A stretch of DNA of 64,000 nt from Phyllobates terribilis (lineage: Eukaryota): contig NW_027362762.1 in NCBI RefSeq assembly GCF_046119375.1, positions 855,662,001-855,726,000 on the forward strand, read 5' to 3'. A model generated the notes under the pieces. That model saw nothing but the letters and a program-made list of their open reading frames with translations. It was not told the DNA's origin and searched no databases. Every line of letters begins with the position of its first letter. Within the stretch, counting starts at the first letter, position 1. This document shows positions 1 to 64,000 of the stretch, in pieces. The translations under genes were made by a program, and so were the position numbers.

Positions 1-367
1 ATGTTGTAGGACCAGAGACCCTGATTCCAGCGAAGTGTCACTTACTGGACTGCTTGCTGCAGTTTTTTTGATTCCATGTTTTTTCTGCTGTAGATGTAGC
101 AGAACTCTGTGTGCTGAACTGTGTACAACCCCACCCAAAACCCTGATTGGCAGCTTCCTGTGTGCACTGTACATTGTCAGCAAGCTGGTGGGGGAGGGGT
201 TACATAGAGAAGCTGGACTGACCTGCACATGATGCCTAGTCCTGAAGAGATAAGCTACTTCTGATAAAACACTGATTGTATTGAAAGTATAGCACACAGC
301 CTAATAAGTGACCCCTACATCTTGTTTCTTTTAGGCTGAAAAGCAAAATCTTGCTGATAGATTCCCT
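1..367. mobile_element. T2/Kolobok-type MITE, right part (truncated by the window edge)
   Basis: Ends ...GCTGATAGATTCCCT followed by TTAA (368-371). The same end type is seen at 14122 and 27575, and the internal sequence resembles 24365-24507 and 27326-27575. Confidence 0.55.
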
Positions 368-1399
368 TTAATTGCATACATTCATTCTTTTTAGCATTTA
401 ACCAGCGCTTTTTTGCAATCTGGGTATGGCGCTTACCCGACAGAAAATGATGTCATTAACACATACCCTAAGGGTTTGCTGACACTGAGGTGTTGAGGTG
501 TTCACAGGAGAATTTTGGCATAAAAAACCTTAATAAGTCACAATATTTTTGTGCAACTCTAAAGTTGTTGGTGTTTCACGCTTGACCCGGCCCGTAACGC
601 AATTATGGGTGGAGCACGTCAAGACAGGGCATAGCTAAGCCTGCCGGTCAAATTCATGAAAATTTTCACTACTTTAGTGGCATAACTTGCTCTAGAAATG
701 TACTGGCTGGAGAACATTTCTGCCTGAAGTGCACAGCACTTGTAAGAGGCACCTAACAAATGAAGTGGTTTGTGCCTCTAATGAATTAGCACATCTTACT
801 CCAGGGGCTGGTGTGTACAACGATGGTTTTAATAAATCGGGACCTTTTAGTTTCTTTTTGGAATGAGAACCAAGCGGAAACTTTTTGGAATGAAAACTGA
901 TCAGGGTGTGTCAGGATGCGCAAAGGGGTTAAAGACTCGCGGAAATGGGCCAAAAATGCTAGGTAATCCGTGTGCCAGCTAATGAAATGACAATCCTGAA
1001 GTGCTGTGCACATGATCAGGAATTGTCCTGTCAGGATTATCATTGCGTTTAAATCTACAGTATGTCAATTCTTCGTAGCGTTTATGCAGCGTTTTTCACC
1101 CATTGACTTCAATTTAGTCAGTCAAATCCGCAGCAAAAACACAGGTATAAATATATTTGCTGTTGATGTTTGCTGCGTATTTAACTGACTCAATTCAAGT
1201 CAATGAGTCAAAAACCCGGCAAAAACGCAAAAAGAATTGCCCACGGGAGACTACTCCTCCCATCATCATACAGCCGCTCCCACTGATAATAGCAAGAGTA
1301 GGTGCGGCTGAGGCGTGAAGTAGTCTCCTCAGCCAGCGTCTGTGCACTGTGAAAAAAAAAAAAAGGAAAAATAAATTGATAATAAAATAAAAAAACACA

Positions 1400-2490
1400 T
1401 GTATATTCACCTGTCCACCGTACCCAGAGTGTCCCACGGCAATCGATCACCCGGCAGCTGGCAATACACTGACAGGAGAGCGATCGCTCCCGGCAGTGTA
1501 TAGTGCTGCACTGCTGGGACTGAGTTTACCGGAGTTCATGAACTGAAGATCAGTTGAGAGTTCTGGTGCCCTCACGGCATCGGTGCTGCGTGAGAATTTT
1601 CCCACACAACACTAATGCAGTAAATGAGGTCACCAGAGCTCTCAGCTGATCTTCAGTTGATGAATTCAAGTGACTTCACTCCTGCAGCACAGCGCTATAC
1701 ACTGACAGGAGTGATTACACTCTTGTCAGTGTATACAGTGCTCTCCTCTACAACAGTCACATCAGTGATTGCTGATGTGGCTGCTGTAGAAGTGACCCAG
1801 ATCTTCCCGGGACACTGTGGATTACGTTATGATGACAGACAGGTAAGGGATGTTGTTGTTTTTTATTTTTAGTTTCTTACAGGAGACGAGGGCATTGGGG
1901 ATTAAGTGTTAGGTGAGTATACGATTTTTTTTATTTTTAAATAAATTATTAAAACCGTGTGTTATTTTATTTAAAATAAAAGACTGTATTCTGGCCATGT
2001 CTTTATTTCAAAAACTTTACTATGCCCCCCATTACTAACCTGGGCTTCATGTCAGCTGACAATACAAGGCTAACATGAACACCAACCCTATTACCCCACT
2101 TGCCACCGCACCAGGGCAAGTGGGAAGAGTGGAGGCTAAGCGCAAGATTTGGCGCATCTTATGGATGCGCCATTTCTGGGGACACTGAGAGCTGACATTA
2201 GCCTCGGAGGGAATGAGGATCCATAGCCCCTTCCCTGGATATTAAGATCAGCCCACAGCTGTCTGCCTAGCCTTTTCTGGTTAGATTTTATAGGGGGACC
2301 CTATGTTAATTTTTTTCTGGGGTCCCTCTGTAATCTAGCCAGTAAAGGCTAAGCAAACAGCTGTGGGCTGCTATTAATAGCCAGGGAATATTTTTGGCTA
2401 ATGGCCCCTACCCCGACTACTAATATCAGCCCCCAGTGGTTGGCTTTCCCTCTGTTGGTTATGAAAATGACGCGGGAGCCCAAGCTATTT
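1400..2490. mobile_element. Non-autonomous DNA-element fragment with a palindromic core; same family as the arms of the 5379-9578 element
   Basis: Internal inverted repeat at about 1465-1740 (GAACTGAAGATCAG ... CTGATCTTCAGTT). The 2030-2460 segment closely resembles 8500-8900 (CCATTACTAAC..., ATGGATGCGCCATTTCTGGGG). Confidence 0.5.
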
Positions 2491-2502
2491 TTTTACATTT
2501 TA

Positions 2503-3032
2503 GGCTATGTGCCCATGATCCAGACGTAGCAGCGCATTGGACGCAGCATATTTATACTGCGTCCAAAACGTTGTGTTCTATTGAACACAGGTAAATCCAC
2601 ATGTGTTCACTGAAAAATACATTCTATTGGTCAAATTTCTGTGACTCCGCAAGTGAATTTGACATGCTGCAGTCCTGAAAAACGCGCCGCATGTCAGTGT
2701 CCCCGGGTGATCCACAGCCTCAGATGCACGCATAGTGGACATGGGATTAATAGAAATACCGTCCACTCTGCTGTAACATCTGGCCACTGCAGGTTAATGC
2801 AGCGTCAAACCCGCAGCATTTACTGATCATGGGCACGTACCCAAACTCACCCATAGCATGTCAATTCCTGTAGTGGAGACGCTAATCTACGCTGCAGATT
2901 TTGACCGATTGAAATGTCATTACATGCGGTGGATCCGCATTTACTGACAAAACATTAGAACACTGCGTTTTAGACGCAGTGAAAATACGCTGTGTCCAAT
3001 GCGCTGATAGTCGCTGATCATGGGGACATAGC
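2503..3032. mobile_element. PIF/Harbinger-type MITE(s)
   Basis: TTA then GGCTATGTGCCCATGATC at 2503, with inverted ends GATCATGGGCACGTACCC (to 2842) and GATCATGGGGACATAGC (to 3032). Confidence 0.55.
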
Positions 3033-3628
3033 TGTTACGGCTGTGTCAGGTTTGACAGACAGTCATTCTGGATCCGGCTGTAGAAGGTTGCTGCGCTTGG
3101 CCTTGCAGACACCTTCTTCATTCTTTCATCACCCCCCCCCCCTCTCTAGGACCCAGCAGTGATCTCCATCTTCTGCTACTAATTGACACACCCTTGCTGG
3201 ATCTTTAAATACACGCAGTTTCTCCAGAGAGTTGCCGGTGATAGAGCTAATTCCTCTGTTCAGGTCTGGAATTCTAGCAGTCGGCTAGATTCCCCTTGGA
3301 GTTCCTTTTGTGGATTGTAGTCGTCATCTCTCTAGTGTCTTCTCAAAGCTAAGTGTATCCCCTTGTATGTTTCCCTTGTTGGTCTTTAGTTGCAGTGGGG
3401 CTGACTAGTGCTCACCCCTCCCCTTCCCTACATATATCCTAGCTCTAGGGTCAGCCAGGGCTAAGGTATCATGCTCGATGATAGGTGTGGAACCCATTTA
3501 GGGCCGTTAAGGGAGTTAGGGTGTTGTTAGATCTGTTTAGGGGTCTCCACTCACCCTTTCCCTAGTTGCTGGGCTTTCCCCCTTTTCCCATCGTCATACA
3601 CTGGGTTCTTTCCATACCTAGCATGACA
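3033..3628. mobile_element. Solo LTR (596 bp)
   Basis: TGTTACG...CATGACA termini (TG..CA) flanked by the near-identical 5-bp direct repeat ATAGC/GTAGC; no internal coding region. Confidence 0.65.
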
Positions 3629-3636
3629 GTAGCGGC

Positions 3637-3906
3637 AATAATAATAATCTTTTTATTTATATAGCGCCAACATATTCTGCAGCGTTTTACAATTCAGACA
3701 ATTTACAGACATTATCACCACTGTCCCCACTGAGGCTCGCAATCTACATTCCCTATCACTATGTCTTTGGAATGTGGGAGGAAACCAGAGAACCCCGAGG
3801 AAACCCACGCAAACACATACAAACTCCTTGCAATTGTTGTCCCTGGTGGGATTTGAACCCAGGACCCCAGCGCTGCAAGGCTGCAGTGCTAACCACTGAG
3901 CCACCC
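3637..3906 (-). mobile_element. tRNA-derived SINE (V-SINE-like)
   Basis: On the minus strand: A box TGGCTCAGTGG, B box GGTTCAAATCC, central GGGTTTCCTCGGGGTTCTCTGGTTTCCTCCCACATTCCAAAGACAT (V-domain-like), and a 3' tail ending GCTATATAAATAAAAAG(ATT)n. Confidence 0.8.
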
Positions 3907-5378
3907 TGCTGCTAACCAAACATGAGCTGTTGTTAATAGCCAGGTAAATGACATGAATGGGAATTAGGGCTAATGGGATTAGTGTTTATGGGATTAGGTG
4001 TCACTGACACCTAACCCTTTGTTTAGTGATGAAAAGGTGTCAACTAGACACCCTCATTACTAAACCTGTAAACTGTAAGTAAAGAGTTAAATAAACACAC
4101 ACACTGAGATTAAAACACTTTATTTGAAATAAAACAGACACATTCTTTAATCATTTAAATTAACCAATATACCTCCAAGTCCCATAGTAATCCAAGGGTT
4201 AAAGCGATGTCTCACGTTTCTTTTTTCAAATATTTTTATTTAGCTCCTAAAAGCATTCATGCTGTACAAAAACACATCAAAATAGCAGCAAAACGCACAT
4301 TTTTGCCACAGTGTTTTTCTTGCCAAGAGATGCAGAAACCTTGCACAAATTACTGCAATCAAATCCTGAACGTGCGCACATACCCTAAGAGGTCATGTTT
4401 GCCAGTATTTTTAAGTGTTATTCTTAAGAAAAGTTTGAAAAATGCCTAGTGGGAAAAAAAAAGTGCATTTCACTTCTTTGAAGCGGTTCCTGTTGGAATC
4501 TGTTCCAAAAAACTGTTAAATGAAAAGGCTGGGAAAAAAAATGCTTCAGGAACAAAACTCTTCAAAGCCGCATCAGGAAAAGACCCCCTCCCCCGAGTAA
4601 ATACCCCAAAAAGAGTTATTTACTAGAGCAGATTCTACTTGAAAAACCTTTTTTTTTTTTAAGCCTTAAAATCTGTGTGAACATAACCTTAGGCTGCACC
4701 CAATGCTAAAAGGCCTGTTGCATAGAGAATCCGCATTATGAAAGATTGAATTTAATTAGCACAGAAATTTTGACTTGTCTTTTTACTTTGTAATGTTAAA
4801 ATATGACATATTGTGGATATGAATAATGTTGCTCTTTAGCAATATGGTGACTCTCCCAATTGCCAACCATCATGTTCTATTAGCAACTGATCATAAAGAA
4901 CAAAAATATATTATCGCCCATAGCAACTCGTCAGCTCTCATTAAGGAGGTAACGGCATAAGGAGTTTTCACAGTGTAATCATTGTAGACTTTTCAGTGTC
5001 AGCATTTTATTTGCTGGTGAATTAGATCTGCTCACATATAATCCTGATGCCATTATCCTAGCAGAAAAAAACTCCATGATGAAAATATACCCATCTGACT
5101 ATACGAGATTAATATAAGCTCATAAGCAACATTGCCAAAATCAGGGTTTCTTTTAATTACGTAATTAATTTAAATCCATAATGTTTTTATCCATAGCTGC
5201 CTAATTTTTCTAGACATTTATTTATTTTTTACAAGGGAATGCCCACATGTAAGATGCATAGTCCTAGAATATTTGATTTGCATTTTGCTTTGTTTTGTAA
5301 TTTGTAACAGATACATTGTAAACATCCATCTAACCATCACCCTTTTTCTGCTAAAGAGCTGAGCAGATAAGCAGTGGC

Positions 5379-8300
5379 TAGTGTTGAGCGATACATACCT
5401 TCCGATATCAGGAAATATCGGATCGGATTGGATCGGGCCGATACTCAAAAAGTATCGGATATCGCCGATTCCGATACCGGAAACCAATGCAAGTCAATGG
5501 GACACAAATATCGGAATGCAAATAAACCCTTTCTTTCCTTGTAGGTTAATTCTACATGAAGGAAAACAACTAACAATAATGTAGAATGTATTGGGGGAGG
5601 TGGTTGCCCAAATCGATGGGAACAGTACTCACAGTGAAACATGAAAAGCCGGCAATTCAGCAGCGGCATACACCAGTACCCGACAATTTAGAACAGAAAG
5701 AATAGAGCTTCACACATAGATTAGATAGATAGAAACATGTCAGTCACATATATAAGAAGTACAGTGACAGTGTTGCTTACTGTACTTGTCATTTAGTGTA
5801 AAGGATTTATTTAAAAAAATAATAGTGTTTTCATGCACCGTCTCTTTAAAAAAGCCGGCCGGCAATTCAGCAGTGGCATACACCGGTACCCGACAATTTA
5901 CAACAGAAAGAATAGAGCATCATACATAGATTAGATAGATAGAAACATGTCAGTCACATATATAATAAGTACAGTGATAGTGTTGGTTACTGTACTTGTC
6001 ATTTAGTGTTAAAATAAAGGATTTATTTAAAAAAAATTGGCGTGGGGTTCCCCGTAATTTTAGTCTCTAGCGGAGGTTAAGCAGACGGCTGGGGCAGATG
6101 TTTGATGTCTGGGAAGGGGGTAATACCCATGGAGCTTCCCAGGCTACTAATATCAGCCCCCAGCTGAATACCTAGCCTTTACTAGCTATTAAAATGGGGG
6201 ACCCCCCAAAAAAATGATGTGGGGTCCCCCCTATTTTAATAGCTAGCAAAGGCTAGGCAGACAGCTGGGGGCTGATATTAATAGCCCAGGAAGGGTGCCA
6301 TGAATATTGGCCCCCTCCCAGGCTAGAAACACCAGCCGTCAGCCGCCCCAGAAATGGCGCATCCATAGGATGCGCCAATTCTGGCACTTAGCCTCGCTCT
6401 TCCCACTGCCCTGTAGCGGTGGCAGTGGGGTAATAGGGCCGGGGTTGATGTCAGCTTATAATGCCAGCTGACATCAAGCCCAGGTTAGTAATGGAGAGGC
6501 GTCTATAAGACACCCCCATTACTAACCCCATAGTCAAAGTTACAAAAAAACACAAACACCCAGAATAAAGTCCTTTAATTGAAATAAACACGCAATTCTT
6601 TATTGTTCTAAATTAAACCATACTTACCATCACGCCCATTCCAGCTGAAGCCAACGATCTCCTGCAATAAAAGAAAAATAATAAACCAACATCATCCTTA
6701 CCTTTCCATGGTTCCCAGGACAGCTCCAGCTCTGCTACATCGAGATGACAGGCTGGACCGCAGCAGAAAGCTGCCATCCAGCCTGTCATCCCGCAGACAC
6801 TGAGAAGCGCAGGTATGCTTGCGTTCCTCAGTGTCTGGCTGTGACGGCATCCAGATGAGCCGACAATGAACTCAGCTCACCTCATGCACGTCGCTGACAG
6901 CGTGGGAGAATTCTCCTGCGCATGCTGTGAGCGTGAGAGAATTCTCCTGCTGAAGCGCTGAGCGCAGGAGAATTTCCCACGCTGTCAGTGACGTGCATGA
7001 GGTGAGCTGAGTTCATTGGACATGACCTCGGCTCATCTGGATGCCGTCACAGCCAGTCACTGCAGAGCGCAAGCATGCCTGCGCTTCTCAGTGTCTGCGT
7101 GATGACAGGCTGGATGGCAGCTTTCTGCTGCGGTCCAGTTTGTCATCTGGATGTAGCAGAGCTGAAGCTTTAAAAAAATTGACGTGGGGCTTCGCACTAT
7201 ATTTGTGTCCAGCCAGGTACAGCAGGCAGGAACGGGCTGCGCCCAACCACCAGCTGCCTATTTGTACCTGGCCGGGCACAACAATATAGGGAAGCCCTTT
7301 TTTTCTTAATTATTTCATGAATTTCATGAAATAATTTTAAAAAAAATACGTGGGGCTTCGCCCTATTTTTGTGTCCAGCCAGGTACAACTAGGCAGCTGG
7401 GGGCTGGAATCTGCAGCGCAGGGAGGCCCAAGCTTTCTGGGCCCTCCCCGCTGCAAATTGCAGTCTGCAGCCACCCCGGAAAATGGCACGTTCATAGAAG
7501 CGCCATCTTCTGGCACTGTATCCAACTCATCCAGGGCCCTGGTGCGGTGGCTCATTGGGTAATAAAGGGGTTAGGGCCAGCTTGGTATTATCAGCTGGCC
7601 CTAAGCCCGAAATTCATGGGGTCACGCCAATATTAGACATGACCGCCATGAATTTCTAGTAAACTATTTAAAAAAAACACAACACCCAGAATAAAGTCTT
7701 TTAATTGAAATAAACACACAATTCTTTATTGTTCTAAATTAAACAATACTTACCATCACGCCCATTCCAGCTGAAGCCAACGATCTCCTGCAATAAAAGT
7801 AAAATAATAAAGCAACATCATCCTTACCTTTCCATGGTTCCCACGACAGCTTCAGCTCTGCTACATTCACATGACAGGCTGGATCGCTGCAGAAAGCTGC
7901 CATCCAGCCTCTCATCCCGCAGACACTGAGAAGCGCAGGCATGCTTGCGCTCCTCAGTGTCTGGCTGTGACGGCATCCAGATGCGCCGAGTTCATGTCCA
8001 GTGAACCCAGCTCACCTCATGCACGTTACTGACAGCGTGGGAAAATTCTCCTGCACTCAGCGCTTCAGCAGGAGAATTCTCCCACGCTGTCAGTGACGTG
8101 CATGAGGTGAGCTGAGTTCATTGGACATGAACTCGGCTCATCTAGATGCCGTCACAGCCAGACACTGAGGAGCGCAAGCATGCCTGCGCTTCTCAGTCTC
8201 TGCGGCATGGCAAGCTGGATGGCAGCGTTCTGCTGCGGTCCAGCCTGTCATGTGAATGTAGCAGAGCTGAAGCTGTCGTGGGAACCATGGAAAGGTAAGG

Positions 8301-9578
8301 ATGATGTTGCTTTATTATTTTACTTTTATTGCAGGAGATCGTTGGCATTAGCTGGAATGGGCGTGACGGTAAGTATGGTTTAATTTAGAACAATAAAGAA
8401 TTGTGTGTTTATTTCAATTAAAGGACTTTATTCTGGGTGTTTGTGGGTTTTTTTTAACTTTGACTATGGGGTTAGTAATGGGGGTGTCTTATAGACGCCT
8501 CTCCATTACTTAACTGGGCTTGATGTAAGCTGACATCAACCCAAGCCCTATTACCCCACTGCCACCGCTACAGGGCAGTGGGAAGAGCGAGGCTAAGTGC
8601 CAGAATTGGCGCATCCTATGGATGCGCCATTTCTGGGGCGGCTGACGGCTGGTGTTTCTAGCCTGGGAGGGGGCCAATATTCATGGCACCTTTCCTGAGC
8701 TATTAATATCAGCCCCCAGCTGTCTGCCTAGCCTTTGCTAGCTATTAAAATAGGGGGGACCCCACGTCATTTTTATTGGGGGGTCCCCCATTTTAATAGC
8801 TAGTAAAGGCTAGGTATTCAGCTGGGGGCTGATATCAGTAGCCTGGGAAGCTCCGTGGGTATTACCCCCTTCCCAGGCTTCAAACATCTGCCCCAGCCGT
8901 CTGCTTAACCTCCGCTAGAGACTAAAATTACGGGGAACCCCACGCCAATTTTATTTTAAATAAATCCTTTATTTTAACACTAAATGACAAGTACAGTAAG
9001 CAACACTGTCACTGTACTTCTTATATATGTGACTGACATGTTTCTATCTATCTGATCTATGTGTGATGCTCTATTCTTTCTATTCTAAATTGTCGGGTAC
9101 CGATGCTGAATTGCCGGCCGGCTTTTTTAAAGAGACGGTGCATGAAAACACTATTATTTTTTTAATAAATCCTTTACACTAAATGACAAGTACAGTAAGC
9201 AACACTGTCACTGTACTTCATATATATATATGTGACTGACATGTTTCTATCTATCTAATCTATATGTGATACTCTATTCTTTCTATTCTAAATTGTCGGG
9301 TACCGCTGCTGAATTGCCGGCCGGCTTTTTTTAAGAGACGGTGCATGAAAACACTATTATTTTTTTTAATAAATCCTTTACACTAAATGACAAGTACAGT
9401 AAGCTGAGCGCTGCCATCCAGCTTGTCATCCTTCAGAGACACTGCAGAGCGCAGGCATTATGGGAACTTCCGATTCTGGTATTCGATATTCTAAAAGTAT
9501 CGGAACTCAGTATCGGAACTCCAATACCGCGAATATCGGTCGATACCCGATATTTCAGTATCGGAATGCTCAACACTA
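5379..9578. mobile_element. Non-autonomous hAT element (4.2 kb) with a foldback interior
   Basis: TIRs TAGTGTTGAGC...GCTCAACACTA; perfect 8-bp TSD GCAGTGGC (5371-5378 and 9579-9586); long internal inverted arms at about 5650-6960 and 8060-9400. Confidence 0.9.
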
Positions 9579-9609
9579 GCAGTGGCACATCTGAGAGCCA
9601 TTATACTAT

Positions 9610-10401
9610 GAAAATTTCTGCAGCATTTCTGCATCTCCCTGGCAGAAAAAAACGCATGCAGATTGTGCATGCATTTTTCCTGCAGAATACATGCGGATTC
9701 ACATGCGTATCCACATGCGTTAACGCATGTGTTTCCGCATGCGGACTGACAAGCACTTTCTAGGCGATAGCATCACTTGGAAAGTGCTTGACAACTAGGT
9801 CACACTGTATAAATCCATGCAAACAGCATGGATTTATACAGTGTGACTGTAAAAATAAAAAAATAAAAGCTATACTTACTTCCGATGCCGCCGCGTGAGC
9901 TGTCGCGCTCCTTCCTGGTTCCTTCCTGGCTTGCCGGCATCTCGCGAGACAGCCTGCGGTCACATGACCGCGACGTCATCTCAGGTCCTGGAAGGAGAAG
10001 CGCTGCAGGGGCCGCCGGACAGGTGAATATAACTTTTTTTAATTTTTTTTTTTTTTTTCACAGGTACAATGGTACCCAGGTCTGGATGAGAGTCTCCTCT
10101 CCTCCAGACCTGGGTACCATCCGCACATTGAACCGCATATAATCCGCTTGTACAAATGTACAGACACGGATTCTATGCGTTTCAATGCAAGTCAATGGCG
10201 GCGCTTCCGCTGCGCTTCAGCAAAATTAATGAACATGCTGCGGATTTATGAGCGCTGCAGAAACGCTGCGGAAAAATCCGCAGCATGTGCATTGACATTG
10301 CGGAATGCCCTTGCGGACCATGGGGTGCGGATTACCATGCGTTTTCGCTGCGGAAATTCCGCAACATAAACGCATGAAAAACGCATCGTGTGCACGCAGC
10401 C
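9610..10401. mobile_element. Harbinger-type MITE, left end missing
   Basis: Right TIR GCATCGTGTGCACGCAGCC followed by TAA; body matches the complete copy at 23195-24054. Confidence 0.75.
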
Positions 10402-12080
10402 TAAAACAGAATCTGTCAGTAGGATCTACCCTCCTAAGCCGTCTATATGGGCACACAAGTTATAGGAAGCTGAATAAAATGATACCTTTACATTTGCGAT
10501 CCGATGTCTTATTCCAGAGAATCCTAATTTTTCTTATATGTAAATGAGCTGTTCCAGGCTATGGGCCGGACATGGATCTCTCTGAGAATTTGCCTCCAGA
10601 GATTATATTAACCCCTTTAAAGCCCATGACGTACTAATACGCGTCTGTGCCCTGGGACTTAAGAGCCTGACCCCTATTAGTACGTCATGGCGATCGCGCG
10701 CACACAGGCTGTGCGGGCGTGATCGCCGCCGGGTGTCAGCTGATTGTAACAGCTGACACCCAGTACTATGTGCAGGAAGCGGTTCCGCACCGCTCCCAGC
10801 ACATTAACCCCCGCAATGCTGCGATCAAAGTCGATCGCAGCATTGCGGTGGCTAAGGGGAGGTGATCGGGATACCTCCTCTTCCGGGCTCCAGCGCTGTC
10901 TGCCGCGGCTTCCCGGGTGTTGCCATGACGACCCGATGTCGTCATGACAACATCCGGGTCACCAGACAGCAGGAAGATTTTTTGGTCATGCGCAGTGCAT
11001 GACGAAACTATCTTCTCACTGTGCAGCGCTGACAGCCTGCATAGCACAGGGATGGTGCTCCATCCCTATGCTATGCAGGCGATCAGAATAAAAAAAGTGA
11101 AAGTCCCATAGTGGGACAAAGTATACAAATAAAAAACTGTCAGAAAGTGGAAAAAAAAATAAAAAAAAAAAATTGTAAAAATATATAAAAAAAAAAATAA
11201 TAATAATCCACCAAAAATAAAGATATAATGTACCCATCAATAAATATTATGAATAAAAACAAACAAACATACAATAAAAGTACACATATTTGGTATCGCC
11301 GCGTCCAGAACGACCTGACCTATAAAATTGTCCCACTAGTTAACCCCTTCAGTGAACACGGTAAAAAAAAATACTAAAAAAACAAAGCAAAAAACAATGC
11401 TTTATCATTATACTACCAAACAAAAAATTGAATAACACGCGATCAAAAAAGACGAATATAAATAAAAATGGTACCTCTGAAAACATCATCTTGTCCCGCA
11501 AAAAACAAGCCACCATACAGCTCCATCATCCGAAAAATCAAAAAGTTATAGCTCTCAGAATAAAGCAATGCAAAAAAATAATTTTTTCTATAAAATAGCT
11601 TTTATTGTGTAAAAGTGCCAAAACATAGAAAAACTATATAAATGTGGTACCGCTGTAAACGTACTGACCCGAAGAATAAAGCTACCTTATAAATTTTACC
11701 ACACGCGGAGTAGAATAAAAAAATGTAAAAAAAAACAATTCCTGAATTGTTGGTTTTTGTTTATTCTGCCTCCCAAAAGCTGGAATAGAAAGTGATCAAA
11801 AAATGTCACGAGTCTGAAAATGGCACCAATAAAAACGTCAACTCATCCCGCAAAAAACAAGCCATCACATGACTCTGTCGGCCAAAATTTGGAAAAATTA
11901 TAGCTCTCAAAATATGGCGATGCAAAAACTAGATTTTACAAAATATGTGTCTTTTAGTGTATGACAGCTGTCAATCATAAAAACCCGATATGATTCTGGT
12001 ATCTCTGTAGTCGCACCGACCTGAAGAATAAGGTCGTCTAATCACTTATACCACACTAGGAACAGCGTAAAAAATAAACG

Positions 12081-12150
12081 TTAGGGCTGGGGTTGGGGTT
12101 AGGGTTGTGCTAAAGTTAGGGTTGGGCTAGGGTAGGGTTAGGGTTGGGGT
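12081..12150 (+). repeat. Degenerate telomere-like (TTAGGG/TTGGGG) array inside the piggyBac-like element
   Basis: TTAGGGCTGGGGTTGGGGTTAGGGTT...TTAGGGTTGGGCTAGGGTAGGGTTAGGGTTGGGGTT. Confidence 0.7.
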
Positions 12151-12203
12151 TGTTTGTTTTTTTCAAAAGTAAAAAAAAAAAAAAAAGATGACAATATGGC
12201 AAC

Positions 12204-12491
12204 TAGTGTTGAACGCAAGTGCTCGCTAATTGAGTTTGCATCGGGTGCTCGGGTATGCATTGAGTATCGCGGGTGCTCGAGTCTCCGCCCCATATGCTTC
12301 GCAGCCAAAAAAAACTTGCGGGGATTGCCTGCCATGCACGAGCGATCCCCGCATGTTTTTTTTGGGGTGTCTAATAACCGTGAAACATGCGGGCGGAGGA
12401 CTCGAGCATGTCACTTGAGCACCCGTGATACATGGTGCATACCTGAGTACCTGATGCAAACTCAAGTAGTGAGCACTTGCGCTCAAGACTA
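12204..12491. mobile_element. hAT MITE (288 bp)
   Basis: TIRs TAGTGTTGAACGCAAGTGCTC / GAGCACTTGCGCTCAAGACTA; 8-bp TSD ATGGCAAC/ATGACAAC (one mismatch). Confidence 0.8.
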
Positions 12492-12574
12492 ATGACAACT
12501 TATTCAATATGATGACCTAATGTCATCAAATTCTGTGTCGTACCTCTGGGTACAAAATGTTCACTATACCCCTT

Positions 12575-13480
12575 CATAAAATCCTTGAGGGGTGTAGTTT
12601 CCAAAATGGGGTCACTTGTGGGGGGTTTCCACTATTTAGGCATATCAGGGGCTCTCCAAACGCGACATGGCGTCCTCTCTCGATTCCAGCCGATTTTGCG
12701 TTCAAAAAGTCACACAGTGCTCCTTCCCTTCTGAACTCTGCCGTGCACCCAAACACTGTATTTTCCCCACATATGGGGTATTGGCGTACTCAGGAGAAAT
12801 TGCACAAAAGTTTTTGGGGTCCATTTTCTCCTCTTACCCTTGTGAAAATAAAAAAATTGGGGCTTAAACATCATTTTTGTGGAAAAAGTTAGATTTTTTT
12901 ATTTTCACTGCTCCATGTTATAAACTTCTGTAAAGGACTTGGGAGTTCAAGGTGCTCACCACACATCTAGATAAGTTGCCTAAGGGGTCTAGTTTCCAAA
13001 ATGGTGTCACTTGTGGGGGGTTTCCACTGTTTAGGCACATCAGGGGCTCCCCAAAAGCAACATGGCGTCCGCTAATTATTCAAGCAAATTTTACATTTAA
13101 AAAGTCAAATGGCGCTCCTTCCCTTCCGAACCCTGCCGTGCTCCCAAACAGTGGTTTTCCCCACATATGGGGTATCTGCATGCCCAGGGGAAATTGCACA
13201 ACAAATTTTGGGGTCCATTTTTTCCTGTTACCCCTGCAAAAATAAAAAAAATTGGGTCTAAAGTAACATTTTTGTGAAAAAAGTTAAATGTTCATTTTTT
13301 TCTTCCACATTCCAAAAATTCCTGTGAAGCACCTGAAGGGTTAATAAAGTTCTTGAATGTGGTTTTGAGCACCTTGAGGGGTGAAGTTTTTAGAATGGTG
13401 TCACTTTTGGGTATTTTCTGTTATAAAGACCTCTCAAAGTGACTTCAAATGTGATGTGGTCCCTAGAAAAATGGTTTTGT
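12575..13480 (+). repeat. Internal tandem duplication, about 390-bp units, in the piggyBac-like element
   Basis: The block TTTCCAAAATGG(G/T)GTCACTTGTGGGGGGTTTCCACT recurs at about 12598 and 12993, with a partial third unit at about 13390. Confidence 0.7.
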
Positions 13481-14937
13481 AAATTTTGTTGGAAAAATGA
13501 GAAATCGCTGGTCAACTTTTAACCCTTATAGCTCCATAACAAAAAAATTTTGGTTCCAAAATTGTGCTGATGTAAAGTAAACATGTGGGAAATGTTATTT
13601 ATTAACTATTTTGTGTGACATATCTCTCTGATTTAAGGGCATAAAAATTCATATTTTGAAAATTGCTAAATTTTCAAAATTTCGCCAAATTTCCATTTTT
13701 TCACAAATATACGCAAATAATATCGAAGAAATTTTACCACTATCATGAAGTACAATATCTCACAAAAAAACAGTCTCAGAATCAGGGGGATCTGTTGAAG
13801 CGTTCCAGAGTAATTACCTCATAAAGTGACAGTGGTCAAAATTGTAAAAATTGGCCTGGTCATTAACATGCAAACCACCTTGGGTTGTAAAGAGGTTAAA
13901 TAGAAGGGGCATTAAAAATATGATGTGTAATGGCCACTGTCTTCTTTCCTGATCTCACTGCAGAGCTGTGAGTGGTTATAACTGACACATCTGCAGGTTC
14001 CTGTCAATGCTTCAGCTTCTATCTCAGATCACAGATATCAAGGTAGCATTTTATTCAGCTTCCTATGACCTACATGCCTACATAGACGATTTAGAAAGGT
14101 TCATCCTACTGACAGATTCCCTTTAAACGTAGTCTCCGCACACATAGCCTGATTGACATCTTTTCAGTGTCCCTCCCCCCGTTGATATCTCACACTGCTC
14201 AGTACAAGCTGCAGTTGTCAGTCAGGCTGTGGGGGGTAGGAGGGACGGAGATTGAATAGGCTTGGACTCTAGCTATTTAATTCTCTAGATGGACATCGGA
14301 ATAACAGGATTATATAGTCGTTCTGACATCGGTTGTCAAAGTAAAATCTAAAAGATCTATTTAATAATTTAAATTATAAAATCTGATGGTCAATCCTCTA
14401 AAATCTCAAAATTGCACACAAATCAAGCAGGTGATTGTATAAATACTATATATATATCATTTTATTTATATCAAAAGAATGCAGCAGCACTCCATATGGC
14501 CAAGATACGTCTTAACAATGAAAATAATGAAAATATTAGATCTAAACTGTTTTGCTTAGCAACAAGTACTTACAAACAATGAAGGTTTTTAGCGCATAAA
14601 TTGGCCAATTCATGTGTGCCCATGAACCACGGCAAGGTAACCGCCCCCTGATGGGTAACTACTCTGCCTAACATGCCACTTTTGGGCTACAAGCCTACAA
14701 CTAACTGAAGGCATCAAAACTATGAATTACCCAGGGCTGCTGAAAGAGCCGGGTAAAGCACCTGGAAATGGTGCCATGATGAATGCGCCATTTTTAGGGG
14801 TGGCTGCGAGCTGCGATTTTCAGCGGGGGGGCAAGAACGCTTGAGCCTTACCATGCTGCTAATCCCAGCCCCCAGCTGCCTTGTTTTATCTGGCTGGCGA
14901 TCAACATATGGCGGGAGCTGGGCAATGGGCATGATTA

Positions 14938-17190
14938 TCAAATAATATATACCTGACAGGAGCCCATAGATTCTGCTGGTTCCAATAATATATACCTGAC
15001 AGGAGCCCATAGATTCTACTGCCTCGAATAATATATACCTGACAGGAGCCCATAGATTCTGCTGCCTCCAATAATATATACCTGGTAGGAGCCCATACAT
15101 TCTTCTGGCTCCAATAATATATACCTGACAAGAGCCCATACATTCTGCTGCCTCCAATAATATATATCTGACAGGAACCCATAGATTCTTCTGCCTCCAA
15201 TAATATATACCTGACAGGAACCCATAGATTCTTCTGCCTCCAATAATATATACCTGACAGGAGCCCATGCATTCTCCTGCCTCCAATAATATATACCTGA
15301 CAGGAGCCCATACATTCTGCTGCCTCCAATAATATATACCTGACAGGAGCCCATAGGTTCTGCTGCCTCCAATAATATATACCTGACAGGAGCCCATACA
15401 TTCTGCTGCCTACAATAATATATACCTGGTAAGAGCTCATACATTCTCCTGCCTTCAATAATATATACCTGACAGGAGCCCATACATTCTCCTGCCTCCA
15501 ATAATATATACCTGACAGGAGCCCATACATTCTGCTGGTTCCAATAATATATACCTGACAGGAGCTCATACATTCTCCTGCCTCCAATAATATATACCTG
15601 ACAGGAGCCCATACATTCTGCTGGCTCTAATAATATATACCTGACAGGAGCCCATACATTCTCCGGCCTCCAATAATATATACCTGACAGGAGCTCATAC
15701 ATTCTGCTGCCTCCAATAATATATACCTGACAGGAGCCCATACATTCTCCTGCCTCCAATAATATATACCTGACAGGAGCCCATAGATTCTGCTGCCTCC
15801 AATAATATATACCTGACAGGAGCCCATACATTCTCCTGCCTCCAATAATATATACCTGACAGGAGCCCATACATTCTGCTGCCTCCAATAATATATACTC
15901 CACAGGAGCCCATAGATTCTGCTGCCTCCAATAATATATACCTGACAGGAGCCCATAGATTCTGCTGCCTCCAATAATATATACCTGACAGGAGCCCATA
16001 CATTCTGCTGCCTACAATAATATATACCTGGTAAGAGCTCATACATTCTCCTGCCTCCAATAATATATACCTGGTAAGAGCTCATACATTCTCCTGCCTC
16101 CAATAATATATACCTGACAGGAGCTCATACATTCTGCTGGTTCCAATAATATATACCTGACAGGAGCTCATACATTCTCCTGCCTCCAATAATATATACC
16201 CGACAGGAGCTCATACATTCTCCTGTCTCCAATAATATATACCAGACAGGAGCCCATACATTCTGCTGGCTCTAGTAATATATACCTGACAGGAGCCCAT
16301 ACATTCTCCGGCCTCCAATAATATATACCTGACAGGAGCCCATACATTCTGCTGGCTCTAATAATATATACCTGACAGGAGCCCATACATTCTCCGGCCT
16401 CTAATAATATATACCAGACAGGAGCCCATACATTCTGCTGGCTCTAATAATATATACCTGACAGGAGCCCATACATTCTCCGGCCTCTAATAATATATAC
16501 CAGACAGGAGCCCATACATTCTGCTGGCTCTAATAATATATACCTGACAGGAGCCCATACATTCTCCGGCCTCCAATAATATATACCTGACAGGAGCCCA
16601 TACATTCTGCTGCCTCCAATAATATATACCTGACAGGAGCCCATAGATTCTGCTGCCTCCAATAGTATATACCTGACAGGAGCCCATACATTCTGCTGGC
16701 TCTAATAATATATACCTGACAGGAGCCCATACATTCTCCGGCCTCTAATAATATATACCTGACAGGAGCCCATACATTCTCCGGCCTCCAATAATATATA
16801 CCTGACAGGAGCCCATACATTCTCCTGCCTCCAATAATATATACCTGACAGGAGCCCATACATTCTCCTGCCTCCAATAATATATACCTGACAGGAGCCC
16901 ATACATTCTGCTGGCTCTAATAATATATACCTGACAGGAGCCCATACATTCTCCGGCCTCCAATAATATATACCTGACAGGAGCTCATACATTCTGCTGC
17001 GTCCAATAATATATACCTGACAGGAGCCCATACATTCTCCTGCCTCCAATAATATATACCTGACAGAAGCCCATACATTCTCCTGCCTCCAATAATATAT
17101 ACCTGACAGGACCCGTAGATTCTGCTGCCTCCAATAATATATACCTGTCAGGAGCCCATAGATTCTGCTGCCTCCAATAATATATACTTG
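14938..17190 (+). repeat. Minisatellite, 43-bp unit, about 52 copies
   Basis: Head-to-tail unit AATAATATATACCTGACAGGAGCCCATACATTCTGCTGCCTCC with no spacers. The 43-aa-periodic minus-strand ORFs arise from three units (129 bp) cycling through the frames. Confidence 0.97.
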
Positions 17191-18611
17191 ACAGGAGCCC
17201 ATACTGTATATATATTATATATAAATCATGATATACTGTATTAATAAAACACAACTTTTTAAACTTTTGCATGTCTGCTCACACTACACAAATAAAGACA
17301 GTATATAACTATACAACTGTACATGGGATAGGATGGCTATTTAACGCAATCCATTCCACACCTCTACTAAAACCTCTTGACCCACAATATAGCTAACACA
17401 TAATAAACAATTTCTCGAGAGTATTTACAGTTTCTAGAAAATCTTTACGTTCATTTCTGCCTTATAAACTCGCATAAACAAGAAAATATATTGAACTGAG
17501 CAAAGCGATACAAAATCCCACTGTGGGAATAGGGGATTTAATGTAATAGGATTGCCAGGGAGGCTGTTTTTGCAGAATCCAACTATATATTGTTCTATTG
17601 AAGCTTGTAAATAACAATGTTAGATGCATGTGCAACATAAGTTGGGGTACAGACAGACTTTTATTTTTCAACCTTGGATGAATTTTTGAATGTGGAGGAG
17701 TTCAATACATTAACCACGTAGTGATTGGCTGATTTTTTGGTTTTTGGGGTTTTGTTGTTTCCCCATATCTAGGCTTCTGGGATTCATAGAAGGACCAACA
17801 ATGACAGCATTGGTTGGCCTCCTGCTTGCTGCTGTATCATGGGGATGGTTGGGGTGCACAGTCAGTGATTAACAGTGGCATTTAAATGGGTAGCACTGAT
17901 CAGAGCTAGTTCACTGACATATTTCTTACTATGGACTGGCACTGGCTCGTAAATGCTCTCATCAGCATCGCCTGCAGGTGACCCTGATAACAGTAGTAGT
18001 CATCTGCTGATGCCTGACTGGCAGTAACTTTTTCACCGCCGGTCACAACTGCTGGCTCACACGCTGTCCTCTGTGGGAAGCATGGGAACCTACAGTGGTC
18101 TGGGATACCCAGCGGCTGTGACCGGCAATGACCTCAGTAAGGTTACCGCCAGTTAGAGCCAATTTTTCCCACGCTGTCACCCAGAGGACAGCTTGGGAAC
18201 CACCGGATGTTCGAGCCCACCATACACTTGAATGGGGTTCCGGTTTGGGATCAAGTTTTTTTTATAAATGACCCAAACATCCCTAGCTATAACCTCTTTG
18301 CTGTGTTTTTTTGGGGGGACTTTTGCACTTTCTCATTGCTTTTTAAGGATGAAAATATGCTGGAAAAACGCTGAAATGCTGCAGATTTATAAAAAGGCTG
18401 CAGTTCTCAAATTCAGTCAGGGAAAAAAAAAGTGTGTTCATGAGATTTCTGAAATCTCATATTTTGCTTGTACTGCTTCTTTTCTGCAGAAAAAAAAACG
18501 CAGAAAAAAAACGACGTATGTAAACATTGCCTTGAGGTGTCCAGACAAGACAAAAAGAATGTTTTAATCGTCCAGTTAGAGGGAAAAAAAAAGGAAAAAT
18601 TCCTACTTTAA

Positions 18612-19440
18612 GGCTGTGTTCACACGATGCGTATTTCATGCGTTTCCGCGGCGTTTTTGCAGTTGCGTAAACGCCGCGGAAACGCATGAAAAACGCATGG
18701 TAGAAGGGAAGCAATGTTCCCCAATGGAAATCCGCATGTGCTGTGCCCATGATGCGGATTTTTCCGCAGCGTTAACGCTGCGGTCAAAAATCCGCAGCAT
18801 GTCAATTAATTTTGCGGAAACGCGGCGATTTCGCCGCCATTGACTTGCATTAGAACGCGCCAATTCCGCAAGACAGCATTTGTACTTGCGTAATTGGTGC
18901 GTTCTAATGTGCGGATGGTACCCGGGTGTGGAGGAGAGGAGAGTCTCATCCACACCCAGGTACCATTAAAAAAGCTGTAAAAAGAAGAATAAAATAAAAA
19001 ATAAATGTATTCTTACCTTCTGTCGGCCCGCGCACCGCTCCTTCTTGGTTCCCGGCACTTGCAGTGAGTTGTAGGACCTGCGGTGACGTCAGAGTCATGT
19101 GACGGGTCACGTGACGCTGACGTCGGCAGGTCTTTCAATTCAAAGTTGCCGGCAGCCGGGAGAACGGAGTGAGCGGGACAGCGCGGGCCATCGGAGGTAA
19201 GTATATACACTCTCTCTGGTCACACTATATAAATCCATGCTGTTTGCATGGATTTATATAGTGTGACCTAGTTATCAAGCACTTTCCAGGTGATGCTAAC
19301 ATCGCCTGGAAAGCGCTTGTCAATCTGCATGCGGAAACGCATGTGAATCTGCATGTGGATCCGCATGTATTCTGCAGGAAAAACGCATGCACAATCTGCA
19401 TGCGTTTTTTCTGCCAGGGAGATGCAGAAATGATGCATGC
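18612..19440. mobile_element. Harbinger-type MITE (inverted relative to 23195-24054), truncated at the Tc1 junction
   Basis: TAA then GGCTGTGTTCACACGATGC terminus; body is the reverse complement of the 9610-10401 and 23195-24054 copies. Confidence 0.75.
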
Positions 19441-20127
19441 TGTATGGGAGAGTGATGCGAAAGAAGCCGTTTCTGCAAGCACGCAACAAACAGTCGGCTG
19501 AGGTATGCAAAAGCACATTTGGAGAAGCCAATTTCTTTTTGGAAGAAGGTCCTGTGGACTGATGAAACCAAGATTGAGTTGTTTGGTCATACAAAAAGGC
19601 GTTATGCATGGTGGCAAAAACTCACAGCATTCCAAGAAAAACACTTGCTACCCACAGTAAAATTTGGTGGAGGTTCCATCATGCTTTGGGGCTGTGTGGC
19701 CAATGCCGACACCGGGAATCTTGTTAAAGTTGAGGGACGCATGGATTCCACTCAGTATCAGCAGATTCTTGACAATAATGTTCAAGAATCAGTGATAAAG
19801 TTGAAGTTACGCAGGGGATGGATCTTTCAGCAAGACAATGATCCAAAACACGGCTCCAAATCTACTCAGGCATTCATGCAGAGGAACAATTACAATGTTC
19901 TGGAATGGCCATCCCAGTCCCCAGACCTGAATATCATTGAACATCTGTGGGATCATTTGAAGAGGGCTGTCCATGCTCGGCGACCATCAAACTTAACTGA
20001 ACTGGAATTGTTTTGTAAAGAGGAATGGTCAAAAATACCTTCATCCAGGATCCAGGAACTCATTAAAAGCTACAGGAAGCGACTAGAGGCTGTTATTTTT
20101 GCAAAACAAGGATCTACTAAATATTAA
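19440..20127 (+). pseudogene. Tc1 DD34E transposase, C-terminal part (5'-truncated, frameshift near 19495)
   Basis: WTDETKIE, GGSIMLWGC, FQQDNDPKH, WPSQSPDLNIIEHLW motifs in the 202-aa ORF 19519-20127; upstream LYGRVMRKKPFL lies in another frame. Confidence 0.9.
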
Positions 20128-20355
20128 TGTCACTTTTCTGGTGAGGTGCCCATACTTATGCACCTGTCAAATTTTGTTTGAATGCAGATTGCACATTTTC
20201 TGTTAGTACAATAAACCTCATTTCAAGGCAGAAACATTACTGTGTCCAACAGTTATTACATATATCAAACTGAAATAGCTGTTGCAAAAACACCAATTTT
20301 TATAAAACATTAAGCTTCAGATTAATAGGGGTGCCCAAACTTTTTCATATAACTG
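19440..20355 (+). mobile_element. Tc1 transposon, 3' half
   Basis: Transposase remnant followed by a terminus ...CAAACTTTTTCATATAACTG and TA; the 5' half is missing. Confidence 0.85.
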
Positions 20356-20827
20356 TACATATGTGGTCCCCTGGGATGTGATAAGATATACTTCTGCTTC
20401 TATTAACAGCTTTTTTGAACCCAGGGAAAATATTAGGCACGAGCAGAGATGAATGATAATCCAACAGGAGAATGGAAAAAATCTTCAGGCACCACTGTGT
20501 GATATTTATATTGTTGAACACCAGCACTGGTAACGGACAATAATGGTGGTGCAAAGGCTAAAGTATGGCATCTATGCAACAATTGGAAACATGAATAGCA
20601 ACACTCACCAAGTCCTTTGGCTATATATATTTAATTTTAGTCTACAGAATATAATCGGTGATAAAGCGAAAATCTACTGGAGGGCTACCTACCTCTATGG
20701 GGCTTAGTCAGGGGCCAGGCAGAGGAGCTACTGGGTCCCCATACAAAGCGGTAACAGGACCTCCTATAGAACGTACCATTTTTTAATAAAAATATGTTTT
20801 AATAGCCTTTACAGCAAAGCCTTAAAT

Positions 20828-21240
20828 ACTGTATTTTTCTGACTATAAGACGCACCGAACCATAAGACGCACCCCAAGTTTAGAGGAAAATAGGAAAAAA
20901 AATTAACCTGTCATTAGGATCAGGCATGTCAGGGGTTAAAGGTGCATCTTATAGTCCGAATGTAGCTTACCGGGGGTAATGGGGAGCAGCGGCAGTGGAG
21001 CAGGGTCACATTTACGTCATTTAACAGCAGGAGTGAGGCGATGCTGCGGGCCCTGGGCTAGGAGGGAGGGGTGTCCCGGCGGTGTGAGACAGGAGCAGAG
21101 TCCCTGCTGTGCACATTAATCTCCCAGCGGTCTTCAGTAAAATGGCGCAATAGGCGGCGCATGCGCAGATTGAGATCTCACATTGAGCCGAAATCTAGAT
21201 CTGCGCATTCGGCGCCATTTTAATGAAGCCCACCGCGAGG
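20828..21240. mobile_element. Non-autonomous Tc1/mariner-superfamily (Tc2/pogo-like) fragment
   Basis: TACTGTATTTTTCTGACTATAAGACGCACC start, repeated ATAAGACGCACC, and the inverted GGTGCATCTTATAGTCCGAA at about 20940. Family call is from memory only. Confidence 0.4.
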
Positions 21241-22274
21241 TCATCCCTTCTTGTCTCCTCTCCTCACGTGACGATCTAATAAGGTTGCCATTTTTACACA
21301 TACCAGTGGTGAGCATGCTTTTCTTCATTTTCATCCTTTTGTTTTACATTGTGCAATACTTTCTGTAAGCTGTGCACCTCTAAAACTGGTTACCTGATAT
21401 TTGCTTCCGGACTAATGCTACAAAAGTGTTGCAGCAGTGCCAACGCTCTTGCCTCTGTTTTCTTTTCTTTTTATGAATTTCTGAAAAAATTGGTAAAAAT
21501 GATTCTTCCATCGTATCCTATTGACCAGTAAGACAATAAAACGATGAAACAGGCCAAATCTATTTTACCATTCAGATGCTATAAACAATCCGCTCACAGA
21601 TGTTATTTCCCAGGGAAGAGAATTTAATCAGATTTTGCACGTACTCTGCTAAAATTAAAGTAAACCCTGTGATTCAAATTACATAAATTTTGAAAAAAAT
21701 TCTTATAATTTCATATTTTGGAAGTATTTATTTGTGCTTATGAATGTCTGACATGACTATACATTTTACACCTTTTATAGAATTAGATGGCAAATATTAT
21801 TTTTTGTGGTATGGATGTCAACAATATTTTTTCAACCGCAAATAACACTTTGTTAATGAATAATGTATCACTGGAATAATGCAGTGACGTGTCATACTTG
21901 AAACAAAGTAGCATTGTGCATATTCTAGAGTCTTTTCAATATGCTATCATGGTGTTGCTCATCAATAACTGATTATTGGACTTTCAATAGTTTTGTTTTG
22001 TAGTCATGCTTTAAGGTTATGTGCACAAAGAGTTTTTGAGGAACTTACAGAGCATGTCCACTAAAAAATGACTGAAAAATTGCTTAAAATAATTAATGCT
22101 TGAAAGACTCTTCCTATTCATTTCTATTGTAAAACCAGTTTGCTGTTCATATTTTCAGTGTTTTGAGTGTTTTTTTTTTTATGCTTCAGGTTTTGAAAAA
22201 TGACTGTTAAAAAAAGTACTTATCACACACAGTGACCGAAGACTTATCATTTAGGACCGGACAACCCCTTTAAT

Positions 22275-22640
22275 ACCCAGGCACTGTGCACTGGGAGGAT
22301 TCGCCGGTTTCTGAGCTGGGAACGGTGGTGATGCTTGTGTTATACATACTCCCGGATAGAGCCCATCCAGTGGGCGTGGCCTCGCTCCATACACTTGTAT
22401 AGGGCGAGGCTGCAGTCGTCAAGTGGGCGTGGCTGACTAGTGGACGTGGTCTCGCTACATATAAGTGTGTGGAACAAGGTAGTTGGATCCAAAATGGTCG
22501 ACTTCAAAATGGCCACCATGGTCACCACCCATCTGGAAAAGTTTTCCCCCTCCCATATACTAATGTGCCACAAACAGGAAGTTGATATCACCAACCATTC
22601 CCATTTAATTTAGGTGTATCCATATAAATGGCCCACCCTG
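22275..22640 (-). mobile_element. Mariner/Tc1-type element end fragment
   Basis: Minus strand reads TA then CAGGGTGGGCCATTTATATGGATACACC..., a terminus resembling vertebrate mariner-like elements. Confidence 0.5.
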
Positions 22641-23194
22641 TACAATAGGCCACATCACATCTTTCATAAAATGTGACATTACAGCCTATGCAATCATGAA
22701 GTTATTATATGTACCAGCAGTAAAAAGATAACAGTTTCATAACAGGAGATAATGTTGCACAATCCCTTTAAGTATCCTTCCAAAAGTGACTTCACAGCAA
22801 TATTACTTGGAAGATAAATTGACTGTTACTTGGCTCTTTTATCTGTTTGCTACATTTTTATCACGGACATAAAATGCTTCTGTCACTATAACTGTATGAA
22901 TATGTTCTTTTTCAAAATATATAACATATAAGAATTAAGATTAGAAAAGTTGGCAAAAATAATGATTGTTTCCTTGACCTCGTCTGCATTTAGTATTGAG
23001 AAGAAAAGAAGTATTTTGCATTACTTACCTTGCCCTGATTCTAAGTCACAGCTTTATTATAGCCCAGAGCTGTATTCACAATTTTTTTAAGCAGTTATTA
23101 AGTTTGTTGTCAGTAAAGTTAAAGGGATTTTCAGGTTTCAGTAAACTATTTTCTCCAGGTGCAGTTCACTGTTAATAAACAAAATTGTGCTTTA

Positions 23195-24054
23195 GGCTAT
23201 GTGCCCACGATGCAGAAATGCTCCAGATTTTTTCCTGAGCGTTTCTGCATCTCCCTGGCTGAAAAAACCCATGCGGATTGTACATGCGTTTTTCCTGCCA
23301 GGGACATGCGGAAGTGAAGCATTCTTCACATGCATTTCCGCAGGTTGTCAAGCACTTTCCAAGCGATTTTAGCATCACTTGGAAAGTGCTTAACAACTTG
23401 GTCACACTATATAAATCCATGCAAACGGCATGGATTTATATAGTGTGACCGAAAGAATGGTAAAAAATAAAAAAATAAATCTATACTTACCTTCCGATGG
23501 CCTCCGCAGTCTTGCTTCGCTCCGTCCTGGCTTGCCGGCAGCTCGCGGTACACTACACTGAAGGACCTGCCGTCACATGACTAAATGACGTCAGCGCAGG
23601 TTCTTCAGTCCACCGCGATCTGCCGGCAAGGAAAGACAAGCGCACCGCAGGCCATCAGAAGGTAAATATAATATTTATTTTTCATTTTATTCTTCTTTTT
23701 TACAGGTACTATGGTACCCGGGTCCGAAGGAGAGTCTCCTCTCCTCCACACCCGGGTACCATCCGCACATTGAAACGTTTGGATTCTGCATGTACAGATC
23801 CAGTGATGCGGAATCCAAGCGATTCAATGCAAGTCAATGGCGGCGAAAACGCAGCGCTTCCGCAAAATAATTGGTAGTGCTGCGTATTTTTCCGCAATGA
23901 TAACCCGCAGCAGAAATTTCCGCAGCATGTGCACAGCACATGCGGATTATCTTTGGGGAACATGGCAGGCCTTCTACCAGGCGTTTTTTAAGCGTTTCTG
24001 CAGCGTTTTTGCCGCTGCGGAAATGCTTAAAAAACGCATCGTGGGCACGCAGCC
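23195..24054. mobile_element. Complete PIF/Harbinger-type MITE (860 bp)
   Basis: TIRs GGCTATGTGCCCACGATGC / GCATCGTGGGCACGCAGCC; TTA TSD on both sides. Confidence 0.88.
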
Positions 24055-24507
24055 TTACTTGGCCTACTCGGATGCAGCACTTTGCCTTCACTGCTGCTCT
24101 TGTCTCTGTTGTTTGTCCTTAGCATTGATGTCACATTGACAGAGCTGCAGCCAATCACTGAGCTTAGCAGTTCTGGTGATGTAGACGACATAACCAGCTG
24201 AATTCAACGATTGGCTGCAGCACTGTCAATGTGACATCTGCATTGCCAACAGAGACAAGATCAGCAACAGAGGAGAGACAGTGATGGACCAAGGCAGTCT
24301 GATTGCTTTTATACTGAATTGTACCTGAGGACAATAGTTTCTGAAAACCAGAAAACCCCTTTAAAGGGGCTCTGTCACCAGGTTTTTCTATCTCTTCTGA
24401 TAGCAGCATGATGTAGGGAAAGAGACCCTGAATCCAACGATATATCACTTAGTTTACTGCATGCAGCAGTTCTGATACATCTATAGCAGAGAAAACTCTG
24501 ATTCTAA

Positions 24508-25116
24508 TGTAAGGTGCCCCAGCGAGGTAGTCGTGGGCGAGCTGTAGCCCCCTCTCGCTCTGGCACCCTACAGACAATTTGTGTCCTCCCTCTGATGTGT
24601 GGCTGTGTATGTGGTGCTCTCCACTTACTTCAAACCATCCGATCGCGGCTGTCTCCAGGCATTTCTCTTCTGGGACCAGGGCAGCAATAAATTCAGAGGA
24701 CACGAGGTTCTTAACCAGAACTTGAACTTTACTTGGGGAAGAGGAATATGTACAATATTTACAGGCAGATATAATGGATAAGGCCCGACAGGTTATTATC
24801 TCTCTCACAGGCGCTGGCAACATCTTCAGCCCTGGTTCCCTCTTTAAGTGAAGCATCTCTGTGACTCTAATCTCTAGCCCAAGAGACTCTTCTGCAATAC
24901 CAACAGTGATCTGGATCCGATCTCTCCCCCACGTCTTAGCCTGGAGTCCTATTTATCTTCCTCTGCTTCCTGCAGACTAGAAGTGCCCCGGGTCCTCAAT
25001 ATTTCCTTTGAGTTTCTCCGGCCAGCTAACAGGACTCTTGCTCTTGTGTAGGGAGACTTTCACACTGGTGATCCCACTGTCTGAGGGTATGGAGCTCCCG
25101 TCTACCCTAGCAGCCA
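24508..25116 (-). repeat. 3' LTR lacking its first 415 bp
   Basis: Identity with the 5' LTR stops abruptly after CTACCCTAGCAGCCA (25116 vs 26910). Confidence 0.85.
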
Positions 25117-25777
25117 GGAATCCGTACCCCTCACAGATGTGGAACTCAAGGACTCGTCCCCGAGTCTGGGAAGCCTCCACCGACTCTCTCCGCGCCGCGT
25201 TGGACCCTTCCAGCCAGCCTCTCAGGAAGGTGTCAGTCCATCGCCGCTGCTCCCAGGGCGTCATTGGGGGATTTCGGGTAGTCCACCTCAGACTTCCGAG
25301 CTCAGCGTAGCGCTTCGCCGAGGGGTTGTTCAGGGCCTCTAGCGCCACCTGCCAGAAGTTCTCTTGCGGGGCCCTCTTTCTGGGAGGCCTCGCCTCCGCA
25401 CCACCCCTTTCAGGCCTAGGGGCCCCTGTCGCCGCGGAAGCTGTCGCGGCAGGCGGAACCGGCCACTGGGGTATAGGCTGCTCACCTCCATCAAGCCCCG
25501 CTGCAGTTGTTGCTCCGGCCCCACCGGGATGTTTCCCACCCTCTGGCCGAGGGGGACATGTCTTCCGGCATCCGGCTCCAGCACCACATACGGAACTCGT
25601 GGACGAGCAGGCCCAGCTCCGGATCGGGCCTAGTGGACCACTGGACAGCCACTGGGGGCAAAGACTCACGGGCAGCATCCGCGAGCGACTTTCGATTGCA
25701 GCCCCTGGGGTACTCAGCTCTAGGATTTCTTCCTCGGCGCTCATTCCGGACAGGTCATCCGATCCTCCGGTTGCCAT
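24977..25777 (-). CDS. LTR-element ORF1 (Pro/Gly/Ala-rich, ending in a cold-shock-domain-like motif), truncated by deletion and fused to LTR sequence
   Basis: Likely start AAGATGG (MATGGSDD...) within the 557-aa track ORF 24977-26650; GRVLEFHICEGYGFL at 25115-25159; residues after 25116 are read from the 3' LTR. Confidence 0.55.
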   Translation of the reverse strand: MATGGSDDLSGMSAEEEILELSTPGAAIESRSRMLPVSLCPQWLSSGPLGPIRSWACSSTSSVCGAGAGCRKTCPPRPEGGKHPGGAGATTAAGLDGGEQPIPQWPVPPAATASAATGAPRPERGGAEARPPRKRAPQENFWQVALEALNNPSAKRYAELGSLRWTTRNPPMTPWEQRRWTDTFLRGWLEGSNAARRESVEASQTRGRVLEFHICEGYGFLAARVDGSSIPSDSGITSVKVSLHKSKSPVSWPEKLKGNIEDPGHF

Positions 25778-26281
25778 CTTCGCAGAGCGTCCACTGCAGC
25801 ACCTCCTTCCTCTCGTGCGCTGGACAGAAAATGGCGCTGGTCGCTTACCAGTGACGCGTGTCCTGTGCATCCAACTCCTCCTCTTCCTGGGCCGGCTTTC
25901 TGACGCGACCGCCGCGTCACTCGTCACTCTCGGCAGCTCCGCCTTCAGCCGCGCCCTTTCTCTGTGCGTGCTGATATTCACTGGGCCGGTCTTCACCTTA
26001 CACCGCGCCCTCTTCTTCACTGGACGTCCCATCCTGGGACGCATCTTCACTGCTGGGCCCATCCTTCTTTGGCCCGGAACTCGTAGGGGCTGGACATCCT
26101 TTCGCGCGCTCCGGCGCCGTCCACTCCCACGATAGGCGGTACTTCTCCCAGACTTTACCGCCACTGTCACCATCTTGGAATCCATGCTTCGGGCCGCCAT
26201 CTTGGGCCGCATGCCTTCCAACACTTTCTCCTCAGTGTTCTGCGTCGGCTCTTCCCCGCTTTCTTCATGCGAGGAGCTCGC

Positions 26282-26299
26282 ATCCTGCCGACTACGCCA
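26282..26299 (-). promoter_or_regulatory. Primer-binding site complementary to the tRNA-Ser 3' end
   Basis: Minus strand TGGCGTAGTCGGCAGGAT, 2 nt after the LTR; complementary to the vertebrate tRNA-Ser 3' end ...ATCCTGCCGACTACG-CCA. Confidence 0.9.
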
Positions 26300-26301
26300 A
26301 A

Positions 26302-27325
26302 TGTAAGGTGCCCCAGCGAGGTAGTCGTGGGCGAGCTGTAGCCCCCTCTCTCTCTGGCACCCTACAGACAATTCGTGTCCTCCCTCTGATGTGTGGCTGT
26401 GTAGGTGGTGCTCTCCACTTACTTCAAACCATCCGATCGCGGCTGTCTCCAGGAATTTCTCTTCTGGGACCAGGGCAGCAATAAATTCAGAGGACACGAG
26501 GTTCTTAACCAGAACTTGAACTTTACTTGGGGAAGAGGAATATGTACAATATTTGCAGGCAGATATAATGGATAAGGCCCGACAGGTTATTATCTCTCTC
26601 ACAGGCGCTGGCAACATCTTCAGCCCTGGTTCCCTCTTTAAGTGAAGCATCTCTGTGACTCTAATCTCTAGCCCAAGAGACTCTTCTGCAATACCAACAG
26701 TGATCTGAATCCGATCTCTCCCCCACGACTTAGCCTGGAGTCCTATTTATCTTCCTCTGCTTCCTGCAGACTAGAAGTGCCCCGGGTCCTCAATATTTCC
26801 TTTGAGTTTCTCCGACCAGCTAACAGGACTCTTGCTCTTGCATAGGGATACTTTCACACTGGTGATCCCACTGTCTGAGGGTATGGAGCTCCCGTCTACC
26901 CTAGCAGCCACTATATAGTCAGGCTGCCTGCACAGTTCGCTGTCCTATCTCTTACTGAAGAATCACTTCCTGATCCTGGAAACTAAACAGAGATTTTCCT
27001 AATGTGCCCAGTGAGCTGTCATCACACAGCATTAACCCATCACTGTCTGTAACACAGCCAGCAGACTTAACCTGACATCTGCACCCAGGACAGTGGCATC
27101 TTGTGACTGTTTACAGGTACTGCAGCCCACAAGGAATTATGTCAGGAACAAGCTCTATATCACTCAAGGCTTGATCAGGGCACTAAGTTCCCCCTCCACT
27201 CTACTGACTGGACCACTAACCCCTTAGCTTGGTCTACCAACCGTTCAAAGAGGTCTAACTACAGGGAACACTTTCTTTAACTACTTCAGTGCCAAAGGAA
27301 GGCTACGTCCTTCCCCACTATTACA
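26302..27325 (-). repeat. 5' LTR (1024 bp) of the 24508-27325 element
   Basis: TG..CA ends; immediately upstream of the PBS on the minus strand; TATATA at about 26912-26917. Confidence 0.85.
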
Positions 27326-28488
27326 CTAACAGTGCTTAGAAAGCTGCCACTGCCCACACCACAGTGGCTGGGCTGTGGTTGGACCAGGAGGCACATGGGC
27401 AGCTAGTCCGGCAGTGATAAAGACACTTCTTCTCCTGCTGATAAAACACCTATTGTATTGAAACAATAGCACACAGCCAAATAAGTAAATAAGTGACACA
27501 TCAATGACATCAGTGTCTCAGCCTACCTTATGCTGACCTCAGATTACATAGCAAAACCTGCTGACAGATTCCCTTTTAATGTGTAATGCTGTGAAAGAGT
27601 TACATTTTCCAGATTACTTTTTAGATTACTGTAAAGCGTCTGGTGCAAAGTCCTTACTTCCCAGAATACAAATCAACAGGACAAACACTGTGCAGACATT
27701 GTGCTGGCACGGGATCCTGTTAAATTTCAAGACTGAAGCTTCCTAATGGTGAATGTAGCGAAGAGTATATGGTGAGTTTTTGTTGTTGCAGCATTTCTGC
27801 ACTCATAAGTTAAATTGGGTTACTTGCGTCTTTTACATGCATTTTATTGCTTTTTTGACTGTTGTCTTTGCTACTTTATTTGTATGTTGTGTTTTAGATA
27901 AAGCTGCTTTGTTTTTGATACTTCCTGGTATTTGACTTTGACCAAACTTTATTGATACAGTCATGTCCTCACATGCATTTTTAGTGTGCTTTAGTGTTGA
28001 GCCACCCCCGTAGTGTTCGAGTTCGGTTCGGTTCGTCGAACACCCGTGTGTTCGCCGAACTGTTCGTCGAACTGTTCGTCGAACACCTTCGAACACCGTT
28101 AAAACCAATGGCAGGCAAACAAAAACACATAGAAACACATAGAAAACACCAAAAGGTGTCCAAAAGCTGACAAACTGCTCAGAAGACACAACTAACACAT
28201 GGAAAAGTGACAAGTACATATAGTCATGCGAAAAGAAAAGAGGTGGAGGAGTAAAAGGAGGGGGAGACACAGATATAGGCATGTCATGCCCTTCTAAAAT
28301 CCAAAAAGTGAGAAGCCGAGACGGCCAGTCCGCTCCTGCCCGTGCCACCTCCGTGTCGCCGGGTTTGTGCCAGAGCCGCGGTGAACCCTGACGGCCAGCC
28401 CCCCTCTCCCAATACTGGTGCCTGTCCGCTGGTGGGTCGAGAGAGCCCCCCTGTGGTGGAGGCAGCTCTAAGCTTTTTAATTTAAATT

Positions 28489-28761
28489 GTCCCTCTAATT
28501 TGAATGAATACACTTTAAATCCATTTACAAGGATCTATTGGAGGGCAAGTCTCATGTCAGCAGCCGCGTAATTCCAGGTCCAGTAGCGTCCACTAAAGCT
28601 GCTGCAGTTAAAAAGCTTTTATAAGGATCGAGCTCGGCTGTCCACCGCAAGGCATCCTAGTGCCAGTCCCAGCCCCTATGCCTTGGGGTGCCTCCTGATG
28701 CTCTTCACTGAGTATCCCGTGGTCCCGAAGCATTTCCTTTGAAAAAATTAAGTGTCCAAAC
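28489..28761 (+). rRNA. Degenerate 18S rRNA gene fragment (pseudogenic) inside the hAT
   Basis: CACTTTAAATCC...TTGGAGGGCAAGTCT..GTCAGCAGCCGCG-TAATTCCAG...CTGCAGTTAAAAAGCT...GATGCTCTT.ACTGAGT.TCCCG...CCCGAAGC.TTT.CTTTGAAAAAATTA follows the vertebrate 18S order (helix-18 region into V4). Confidence 0.88.
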
Positions 28762-28864
28762 TACAGGTGGTGTAGCTTGCTTAACAGCCGGGATAATCCG
28801 CTGACTAGCAGACACTGCTACTAGGCACAAAGTATTTCCTGGGCTAGATGCAGTTAAAAATTTG

Positions 28865-30690
28865 TAAGTAGATACTCTCGTTGGATGCTGAGAAAGCATT
28901 CCATAGAGTCTCCTGGCACGCCATATATGATTCTCTTAAAAAGCTTGGGGTAGGGGTCTAGGGGACCCTTTTATAGCCAAAATCACGGCCCTGTATCACA
29001 ATACGTCACCTAGGCTGAAGATAAATGGAACTGTAGCACCGAGGGCTCGGTTGCTACAGACGTATTGCACCTCACCCAGAGGTGTGATATCTCACTCTCA
29101 GATAAGGATGGAGTGTGGATCAGGACCCGACACCTGCATGCATTACACCACATTGCCGTGGGGCAGGGCGACCAATATGCCCCTGAGATGGGCACGACAG
29201 TCCCTGTCCCTGGCTGGAGTGGGGGGAGGGAACACTGAGGAAGGGGAACCCTGCAGTGCAGGAGCAGGGAGGAAGCAGTTCCTGGGTGCATTGAGAAGGG
29301 AGTATAAAAGGTGGGCACCATCTTAGTTCAGTGCAGAGAAGTCTGAGCAGAAATGGCAGGGAGCAGGGGCTCTGCATGAGCTCTGCTCCGGAGGCGGGCC
29401 TAGTAACAGAGGCCCAGGCCTGCAAGAGGGAGAAGGAAGGAAGAGGAGCGGAGAAGGCTCCAGGAACGAGGAATGAAGGGATCCCAGGGGTGCGGACGGG
29501 CGAGTCGCCACCGCACGCCCGAATCCACCTGCGTGGAGGGGTCAGGCCAAAGGGGGAGACCGGTCCCCGAACTAGTGGAGGCAGGAAACGACCCTCAGCT
29601 AGAAACCGGAGGCTCTGACATTTTATGTGGCGCAGCCCCTTGCTCCACCTGCTAGGAAGGCACCACATAGGGTCAGGGAAACTGGCGCCAAGTTTACCAA
29701 GAGGAGGCCGGAGGCAGCCGGACAGAAGTGTTGGTAAGAAAGGCCAGACAAAGGACACACAAAGGGGGTCCTGTGAAGCGCTCCAAAGTTATCTGGGAGT
29801 TGTCTGAGCCCCTCACCTGGTGAGCACAGTACGACGTGGGCAGCCGTTACCTGCAGACGTGGTCTGGATAATAAGAACTGTGAGTAAAGGCCCTGAACTG
29901 CATCACTGACTCCGTGTCGTTACTGCTGCTGCCCTGCACCATCACCCCCATCCTCCGCATACACTGCCCTGAGGCTATACTCCTCCCGTGGGGAGTTATG
30001 CTACGCTCTGCTGCACCCACAACACCAGCCTTAGCGGTCTGCCCTGTAGCGGCGGTTCACTCTGACCGCAATCCACGGGTGGCGTAGTCGGACATTTAAA
30101 CATCAAAACCACATAAATAGTTCCGCCACTGGTTTGACCGCCCTGAGCCACGGAACCGGATCGCCGCCACGAAGACTACAACCACCAGCATCCACCAAAA
30201 AGGGTCCGGCTCCGGGTGTCCCAAGGCCCAGGGGGTGCGTCAGAACATTTTCATCACCTTTCACAATCACCAATGGGACAAGGCAGGGATGTCCTCTGTC
30301 CCCTCTCTTATACATCCTAGTGACGGAGCACCTGCTCTCATCAATTCGCCATAACCCCAATATTAGGTGGATTGAGGTGGGAGGCACCGAGTACAAGTGC
30401 TCTCTATTTGCTGATGATGTCCTAGTATATATCACTCAATCACATATATCCATCCCTGCTGTTATGGCTGAAATAGATCACTTTGTTACATGGTAAAATT
30501 TTAAAATCAATGCAGCGAAGTCTGAGGCCCTCGATGTCTCCCTCCCTAAATCCATATAGGATTCCATCCAGTCCAACTTTCCCTTTGCCTGGCCCTCACA
30601 GGGTATCAAATACTTAGGAATTCCTATTCATAGAGACCTCTCCCATCTATGTTATCTTAATTTTGGGCCCTTTATTGAACAATTCCATAC
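28865..30690 (+). pseudogene. L1-clade LINE reverse-transcriptase fragment interrupted by a solo LTR
   Basis: LSLDAEKAF..VSW, then NGT|FSSPFTITNGTRQGCPLSP (in frame once the LTR and one TSD copy are removed), SLFADDV, IKYLGI; contains stops and has no poly(A). Confidence 0.88.
29032..30242 (+). mobile_element. Gypsy solo LTR (1211 bp), same lineage as the 41420 element
   Basis: TGTAGCACC...GGGGGTGCGTCA; 4-bp TSD GAAC; shares U5-end motifs (CAGCGGTCTGCCCTG, TGGCGTAGTCG, CCGGATC.CCGCCACG, TCCGGCTCCGGGT) with 41420-42420. Confidence 0.88.
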
Positions 30691-30764
30691 AGACCACGGT
30701 TGGCAAGTTAGAACTGTAAGATTCACTACGTGAACCACTGGTGTTTTGTGGAAAAGCACATGTA

Positions 30765-32128
30765 CACCGCGTTCCAAATTATTATGCAAAAAGTGTTTAG
30801 GAGTGATAAGGGAAGAATTTGTTTGTTTGTCAGTTAAACTCATTGATGGTGATGTGTGTCAGGGCTCTTTATATCACTGTAAGCAATTGCAGACACCTGT
30901 GCTAATTAGTTTGGCAGGTGTGTCCAATGAAAGGCAAGACTACTTAAGAAGGCTCTCTCACATTATTAAGCAGCCTACATTTTCTGCCAAAATGGGAAAG
31001 AAAAAGGATGTGTCGACTGCTGAGAAGCAACAAATTGTGGAGTGTTTAGGTCAAGGCATGACTACAATCAACATTGTGCGATGATCAGGATGAAGTGTCT
31101 TGGCAATCAAGAAGTATGTAGCTGATTCACAGTACACACGTGTGCGTGCTGATCAGGGCAAATTGAGGACTCTTTCCTACAGGCAATTACGTCAGGTTGA
31201 AAGAGCAGCGGCAAAAAAGCCTTGTCATAGCAGCAGACAAGTTTTTGAAGCTGCTTGTGCCTCCAACGTCCCCCGAACAACAAGATGCAGGGTCCTTCAG
31301 AGGTTTGCAGCTGTGCATACGCCATCCTGTCGACCTCCTCTATCCACTTCACACAAGCAGAAACGGCTCCAGTGGGCCAAACATTACATGAAGACTGATT
31401 TCAAAACTGTTTTGTTCACGGATGAGTGCCGTGCAGCGCTCGATGGTCCAGATGAATGGAGTGGAGGATGGCTGGTTGATGGACACCCCACGCAAACACG
31501 GCTACAGCGCCAACAAGGAGGAGGTGGAGTAATGTTTTGGGCTGGAATCATGGGGAGAGAGATTGTCGGCCCCTTTAGGATCCCTGAAGGCGCTAAAGAT
31601 GAACTCCATAATGTATGTGGATTTTCTCAAACAGCACTTCCTGCCATGGTTCAAGAAGAAGAACCGTGTATTTCACAGCAAGATCATTTTTCTGCATGAT
31701 AATGCACCATCTCATGCTGCACATAAAACATCTGCATCTCTGGCTGATATGGGCATAAAAGGGGACAAACTTATGGTGTGACCCCCATGCTCCCCTGACC
31801 TCTACCCCATTCAGAACCTTTGGAGCATCATTAAAAGGAGTGTCTATGATGGCGGGAGGCAGTTCACATCTAAGCAACAGCTCTGGGAGGGTATTCTGTC
31901 CTCATGCAAAACAATTGAAGCAGAAACCATCCAAAACCTGACAAATTCAATGGACGAGAGAGTTCAGAAGCTCCTTTCGAACAAGGGGTCCTATGTGAAA
32001 ATGTAACATCACCTAGAATAAAGTTTTGAGTTGAAAACTGTTTGATTTCAGTTTCTAACAACCTGCTAATGCTTATAATTTCAAAAATGACCATTTTTTT
32101 GGTCTTTATTAAAATGAAAAGGTTGATC
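30765..32128 (+). mobile_element. Tc1 transposon, right end deleted
   Basis: TA then CACCGCGTTCCAAATTATTATGCA left terminus; no matching right TIR found. Confidence 0.82.
30992..32006 (+). pseudogene. Tc1 transposase pseudogene
   Basis: MGKKKDVST start, VLFTDEC, GGGVMFWAGI, FLHDNAPSH, SPDLYPIQNLW; frameshifts and stops near 31080, 31590 and 31780. Confidence 0.88.
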
Positions 32129-32463
32129 GAAAAGTTTGGGGGATCTAAGAGTGTGGCAACCCAGTAGTCATGATTACTTCGAATTCTGACAATATGAGGG
32201 TCATGCTGCAGGTAGTGCAGCAAGAAGGCACTTATGTGTCTTGCGCATCTCGGAGCCCCAAAATTATTTTCCGGGCTAGATGCAGCTAAAAATTATTTTT
32301 AATTTTAAATCTGGTGAAGCTTATTATAGATGGCCTAATAGGATCAGTGCTGCACACTGCTACAAAGCCCAAATTATTTTCCAGTCAAGATACAGATAAA
32401 CATGATTAGTAATTTGAAAGCTTAAAACGGTTGGTAGGGTGATTTTAACCAATCATCAAGCTT

Positions 32464-35400
32464 TTACTCTCCCCAGGATGACACAGGGGTAGAAAAGTCG
32501 TTTCTGATCCATGATTTGTTCATCTTTATGAACGTGAGTCTGTCTACATTATCAGTGGAGAGCCGCGTGCGCTTATCTGTCAGCACACCACCAGCAGCGC
32601 TGAACACACGTTCAGACAAAACGCTGGCTGCGGGGCATGACAAGATCTCCAAGGCGTAAGTGGCTAGCTCCGGCCATTTATCCAGATTGGAAGCCCAAAA
32701 AGAGCAAGGGTCCAGTGACACAGTCGTGGCTTCAATGTTTACTTGGAGATACTCCTGTACCATCGTCTCTAGGCGTTGACTATGTGTCAGACTTCTTGTC
32801 TCCTGTGGCCTTGCAAAGGATGGGCTAAAAAAGTGGTGAAATGATTCCGCAAAATTGATGTTACCAGCAGATACTGTGGTTCTGTTACGGTTTGAGTGCT
32901 GAACACTTGACGGTCCCACGGTTGGCAAGTTGGAACTGTGAGATTCACTACGTGCACCACTGGTATTTTGTGGAAAAGCACATGTAAGATTCTGCAACAG
33001 TCTCTGCTGATACTCCTGCATGCGTGCATCCCTTTCTATGGCAGGAATAATTTCTGCAAATTTACTTTTGTACCGGGGATCTAACAGTGTGGCAACCCAG
33101 TAGTCAGGATTATTTCTAATTCTCACAATTCGAGGGTCATGTTGCAGGTAGTGCAGCAAGAAGGCACTCATGTGTGTTGCGCATCCAGGAGCACCAAGTC
33201 CCTGTTGTGTTGGTGGCGAGGTAACAATCATGCTTCCTTCCTCTGTCCTCTCCCCCCAACCTCGCACAACAGAAATGTGATCAAGGTCTCCCTCATCTGA
33301 TGAGTCTTCCATCAGTTCGTCCTCCACTTCTTCCTGGGCTCCTGCACCTTCCTCACTAGTTTGGCTGCTACCATGCGCCCTGGTAAAATCATCTCCCCCA
33401 CCCTCACATGCCTGCCGCCTTGGTGCTGCCGACCGTCTGGACCTTGCAGATGTTAGCCCTTCCGCATACAACTCCTCCTCCTCTACTTCCTCCACCTCCT
33501 CTTGTGCCACCACCTGACTCCGAATTCTGTTTAACATGTGCTCCAGCATGTAAATCACCGGAATAGTCATGCTGATAATGGCATCGTCAGCACTAAACAT
33601 CTTCGTCGCCATTTCAAAACTGTGCAGAAGGGTGCATAGGTCCCTGATCTGAGACCACTCCTCCAGCGTGATTTGCCCCACCTCTGAATCTCGTTGGCCC
33701 AGGCTATACGTCAGAACGTATTGCACCAGGGCTTGTCGGTGCTGCCACAGTCGCTGCAACATGTGCAGAGTTGAATTCCACCGGGTAGGCACATCGCATT
33801 TTAGCCGGTGAAGTGGCAGGCCCAACGACTTCTGTAGAGATGTAAGTCGCTGAGCTGCGGGATGCGAACGGCGGAAGTGAGCACACAGCGACCGTGCCCT
33901 CTGCAGAAGGCCATCTAGTCTGGGATAGTGGGCTAAAAATTGCTGGACAACCAGGTTCAACACGTGAGCCATACAAGGCACGTGTGTGACATTGCCCCGG
34001 CGAAGGGCCGCACCCAGGTTTGCAGCATTGTCGCACACGGCCTTCCCTGGTTTCAGGTCCAGTGGAGACAACCATTCATGAAATTGGTTCTCCAGAGCTG
34101 ACCACAACTCCTCAGCTGTGTGACTCACATTTCCCAGACATTTCAATGTAAAAACCGCCTGATGACGTTGAGCCCTACTGCCAGCATAGTAAGGAGGTGT
34201 GCAGGATCCCTTCTGCGCAGTTAGAAAGCTTGTGGCATGACCAGACAGGCTTTGGGTGCAGGTGGAAGACCGAGAGGAGGTTGAGGAGGCAGAAGCAGTG
34301 GAGGAACTTTGACATAAAGAGGATTGACGCACAACTCGTGGGGACGGCAAGACTTGGACAGCAGCCCCTTGTCCTGCTGTCACCATAGTTACCCAGTGCC
34401 CAGTCAGCGACATGTAACGCCCCTGTCCATGCCTACTCGTCCAAGTGTCTGTGGTGAAATGCACCCTGTCACACACAGAGTTTCTCAAAGAAGCGGTGAT
34501 GTTGTGTGCGACATGCTGGTGGAGCGCAGGCACACCTTTCTTTGAGAAGTAGTGCCGACTGGGCATCTGGTACTGGGGCACTGCGACGGACATAAGGTCT
34601 CGAAAATCCTCTGTGTCCACCAGGCGGAAAGGCAGCATTTCTGTAGCCAAGAGCTTGCAGATGGTGAAATTCAACCTCTTAGCTTTCTCATGGCTAGGAG
34701 GAAATGGTCTTTTACTTGTCCACATCTGAGGGACCGAGGGCTGGCTATTGTGCTTAGACGGGGTTGATAAGGGTGTCCCCGGCAAACTGCCGGTCTGTGA
34801 GGAAGATGCAGGCGGACATGTTAGGTTGCCTTGATCCAAAGGTGGTGCTATCGATGTCGGACAGCGCTCAAGACCAGCTGGTGTTACCACCTCCAAAGAA
34901 AATGATGACCTGCCAATCACGCTGGCTGTTGCGGGTAAAGAGGTGGCAGGTCTGCGCCCCAAAACAGGTGTGACTGCTGTCCCCCCAGTCACAGAGGATG
35001 AAGAGGCCGCGGATGCACAAGATATGGCAGACGGTGGTTGGCCCGGCCGGCTAGGCCGCATTGTAGCACACTGAGCTTCCCACTGCAACTTATGCTTCAT
35101 GTCCATGTGCCGGTTCATGCATGAAGTACTCAAACTATGTATTTTTTGGCCTCTACTTAGCTTTTGCTGACAAATGTTACAGATAACACGAGTTGGGTCA
35201 TCTTTATCGATCTGAAAAAATGCCCAGGCTATGCAAGGCTTAGCACCCATGCGACCTGAAGAGCCACCACGACTTGTGGTGAGAGGCAGAGTTGTGTTTG
35301 AGGATGCAGTTGTTGACGTGCTTCCAGTACTACGTCTCTGTCCAGGAAGGCGCAACCTGACCTCGTCGTCACTAGCATCTTCCTCCACCTCCTCTGCTGA

Positions 35401-36027
35401 CCTCATCTCTTGGCTGACTGTGGGTTGACAGTAAGTGGGATCTCCGACCTCATCATCATCACCCTGTGCGTTATCACACCCGTCGTCCTCAGAGCCAACC
35501 TGTTCCTGCCCTGACAAAAAACTAAAGTTGTCGCTCCAATCAGGTATTTGAGTCTTATCATCGTCTTCCTCATTGTCTCCACCAACAGGAGTTACAGTTT
35601 GGGAATGAGGGTCTACATTATGGTCAGAACCTTCTGCGTCTGGTCCTGGATCCGACTCATAAAGATTCTGGGCATCAGTGCAGATCATTTCCTCGTCTGG
35701 ATTCACAGAAGCACTGGAGTCGACCTCTGATTCCCAGGCTATAGTATGAGTAAACAGCTCTGCAGACTCAACCATCTGTTCTACCTCATACTCAGATGGG
35801 CAGCTGGAGCTTTGGGAGCTGTGAGGAAGCAAGTGCGATTTGGGTGACACCTTTGAGGACTGGAGTATTTGTGATGTTGAAGTTGATGTGGAGGAGAGCC
35901 CACTTAAAGGAGCACTTGATATCCGTTGAAGCACCTGCTGTTTTTGTGCCTCATCTGGAATTTGTAGCGATTGGCGTGGCCGTAAGAAAGGGATCTTATC
36001 ACATTGTCCGCTAAAAGAAGTAGACAT
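32464..36027 (-). CDS. hAT (Ac/hobo-family, ZBED-like) transposase, 1187 aa
   Basis: BED finger (AWAFF...CNIC...HMDMKH), HFTTDTW, VCDNAAN, CMAHVLNL (CxxH), RWNST, and C-terminal dimerisation region with SERVFS; ORF uninterrupted. Confidence 0.95.
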   Translation of the reverse strand: MSTSFSGQCDKIPFLRPRQSLQIPDEAQKQQVLQRISSAPLSGLSSTSTSTSQILQSSKVSPKSHLLPHSSQSSSCPSEYEVEQMVESAELFTHTIAWESEVDSSASVNPDEEMICTDAQNLYESDPGPDAEGSDHNVDPHSQTVTPVGGDNEEDDDKTQIPDWSDNFSFLSGQEQVGSEDDGCDNAQGDDDEVGDPTYCQPTVSQEMRSAEEVEEDASDDEVRLRLPGQRRSTGSTSTTASSNTTLPLTTSRGGSSGRMGAKPCIAWAFFQIDKDDPTRVICNICQQKLSRGQKIHSLSTSCMNRHMDMKHKLQWEAQCATMRPSRPGQPPSAISCASAASSSSVTGGTAVTPVLGRRPATSLPATASVIGRSSFSLEVVTPAGLERCPTSIAPPLDQGNLTCPPASSSQTGSLPGTPLSTPSKHNSQPSVPQMWTSKRPFPPSHEKAKRLNFTICKLLATEMLPFRLVDTEDFRDLMSVAVPQYQMPSRHYFSKKGVPALHQHVAHNITASLRNSVCDRVHFTTDTWTSRHGQGRYMSLTGHWVTMVTAGQGAAVQVLPSPRVVRQSSLCQSSSTASASSTSSRSSTCTQSLSGHATSFLTAQKGSCTPPYYAGSRAQRHQAVFTLKCLGNVSHTAEELWSALENQFHEWLSPLDLKPGKAVCDNAANLGAALRRGNVTHVPCMAHVLNLVVQQFLAHYPRLDGLLQRARSLCAHFRRSHPAAQRLTSLQKSLGLPLHRLKCDVPTRWNSTLHMLQRLWQHRQALVQYVLTYSLGQRDSEVGQITLEEWSQIRDLCTLLHSFEMATKMFSADDAIISMTIPVIYMLEHMLNRIRSQVVAQEEVEEVEEEELYAEGLTSARSRRSAAPRRQACEGGGDDFTRAHGSSQTSEEGAGAQEEVEDELMEDSSDEGDLDHISVVRGWGERTEEGSMIVTSPPTQQGLGAPGCATHMSAFLLHYLQHDPRIVRIRNNPDYWVATLLDPRYKSKFAEIIPAIERDARMQEYQQRLLQNLTCAFPQNTSGARSESHSSNLPTVGPSSVQHSNRNRTTVSAGNINFAESFHHFFSPSFARPQETRSLTHSQRLETMVQEYLQVNIEATTVSLDPCSFWASNLDKWPELATYALEILSCPAASVLSERVFSAAGGVLTDKRTRLSTDNVDRLTFIKMNKSWIRNDFSTPVSSWGE

Positions 36028-38536
36028 TTTAGTTTGGCTGGAAGATGGTCTTTCTTCTGCACCTACCCCACGGACACAACCTTTTTTCCCCTTCCCAACA
36101 CGCCTATTCCCCTTTCCACCAGCAGCAGGCCTTTTTCCACTCCTTTTGGTGGTTAACTAATTCACAACTCTGGAGTTGTTTGCACAAAAAAACAATGGAT
36201 GGTAACCGAGCAGAGCTGAGTGGCCAAACTGTGGTATTAGGCCAAAACTATTGGCTGGGTTAGATGCAGAAAAAAATTATTTTTAATTTGCAACCTGATG
36301 GAGGTCAGTATAGATGGACTAATAGAATGATGCTATGCCCAAAAGATTTTACTTCACTAGGTGCAGTAAAAAAATTGGTATTCTATACACAGGTGGTATA
36401 TCTTGCAACACAGATAGGCTACTCCACTGACTAACCCACTCTGCAATAGGCCAAAAAGGATTAGCTTTGCTAGATTCAGCCAAATGCTGTGAAAAAAACT
36501 TGCACAGCACTGGCACAGACCTGCCTGGCAAAAACTGATAGGAACTGATGTAACCTAGTCCTGAAAAGGACTCCAATTACAATTAGTCTTTACTCCCACA
36601 ATCTATCTATTTAAGAGCACAGACCTGCTTGATAAAAGTCGTAGGAAATGCTGTAACCTAGTCCTTAAAAGGACTGCAATCACAACTATTCCCTACTCCC
36701 AAGCTATCTGTATATTTGTGCGAAAATTGGCTTGAAATTAACAAGGTATAGCGCACACAGCAACAGCGGTGCCGTCTAACACGCAGCTGCAGCAGTGAGA
36801 AAATGGTGGCGACGGGGAAAATGGCTTGGTCTTATAGGGCAAGGACATGTGACATACACTGCCAATCACACATGCCCTTGCTTGTGTGAAAAAAAGCACT
36901 TCGCTCCGTGTGTGCGCTGCTGATAGGCTGACAGATTGCACCTCCCCACTGCAAATGCGGGAAAGAGAAAAAAAAATGGAGATCTTCATTGTTCCTGCAG
37001 AGATCCATCCCCTGCCCCTCCCCCCGCCCCGCTGTACACTCAAACTGCGTATTAACATTAATTTTCATCATTACTGAGAAAAAATCCAGTTATGATTTTG
37101 GTGCACGAACAGTTATCGAACATAACCTCGAACAGCCGAATTTTTCTCAAATTGTTCGTGTTCGCCGACCGGCTCGAACACCGCCCAAAACAGCTCGAAT
37201 TTGAGATTGGCGAACAGTTCGAGTAGAACAACGCTCATCTCTAGTGTGCTTCCACAGGGAGAATGCATTAGAAACGCATTATAAATGCATGTGCGTTTTT
37301 ATCTGGATTTTCCGATTCTAATGCAAGTCTATGGGGAAATTCCACACATAAAACTCAGCGTACCTTGAAAAGAAGTTGACATGTTGCGGATCTGAAACAT
37401 GTACCGCAGGTCAGTTTAAACAGCATAAAAAATATGCACAGTGGGCATGAGATTACTATAAATTCCATCCACTTTGCAGTACATAGCATCAAAAACTTAC
37501 CAATAACTCATAGTCGGAACTTAACCTCAAGTTATGTTCCCACAATGAGTATTTTATGATATTTGATAATATTCTGCACCTATCGGGTAAATTAGTTACT
37601 TGCATTTTTTTCAGTGATCAAGGAAATTACGGTTATATAGCTCCTTCTGGCCACATTCCGACTAGACGTGTCCAACCTCCCTCAATTCATTTTCATTGAG
37701 TGAGGCCACGCATGTCTAGTCAGCACATGGCCGCATGTATACAAATCGCCGGCACGATCCTGACAGTGTGCAGTGTGGACTGTGAGAATTCAGAAGTCTG
37801 CAGTCACATAAAATGACTGCAGACTCATCACAAACGTGGATAACATCTTTAATGCTCCTAACATAAAAAAAAAAAAAAAAAAAAAGTCAGCATCATAAAA
37901 AACATTTACATCCAAGTACCTTATAGATGACGCTGTCTCTGGAGTCGCTCTCTTTCTTTTTTTCCTCTTGCCCAGACTCCATGATGAGTTTTCTCATACA
38001 CAGCCGTCTCTGCAGAATTCCATCTTCTCCGGTCTTCTGCAGAACATCCCCACACGATGCCCTGAAAGATAGCAGAGTCATTATAATGCTCCTGAATAAA
38101 AATATCTGTCCTACACTAAGCCCCTGAATATACAATTACCCCTCACTATATTCCCTGCATAAAATATCACCCCCACACTGTCCATCTTATGGTACATGCT
38201 CTCCACACTGCCCTCTCCTTTCCATACTGGGCCCCCTCTTCACACTGTCCTCACACTGTGTCCCCCCTATAGGGCTCAGTCTCTATACTGTGCCCCCTCA
38301 TCACACTCCCGCTCCTTAGCATACTGTTCCCTCTTGACTGTGACCTTACACTGTCTCCCCATGCTATCGCCCACCCACTACTCAGTCTATTCTGTGCCCA
38401 CTCACACTTTTCTTTCCCCATACTGTCTCCTCACACTATTCCCCTCAATAGTCTCCTTACACGTTTCCCCCTACCTAATATTTCCTCCTCACACATCCCT
38501 CCAACTCCCCATACTGTATCTGCACACATCCCATCA

Positions 38537-38782
38537 GGGTATGTGCCCACGATGCAGAATTGTAGCAGAAAATTTCCGCATGCAGAAATGCACAAATAAT
38601 GGACATGCTGCGGATTTTTCCGCAAGGAAAATCCGCTGCGGAAAATTCCGCAGCATGGGCACTGAACATGCAGATCGTCATTGGGGATCATGGGGCACGG
38701 ATTACCAAGCGTTTTTCAAGCGTTTACGCTGCGGAAATTCCGCAGCAAAAACGCTTGAAGAACGCATAGTGGGCACACAGCC
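38537..38782. mobile_element. Harbinger-type MITE (246 bp)
   Basis: TIRs GGGTATGTGCCCACGATGC / GCATAGTGGGCACACAGCC; 3-bp TSD TCA. Confidence 0.82.
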
Positions 38783-38939
38783 TCACCCTCGCTTCCCATA
38801 CTGTGTCCACACACATTTTCCCCCTCTCTACCAATAATGTGTCTGCCCCCACTCCCCACTCGCTCCCCACAGATTAAATCTCGCCTCCGCACTGAATAAA
38901 TCTCCCCTCCACAGTGAATAAATATGGCCTCTGGACAAT

Positions 38940-40226
38940 AAATAAATAGCCCCCTGAGCAATGAAAAAATATGCCCCCTGCACAATTAATAGCCCCCTGC
39001 ACAATAAATATGCCCCTGCACAATTAATAGCCCCCCTGCACAATTAATAGCCCCCTGCACAATTAATAAATAGCCACCTGCACAATTAATAGCCCCCCTG
39101 CACAATTTATAGCCCCTGCACAATTTATAGCCCCCCTGCACAATTAATAAATATGCCCCCCTCCACAATTAATAAATATGCCCCTGCACAATTAATAAAT
39201 ATGCCCCTTGCACAATAAATACTCCCCCTGCACAATTAACAACTATGCCCCCTGCACAATAAATACCCCCTGCACAATTAATAGCCCCCTGCACAATTAA
39301 TAAATATGCCCCCTGCACAGTTAATAAATATGCCCCCCCTGCACAAATAAATATGCCCCTGCACAATAAATACACCCTGCACAATTAATAACTATGCCCC
39401 CCCTGCACAATTAATATCCCCCTGCACAATAAATACCCCCCTGCACATTTAATGGCTATGCCCCACTGCACAATTAATACCCCCTGCACAATAAATACCC
39501 CCCTGCACAATTAATAACTATGCCCCCCAGCACAATAAATACCCCCCTTGCGCAATTAATAACTATGCCCCCTGCACAATAAATACCCCCTGCACAATAA
39601 ATACCCCCTTGCACAATTAATACCCCCACTGCACAATTAATACTCCCTTGCACAATAAATACCCCCCTGCACAATTAATAACTATGCCTCCCTGCACAAT
39701 AAATACCCCCCCTGCACAATTAATAGCTATGCCCCACTGCACAATTAATACCCCTGCACAATAAATACCCACCTGCACAATTAATAACTATGCCCCCCTG
39801 CACAATAAATACCCCCCTTACACAATTAATAACTATGCCCCCCTGCACAATAAATACCCCCCTGCACAATTAATAACTATGCCTCCCTGCACAATAAATA
39901 CCCCCCCTGCACAATTAATAGCTATGCCCCACTGCACAATTAATACCCCTGCACAATAAATACCCTCCTGCACAATTAATAACTATGCCCCCCTGCACAA
40001 TAAATACCCCCCCTGCACAATAAATACCCCCTTGCACAATTAATACCCCCACTGCACATTAAATACCCCCTGCACAATAAATACCCCCCTGCACAATTAA
40101 TAACTATGCCCCCCTGCACAATAAATACCCCCCCTGCACAATTAATAGCTATGCCCCCCTACACAATTAATACCCCCCTGTACAATAAATCCCCCCCTGC
40201 ACAATTAATAACTATGCCCCCCTGCA
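38940..40226 (+). repeat. Variable-unit minisatellite (core CCCCTGCACAAT, about 18-26 bp)
   Basis: Dozens of CCCCTGCACAAT(TAAT)AAATA/AACTATG units; a higher-order block at about 39661-39780 recurs at about 39858-39970. Confidence 0.92.
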
Positions 40227-41419
40227 AGTGAGGGTAAGGGTATCTCCACAGTGTTTTCAAGAAAAGCTACTATAAACACACTGGGTCTTCTCCCAGAGAG
40301 CTCTGTAACACCGCTATAGGTACCCAAGGTGTAAGGGTAAGCATTTCCCTTTACATTGAGCAGATCAAAGATTTCTCACCTTGAATGGTTGCTCTGATCA
40401 TCCAGGATGGTATACACCTTTACGGTTTTGACCCTTGGGATATACGTTCACAAGACATATCTTTCCACAGGACTTGTCACAAAGGCCTTCTCCACAGACT
40501 TCTGTGTGTGAAGAATATACTGAGGTAGGATTTCTTGTTTGAGCTGCATCCTCCCTACTATACCTTGTGGCTGGAGAAGGAGTAAGTGGTGCAGAGCTCG
40601 GTTGGGATGGATGGAGCGCTTGTACGTGGTCCTCACTGTCACTCTCTAAACAATAGTAATTTTACAGTTTTTAGCAAAATGTTCAGTTGAAGCACAACAT
40701 CTGAAACACACTCCAAAATTATTTAGAAGCTCCTTGTGTTCCTGGATCGTTTTCTTTCTGAAGCCGATGCACTTCTTTAGGGGATGTGGCTTCATATGAA
40801 TGGGACACGGTCGATTAGGGTTTTCAACCTTTTTACCTTTTGTTACTCTTGTCTGAAGCTGATGTAGGTGTGGGAAGAATATCAGTCTTTTTCAATGACA
40901 CTGGACTTCTGTGGTTTGGTTTTTAGAACATGAACTATCATACTTAGGAGGAGATGAATCAGGGCCTCTGGGTTCTACGTATGAAAAGCTTGGGTCGGTC
41001 TTATACTCTGCAAAATTCTTGATAAACTCACAGAAGTAGGAAAACAGAGGAGAAGAGACTTGGTTTTCTCTTTTATATCTTGACCCAATTGTGGCCCACC
41101 TTTCTTGAATATTGTATGGTAGCTTAGAAACTATTGAGTTTACCCCACCAGCAGTTTCCAGGTAGCTGAGGCCAGGTAGGTGAGTGTCTGCCTTGGCCAG
41201 TTGGAGTTCTAACAGTAAGTCACTGAGCTCTTGGAATTTTGAACTGTCCTTATTGGATATTTTTGGAAATTCCTGTAGTCATTTGAACAGTGCATTCTCT
41301 ATGGCTGTGGGACTGCCAAAGCTTCGTTCTAGTCTCTCCCATGCAGCCATGAGACCCACGGCTGGATTATTGATATGGACAGATCTCAGTCTCTTGACTC
41401 GCTCTGTGGATTGTGGTTT
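40227..41419 (-). pseudogene. BEL/Pao retrotransposon remnant, downstream part (gag-protease region)
   Basis: Minus strand: STERVKRLRSVHINNPAVGLMAAWERLERSFGSP..IENALF, LPGLSYL, IVSKLPYNIQERW, then VKVYTILDDQSN (BEL-type protease motif); many stops. Confidence 0.8.
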
Positions 41420-42420
41420 TGTGGCACCCCAGGGGTCTGGTTTCCACAGTAACAGCAATGTTATGTCTGAGAGCAGGTGGGAGGTCTCTTGGTCAGGAAT
41501 CCTATGCATGCCACACCTCCTGCCCAGTCCTGGGAGGGGAAGGACTTCCCCTATATAAACCTGGGGCTGAGGCAGGGTTAGTGAGTAGAGAAGAAGTACA
41601 GACAGAGAAAAGAAGCAAATATAGGAACAGAACATCAGGAGCTCTGTGGGAGCAGTGTTACAAGGAGTCAGGGGCTGGCAGCTGCAGAGCTCGCCCTGAC
41701 TGAGAAGATTTCTTACCGGACCCGGAGTCCGAGGCTGTGGGGACTAACTCCTACCCAGCAGCAGAATCTGTCAGGCAGGGGATTCCAGGTCCTCTGGCCA
41801 AGAAACCCGAAGGCACGGTCACACGCATGGGACCAGCACCGCCGTCGTGGAGCGGAAGCTACTAGAAGGCCCCGAGTCACCGGCCATACGGGTGAGCACC
41901 ACACGGCACACTCAGGGACGTGGGCTACTTTTACCCGCCTCTAGCAAGGTAGCCAGAAGAGTACAGTTAGTTTGGGAGGCCTACAACTCCGCCTGGCCAG
42001 GGGAGATCCCATCTGCTCAAGGACTGACCAGGCCCCAATCGCTAGCCAGTACTCCGGGAGGGTCTATCTTTGTCACCAGTAAAGACCCTGAACTACACCG
42101 TACCGTCTCCGAGTGATTCCTGCTACCCCCATCATCCACGTCGGCTGCCCTGAGGCCATACCCCTCCCGTTGGGGGTTATACTATCACGCTGCACAATCC
42201 TACCACCGGCCTCAGCGGTCTGCCCTGCAGCAGCAGCTCCTTAGCTGTACTCAACAGGTGGCGTAGTCGTCCAACATCTACCGCTAATACAGCGCCACTT
42301 AGTCTGACTCCCTGGGCACGGACCGGATCACCGCCACGAGACTACAACCCTCAAGAGATCCGGCTCCGGGTAAGCTCCCGCGTGCGCAACGCAGCGCGAC
42401 ACAGGCCCAGGGGCGCGTCA
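41420..42420 (+). repeat. 5' LTR
   Basis: TGTGGCACC...GGGGCGCGTCA; TATATAA at about 41552; about 7 substitutions versus the 3' LTR, counted by eye. Confidence 0.96.
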
Positions 42421-42426
42421 ACTTTT

Positions 42427-42444
42427 TGTCGTAGTCGGCAGGAT
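42427..42444 (+). promoter_or_regulatory. tRNA-Ser PBS with one mismatch (TGT for TGG)
   Basis: TGTCGTAGTCGGCAGGAT, 6 nt after the LTR. Confidence 0.85.
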
Positions 42445-42862
42445 CTCGTGCCCGCAACCACCGGGTACTGCGTGCCTGAAAAAGACTGTTCAAACTTAGC
42501 TGTGGTGAAGATTCCCGCCATCCGGCGCCATCTTCTACATTCTTCCCGCCATCCGCAAAGTTTTCCCGCCATCCGGCGCCATCTTCGGCCTTCTTCCCGC
42601 CATCCGTGGAGGTTTCCCGCCATTGGACGCCATCTTGAGGGCGCCGCGCGGGAAGAAGAGGGGCGTGGACTCCGAAAGCGCGCGAGAACTGAAGCCCCGC
42701 CTCACGTCCGGACGTTGCGTAAGGTCCTGGAAGGAGCCCAGCAGACGCCGACGTCACAGGAGCGCGACGGAAGGTCCTCAACCCTGACGATCCACTGCGG
42801 AGCCGCGGCCTACGGAAGAGGATCATCGCAAGGTAGGCCACCATCCACTAGGGGGGAGAAGG

Positions 42863-43843
42863 ATGTCTGATACGGAGGAGAGCTTCACCGCTTCAACCCC
42901 CGCCAGCGCCACCGCTGTTGCGGTCATGCCTTTCACCATGCCCTATATCCCGGGGGCAGCCTGGCTACCCCAGTACTCAGGGGAATCGCATACCCTGCAT
43001 GACTTTAGAGAAAAGCTGGATAGCCTCTTCCAGGTGTACCCCCTTACAGAAGAGCAAAAAGTGAGCATCCTGGTGGCCCAATTAACCGGGGCAGCCCAAA
43101 GGGAGGTAAAGTCTTGGCCACGTGGGGGGAGGACTGTCGCAGGGATACTGGCCCGGCTGAGGGACACCTTTGATACCCGCACCTCAGCCGAGATCAAGCT
43201 CAGATTCTACGGGTGCAAACAGCGGGCACATGAGAGTATAAGGGACTATGCATTAAACCTACAAGAAGCCCTGAGAGCCATTAAGCAGACCGACCCTGAC
43301 GGCGTGGGAGACGAGGACAGGCTGTTGACTGAACAATTTATAGAGGGTTTATATTGCAATGCCCACCGAACCCAGTTGCGGGCAATGGCCTTACAGGACC
43401 CTCATCTGGGATTTGCACAGTTCAAGGACAGAGCCATCCGGGTGCTCCGAGAACCGGCACCAGGTGGCGTTGTGACCCACAGACGCCCCACTACTACTTA
43501 CCACCAGGAGGCGGCGCCCTTGTCGGCAGGGCCTGTGGGAGCTGATGCGCAGGCTTTGAGCAATGACCCGGCTCCAGACCTGCACCATCAGGTCCAAGAG
43601 CTAGCTAAAAGCGTTGCTGCGCTAACCCGAACTGTGCAGTCTTTACAGGTTTCTACTCCAGGGAAGATCCAGCTGGCATCCGGACCGGAGGACATCCCGT
43701 GGCGTCGACCAAGGAGGACCCCACCGGCCAGAGGAAGACCCAGCGACCGATACAACGAGGACGGACGACCCATCTGCCGTCGCTGTAATCAACCCGGACA
43801 TATGGCAAGGTACTGTCCTTTAAACTGGCACAACCTAGGGTAG
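42863..43843 (+). CDS. gag: Gag (326 aa)
   Basis: PNMA/Gypsy-like capsid region (LPQYSGE, LTGAAQREV, IRDYALNLQ) and CCHC knuckle CRRCNQPGHMARYC. Confidence 0.93.
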   Translation: MSDTEESFTASTPASATAVAVMPFTMPYIPGAAWLPQYSGESHTLHDFREKLDSLFQVYPLTEEQKVSILVAQLTGAAQREVKSWPRGGRTVAGILARLRDTFDTRTSAEIKLRFYGCKQRAHESIRDYALNLQEALRAIKQTDPDGVGDEDRLLTEQFIEGLYCNAHRTQLRAMALQDPHLGFAQFKDRAIRVLREPAPGGVVTHRRPTTTYHQEAAPLSAGPVGADAQALSNDPAPDLHHQVQELAKSVAALTRTVQSLQVSTPGKIQLASGPEDIPWRRPRRTPPARGRPSDRYNEDGRPICRRCNQPGHMARYCPLNWHNLG

Positions 43844-43877
43844 AGGGCCAACCCCTAGGAAAAAGATCATCAGGCCC
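43819..43877 (+). promoter_or_regulatory. -1 ribosomal frameshift signal (T TTA AAC plus a predicted pseudoknot)
   Basis: The slippery heptamer shifts gag into the open pol frame; 8-nt spacer; stem 43834-43840/43853-43859; loop GGGCC pairs with GGCCC at 43873-43877. Confidence 0.8.
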
Positions 43878-46800
43878 ATCGAACTGGCGCGACAAATATG
43901 TGGGAGGACGTCCAGTCTTGCCTGTGGTACTGGATGGCATTCCTATGAGTGCCCTACTGGACACCGGGTCACAGGTCACCACCATCCCGTACGTGCTCTT
44001 CAAGCAGTACTGGAATGACTCGGATATTACCCGCTACCCTGACGACGACTTGAGTATCATCGCCAGCAATGGTCAGCCCGTGCCACAGATCGGATTTAAA
44101 GAGGTGACCATTAAAATTGGTAGAGTTGAAGTGGCAGCACAGGGACTGATCATTGTAGACATTGACAAACACGAGAGTCACCCAAAGATAACTCTAGGAA
44201 CTAATGTAATTGAAAATTGTCTTGCAGAGGTGATTTTCCTTTTACAGCAGGTTGCCAAGAACGCCAGCTCCGGCGAGCAGCGAGTGCTCCAAAAAGAGAT
44301 CCGGGCACTGATGCGACGGCAACAGGTGGAACTCTCCGGCGGTGAGATTGGTAGCGTGAGAATGTGTGACCCTTTCCCTATTGCCATGCCCCCAAAAAGT
44401 GAAATGATGATTTGGTGCCGGGCAGCTATTGGTCTAAGAGGTAGAGATTACCAGGCAATGGTAGAACCAGTTTACTCAGACAGTAGGCCCACCATCTTGA
44501 CAGCACGGGGGGTGGTTAATGTACGCCATGGGAGGGTGCCCGTTCGCATAATCAATATCGGGAAGAGGGAAGTGTACCTGCCCCGGTATGCCACGCTAGC
44601 CAAATTATATACCATTAACCAAAATGCTATACAATCTGTGGAACCCTTGCCTCCATCTCACCCGGAGGAAGGTAACGGCTCTAAGAAAACAATGGAGGAC
44701 TGGTGTCGGCAACTACATTTGGGTACTGACTCCACTCCCTCACACCAGAAACAGGGAGTCTATCGGGTGGTTCAAGAGTACGAGAGAGTGTTTAGTAAAC
44801 ACCCGTTAGACTTCGGGCGAGTCAAGGGGGTAGAACACCACATCCCCACGGGAGACCATCCTCCCATAAAAGAGAGGTATCGACCCGTACCCCCTGCACA
44901 CTACCAACACGCCAAGGGGATGCTTAGAGACATGAAGGAGGCTGGGGTGATCAGGGATAGCTGTAGCCCCTGGGCAGCTCCACTAGTCTTAGTCAAAAAG
45001 AAAGACAACACCATGAGGATGTGTGTAGATTACCGGAAAATCAACCGTATCACACACAAGGATGCGTACCCCTTACCAAGGATAGAGGAGTCTTTGGCTG
45101 CTTTAAGATCTGCTAACTTCTTCTCTACCTTGGATCTCACTAGTGGGTACTGGCAGGTTCCTGTAGCAGAGGCGGACCGGGAGAAGACCGCATTCACCAC
45201 CCCGATGGGACTTAGCGAGTTTACGTGTATGCCGTTCGGACTCTGCAACGCACCAGGAACCTTCCAACGATTAATGGAGTGCTGTCTGGGCCACAGAAAC
45301 TTCGAGACGGTCCTGTTGTACCTGGACGATGTCATCGTATATTCTAAGACTTATGAGGACCACCTGAAACACCTGGCGGAAGTGTTCGAAGCTCTGGCAA
45401 GCTACGGCCTAAAGGTGAAACCCTCCAAGTGTCACCTCCTGAAACCAAAGGTGCAGTACCTGGGACACGTGGTGAGCGCTGACGGAGTGGCTCCCGACCC
45501 TGATAAGATCACCGCAATTAAGGAATGGCCAAGTCCCTCCAGTGTAAAGGAAGTGCGGCAGTTCCTCGGGTTGGTAGGCTACTACCGCAGGTTCATCCCC
45601 GGTTTCACCAAAAAGGCAGCTCCTATGCAGGACCTCCTGATAGGCCAGTCCCGGAAGGCCAAGAACCAGAAGCCGCCCTTCAGATGGGAGAAGTTGGAAG
45701 AAGAGTCCTTCCGCCAGCTGAAGATGGCCCTCACGGGGGATGAAATCCTGGCGTACCCGGATTACAGCCAGCCCTTTATCCTCTACACCGACGCAAGTAA
45801 CATCGGGCTAGGAGCCGTGCTGTCCCAGATCCAGCAGGGGAAAGAGCGAGTAATCGCTTACGCCAGCCGAAAACTGCGACCCACCGAAAGAAACCCTGAG
45901 AATTCCAGCTCATTTAAGCTAGAGTTCCTGGCAGTGGTGTGGGCAGTCACCGAACGCTTTAAGCACTACCTCGCTTCTTCCCGGTTCGTCGTGTACACGG
46001 ATAACAACCCGTTGACACACCTGGACACGGCAAGACTCGGTGCCCTAGAGCAGAGATGGATGGCCCGCCTGTCCAACTACGAGTTCACCATCAAATACCG
46101 GGCAGGACGCTCCAATACCAACGCGGACGCCCTGTCCAGGATGCCAAACCTACCGGACGTAGGAGAAGATCCAGAGGGACTGGAAGAAGTCGAACTCCCC
46201 GCGTTTCACCGTCATGGGACTATCCAGTATTCCCATCGGGTAAGGAGTAAGCAAGGCGCTACGCTTAACCCCTTACCTCACTACAACTGGGCGGAAACGC
46301 AAGACAGTGACCCTGCCGTCCGGCTGGTGAAGGAGATGCTGACTTGGCCAGAGGCTCGCCTTGACCCAGACGCTCCGGAGGAAGCCAAGCAACTGTGGGC
46401 AGAAAAGAGTAGACTGTTCCTTTACAAGGGGAAGTTGTGCCGCAGGATGGTTAACTCCCGGACGCATGAACTAATCTGGCAAGTAGTGGTGCCACGACGA
46501 GACGCAGCCATGGTGATGGAGGCATACCACGATGGAGCTGGGCATTTCGGATGGAAGAAGCTGGAGTTCCTGCTGCGCGGGCGGTTCCATTGGGTAGGCA
46601 TGAGGGGAACCATCGAGAGGTGGTGCAGAGACTGTGGCCCGTGCAACCTGAGGAGGAAGGACCGTGCCAGCCAGAAGACTCCCCTGCAGTCCATCGTCAC
46701 CCGGCAGCCGTTGGAACTGGTAGCCTTGGATCATGTAAAACTGACCCCAAGCAGAAGTGGCTACGTCTACGCGTTAACCATCGTGGATCATTACTCCCGG

Positions 46801-47955
46801 TTCTTGGTTGTCGTCCCCGTCAAGGACTTAACGGCTCAAACAGTAGCTAGAGCCTTCCAGCAGCACTTCTGCCGTCCACACGGGTACCCGGACCAAGTGC
46901 TGACGGACCAGGGACCTGCCTTTGAAGCGGAGGTCTTCCAGGAATTCTGCAATCTGTATGGCTGCCGGAAGATAAGGACGACACCCTATCATCCGCAAAC
47001 TAATGGACTTTGTGAGAAAATGAACCAGGTGGTAATGGATCTCCTGAAAACGTTGCCTCTGGAAGAACGCAGTCTGTGGCCTGAGAAGCTGCCCGATCTG
47101 GTGGACCTATACAACCACATCCCGGTAGGTTCCACCAACTGTACCCCGGCTTACCTAATGAGGGCGAGACCTGGTAAGTTACCTGTTGACCTGGAAATGG
47201 GAGTCCTGACACCCGAGGACACTTCACCAGAAGCAGACTGGGACACAGAGAGGCAGCAGCAGTACCGGAAAGTACAGGAGAGCGTGGAGCGGAGTCTCTG
47301 TCAGGCTAGGGAAAGACAAGAGAAAACTTACAACCAGTATGCTCCCGCTGTTCCCCTGGTACCCGGAGAGCAGGTCTTGAAGAGGAAAAGACGGCTCCAC
47401 AAGTTGGACGACCAGTGGGAGAAGGACCCGTACACCGTACTGCCCTCAAGCCATGAGAACCCGAAAGTCTGTACCATCAGTAAAGACGGAGGGGAGACCA
47501 TAGCCATTGTATCCCGGGATCACCTGAAAAAGTGTCCTGAACAGCTACGGAACCCTGAAGAGGAACAAGAAGACCATCGACCCATAAAGGAAAGGGAAGA
47601 TATGGTTAGTACTGTGCTCGGAGACTTCCCTCGGTCCTGGACTCAAGTCAATGGTGCAGTTGTGGTACCCGTCCTCACGTTCCTCCAACCAGCATCCCAA
47701 GTGCCTACGGAGCAACAGGTAGAGCTGGAAGAGCAGCCGGTCCAGGAGGCAGAAGACTCCACACAAGCAGAACAGGAGGATCAACCCTCTGCTTATAGTG
47801 AGCCTGCCGTACCCCTAGTGAGCCAAAGAGCCGGTAGACAGCTGCCCAGTTTACCCTTGACAGCTCCTACACCCTGTAGTTCAGGGCTAGACAGTCAGCT
47901 CCGTAGGTCCACTAGGGCCACTAGAGGCCAGTTACCCGCACGTTGGAGGATTTGA
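43819..47955 (+). CDS. pol: Pol (protease, RT, RNase H, integrase), expected to be translated as Gag-Pol
   Basis: LLDTGS, YLDD, YTDAS, H..AGH..C..C, LD..TDQG..E; uninterrupted in Gypsy order (track ORF 43900-47955, 1351 aa); frame open back to the slippery site. Confidence 0.95.
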   Translation, partial: FKLAQPRVEGQPLGKRSSGPSNWRDKYVGGRPVLPVVLDGIPMSALLDTGSQVTTIPYVLFKQYWNDSDITRYPDDDLSIIASNGQPVPQIGFKEVTIKIGRVEVAAQGLIIVDIDKHESHPKITLGTNVIENCLAEVIFLLQQVAKNASSGEQRVLQKEIRALMRRQQVELSGGEIGSVRMCDPFPIAMPPKSEMMIWCRAAIGLRGRDYQAMVEPVYSDSRPTILTARGVVNVRHGRVPVRIINIGKREVYLPRYATLAKLYTINQNAIQSVEPLPPSHPEEGNGSKKTMEDWCRQLHLGTDSTPSHQKQGVYRVVQEYERVFSKHPLDFGRVKGVEHHIPTGDHPPIKERYRPVPPAHYQHAKGMLRDMKEAGVIRDSCSPWAAPLVLVKKKDNTMRMCVDYRKINRITHKDAYPLPRIEESLAALRSANFFSTLDLTSGYWQVPVAEADREKTAFTTPMGLSEFTCMPFGLCNAPGTFQRLMECCLGHRNFETVLLYLDDVIVYSKTYEDHLKHLAEVFEALASYGLKVKPSKCHLLKPKVQYLGHVVSADGVAPDPDKITAIKEWPSPSSVKEVRQFLGLVGYYRRFIPGFTKKAAPMQDLLIGQSRKAKNQKPPFRWEKLEEESFRQLKMALTGDEILAYPDYSQPFILYTDASNIGLGAVLSQIQQGKERVIAYASRKLRPTERNPENSSSFKLEFLAVVWAVTERFKHYLASSRFVVYTDNNPLTHLDTARLGALEQRWMARLSNYEFTIKYRAGRSNTNADALSRMPNLPDVGEDPEGLEEVELPAFHRHGTIQYSHRVRSKQGATLNPLPHYNWAETQDSDPAVRLVKEMLTWPEARLDPDAPEEAKQLWAEKSRLFLYKGKLCRRMVNSRTHELIWQVVVPRRDAAMVMEAYHDGAGHFGWKKLEFLLRGRFHWVGMRGTIERWCRDCGPCNLRRKDRASQKTPLQSIVTRQPLELVALDHVKLTPSRSGYVYALTIVDHYSRFLVVVPVKDLTAQTVARAFQQHFCRPHGYPDQVLTDQGPAFEAEVFQEFCNLYGCRKIRTTPYHPQTNGLCEKMNQVVMDLLKTLPLEERSLWPEKLPDLVDLYNHIPVGSTNCTPAYLMRARPGKLPVDLEMGVLTPEDTSPEADWDTERQQQYRKVQESVERSLCQARERQEKTYNQYAPAVPLVPGEQVLKRKRRLHKLDDQWEKDPYTVLPSSHENPKVCTISKDGGETIAIVSRDHLKKCPEQLRNPEEEQEDHRPIKEREDMVSTVLGDFPRSWTQVNGAVVVPVLTFLQPASQVPTEQQVELEEQPVQEAEDSTQAEQEDQPSAYSEPAVPLVSQRAGRQLPSLPLTAPTPCSSGLDSQLRRSTRATRGQLPARWRI

Positions 47956-48319
47956 AGTGTATAAATTGTTTTATTTGTGGTTACCTGTTTTTCTTGTTGC
48001 TTGTGTATAATTATGTGTTTCTAGTTATTTATAGGAGTCCTTGGTGGATTTACCGGGAATCCTTGTACATGGTTGGAGCGTAACCTAGGAATGGACTAAA
48101 GACTGTTAAGGACTCGGGGCAGGACAGACCCCTACCTGGTTACGTCTCCCTGTTTTGATGAAATGGACACCTTTGTTTTCTTCAAATACTGCACCCGGTT
48201 GCGGACACGCCGTAACCATCTTTATGTGTTTTTCTTATTGTATTATTATTGTTTATACCTTGTTATGTTTTTCTAAAAATATGTTTAGTCCCGGAGTACT
48301 AAATTTCACTAGGGGGGAA

Positions 48320-49320
48320 TGTGGCACCCCAGGGGTCTGGTTTCCACAGTAACAGCAATGTTATGTCTGAGAGCAGGTGGGAGGTCTCTTGGTCAGGAAT
48401 CCTATGCATGCCACACCTCCTGCCCAGTCCTGGGAGGGGAAGGACTTCCCCTATATAAACCTGGGGCTGAGGCAGGGTTAGTGAGTAGAGAAGAAGTAGA
48501 GACAGAGAAAAGAAGCAAATATAGGAACAGAACATCAGGAACTCTGTGGGAGCAGTGTTACAAGGAGTCAGGGGCTGGCAGCTGCAGAGCTCGCCCTGAC
48601 TGAGAAGATTTCTTACCGGACCCGGAGTCCGAGGCTGTGGGGACTAACTCCTACCCAGCAGCAGAATCTGTCAGGCAGGGGATTCCAGGTCCTCTGGCCA
48701 AGAAACCCGAAGGCACGGTCACACGCATGGGACCAGCACCGCCGTCGTGGAGCGGAAGCTACTAGAAGGCCCCGAGTCACCGGCCATACGGGTGAGCACC
48801 ACACGGCACACTCAGGGACGTGGGCTACTTTTACCCGCCTCTAGCAAGGTAGCCAGAAGAGTACAGTTAGTTTGGGAGGCCTACAACTCCGCCTGGCCAG
48901 GGGAGATCCCATCTGCTCAAGGACTGACCAGGCCCCAATCGCTAGCCAGTACTCCGGGAGGGTCTATCTTTGTCACCAGTAAAGACCCTGAACTACACCG
49001 TACCGTCTCCGAGTGGTTCCTGCTACCCCCATCATCCACGTCGGCTGCCCTGAGGCCATACCCCTCCCGTTAGGGGTTATACTATCACGCTGCACAATCC
49101 TACCACCGGCCTCAGCGGTCTGCCCTGCAGCAGAAGCTCCTTAGCTGTACTCAACGGGTGGCGTAGTCGTCCAACATCTACCGCTAATACAGTGCCACTT
49201 AGTCTGACTCCCTGGGCACGGACCGGATCACCGCCACGAGACTACAACCCTCAAGAGATCCGGCTCCGGGTAAGCTCCCGCGTGCGCAACGCAGCGCGAC
49301 ACAGGCCCAGGGGCGCGTCA
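48320..49320 (+). repeat. 3' LTR, preceded by the polypurine tract AGGGGGGAA (48311-48319)
   Basis: Direct copy of 41420-42420. Confidence 0.96.
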
Positions 49321-51207
49321 GTTTGAGCCACCTGATCAGCAGATCTAACTCTTAAGCAGTAGTAATGCTGAGGTCACTAATTCTAAAAACACATTTACAG
49401 CCTCTATAGTTCTCAAGTTGATTATTGAACCTTGTGAGACCGGTCTTAGTAAGTTCACGACGAACTATGTACCTTGCAAATTCAAACATGTCAGTTTACA
49501 CTGATTTTGAGAAGACATTTCCTGACTAAGTACTGTTATTCGTATGGTCAGTAGAGTCTTGACCTAGAAAAGCAGGAAAGTAAAGTGCGGCATAGGCATT
49601 TAGTCCAGTAACTGCATTGATGTGCATAGTTTCTGGCACGTGGATCTGGAACTATGTAGTTGTCAGGAGTATGGTGACTTGACAGTATATTGGCTTGCAT
49701 GTGGGAATCTACAGGTATGTATGGAGTTTGCTGAGACGCAGGGCCCTGGTATGTTCTGGTGTATGAAGATGGTCCAAGATAATGAATTGGCAGTACATTG
49801 TACCGACCTTGAATGTAGGATGCTGTTGAACGTTCTGCGTCCTGGTGCTTTGGAGAAACGTCTATACTGTCAGGAACAATTGTAGCAATCAGGGGTGCGC
49901 TATTTTGGCTCAGTATGTAGACTGTTGTGTGCATAGGAGGGTCTTCTGCATTCATTTTGCTTAAACTGATGCTTTCTCTTTGACTCTCATTGATAGCTTG
50001 TTCCAGGACCTTTAACATTTGCCATGACTAGTATGCTCACACTCCTGCACTAGCGCCTCTTTTTCATTCTGCTTCTGCTTCTGCTACTGAGCTCGCTTCC
50101 AATGGGTTAATTTCCACATTCCTGTGTGCCACTTCTGCTGCTGCATTGCTTCCAGTGTATCAATTTCTGGCTTCTTTTGTGCAAAGGTGGCTTGTATGTT
50201 AGTAGCCTCAGCTTCTGCACATGTCTTTATAAGTTGCTCACTGAGAATTGGACATTTAGAAGAGCGTGACTTGGATGATAGTTTTGACTGCTTGGTGGAC
50301 CCAAAAATGCGAGATGACGCTTCTTGTATTTGTGCGATTCTTGCCTGTCTTAGGCTTAATATCACATACTGTGCGGTCTCTCACAATTAAGTTGCTGGAA
50401 ACCTTGCAGTTCTTCTAGAGGATCCTGTATATTAAGTTTCTTTACAGTCATAAAGTATTCCTGGCTTTTCCTTGTATAAACTTCATATGTTGCAAACAGT
50501 TGTCCTAGACCTCCCTCTAACCATCAATGTGTGCTTGGTAGAGTAGAGCATTTAGACTTCTCACTGGACTGTGGATTAAGATCTATACTATTTTCATCTG
50601 ACTGTGGATCTTGCAAAGACTGCACAGTCTTCCCTTCAGACATGGCACCGCACAGGCAGAATGGATCTGTATAGAGATGTGGGCTACTGGATTCTAGCAG
50701 GATCTATGCTGAGGGAGAATGAGCAATGAGTGCTTTCCACACACTGATGATTTATTCTTTGCTGATGGTAGACCTTCCATTGCCTGATGCTGTATCTCTA
50801 TAGAAGCTGTAATCTGGCTTTGCAGATGTATCTGGCAGATGTTTTTACTATTCTGACTCCATAACTAGAACGTGAGGGTGAGGCTCTCAAAACATTGTTT
50901 CTATGGATGTCTGTATTGACCATTACTATCACAAAGTGATTTCATCAGATACTTGGCTTGACTGCAGAGGCACATATGAAGATTCCAGAATAAGTTTTAT
51001 TTTCCAGCTGAATTCTTGCAATTATGCACAATTGCGGTAGATAAAAAGACAATTTTAAACCAGAGATGTGTAAATATGAATTAGCAACATGGCCAGCATA
51101 CACTATCTGAGGAAGAAGGGAGGGGTTACTTACATCAGAGCTTGGCTACAGGGAGAGAGGGAGTACAAACTTCTAAAAGGGGCAAACCTTATTGCATAGC
51201 AGCGTAA
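49321..51207 (-). pseudogene. BEL/Pao remnant, upstream part (ORF N-terminus and probable 5' LTR at about 50670-51207)
   Basis: KSRSS...AEAEATNIQATFAQK and EFARYIVRRELTKTGLTRF...ELDLLIRWL join the 41419 side across the Gypsy TSD. The LTR limits are uncertain (TGTTACG start at 51207, AATAAA at about 50995). Confidence 0.65.
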
Positions 51208-52839
51208 CAGCAACAATACAATACAATAATGTATGATTCCCAAGTCGTGGGACATTCTCTGGTGCTGCTCCGGGTGTCTGGTACTGGCTGTGGCACTGAC
51301 ATCGTTTCAACAGCACAACAGCCAATCAGTGAGCTCAGCAGCTCTGCCTGCTCAGACGAAACCCCTCCACACCCGCCCCCCCCGCCCCCGAGCTAATGAG
51401 CTCACTAATTGGTTGCTGCGCTGTCAATGTGATGCTAGTGCTACCACCAATATCGGACACCAGAAGCACTAGAGACTAAGTGTGGGACCTGGGGAGAGAG
51501 AGTAAGGCATTTTTTTTTTGTTTTGTTTTTTTTATAAAAAACTGCAAGTAGTAACCAAGATTTTCTGAAAGGGAATAACAATTGCTAATAGCATCTATTT
51601 TTAAGACAAATGTTCAGTTTTTTTGGAGAGAGATACCCTTGTATCTAGAAGTGATAGCTTAAATAAAGCAGGAGCAGATCTTAGAGCAGAATTGAAACTA
51701 AGCATAGCTGGCCCCAGGTACCGGTGCCAACGCAGAATTCTTTCCATTATGGGAAGAGACAAACATCTTATGTATTATTTTAAGATACAACTTGACTTTT
51801 TGATGCACATCCAAAACACCTCTCATGTCAGTGCTCACCACACACTGGTTATCTCAAAATCTTTTTTCTTTTTTGCGCAAGTTTTCCACTATTACTTTTG
51901 GAAGTTATTGTAAATTTTTTAAATTACAGGTTTCCCACAATAGACATTTAATGTATAACCTATGAGACATCTCTTGGACGTCACTGTCAGGCCCATAAAC
52001 ATTGAATGGGGCAGAGGGACCATGCTCGACCAACTGTTCAGTCAGACCCCAAAGAGGATTGGGTGGCTCTGCACCCCCAGTCTAGTTATTGGTGGAGGTC
52101 CCAGCAGCAACCAGACCTTTATCAACTGTCATATATCCAAGACATGCATCATGACAAGACAATGAATCATATTAGCATCACCTTATACCACCTTATACCA
52201 TATTATATTAACACAGCCAACCAGCTATAATATTCTTGATTCATGCAGTAGTATAATTGGCTGTTGTGATTAATAAGAAGCCATCTATTCTCTGCTACAA
52301 TTTTAATAAGATAAAAATAAGCTGAAGAAAGTTTTGTTTTCATGTCCTATAGAGGAATGAGACCATGGCAATCTTTTTTTATGATTCTGATATCAGAACA
52401 TGTTCATTCTACATTATTATACCATCAGAGCTGACCCACCAGACAAGTTACAATTTATCACATTTTCATACATATTCCCTAAATCTTGTCTATTGACTGC
52501 TAGCCGATCTAATTTAGCCAAATCTCTCATTGCAAGGAAATACCTACATGGATATCATGCATAGAAATTTAAACAGTGGTGTAGATATAGCGGGTGCAGA
52601 AGTGACAGCTGCTCCTGGGCCCTGATGCATAACTGGGGCCCAAAAGCTCCACTGCCACATAAGAGGGCACCTATGTCACAAGCAGGCTATGCTGGGTAGG
52701 TCTGCTCCTTGACTGTCATGCTGTGAATTGACTTTGGCAGCTGTACGCCTATTTATTGTGCCCTCTGCTGGCTACATATGGCAATAATATAACAGTACTT
52801 TAGAATTTCCTCTATAAATAAGCTGTTGGTGTATACAAC

Positions 52840-53830
52840 CAGTGGTGTACTGCTAATAGCAGCAGATCACGCGGCCGCTATGGCATCCGTGAGTCGGGGG
52901 CCCAGTGCCAGCGCTGCGCCTCCCCACGCCCTTCATCACACTTTCAACTGTATCTGGATGCAGATACAGTTGAAAGCAATGATGGAACAGGAAGTAGTCA
53001 GCTCCCTCCTCCATTATTCTTCCTGTGTGTCTGACATCTCAGCGCAGCAGGTGCAATGATATCACTACATCGTGACCCCTGTGCCGAGCGGTGCGAAGCT
53101 TCAGACCACAGGCTGCAGAGATCTGAGCAGAGATGGAACGGGGAGAGGTGAGTATTTTTTTTTTAATCAAGGAGTTGGGGCATCATGCTACTTGGGGCAA
53201 ATCATACAATGTGGAGGGCTATTAAGGGGGTCATCATACTATTTCGAGGACTATGCGAGGGGCCATCACACTATATGAAGGACCATGTGGGGGGCTATCA
53301 TACTATTTCGACGGCTGTGTGGGGACCAATTATACTGTTTGGAGGGCTGTGCGGGGGCCATTATACAGTGTGGAGGGTTGGGTCCATTATACTGAGTGGA
53401 GGATTGTGCGAGGGCCATTATTCTATGTAGGGGGCCATTATACTGTTTAGAGGGTTTTTGTGGGACATTATAATGTGTGTGTGGGGGGGGGGCTATCATA
53501 CTGTGTGTAGGGGTTGTAGGGCCACTATATTGTATGGAGGGCCACTATACTGTATGGAGGGCCACTATACTGTATGGAGGGCCACTATACTGTATGGAGG
53601 GCCATACTGTGTGGGGGCCATCATATTGTGTGGAGAGCTGTGTCGGGGTCATCGTGCTGTGTTGGAGACTATGGGTACATCATACTGTGTTGGCGTCACT
53701 GTGGGGGATATCATAGTTTTCAGCGGGTACTGTAGGGTCATCATAATGTGTGTGTGTGTGTGTGTAGGGTACTGTGGAGGAATTCACTGTGGGGGTATGT
53801 TACTGTGTTTGGAGGCACATTTGTTGGCAT
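52840..53830 (+). mobile_element. Non-autonomous element with a degenerate GGGCCACTATACTGTATGGA-type internal array
   Basis: CAGTGG-starting GC-rich head followed by about 20-bp degenerate repeats at 53200-53800; the right end could not be defined. Confidence 0.45.
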
Positions 53831-54545
53831 CATAATTATTGAGGAAACACAGTGGGGCTTCAGTAGGGGCAAAATTACTTTGCAAGGGCTGCAAAGTTGT
53901 GAGATATGCTTTTCTGTGACCCCATTGAATATTTTTTTTTTTCTGTGGGATGGCAATTAGGACTTATACTATGGTAACCTCTTGATTTCTATGTATGCCC
54001 CTTTATGCAACCATATAGGAAATATTGCCTTTACATAGATTAGCGTCACAGTGCCTCATATGGAAGGAGTTACGTGTATGCCTGATATTTGCCCCTACCT
54101 TTTGGTTTGTGCTCTACACAGTAGGGCATTTTGCTTGTTGGCAGGTCAGTGCTGTGTGTAATGGGGGCTGGCTGACTGACTCATTTTTTGTGCCGACAGG
54201 ACTCAGCAACTGAAAATTGGGGAACTTTTGATAACAAGTGTATATTAGTAAGTTTTCCATATTTATATTTTATTAGTAATACATCTAAAAATATTTTTTT
54301 AACTAAATACACACTTTTTCAGTTCCACCTGGTGGTGACTGATGGGAGCCAGATTTTCTTTTCATTCTGTTCTAAGTTATTGCAGGAGATTTGGAGGTCT
54401 GTATCCAATGCACTCTGCACTTCTATAAGGATATATTAATAAATTAATAAATCAGTATTTGGCTTAAACTAATATGGCATAAAAAGGTGGACAGTCTCTT
54501 TAATAAAAACAAAGATTCAAATTTACTAAGTGCAACTGATCTTAA

Positions 54546-55328
54546 AGGGGTGGTCCGAAAATAATATTGCTTTTAATACTATATGTCTATCTATTTAATG
54601 TACTAATCTACGGTAATCGCTTTTCTAATATGGTTGAAAAAGTCCCTATAGTTCTCTCTCGATTCTCTCTAGCTGCTTTACTTATTTTTTTACCTATTTG
54701 TGGTTTGATGAAATTTCATTTGAGAATCCCAGGTGCATGCTGGGATACTCAAATGTGATGTCATAAGGGGGCTAAGGTTGTGTTCACTGCCGCAGCCTCT
54801 GCCTGCACCCTACTAACGAAGCGTCATCAGTGACGTCCATTTCAGGGGCTGTGCTAGTCCCAGCTCTACTGAGCATGTGTCGGTTGTCAATTCCAATGAA
54901 TCTCCAGGAGAGTTCCCTAACAGTGCGCTCCCTTGCCACTGAGCACTGTCAGTACGCATTGTAAGTAGAAAACGCAGCAAAAAGAGACCAGCCTCACCCC
55001 CAAAAGTGATGTCACTTTAAGGGGCGGGACTGGTCACCTTACAATGCGCACTGACAGTGTGCTGTCCTGTCAGCCCATGATACTTCTCATAATACCCAGC
55101 AAGGGAGTGCACTGTCACTGTGCATTGAAAGTTATATCGCATAGTGATAGGGGAGCTCAAACTCAGCATATGTCGGAATTGACAACCAATGCATGATCAG
55201 TATAGCTGACACCACAGCCTCTGCCCACTGATGACATTTAATTTGAGTATATTGAAAAAACTCTTAGATTACTACATTAAATAGACAGACATTTAGGATT
55301 AAAATCTATTTTAGTTTCAGACCACTCC
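54546..55328. mobile_element. T2/Kolobok-type MITE with internal inverted repeats
   Basis: TTAA then AGGGGTGGTCC ... GACCACTCC then TTAA; internal symmetry (TGTCGGTTGTCAATTCC / GGAATTGACAACC). Confidence 0.65.
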
Positions 55329-56567
55329 TTAAAGCCAGATTAAGGAAAGGAAACATTTAGAATTATTTTCACCAGACACAGTAATAAACTTGTAATTTAT
55401 TTTAAGTTACAAAAACAAAGCTAACTTGTGCTAAAAATACTCCAGTTTTTTTTTTAAATAACATATCTAATATGTACCTAGGTCTATAACGTGCTGCATG
55501 GCACAATCTGACCTCGCATATTAATGTTCCTTCCTAATCAATTGTAGTGTTATTTAAACATTAATGTACATTCTATGCTGATAGATCTATCCTAGGAAAG
55601 GAGACATTGTGACGAAATGTTTGACTGCCCTTGCCAGTTTTGGACTATTAATGGTCCCTTTGGAAGATGTTTATTTCTACGTCTGTTAGCGTCTCGTAGT
55701 AACAGATCAATCGTTTCCCTTTCTAATGAATACTTAACAGTTTATTCCATATACCACTTGGTAATGTTTGCAAAAAAGAAAAAAGGATGTTTAACACCTC
55801 TCGTTGTGAGAAACATAAAGCAATTTTTTTATTTAATCTAAATCAACAATATGTGCAATGTGCCATCAATCTGACAATTATTTACATTCACATCGCCTGC
55901 ATGATCTATATCACTGAATATCTGAATATATCAAAAGAGATTTGATAGCAGCTGAGTTCTGGGATGACTCAGAATATTCAAATAATGTTAATAACAGATG
56001 TCACACATGCAAGGTGACACATAGAAATAATGCTCCACATTCCTGCAGCCCAGGTTTATGGGATGGACAGGGACGGATGTCAGTGGAAGGTTGACCGTAT
56101 GTATTTCCATATTGAAAACTCCTTGTCCTACCCAGCAGTTTGATTTATTTACAAGGAAGGCATTTGACATCATATTTCCATATTTATGTAAGGCGTAATT
56201 GACAGGTCCAAGTAGCAAAAAGGGGAATTTTAACTATATTGGAAATTCATATATTATTTTCCATCCTCCTTGTAGTTTTCATTGATCTATTAAGGTACGG
56301 TTCTCATCCCAAGATACACTCTGTTCCCTCTGATCTTGTCATCCTATGGTCATGAGAGGAGAAACAGATTTAAAATGATAACAGATGATCAGGGGGCACT
56401 GAGTGTTAAATTGCTAAAGATTTGATATTGACGACCTTTCTTCTGGATAGGACATCAATATTTCTGTCCTCGACAACCTTTTTAATGCAATTTATACTAG
56501 TGGGGTTGTCTGAGATTAGAGGAAAGGATCTGCTTTCTTCTTCAGACTGTTCCACTCTCATCCTTTG

Positions 56568-57833
56568 GTTAATATGTCCCTTATCCTGGACCTGTTCTGG
56601 TAATATGTCTCTTATCCTGGACCTGTTCTGGTAATATGTCCCTTATCCTGGGCCTCCTCCTGGTAATATGTCCCTTATCCTGGACCTGTTCTGGTAATAT
56701 GTCCCTTATCCTGGACCTGTTCTGGTAATATGTCTCTTATCCTGGACCTGTTATGGTAATATGTCCCTTATCCTGGGCCTCCTCCTGGTAATATGTCCCT
56801 TATCCTGGGCCTCATCCTGATAATATGTCTCTTATCCTGAGCCCCATCCTGGTAATATGTCCCTTATCCTGGGCCTCATCCTGGTAATATGTCCCTTATC
56901 CTGGGCCTCATCCTGGTAATATGTCCCTTATCCTGGGCCTCATCCTGGTAATATGTCCCTTATCCTGGGCCTCATCCTGGTAATATGTCTCTTATCCTGG
57001 GCCTCATCCTGGTAATATGTCTCTTATCCTGGGCCCCATCCTGGTAATATGTCCCTTATCCTGGGCCTCATCCTGGTAATATGTCCCTTATCCTGGGCCT
57101 CATCCTGGTAATATGTCTCTTATCCTGAGCCTCATCCTGGTAATATGTCCCTTATCCTGGGCCTCATCCTGGTAATATGTCTCTTATCCTGGACCTGTTC
57201 TGGTAATATGTCCCTTATCCTGGGCCTCATCCTGGTAATATGTCCCTTATCCTGGGCCTCATCCTGGTAATATGTCTCTTATCCTGGGCCTCATCCTGGT
57301 AATATGTCCCTTATCCTGGGCCTCATCCTGGTAATATGTCTCTTATCCTGGACCTGTTCTGGTAATATGTCCCTTATCCTGGGCCTCATCCTGGTAATAT
57401 GTCCCTTATCCTGGGCCTCATCCTGGTAATATGTCTCTTATCCTGAGCCTCATCCTGGTAATATGTCCCTTATCCTGGGCCTCATCCTGGTAATATGTCC
57501 CTTATCCTGGGCCTCATCCTGGTAATATGTCTCTTATCCTGAGCCCCATCCTGGTAATATGTCCCTTATCCTGGGCCTCATCCTGGTAATATGTCTCTTA
57601 TCCTGGTAATATGTCCCTTATCCTGGGCCTCATCCTGGTAATATGTACCTTATCCTGGGCCTCAGCCTGGTAATATGTCCCTTATCCTGGGCCTCATCCT
57701 GGTAATATGTCCCTTATCCTGGGCCTCATCCTGGCAATATGTCCCTTATCCTGGGCCTCATCCTGGTAATATGTCCCTTATCCTGGACCCCATCCTGGTA
57801 ATATGTCCCTTATCCTGGGCCTTATCCTGGTAA
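56568..57833 (+). repeat. Minisatellite, 32-bp unit, about 39 copies
   Basis: TAATATGTCCCTTATCCTGGGCCTCATCCTGG head-to-tail; ends at the Gypsy LTR. Confidence 0.96.
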
Positions 57834-59254
57834 TGACTCGCCCCCTGGGCCGTGGGGCACTCGGAGCTGGGCAATCGGGAAATGATGGGGGTAGTAGTGG
57901 CAACCCGGTTCCGTGGCTCAGGGTGGTCAGACCATTGGTAGTCTGCGACGCGCGGTTGATGTGTCCGACTACGTCACTCGTGGATTGCGGTCAGTGCGGA
58001 CCGCCACTGCCAGGTAGACTGCTGGGGCTGATGATGTATGCAGCTGGGATAGTGTGACTCCCCACGGGAAGAGTGCAGCCCCAGGGCAGTGGAGTGGATG
58101 GTGGGAGTGATGGTGATGAGAGTCCCAGTACCGATAGTGCTGGAGGAGCAAGGAGCACACAGACAACAGGTTGCAGTCCAGGGTCTTTACTAGAACAGGT
58201 GAACTGACCCACAAACAGTCCCGGCTAGGAGGGGACCTGGATGTCTGAGAGCAAATGGGAAGTTGGCCCTGGTCAGGGTGAGGGTGTAGGCCTACCGTGC
58301 TCTCTGCGCTCCTTCTGGCTATCTCCTCCTGATAGGGTAACAGCCCACGGTCCGATCTCACCGTGTATTCTCGCCTGTATGGCCTGCAACGTGGGTCCCT
58401 TTCTACTCCCGGCCTGGTACGGCTTTGCTGGTCCCTTCTGTTGTGGCAGAGCCTCCGGGCTTCTCAGGCCAAGGAACATACAGTCCCCTGCGGACTGGTT
58501 ATCTGCTGCAGGACGTGGAATCCTCACAGCCTCAGACACCAAAGTCTGGTAAAATGGAGTTCTTTGTCTGTCAAGACAGGCTCACTTCGCCTCTTGTCTC
58601 TGGCTTGTGGCTCTCCTACTACCACACTTCCTCTTAGGGTGCAATACAACTGTCCCTCACTGCTCTGGGACACTTCTCTATCCAGAGACAGGTCGTCCAG
58701 TTCTCTCTAACCCTGCCCCCAGTTCCAGATTTTATAGGGGCAGCCTGCTCCCCCTACTGGCCTGAGACAAGAGTTATTGCATGCTAATGTTCCCCTGACC
58801 AGAGAACCTCACCCTTGCTCTCAGACACAGCTTTTTTATATTTGTGGCATCCAGGCCAGGGTGACACATTCCCCCCTAGTAGAATTTAGTACTCCGGGAC
58901 TAAACAGTAAACAAAGATAATATACATGACTATAAAACATTAGTAGACAAACGACGCACAGATTGAGTTCTTAAGGTCACAGTGTGGTCTGTGACCGGGT
59001 GTCCATCTCACCAACACAACGGGGAGCCTTAACCAGGTGGGGGTCTGTCCTACCCCAAGTCCTTTACAGTCTTAGTTCATTCCTTGGTCAGGCTCCGAAC
59101 GCAGTCCATACAAAGTCCCGGTTATTAAAAGTCCATAACCTTTGAGTCCGTACGGTAACTGCAAGAAACTGAAATACACTATTAATAATCATGCAGGTAA
59201 CTTTGCAAACATTTCAACATTTGGCAATATGGTTATTTACAATTTTAGTGCACT

Positions 59255-62200
59255 CTATATTCTCCAGCGAGCGGGTATCTGCCCCTTTGTGCTCCTGGTT
59301 GACCTCCTTAATCCACTGTCTGGTGGTGGACCGACCTGGCTTTCCCCACTAGCGTTAGGGGTACAGCTACCAGCTGGACTTACAGGTAGGGCAGGCAGCT
59401 GTCTGCGGGTCCTTTGGCTTACCGCAGGCATGGCAGGCTCGCTGTCAGCAGAGGGTTGACTCTCCTGGGCTGCTGGTACAGGCTCTTCTGCCTATGGAAC
59501 TGCTTGCTCCTCTTTGTCTTCCGGCTCTGGTGCAGGTTGTTGCTCAGTCGGTTGCAAGAAATGCAGGACGGGTACCACTATTGCATCGTTTATTCGAGTC
59601 CAGGACTGAGGGAACTCCCCGAGAACGGTGCTGATCATTTCTTCCTTGTCCTCTGCGGGTTCAAGGTCACTTTGATCCTCTTCTGCACTACGGAGTTGCT
59701 CGGGGCACCTTTTTAAGTGGTCTCTGGAGACGGTACTAGTGGTTTCTCCTCCGTCCTTGGTGATCACGCAAACCTTCGGGTTGTCGTGATCAGACTGCAG
59801 TACGGTGTAGGGTTCCCTTTCCCACTGGTCGTCCAGCTTGTGTAGCCTTCTCTTTCGCTTCAGGACCTGCTCACCAGGTTCTAGGGGACCAGCAGGGGCG
59901 TGTTGGTTGAACAGTTTTTCTTGCCTCTCTCTCACCTGGGCCAGGCTCTTCTCCACACTCTCCTGTACCTTATTGTACTGCAGTTGCCTTTCCGTATCCC
60001 AGTCCGCATCCGGGGAGGTGTCCTCAGGTGTTAGGACTCCCATTTCCAGGTCTATGGGCAGCTTACCTGGTCTGGCTCGCATCAGGTAAGCCGGGGTGCA
60101 GTTTGTAGCATTCACCGGGATATGAATGTATAAGTCTATCAGATCCGGCAGTTTTTCTGGCCACAGGCTGCGTTCCTCCAGGGGCAACGTCTTCAAGAGA
60201 TCAATGACTATGTTGTTCATTTTCTCACACATCCCGTTGGTTTGTGGGTGGTAAGGCGTTGTCCGAATCTTCTTACAGCCATAGAGGTTGCAGAATTCTT
60301 GGAAGATTTCAGCCTCGAAAGCTGGACCCTGGTCTGTCAGGACCTGTTCCGGATACCCGTGTGGACGGCAGAAGTATTGCTGGAAGGCTCTGGCCGCTGT
60401 TTGGGCTGTCAAGTCCTTTACCGGGACCACCACTAGAAAACGGGAATAGTGGTCCACGATTGTCAGGGCATAGATGTATCCTGACCGGCTTAGAGCCAAT
60501 TTGACGTGGTCCAGAGCTACCAGCTCAAGAGGCTGCGTGGTGACGATGGGCCTCAAGGGTGTCTTCTGGCTGGTGCGGTCCTTCCTCCTTAGGTGACAAG
60601 GGCCACAGTCTCTGCACCACTTTTCTACAGCCCCTCTCATGCCGACCCAAAAGAACCATCCTCTTAGCAGGAACTCTTCCAACCGAAGTGCCCCACTCTG
60701 TCATGGTAAGCCCCCAGGACCATAGCTGCATCCCGCCTTGGGACCACGACTTGCCAGGTCAGCTCGTGTGTCCGGTGGTTGACAATCCTTCTGCACAGCT
60801 TGCCTTCGTAGAGGAACAGCTTGCTCTTCTCTTTCCATAGCTGCTTGGCTTCCTCTGGGGCATCCGGATCTATGCGGGCATCTTCCTGGGTCAGCAGATC
60901 TTTCACCAGGCGGACTGCAGGGTCACTATCTTGGGTCTTGGCCCAGCTGTGGTGAGGTAGGGGATTGATCATAACGGTGGTTAGATCTTCCTCCTTCACG
61001 CGGTGGGAGTATTGAACGGCTCCGTACCGGTGAAACGCGGGGAGTTCTACCTCCTACAGCTCTTCTGGGTCTTCGTCACCTTCAGGTAAGTGAGGCATTC
61101 TCGACAGCGCGTCAGCATTGGCATTGGTTTTGCCTGCCCGGTACTTGATCACGAAGTCATAATTGGAGAGACGGGCCATCCACCGCTGTTTCAGGGCACC
61201 AAGTCTTGCACTGTCTAGGTGTGTTAACGGGTTGTTATCCGTATACACAGTGAACTTTGCGGAAGCCAGGTAATGCTTGAAGCGTTCCGTTACGGCCCAC
61301 ACCACCGCCAAGAATTCTAGCTTGAAGGAGCTGTAATTCTCCGGGTTCCTCTCGGTGGGCCTCAGCTTCCGGCTGGCGTACGCGATCACCCTTTCTCTGC
61401 CCTGTTGGTTTTGTGACAGTACGGCTCCCAGTCCCACATTACTGGCGTCTGTGTGAAGAATAAAAGGCTGGCCATAATCAGGGTAGGCCAGTATCTCATC
61501 CCCTGTGAGGGCCATCTTCAACTGGCGGAAAGACTCCTCTTCCGGTTTATCCCACTTGAAGGGTGGCTTTTGGCTTCTGGACTTAGACTGTCCTATCAGG
61601 AGGTCCTGCATAGGAGCTGCCATCTTAGTGAACCCGGGGATGAACCTTCGGTAGTAGCCTACCAACCCGAGGAACAGCCTCACTTCTTTGATGTTCGAGG
61701 GGCTTGGCCAGCTCTTGATTGCCGTGACCTTGTCAGGGTCGGGGGCTACTCCTTCCGCACTTACAATGTAGGTACTGGACCTTCGGTTTCAACAGGTGAC
61801 ACTTCAATGGTTTCTCCTTCAGGCCATAGCCTGCCAGGGCTTCGAACACCTCGGCCAGGTGCTTCAGATGGTCCTCGTAGGTCTTCGAATAGACGATCAC
61901 GTCGTCAAGGTAAAGGAGGACCGTCTTGAAGTTTCAGTGCCCTAGACAGCATTCCATCAGCCTCTGGAAGGTCCCTGGTGCGTTGCAGAGCCCGAAGGGC
62001 ATACAGTTGAACTCGCTCAGTCCCATCGGGGTGGTGAAGGCGGCCTTCTCCTTGTCAGCCTCTGCCACAGGAACCTGCCAGTACCCGCTAGTAAGGTCCA
62101 AAGTAGAAAAGAAGTTAGCTGATTTTAGTGCGGCTAAAGACTCCTCTATTCTAGGCAGCGGATATGCGTCTTTATGGGTGATATGGTTGATTTGTCTATA

Positions 62201-63413
62201 GTCCACGCACATTCTCATGGTGCCGTCTTTCTTTTTCACCAGAACCAAGGGGGCTGCCCAGGGGCTACAGCTATCTCTAATGACCCCAGCTTCTTTAATT
62301 TCCCGCAGCATACCCTTGGTGTTCTGATAATGTGCAGGGGGTACAGGCCTGTGTCTCTCTTTTATTGGTGGGTGGCTCCCCGTAGGGATATGGTGTTCTA
62401 TCCCTTTTACTCTGCCGAAGTCTAGCGGGTGCTTACTAAAAATTCTCTCGTACTCCTGGACCACCCGGTAGACTCCTTGTTTTTGGTGCAGGGGAGTGGA
62501 GTCAGCACCCACATGGAGTTTCTGGCACCAGTCCTCCTTTTGTTTCTGGGAGCCATTACCCTCCGCCTGAGGAGATGGAGGCAAGGGTTCCATGGCCCTG
62601 ATAACTTTGTGTTCGACAACAAACAGTTTGGCAAGTGTAGCGTACCTGGGTAAGTGTACCTCTCTCTCCCCAGTGTTGAGAATGCGAACGGGCACCCTCC
62701 CATGACGGACATCGACCACCCCACGGGCTGTCAAAATGGTGGGCCTGCTGTCTGAGTACACGGGTTCTACCATGGCTTGGTAGTCTCTACCTCTCAACCC
62801 GATTGCAGTCCGACACCAGATCATCATTTCACTTTTGGGAGGCATGGAAATGGGGAATGGGTCACTCAGTCTTACGCTACCGATCTCACCACCAGACAGT
62901 TCTACCTGCTGCCGTCTCATCAGGGCTTTTATCTCCTTGTTGAGGACTCTCTGTTGGCTGGAACTAGCATTCACCGCCACTTGTTGTAGAATTACAATTA
63001 CCTCTGAAAGACAATTTTCAATCACGTTAGTACCCACAGTTATTTTAGGGTGACTTTCACGACGGTCAATGTCCACAATAATTACTCCCTGTGCCGGTAG
63101 TTCAACTTTACCAATTTTAATGGTCATCTCCTTGAACTCCATCTGCGGCACTGGTAAGCCATTACTGGCGATGATGCTCAAGTTACTGTCTGGATACCGT
63201 GTGATATCAGCATCAGTCCAATACTGCTTAAAAAAGTACATAAGGGATAGTGGTTACTTGCGACCCGGTATCCAGCAAGGCGCTCATGGGGATACCGTCC
63301 AGCACCACGGGTAAAACCGGGCGCCCCCCAACGTACTTATTACGCCAATTGTAAGGGCCTGGTGATCTTATGCCTGGGGGTTGGCCCTCTGCCCCAGGTT
63401 GGACCCGTTTAAA
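59255..63413 (-). pseudogene. pol: pol pseudogene (PR-RT-RH-IN)
   Basis: Split into ORFs 61934-63241, 61054-61683, 60664-60999 and 59492-60682 by frameshifts (about 61935, 61770, 60675) and a TAG at 61054; ends ...GQIPARWRI*. Confidence 0.93.
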
Positions 63414-64000
63414 TTACAGTACCTGGAAATGTGTCCGGGCTGGTTGCATCAACGGCAAATGGGCTGTCCATCCTCTGCGTAGCGGTCCGTGGGCCTCCCT
63501 CGGAACGACGGGATCCTCTTCTGTCGACGCCACAGGACATCCTCCGGACTTGAAGCCAGCTCGATGGGTCTTGATGGGTCCACTTGTAACGCCTGGACGG
63601 TCCTGGTCAACGCCGCAACGCTCCTGGTCAGCTCCTCGACTTGGTGGTGCAGGTCTTTCGACGGGGCTTGGTTCAGGGCCTGTGCATCAGCCCCCACAGA
63701 GTCCATAGGGGAGGGCGCTGCCTCCTGGTGGTAGGTGAGAGCAGGACGTCGGGGGTTTATAGCGCCACTGGTTGCGGGTTCACGGAGCACCCTTATGGCC
63801 CTGTCCTTAAATTGGGCAAAGGTCAGATCAGGGTTCTGAAAGAACATGAGGCGCAGTTGGGCCCTGTGGGCGCTAGACAGCAGACCTTCTATGAATTGTT
63901 CTGTTGGCAGCTTTTCCGTTTCCTGCACGCTGCCAGGGTCAGTTTGTTTGATGGCCCTCAAGGCTTCCTGCAAATTTAGGGCATAGTCTCTGATGCTGTC
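63368..64000 (-). pseudogene. gag: gag, 3' part, with a premature stop in the zinc knuckle
   Basis: LQEALRAIKQTDP... matches gag at 42863; the knuckle reads CR*CNQPGHISRYC (TGA at 63449-63451); the normal stop TAA is at 63368-63370. Confidence 0.9.

Follow-up and report, generated by a model that had tools for sequence, protein, structure and literature searches.

A host-type cold-shock domain in a short, Gypsy-associated LTR retrotransposon family of the poison frog Phyllobates terribilis

The window analysed here, a 64,000-nucleotide stretch of the Phyllobates terribilis genome, contains an LTR element whose open reading frame at 25777–25115 (minus strand) starts MATGGSDD and ends in GRVLEFHICEGYGFL. 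An earlier note read this ending as the RNP1 motif of a cold-shock domain (hereafter CSD), proposing that the domain had been captured by the element or had replaced its Gag/nucleocapsid function. The locus thus raises the question of whether the motif belongs to a real CSD and, if so, what such a domain does in a retrotransposon. With no Pfam match for the truncated protein, the window copy alone did not suffice to establish the motif, and proof had to come from undeleted copies.

The minus strand of 24508–27325 was found to be one internally deleted LTR element, with the following features:

24504..24507, no strand: target-site duplication, left copy (CTAA)
24508..25116, minus strand: remnant of the 3′ LTR, 609 bp, lacking the first ~415 bp
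25114..25116, minus strand: three-base microhomology at the deletion junction
25115..25159, minus strand: remnant of the CSD, strands 1–2 with RNP1 (GRVLEFHICEGYGFL)
25160..25777, minus strand: Pro/Ala/Gly-rich region and conserved helical segment upstream of the CSD (dN/dS 0.47 and 0.21 in 26 copies; composition)
25778..26212, minus strand: basic in-frame segment, 33% Lys+Arg, the "leader" of the earlier note
26282..26299, minus strand: primer-binding site, presumably of the tRNA-Ser type, read through in the ORF frame (two matches in the window against 0.02 expected)
26302..27325, minus strand: 5′ LTR, 1024 bp, TG...CA
26912–26917, minus strand: TATA-like box in the 5′ LTR
27326..27329, no strand: target-site duplication, right copy (CTAA)

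The 5′ LTR and primer-binding site lie at the positions first described for them, and the last Leu codon does fall at the deletion junction, where the microhomology was found. The two LTRs differ at 11 of the 603 bases compared. The window copy has lost about 1.8 kb, comprising the rest of the CSD, the C-terminal region, the 3′ UTR with its hairpin, the polypurine tract and the beginning of the 3′ LTR. It is left without hairpin, polypurine tract and the greater part of the CSD and is likely dead. ARAGORN and Rfam did not confirm the tRNA-Ser identity of the primer site, the 3 loci tested of 26 giving tRNA-like 3′ fragments only. A stretch of about 40 bases that looks like the 3′ half of a tRNA and ends in CCA occurs at 26 exact places (L056–L058), and at least two of these tRNA-like 3′ halves overlap LTR–primer junctions, as if retained tRNA sequence had lengthened the primer site. 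An antisense open frame of 274 codons (25311–26135, plus strand; 278 codons in five other copies) lies over the GC-rich interior and probably just shadows the sense ORF. Elsewhere, the window holds a 43-bp tandem array at 14800–17000 and a 1,230-codon open frame at 32467–36156 (minus strand).

The family of the window element is referred to below as family A, and another CSD-bearing LTR family of the same genome as family B. Undeleted copies of family A run past EGYGF into a complete CSD, including the RNP2 strand that had been predicted to lie in the deleted part, and the RNP1 motif is therefore real. Pfam PF00313 matched 3 of 3 undeleted family A copies with E values of 3e-4 to 8e-4; scores were 19.6–23.2 bits in family A and up to 39.4 bits in family B, relative to a curated cut-off of 27. 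The best PDB sequence match was YB-1, gapless over 78 columns. When a profile of 19 element CSDs was used, YB-1/YBX2 came first (52–53 bits, E 2e-13), followed by bacterial CSPs (at most 39 bits, E 4e-9) and Lin28b (19 bits, E 9e-3). The Lin28-like architecture once envisaged for the element was not borne out, Lin28 scoring lowest among the CSD matches (19 bits, compared with 53 for YB-1) and a CCHC knuckle being present in 0 of 18 frames. Structure prediction, suggested in the earlier note as a check, gave a five-stranded OB barrel (pLDDT 70.7), for which Foldseek returned YBX2/YB-1 as best matches (E 2e-6, rmsd 1.9). The best score in the ESM Atlas (0.87) fell to a bacterial CSD cluster and is a lead only. 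A search with residues 150–330 returned one chimeric gene model only, and a model of the full-length protein (pLDDT 32) was uninformative.

YB-1 is described as contacting nucleic acid through W65, F74, F85 and H87 (PMC7498358). Among 24 element-type CSDs, the F74 equivalent is kept in all, the F85 equivalent is F or Y in all and the Y72 equivalent is always aromatic, while the W65 equivalent is Trp in 0/24 and the H87 equivalent His in 0/24. Because W65 and H87 are replaced throughout, the domain may bind RNA weakly or in an altered way. Element CSDs commonly have a basic pair following RNP2 and a strand-5 aromatic, which may compensate for this loss. With YB-1 and YBX2 (PDB 5yts and 7f3i) the element domain shares the CSD fold, a long loop between strands 3 and 4 that aligns gaplessly, and the aromatic RNP1/RNP2 core, as these are described in PMC7498358 and PMC8464072, and both have Pro/Ala-rich and charged disordered flanks around the CSD. 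Unlike YB-1 and YBX2, the element domain is encoded by a mobile element, is ~32% identical to them, has lost the W65/H87 equivalents (24/24) and has non-homologous flanks with the parts in another order. The element CSD is most likely derived from Y-box proteins and is not itself one of them.

Judging from sequence and the structural model, a host Y-box gene is the most likely source from which the CSD was captured. In phylogenetic trees with microbial CSDs for comparison, those of the elements came out as a single clade (96/94); this support was lost once two long host branches were added, and a single capture is therefore unsupported by the tree. Four proteins were left out of both trees, their domain not having been cut, and the host Y-box gene was represented only by a YBX-like pseudogene, decayed and long-branched. 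A search of the genome for host YBX exons found none.

For characterization of family A, the 10.6-Gb genome was searched with a 301-base probe, giving 790 candidates, of which 40 were scored; exact family A LTR–primer junctions numbered 472 genome-wide. The usual form among the 20 top matches was an LTR, ~2.6 kb with one ORF and a second LTR, and the hallmarks of the family are TG...CA LTRs, the primer site, a short purine tract and a target duplication. All 9 copies measured showed 4-bp target duplications and LTR identities of 96.0–99.5%, which argues for real retrotransposition. Junctions found 3.6 kb apart in twos and threes (e.g. G000:C1:582554090-582561375) mark tandem copies, which probably share LTRs. 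The long pol at one of the 20 top matches belonged to a chromodomain Gypsy nested in the copy, where it interrupts the ORF, and was rejected as a parent element; at another, an oppositely oriented gag-pol element lies next downstream.

A second set of 20 loci was then considered: 19 had been selected by junction among the first 100 of the list, and one was a diverged copy. Neither gag nor pol was found in any of these 20. The whole 2.58-kb interior is present in 15 of them and deleted or interrupted in three, and in the other two, LTR, 5′ part and 3′ end are retained around an unrelated acidic ORF without a CSD. In L064 (1910–3043) and L077, the family A LTR and 5′ basic region are joined to this type of ORF, which has no Pfam match; these variants represent cargo swapping within the passenger family. 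Since 2 of 20 copies moved with CSD-less cargo, the CSD is not required for mobility and is at most an advantage for the element. A search by junction patterns for an autonomous element with the family A LTR, in which 4 of 4 and 30 of 94 loci were opened, found none with both; the loci opened were family A variants, other CSD families and unrelated gag-pol families. We class family A, from the sequence of its copies, as a non-autonomous passenger LTR retrotransposon without pol or a detectable capsid.

That the ORF holds no recognisable capsid had been stated correctly, as Pfam gag, PNMA and knuckle models all gave no match. Of the earlier alternatives for the CSD, capture stands, most likely from a host Y-box gene, whereas replacement of Gag/NC in an ordinary Gypsy is not supported, the element lacking both pol and a detectable capsid. 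A Gag diverged beyond recognition, with the CSD in place of the zinc knuckle, in an element that makes or joins particles, would also look much like this: the ORF is in the gag position, its nucleic-acid-binding domain is C-terminal to helical segments, and Gag-only passengers are known from the descriptions in PMC4350172 and PMC12067270. The profile comparisons are also shallow (Neff <2), and the full-length model reached pLDDT 32. We nevertheless consider a hidden Gag quite unlikely, given the absence of the above Pfam matches and hhalign probabilities of 0.2% and 0.8% against PNMA-type Gag, obtained with shallow alignments. In addition, the CSD alone is common to families A and B, and the rest of the ORF is of low complexity, its helical stretches being too short to build a capsid fold.

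The reading frame is longer than first described. It is open from 26746, inside the 5′ LTR, with in-frame ATGs at 26650 and 26617 (both in the LTR) and at 26212, so that the supposed GC-rich leader belongs to the same open frame and the true start is probably upstream of MATGG, where it had been placed. A stretch of 314 codons, consisting of the last 140 LTR codons, the primer site and the basic region and chosen after the open frame was noticed, contained no column with a majority stop in 26 of 40 copies, compared with 16 and 12 such columns in the other frames. The primer site is crossed in the same frame in family B and in one Anomaloglossus protein.

Selection was assessed by pairwise codon counts in the same number of copies (26 of 40), the other 14 having been dropped because they gave no single long match. 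The CSD gave dN 0.078, dS 0.94 and dN/dS 0.08 (0.05–0.13), as against dN/dS values of 2.1–2.5 in shifted frames; for family B, CSD values of 0.08 (3 copies) and 0.16 (6 copies) were obtained. The family A CSD is under strong purifying selection, and the ORF is, as the reading of the earlier note required, conserved between copies. Among the remaining parts (26 copies), the ratio was 0.21 both in the helix preceding the CSD and in the tail, 0.47 in the Pro/Ala region and 0.55 in the basic region. The LTR part gave 0.72 (0.45–1.18), indistinguishable from 1, and the value for the basic part overlaps that of the +2 frame; as dN/dS is uninformative in both, coding there rests on the stop count. 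Low synonymous divergence in the basic segment (25778..26212) suggests that it may carry cis signals as well. Selection implies that the protein matters to the element; it does not follow that it acts in cis.

To place family A among other carriers of the domain, the 10.6-Gb genome was searched with PF00313. This gave 33,380 first-look candidates; all 150 that were scored exceeded the cut-off, many of them in frames of 710–816 codons. Nineteen loci were opened, of which 13 are LTR-flanked (two with identical LTRs), five have no LTR pair (one of these being a decayed YBX-like sequence) and one is obscured by satellite. Neither gag nor pol lies between the LTRs of any of the 13. By our grouping, the genome holds at least five CSD families, at least four besides family A. 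LTR identity reaches 100% in family B, and families A and B have nothing in common within the ORF but the CSD. At L055 (G000:C1:734437889-734449260), intron-less frames that we label CSDE1/Unr-like stand in tandem; these are probably duplicated processed copies.

HMMER against 1.84 billion proteins returned 17 hits, and a CSD match was present in 14 of the 14 scanned, one of them weak. The named hits come from Ranitomeya, Anomaloglossus and Bufo bufo, which places related CSD proteins in other poison frogs and in toads. No CSD–gag or CSD–pol fusion occurs among the 17 + 10 + 3 database hits of HMMER and two profile searches. In the public gene models P0001, P0002, P0004, P0017, P0022 and P0026, pieces of the CSD or ORF are fused to olfactory receptor, astacin, protease and other host genes, and some of these models are named Y-box-binding protein 2-A-like. 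Host selection could also keep the ORF in domesticated copies, with the element merely a vehicle, and the copies joined to host gene models in databases could be taken in that sense; they look like annotation chimeras, however. The signal of selection lies between subfamilies inserted at unrelated sites, and many individual copies carry stops and frameshifts, so domestication appears highly improbable.

The CSD selection data from families A and B would also fit a protein that acts in trans on the host or helper, as a Y-box mimic or decoy that keeps silencing off element RNAs or alters translation in oocytes. The altered RNA face would suit a changed target, pol-less single-ORF elements are described as able to affect development (PMC12067270, PMC4585706) and Gypsy RNA is reported to be abundant in poison-frog ova (PMC6278860). 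A pure trans benefit, however, reaches copies with a dead ORF too and should decay fast; the ORF has nonetheless been kept in several families, the CSDs of which are only 22–30% identical. Action in trans is accordingly judged unlikely.

Candidate helpers were found both within the window and elsewhere. A gag-pol Gypsy at 41420–49320 (plus strand) carries a PNMA-like CCHC Gag, pol and a GTTT duplication, and its primer site is that of family A with 1 mismatch. It has the LTR end, primer site and leader in common with family B (74% over 360 bp) and the primer site only in common with family A. A second, interrupted Gypsy of the same clade at 59500–64000 (minus strand) is 71–84% identical to it. 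No CSD is present in the gag-pol elements of the window. A 50-nt hairpin is common (90–92%) to the family A 3′ UTR and the LTR of another gag-pol family. The gag-pol version of this hairpin has 1,433 exact matches genome-wide, many paired 6 kb apart, and 8 of 8 pairs opened were gag-pol elements with the family A primer site and LTR identities of 93–99.5%; none of the 8 has a CSD. Family A and this candidate overlap in age, and nothing detectable is common to them beyond primer site and hairpin. This abundant hairpin-bearing gag-pol Gypsy is the likeliest candidate for a helper of family A.

The hairpin is retained in both cargo-swapped variants and gone from the window copy. Its family A version folds with a z of −3.4, while two other versions are not outstanding relative to shuffles (one better of three in all). 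The family A loop contains a 6-base palindrome, missing from a third version; the alignment is 96% paired, with one pair changed on both sides, and Rfam matched no family in the element. The conserved hairpin, which has a 9-bp stem, was noted at L078:4098-4160, L132:1052-1114 and L038:6141-6203, in the passenger 3′ UTR, a gag-pol LTR and, with a different loop, a further CSD element. The hairpin may be a dimer or packaging signal, or it could be a functionless captured piece of LTR.

These comparisons also bear on whether the 3.6-kb elements arose by deletion from an autonomous Gypsy, itself unseen, that carried the CSD ORF as an accessory gene. The termini of family B do match a gag-pol Gypsy, and the sample is small relative to 33,380 first-look candidates; with about 80 CSD candidates opened out of thousands, an autonomous carrier of the domain, if rare, is conceivable. 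Against such a parent, the CSD is missing from all 8 helper-type copies and from the gag-pol elements of the window, the 17 + 10 + 3 database hits hold no CSD–gag or CSD–pol fusion, and very young short copies have the ORF open and selected. We regard this origin as very unlikely.

The explanation that we favour, with somewhat better than even confidence, is that the element is a passenger of a tRNA-primed gag-pol Gypsy and that its Y-box-type CSD protein likely binds and chaperones its own RNA. A single RNA would be made from the LTR promoter. Its translation, from an ATG in or just 3′ of the LTR, would yield a largely disordered protein of ~590–730 aa, consisting of a basic arm, Pro/Ala linker, helix, CSD and charged tail. 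The protein would coat its own RNA, protect or store it in germ cells and melt its structure, while the helper Gypsy, for family A most likely the one with the hairpin in its LTR, would package, prime and integrate the RNA. Such chaperoning would give the passenger an edge over helper RNA and so keep the ORF under selection. YB-1 is described as unwinding and packaging dormant mRNA (PMC8464072) and as supporting HIV replication (PMC6040738). The CSD region is covered by contigs of four runs, three of them taken for RNA by guess alone; this is not evidence of transcription. We would only tentatively go further, to an old, active, Gag-less frog passenger lineage founded by a single Y-box capture, with a re-tooled RNA face, an LTR-started frame and a helper-derived hairpin that loads the RNA into helper particles. 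The 6-base palindrome loop would then be a kissing-loop-like dimer signal and, if this were true, the element would be a retroelement parasite equipped with a packaging adaptor of host origin.

As a rule, non-autonomous LTR elements have either no gene or a Gag; mammalian MaLR, for instance, is a pol-less single-ORF LTR element with a Gag-type ORF. In the soybean SARE/SNRE pair of autonomous and non-autonomous LTR elements, the passenger reportedly shares cis signals with the helper family. Unlike in that pair, the primer site and a short hairpin are all that family A has in common with its candidate helper, the hairpin has moved from the helper LTR to the passenger 3′ UTR, and a host-derived gene is carried. 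Pol-less single-ORF LTR elements have been described as plant TR-GAG (PMC4350172), zebrafish Bhikhari (PMC12067270) and Xenopus 1a11/Xretpos (PMC4585706), and as there described they resemble the frog element in being short LTR elements with one ORF and no enzymes that spread. Their ORF is given as Gag or Gag-like, whereas the only fold found in the frog ORF is a Y-box CSD; from 1a11 and Xretpos the frog element is set apart by their published descriptions, not by sequence. A host-type CSD (pfam00313) is reported in 46 bird ERVs, with several captures according to the authors (PMC12287698), and like the frog element these have a host-type CSD inside a vertebrate LTR retroelement. As that paper presents them, the bird elements are retroviruses identified by RT in which the position of the CSD varies; in the frog, unlike the bird ERVs, the CSD ORF is the sole gene of high-copy, pol-less, Gypsy-associated elements and is selected in several families. 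The literature covered, with Repbase, Dfam and most subscription journals outside its scope, held no CSD-bearing non-autonomous LTR elements of amphibians, and the word "cold" is absent from the poison-frog genome paper.

A passenger with a selected, captured host RNA-binding domain represents another route by which such parasites may gain an edge; it occurs here in several families, with candidate sites running to thousands in the 10.6-Gb genome of this frog. The system offers two objects for direct tests, a small domain whose RNA face has been altered naturally and a short RNA hairpin. It also carries a warning for annotation, as element ORFs are labelled "Y-box-binding protein-like" or merged into host gene models. 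CSD passengers may help to explain repeat expansion in large amphibian genomes.
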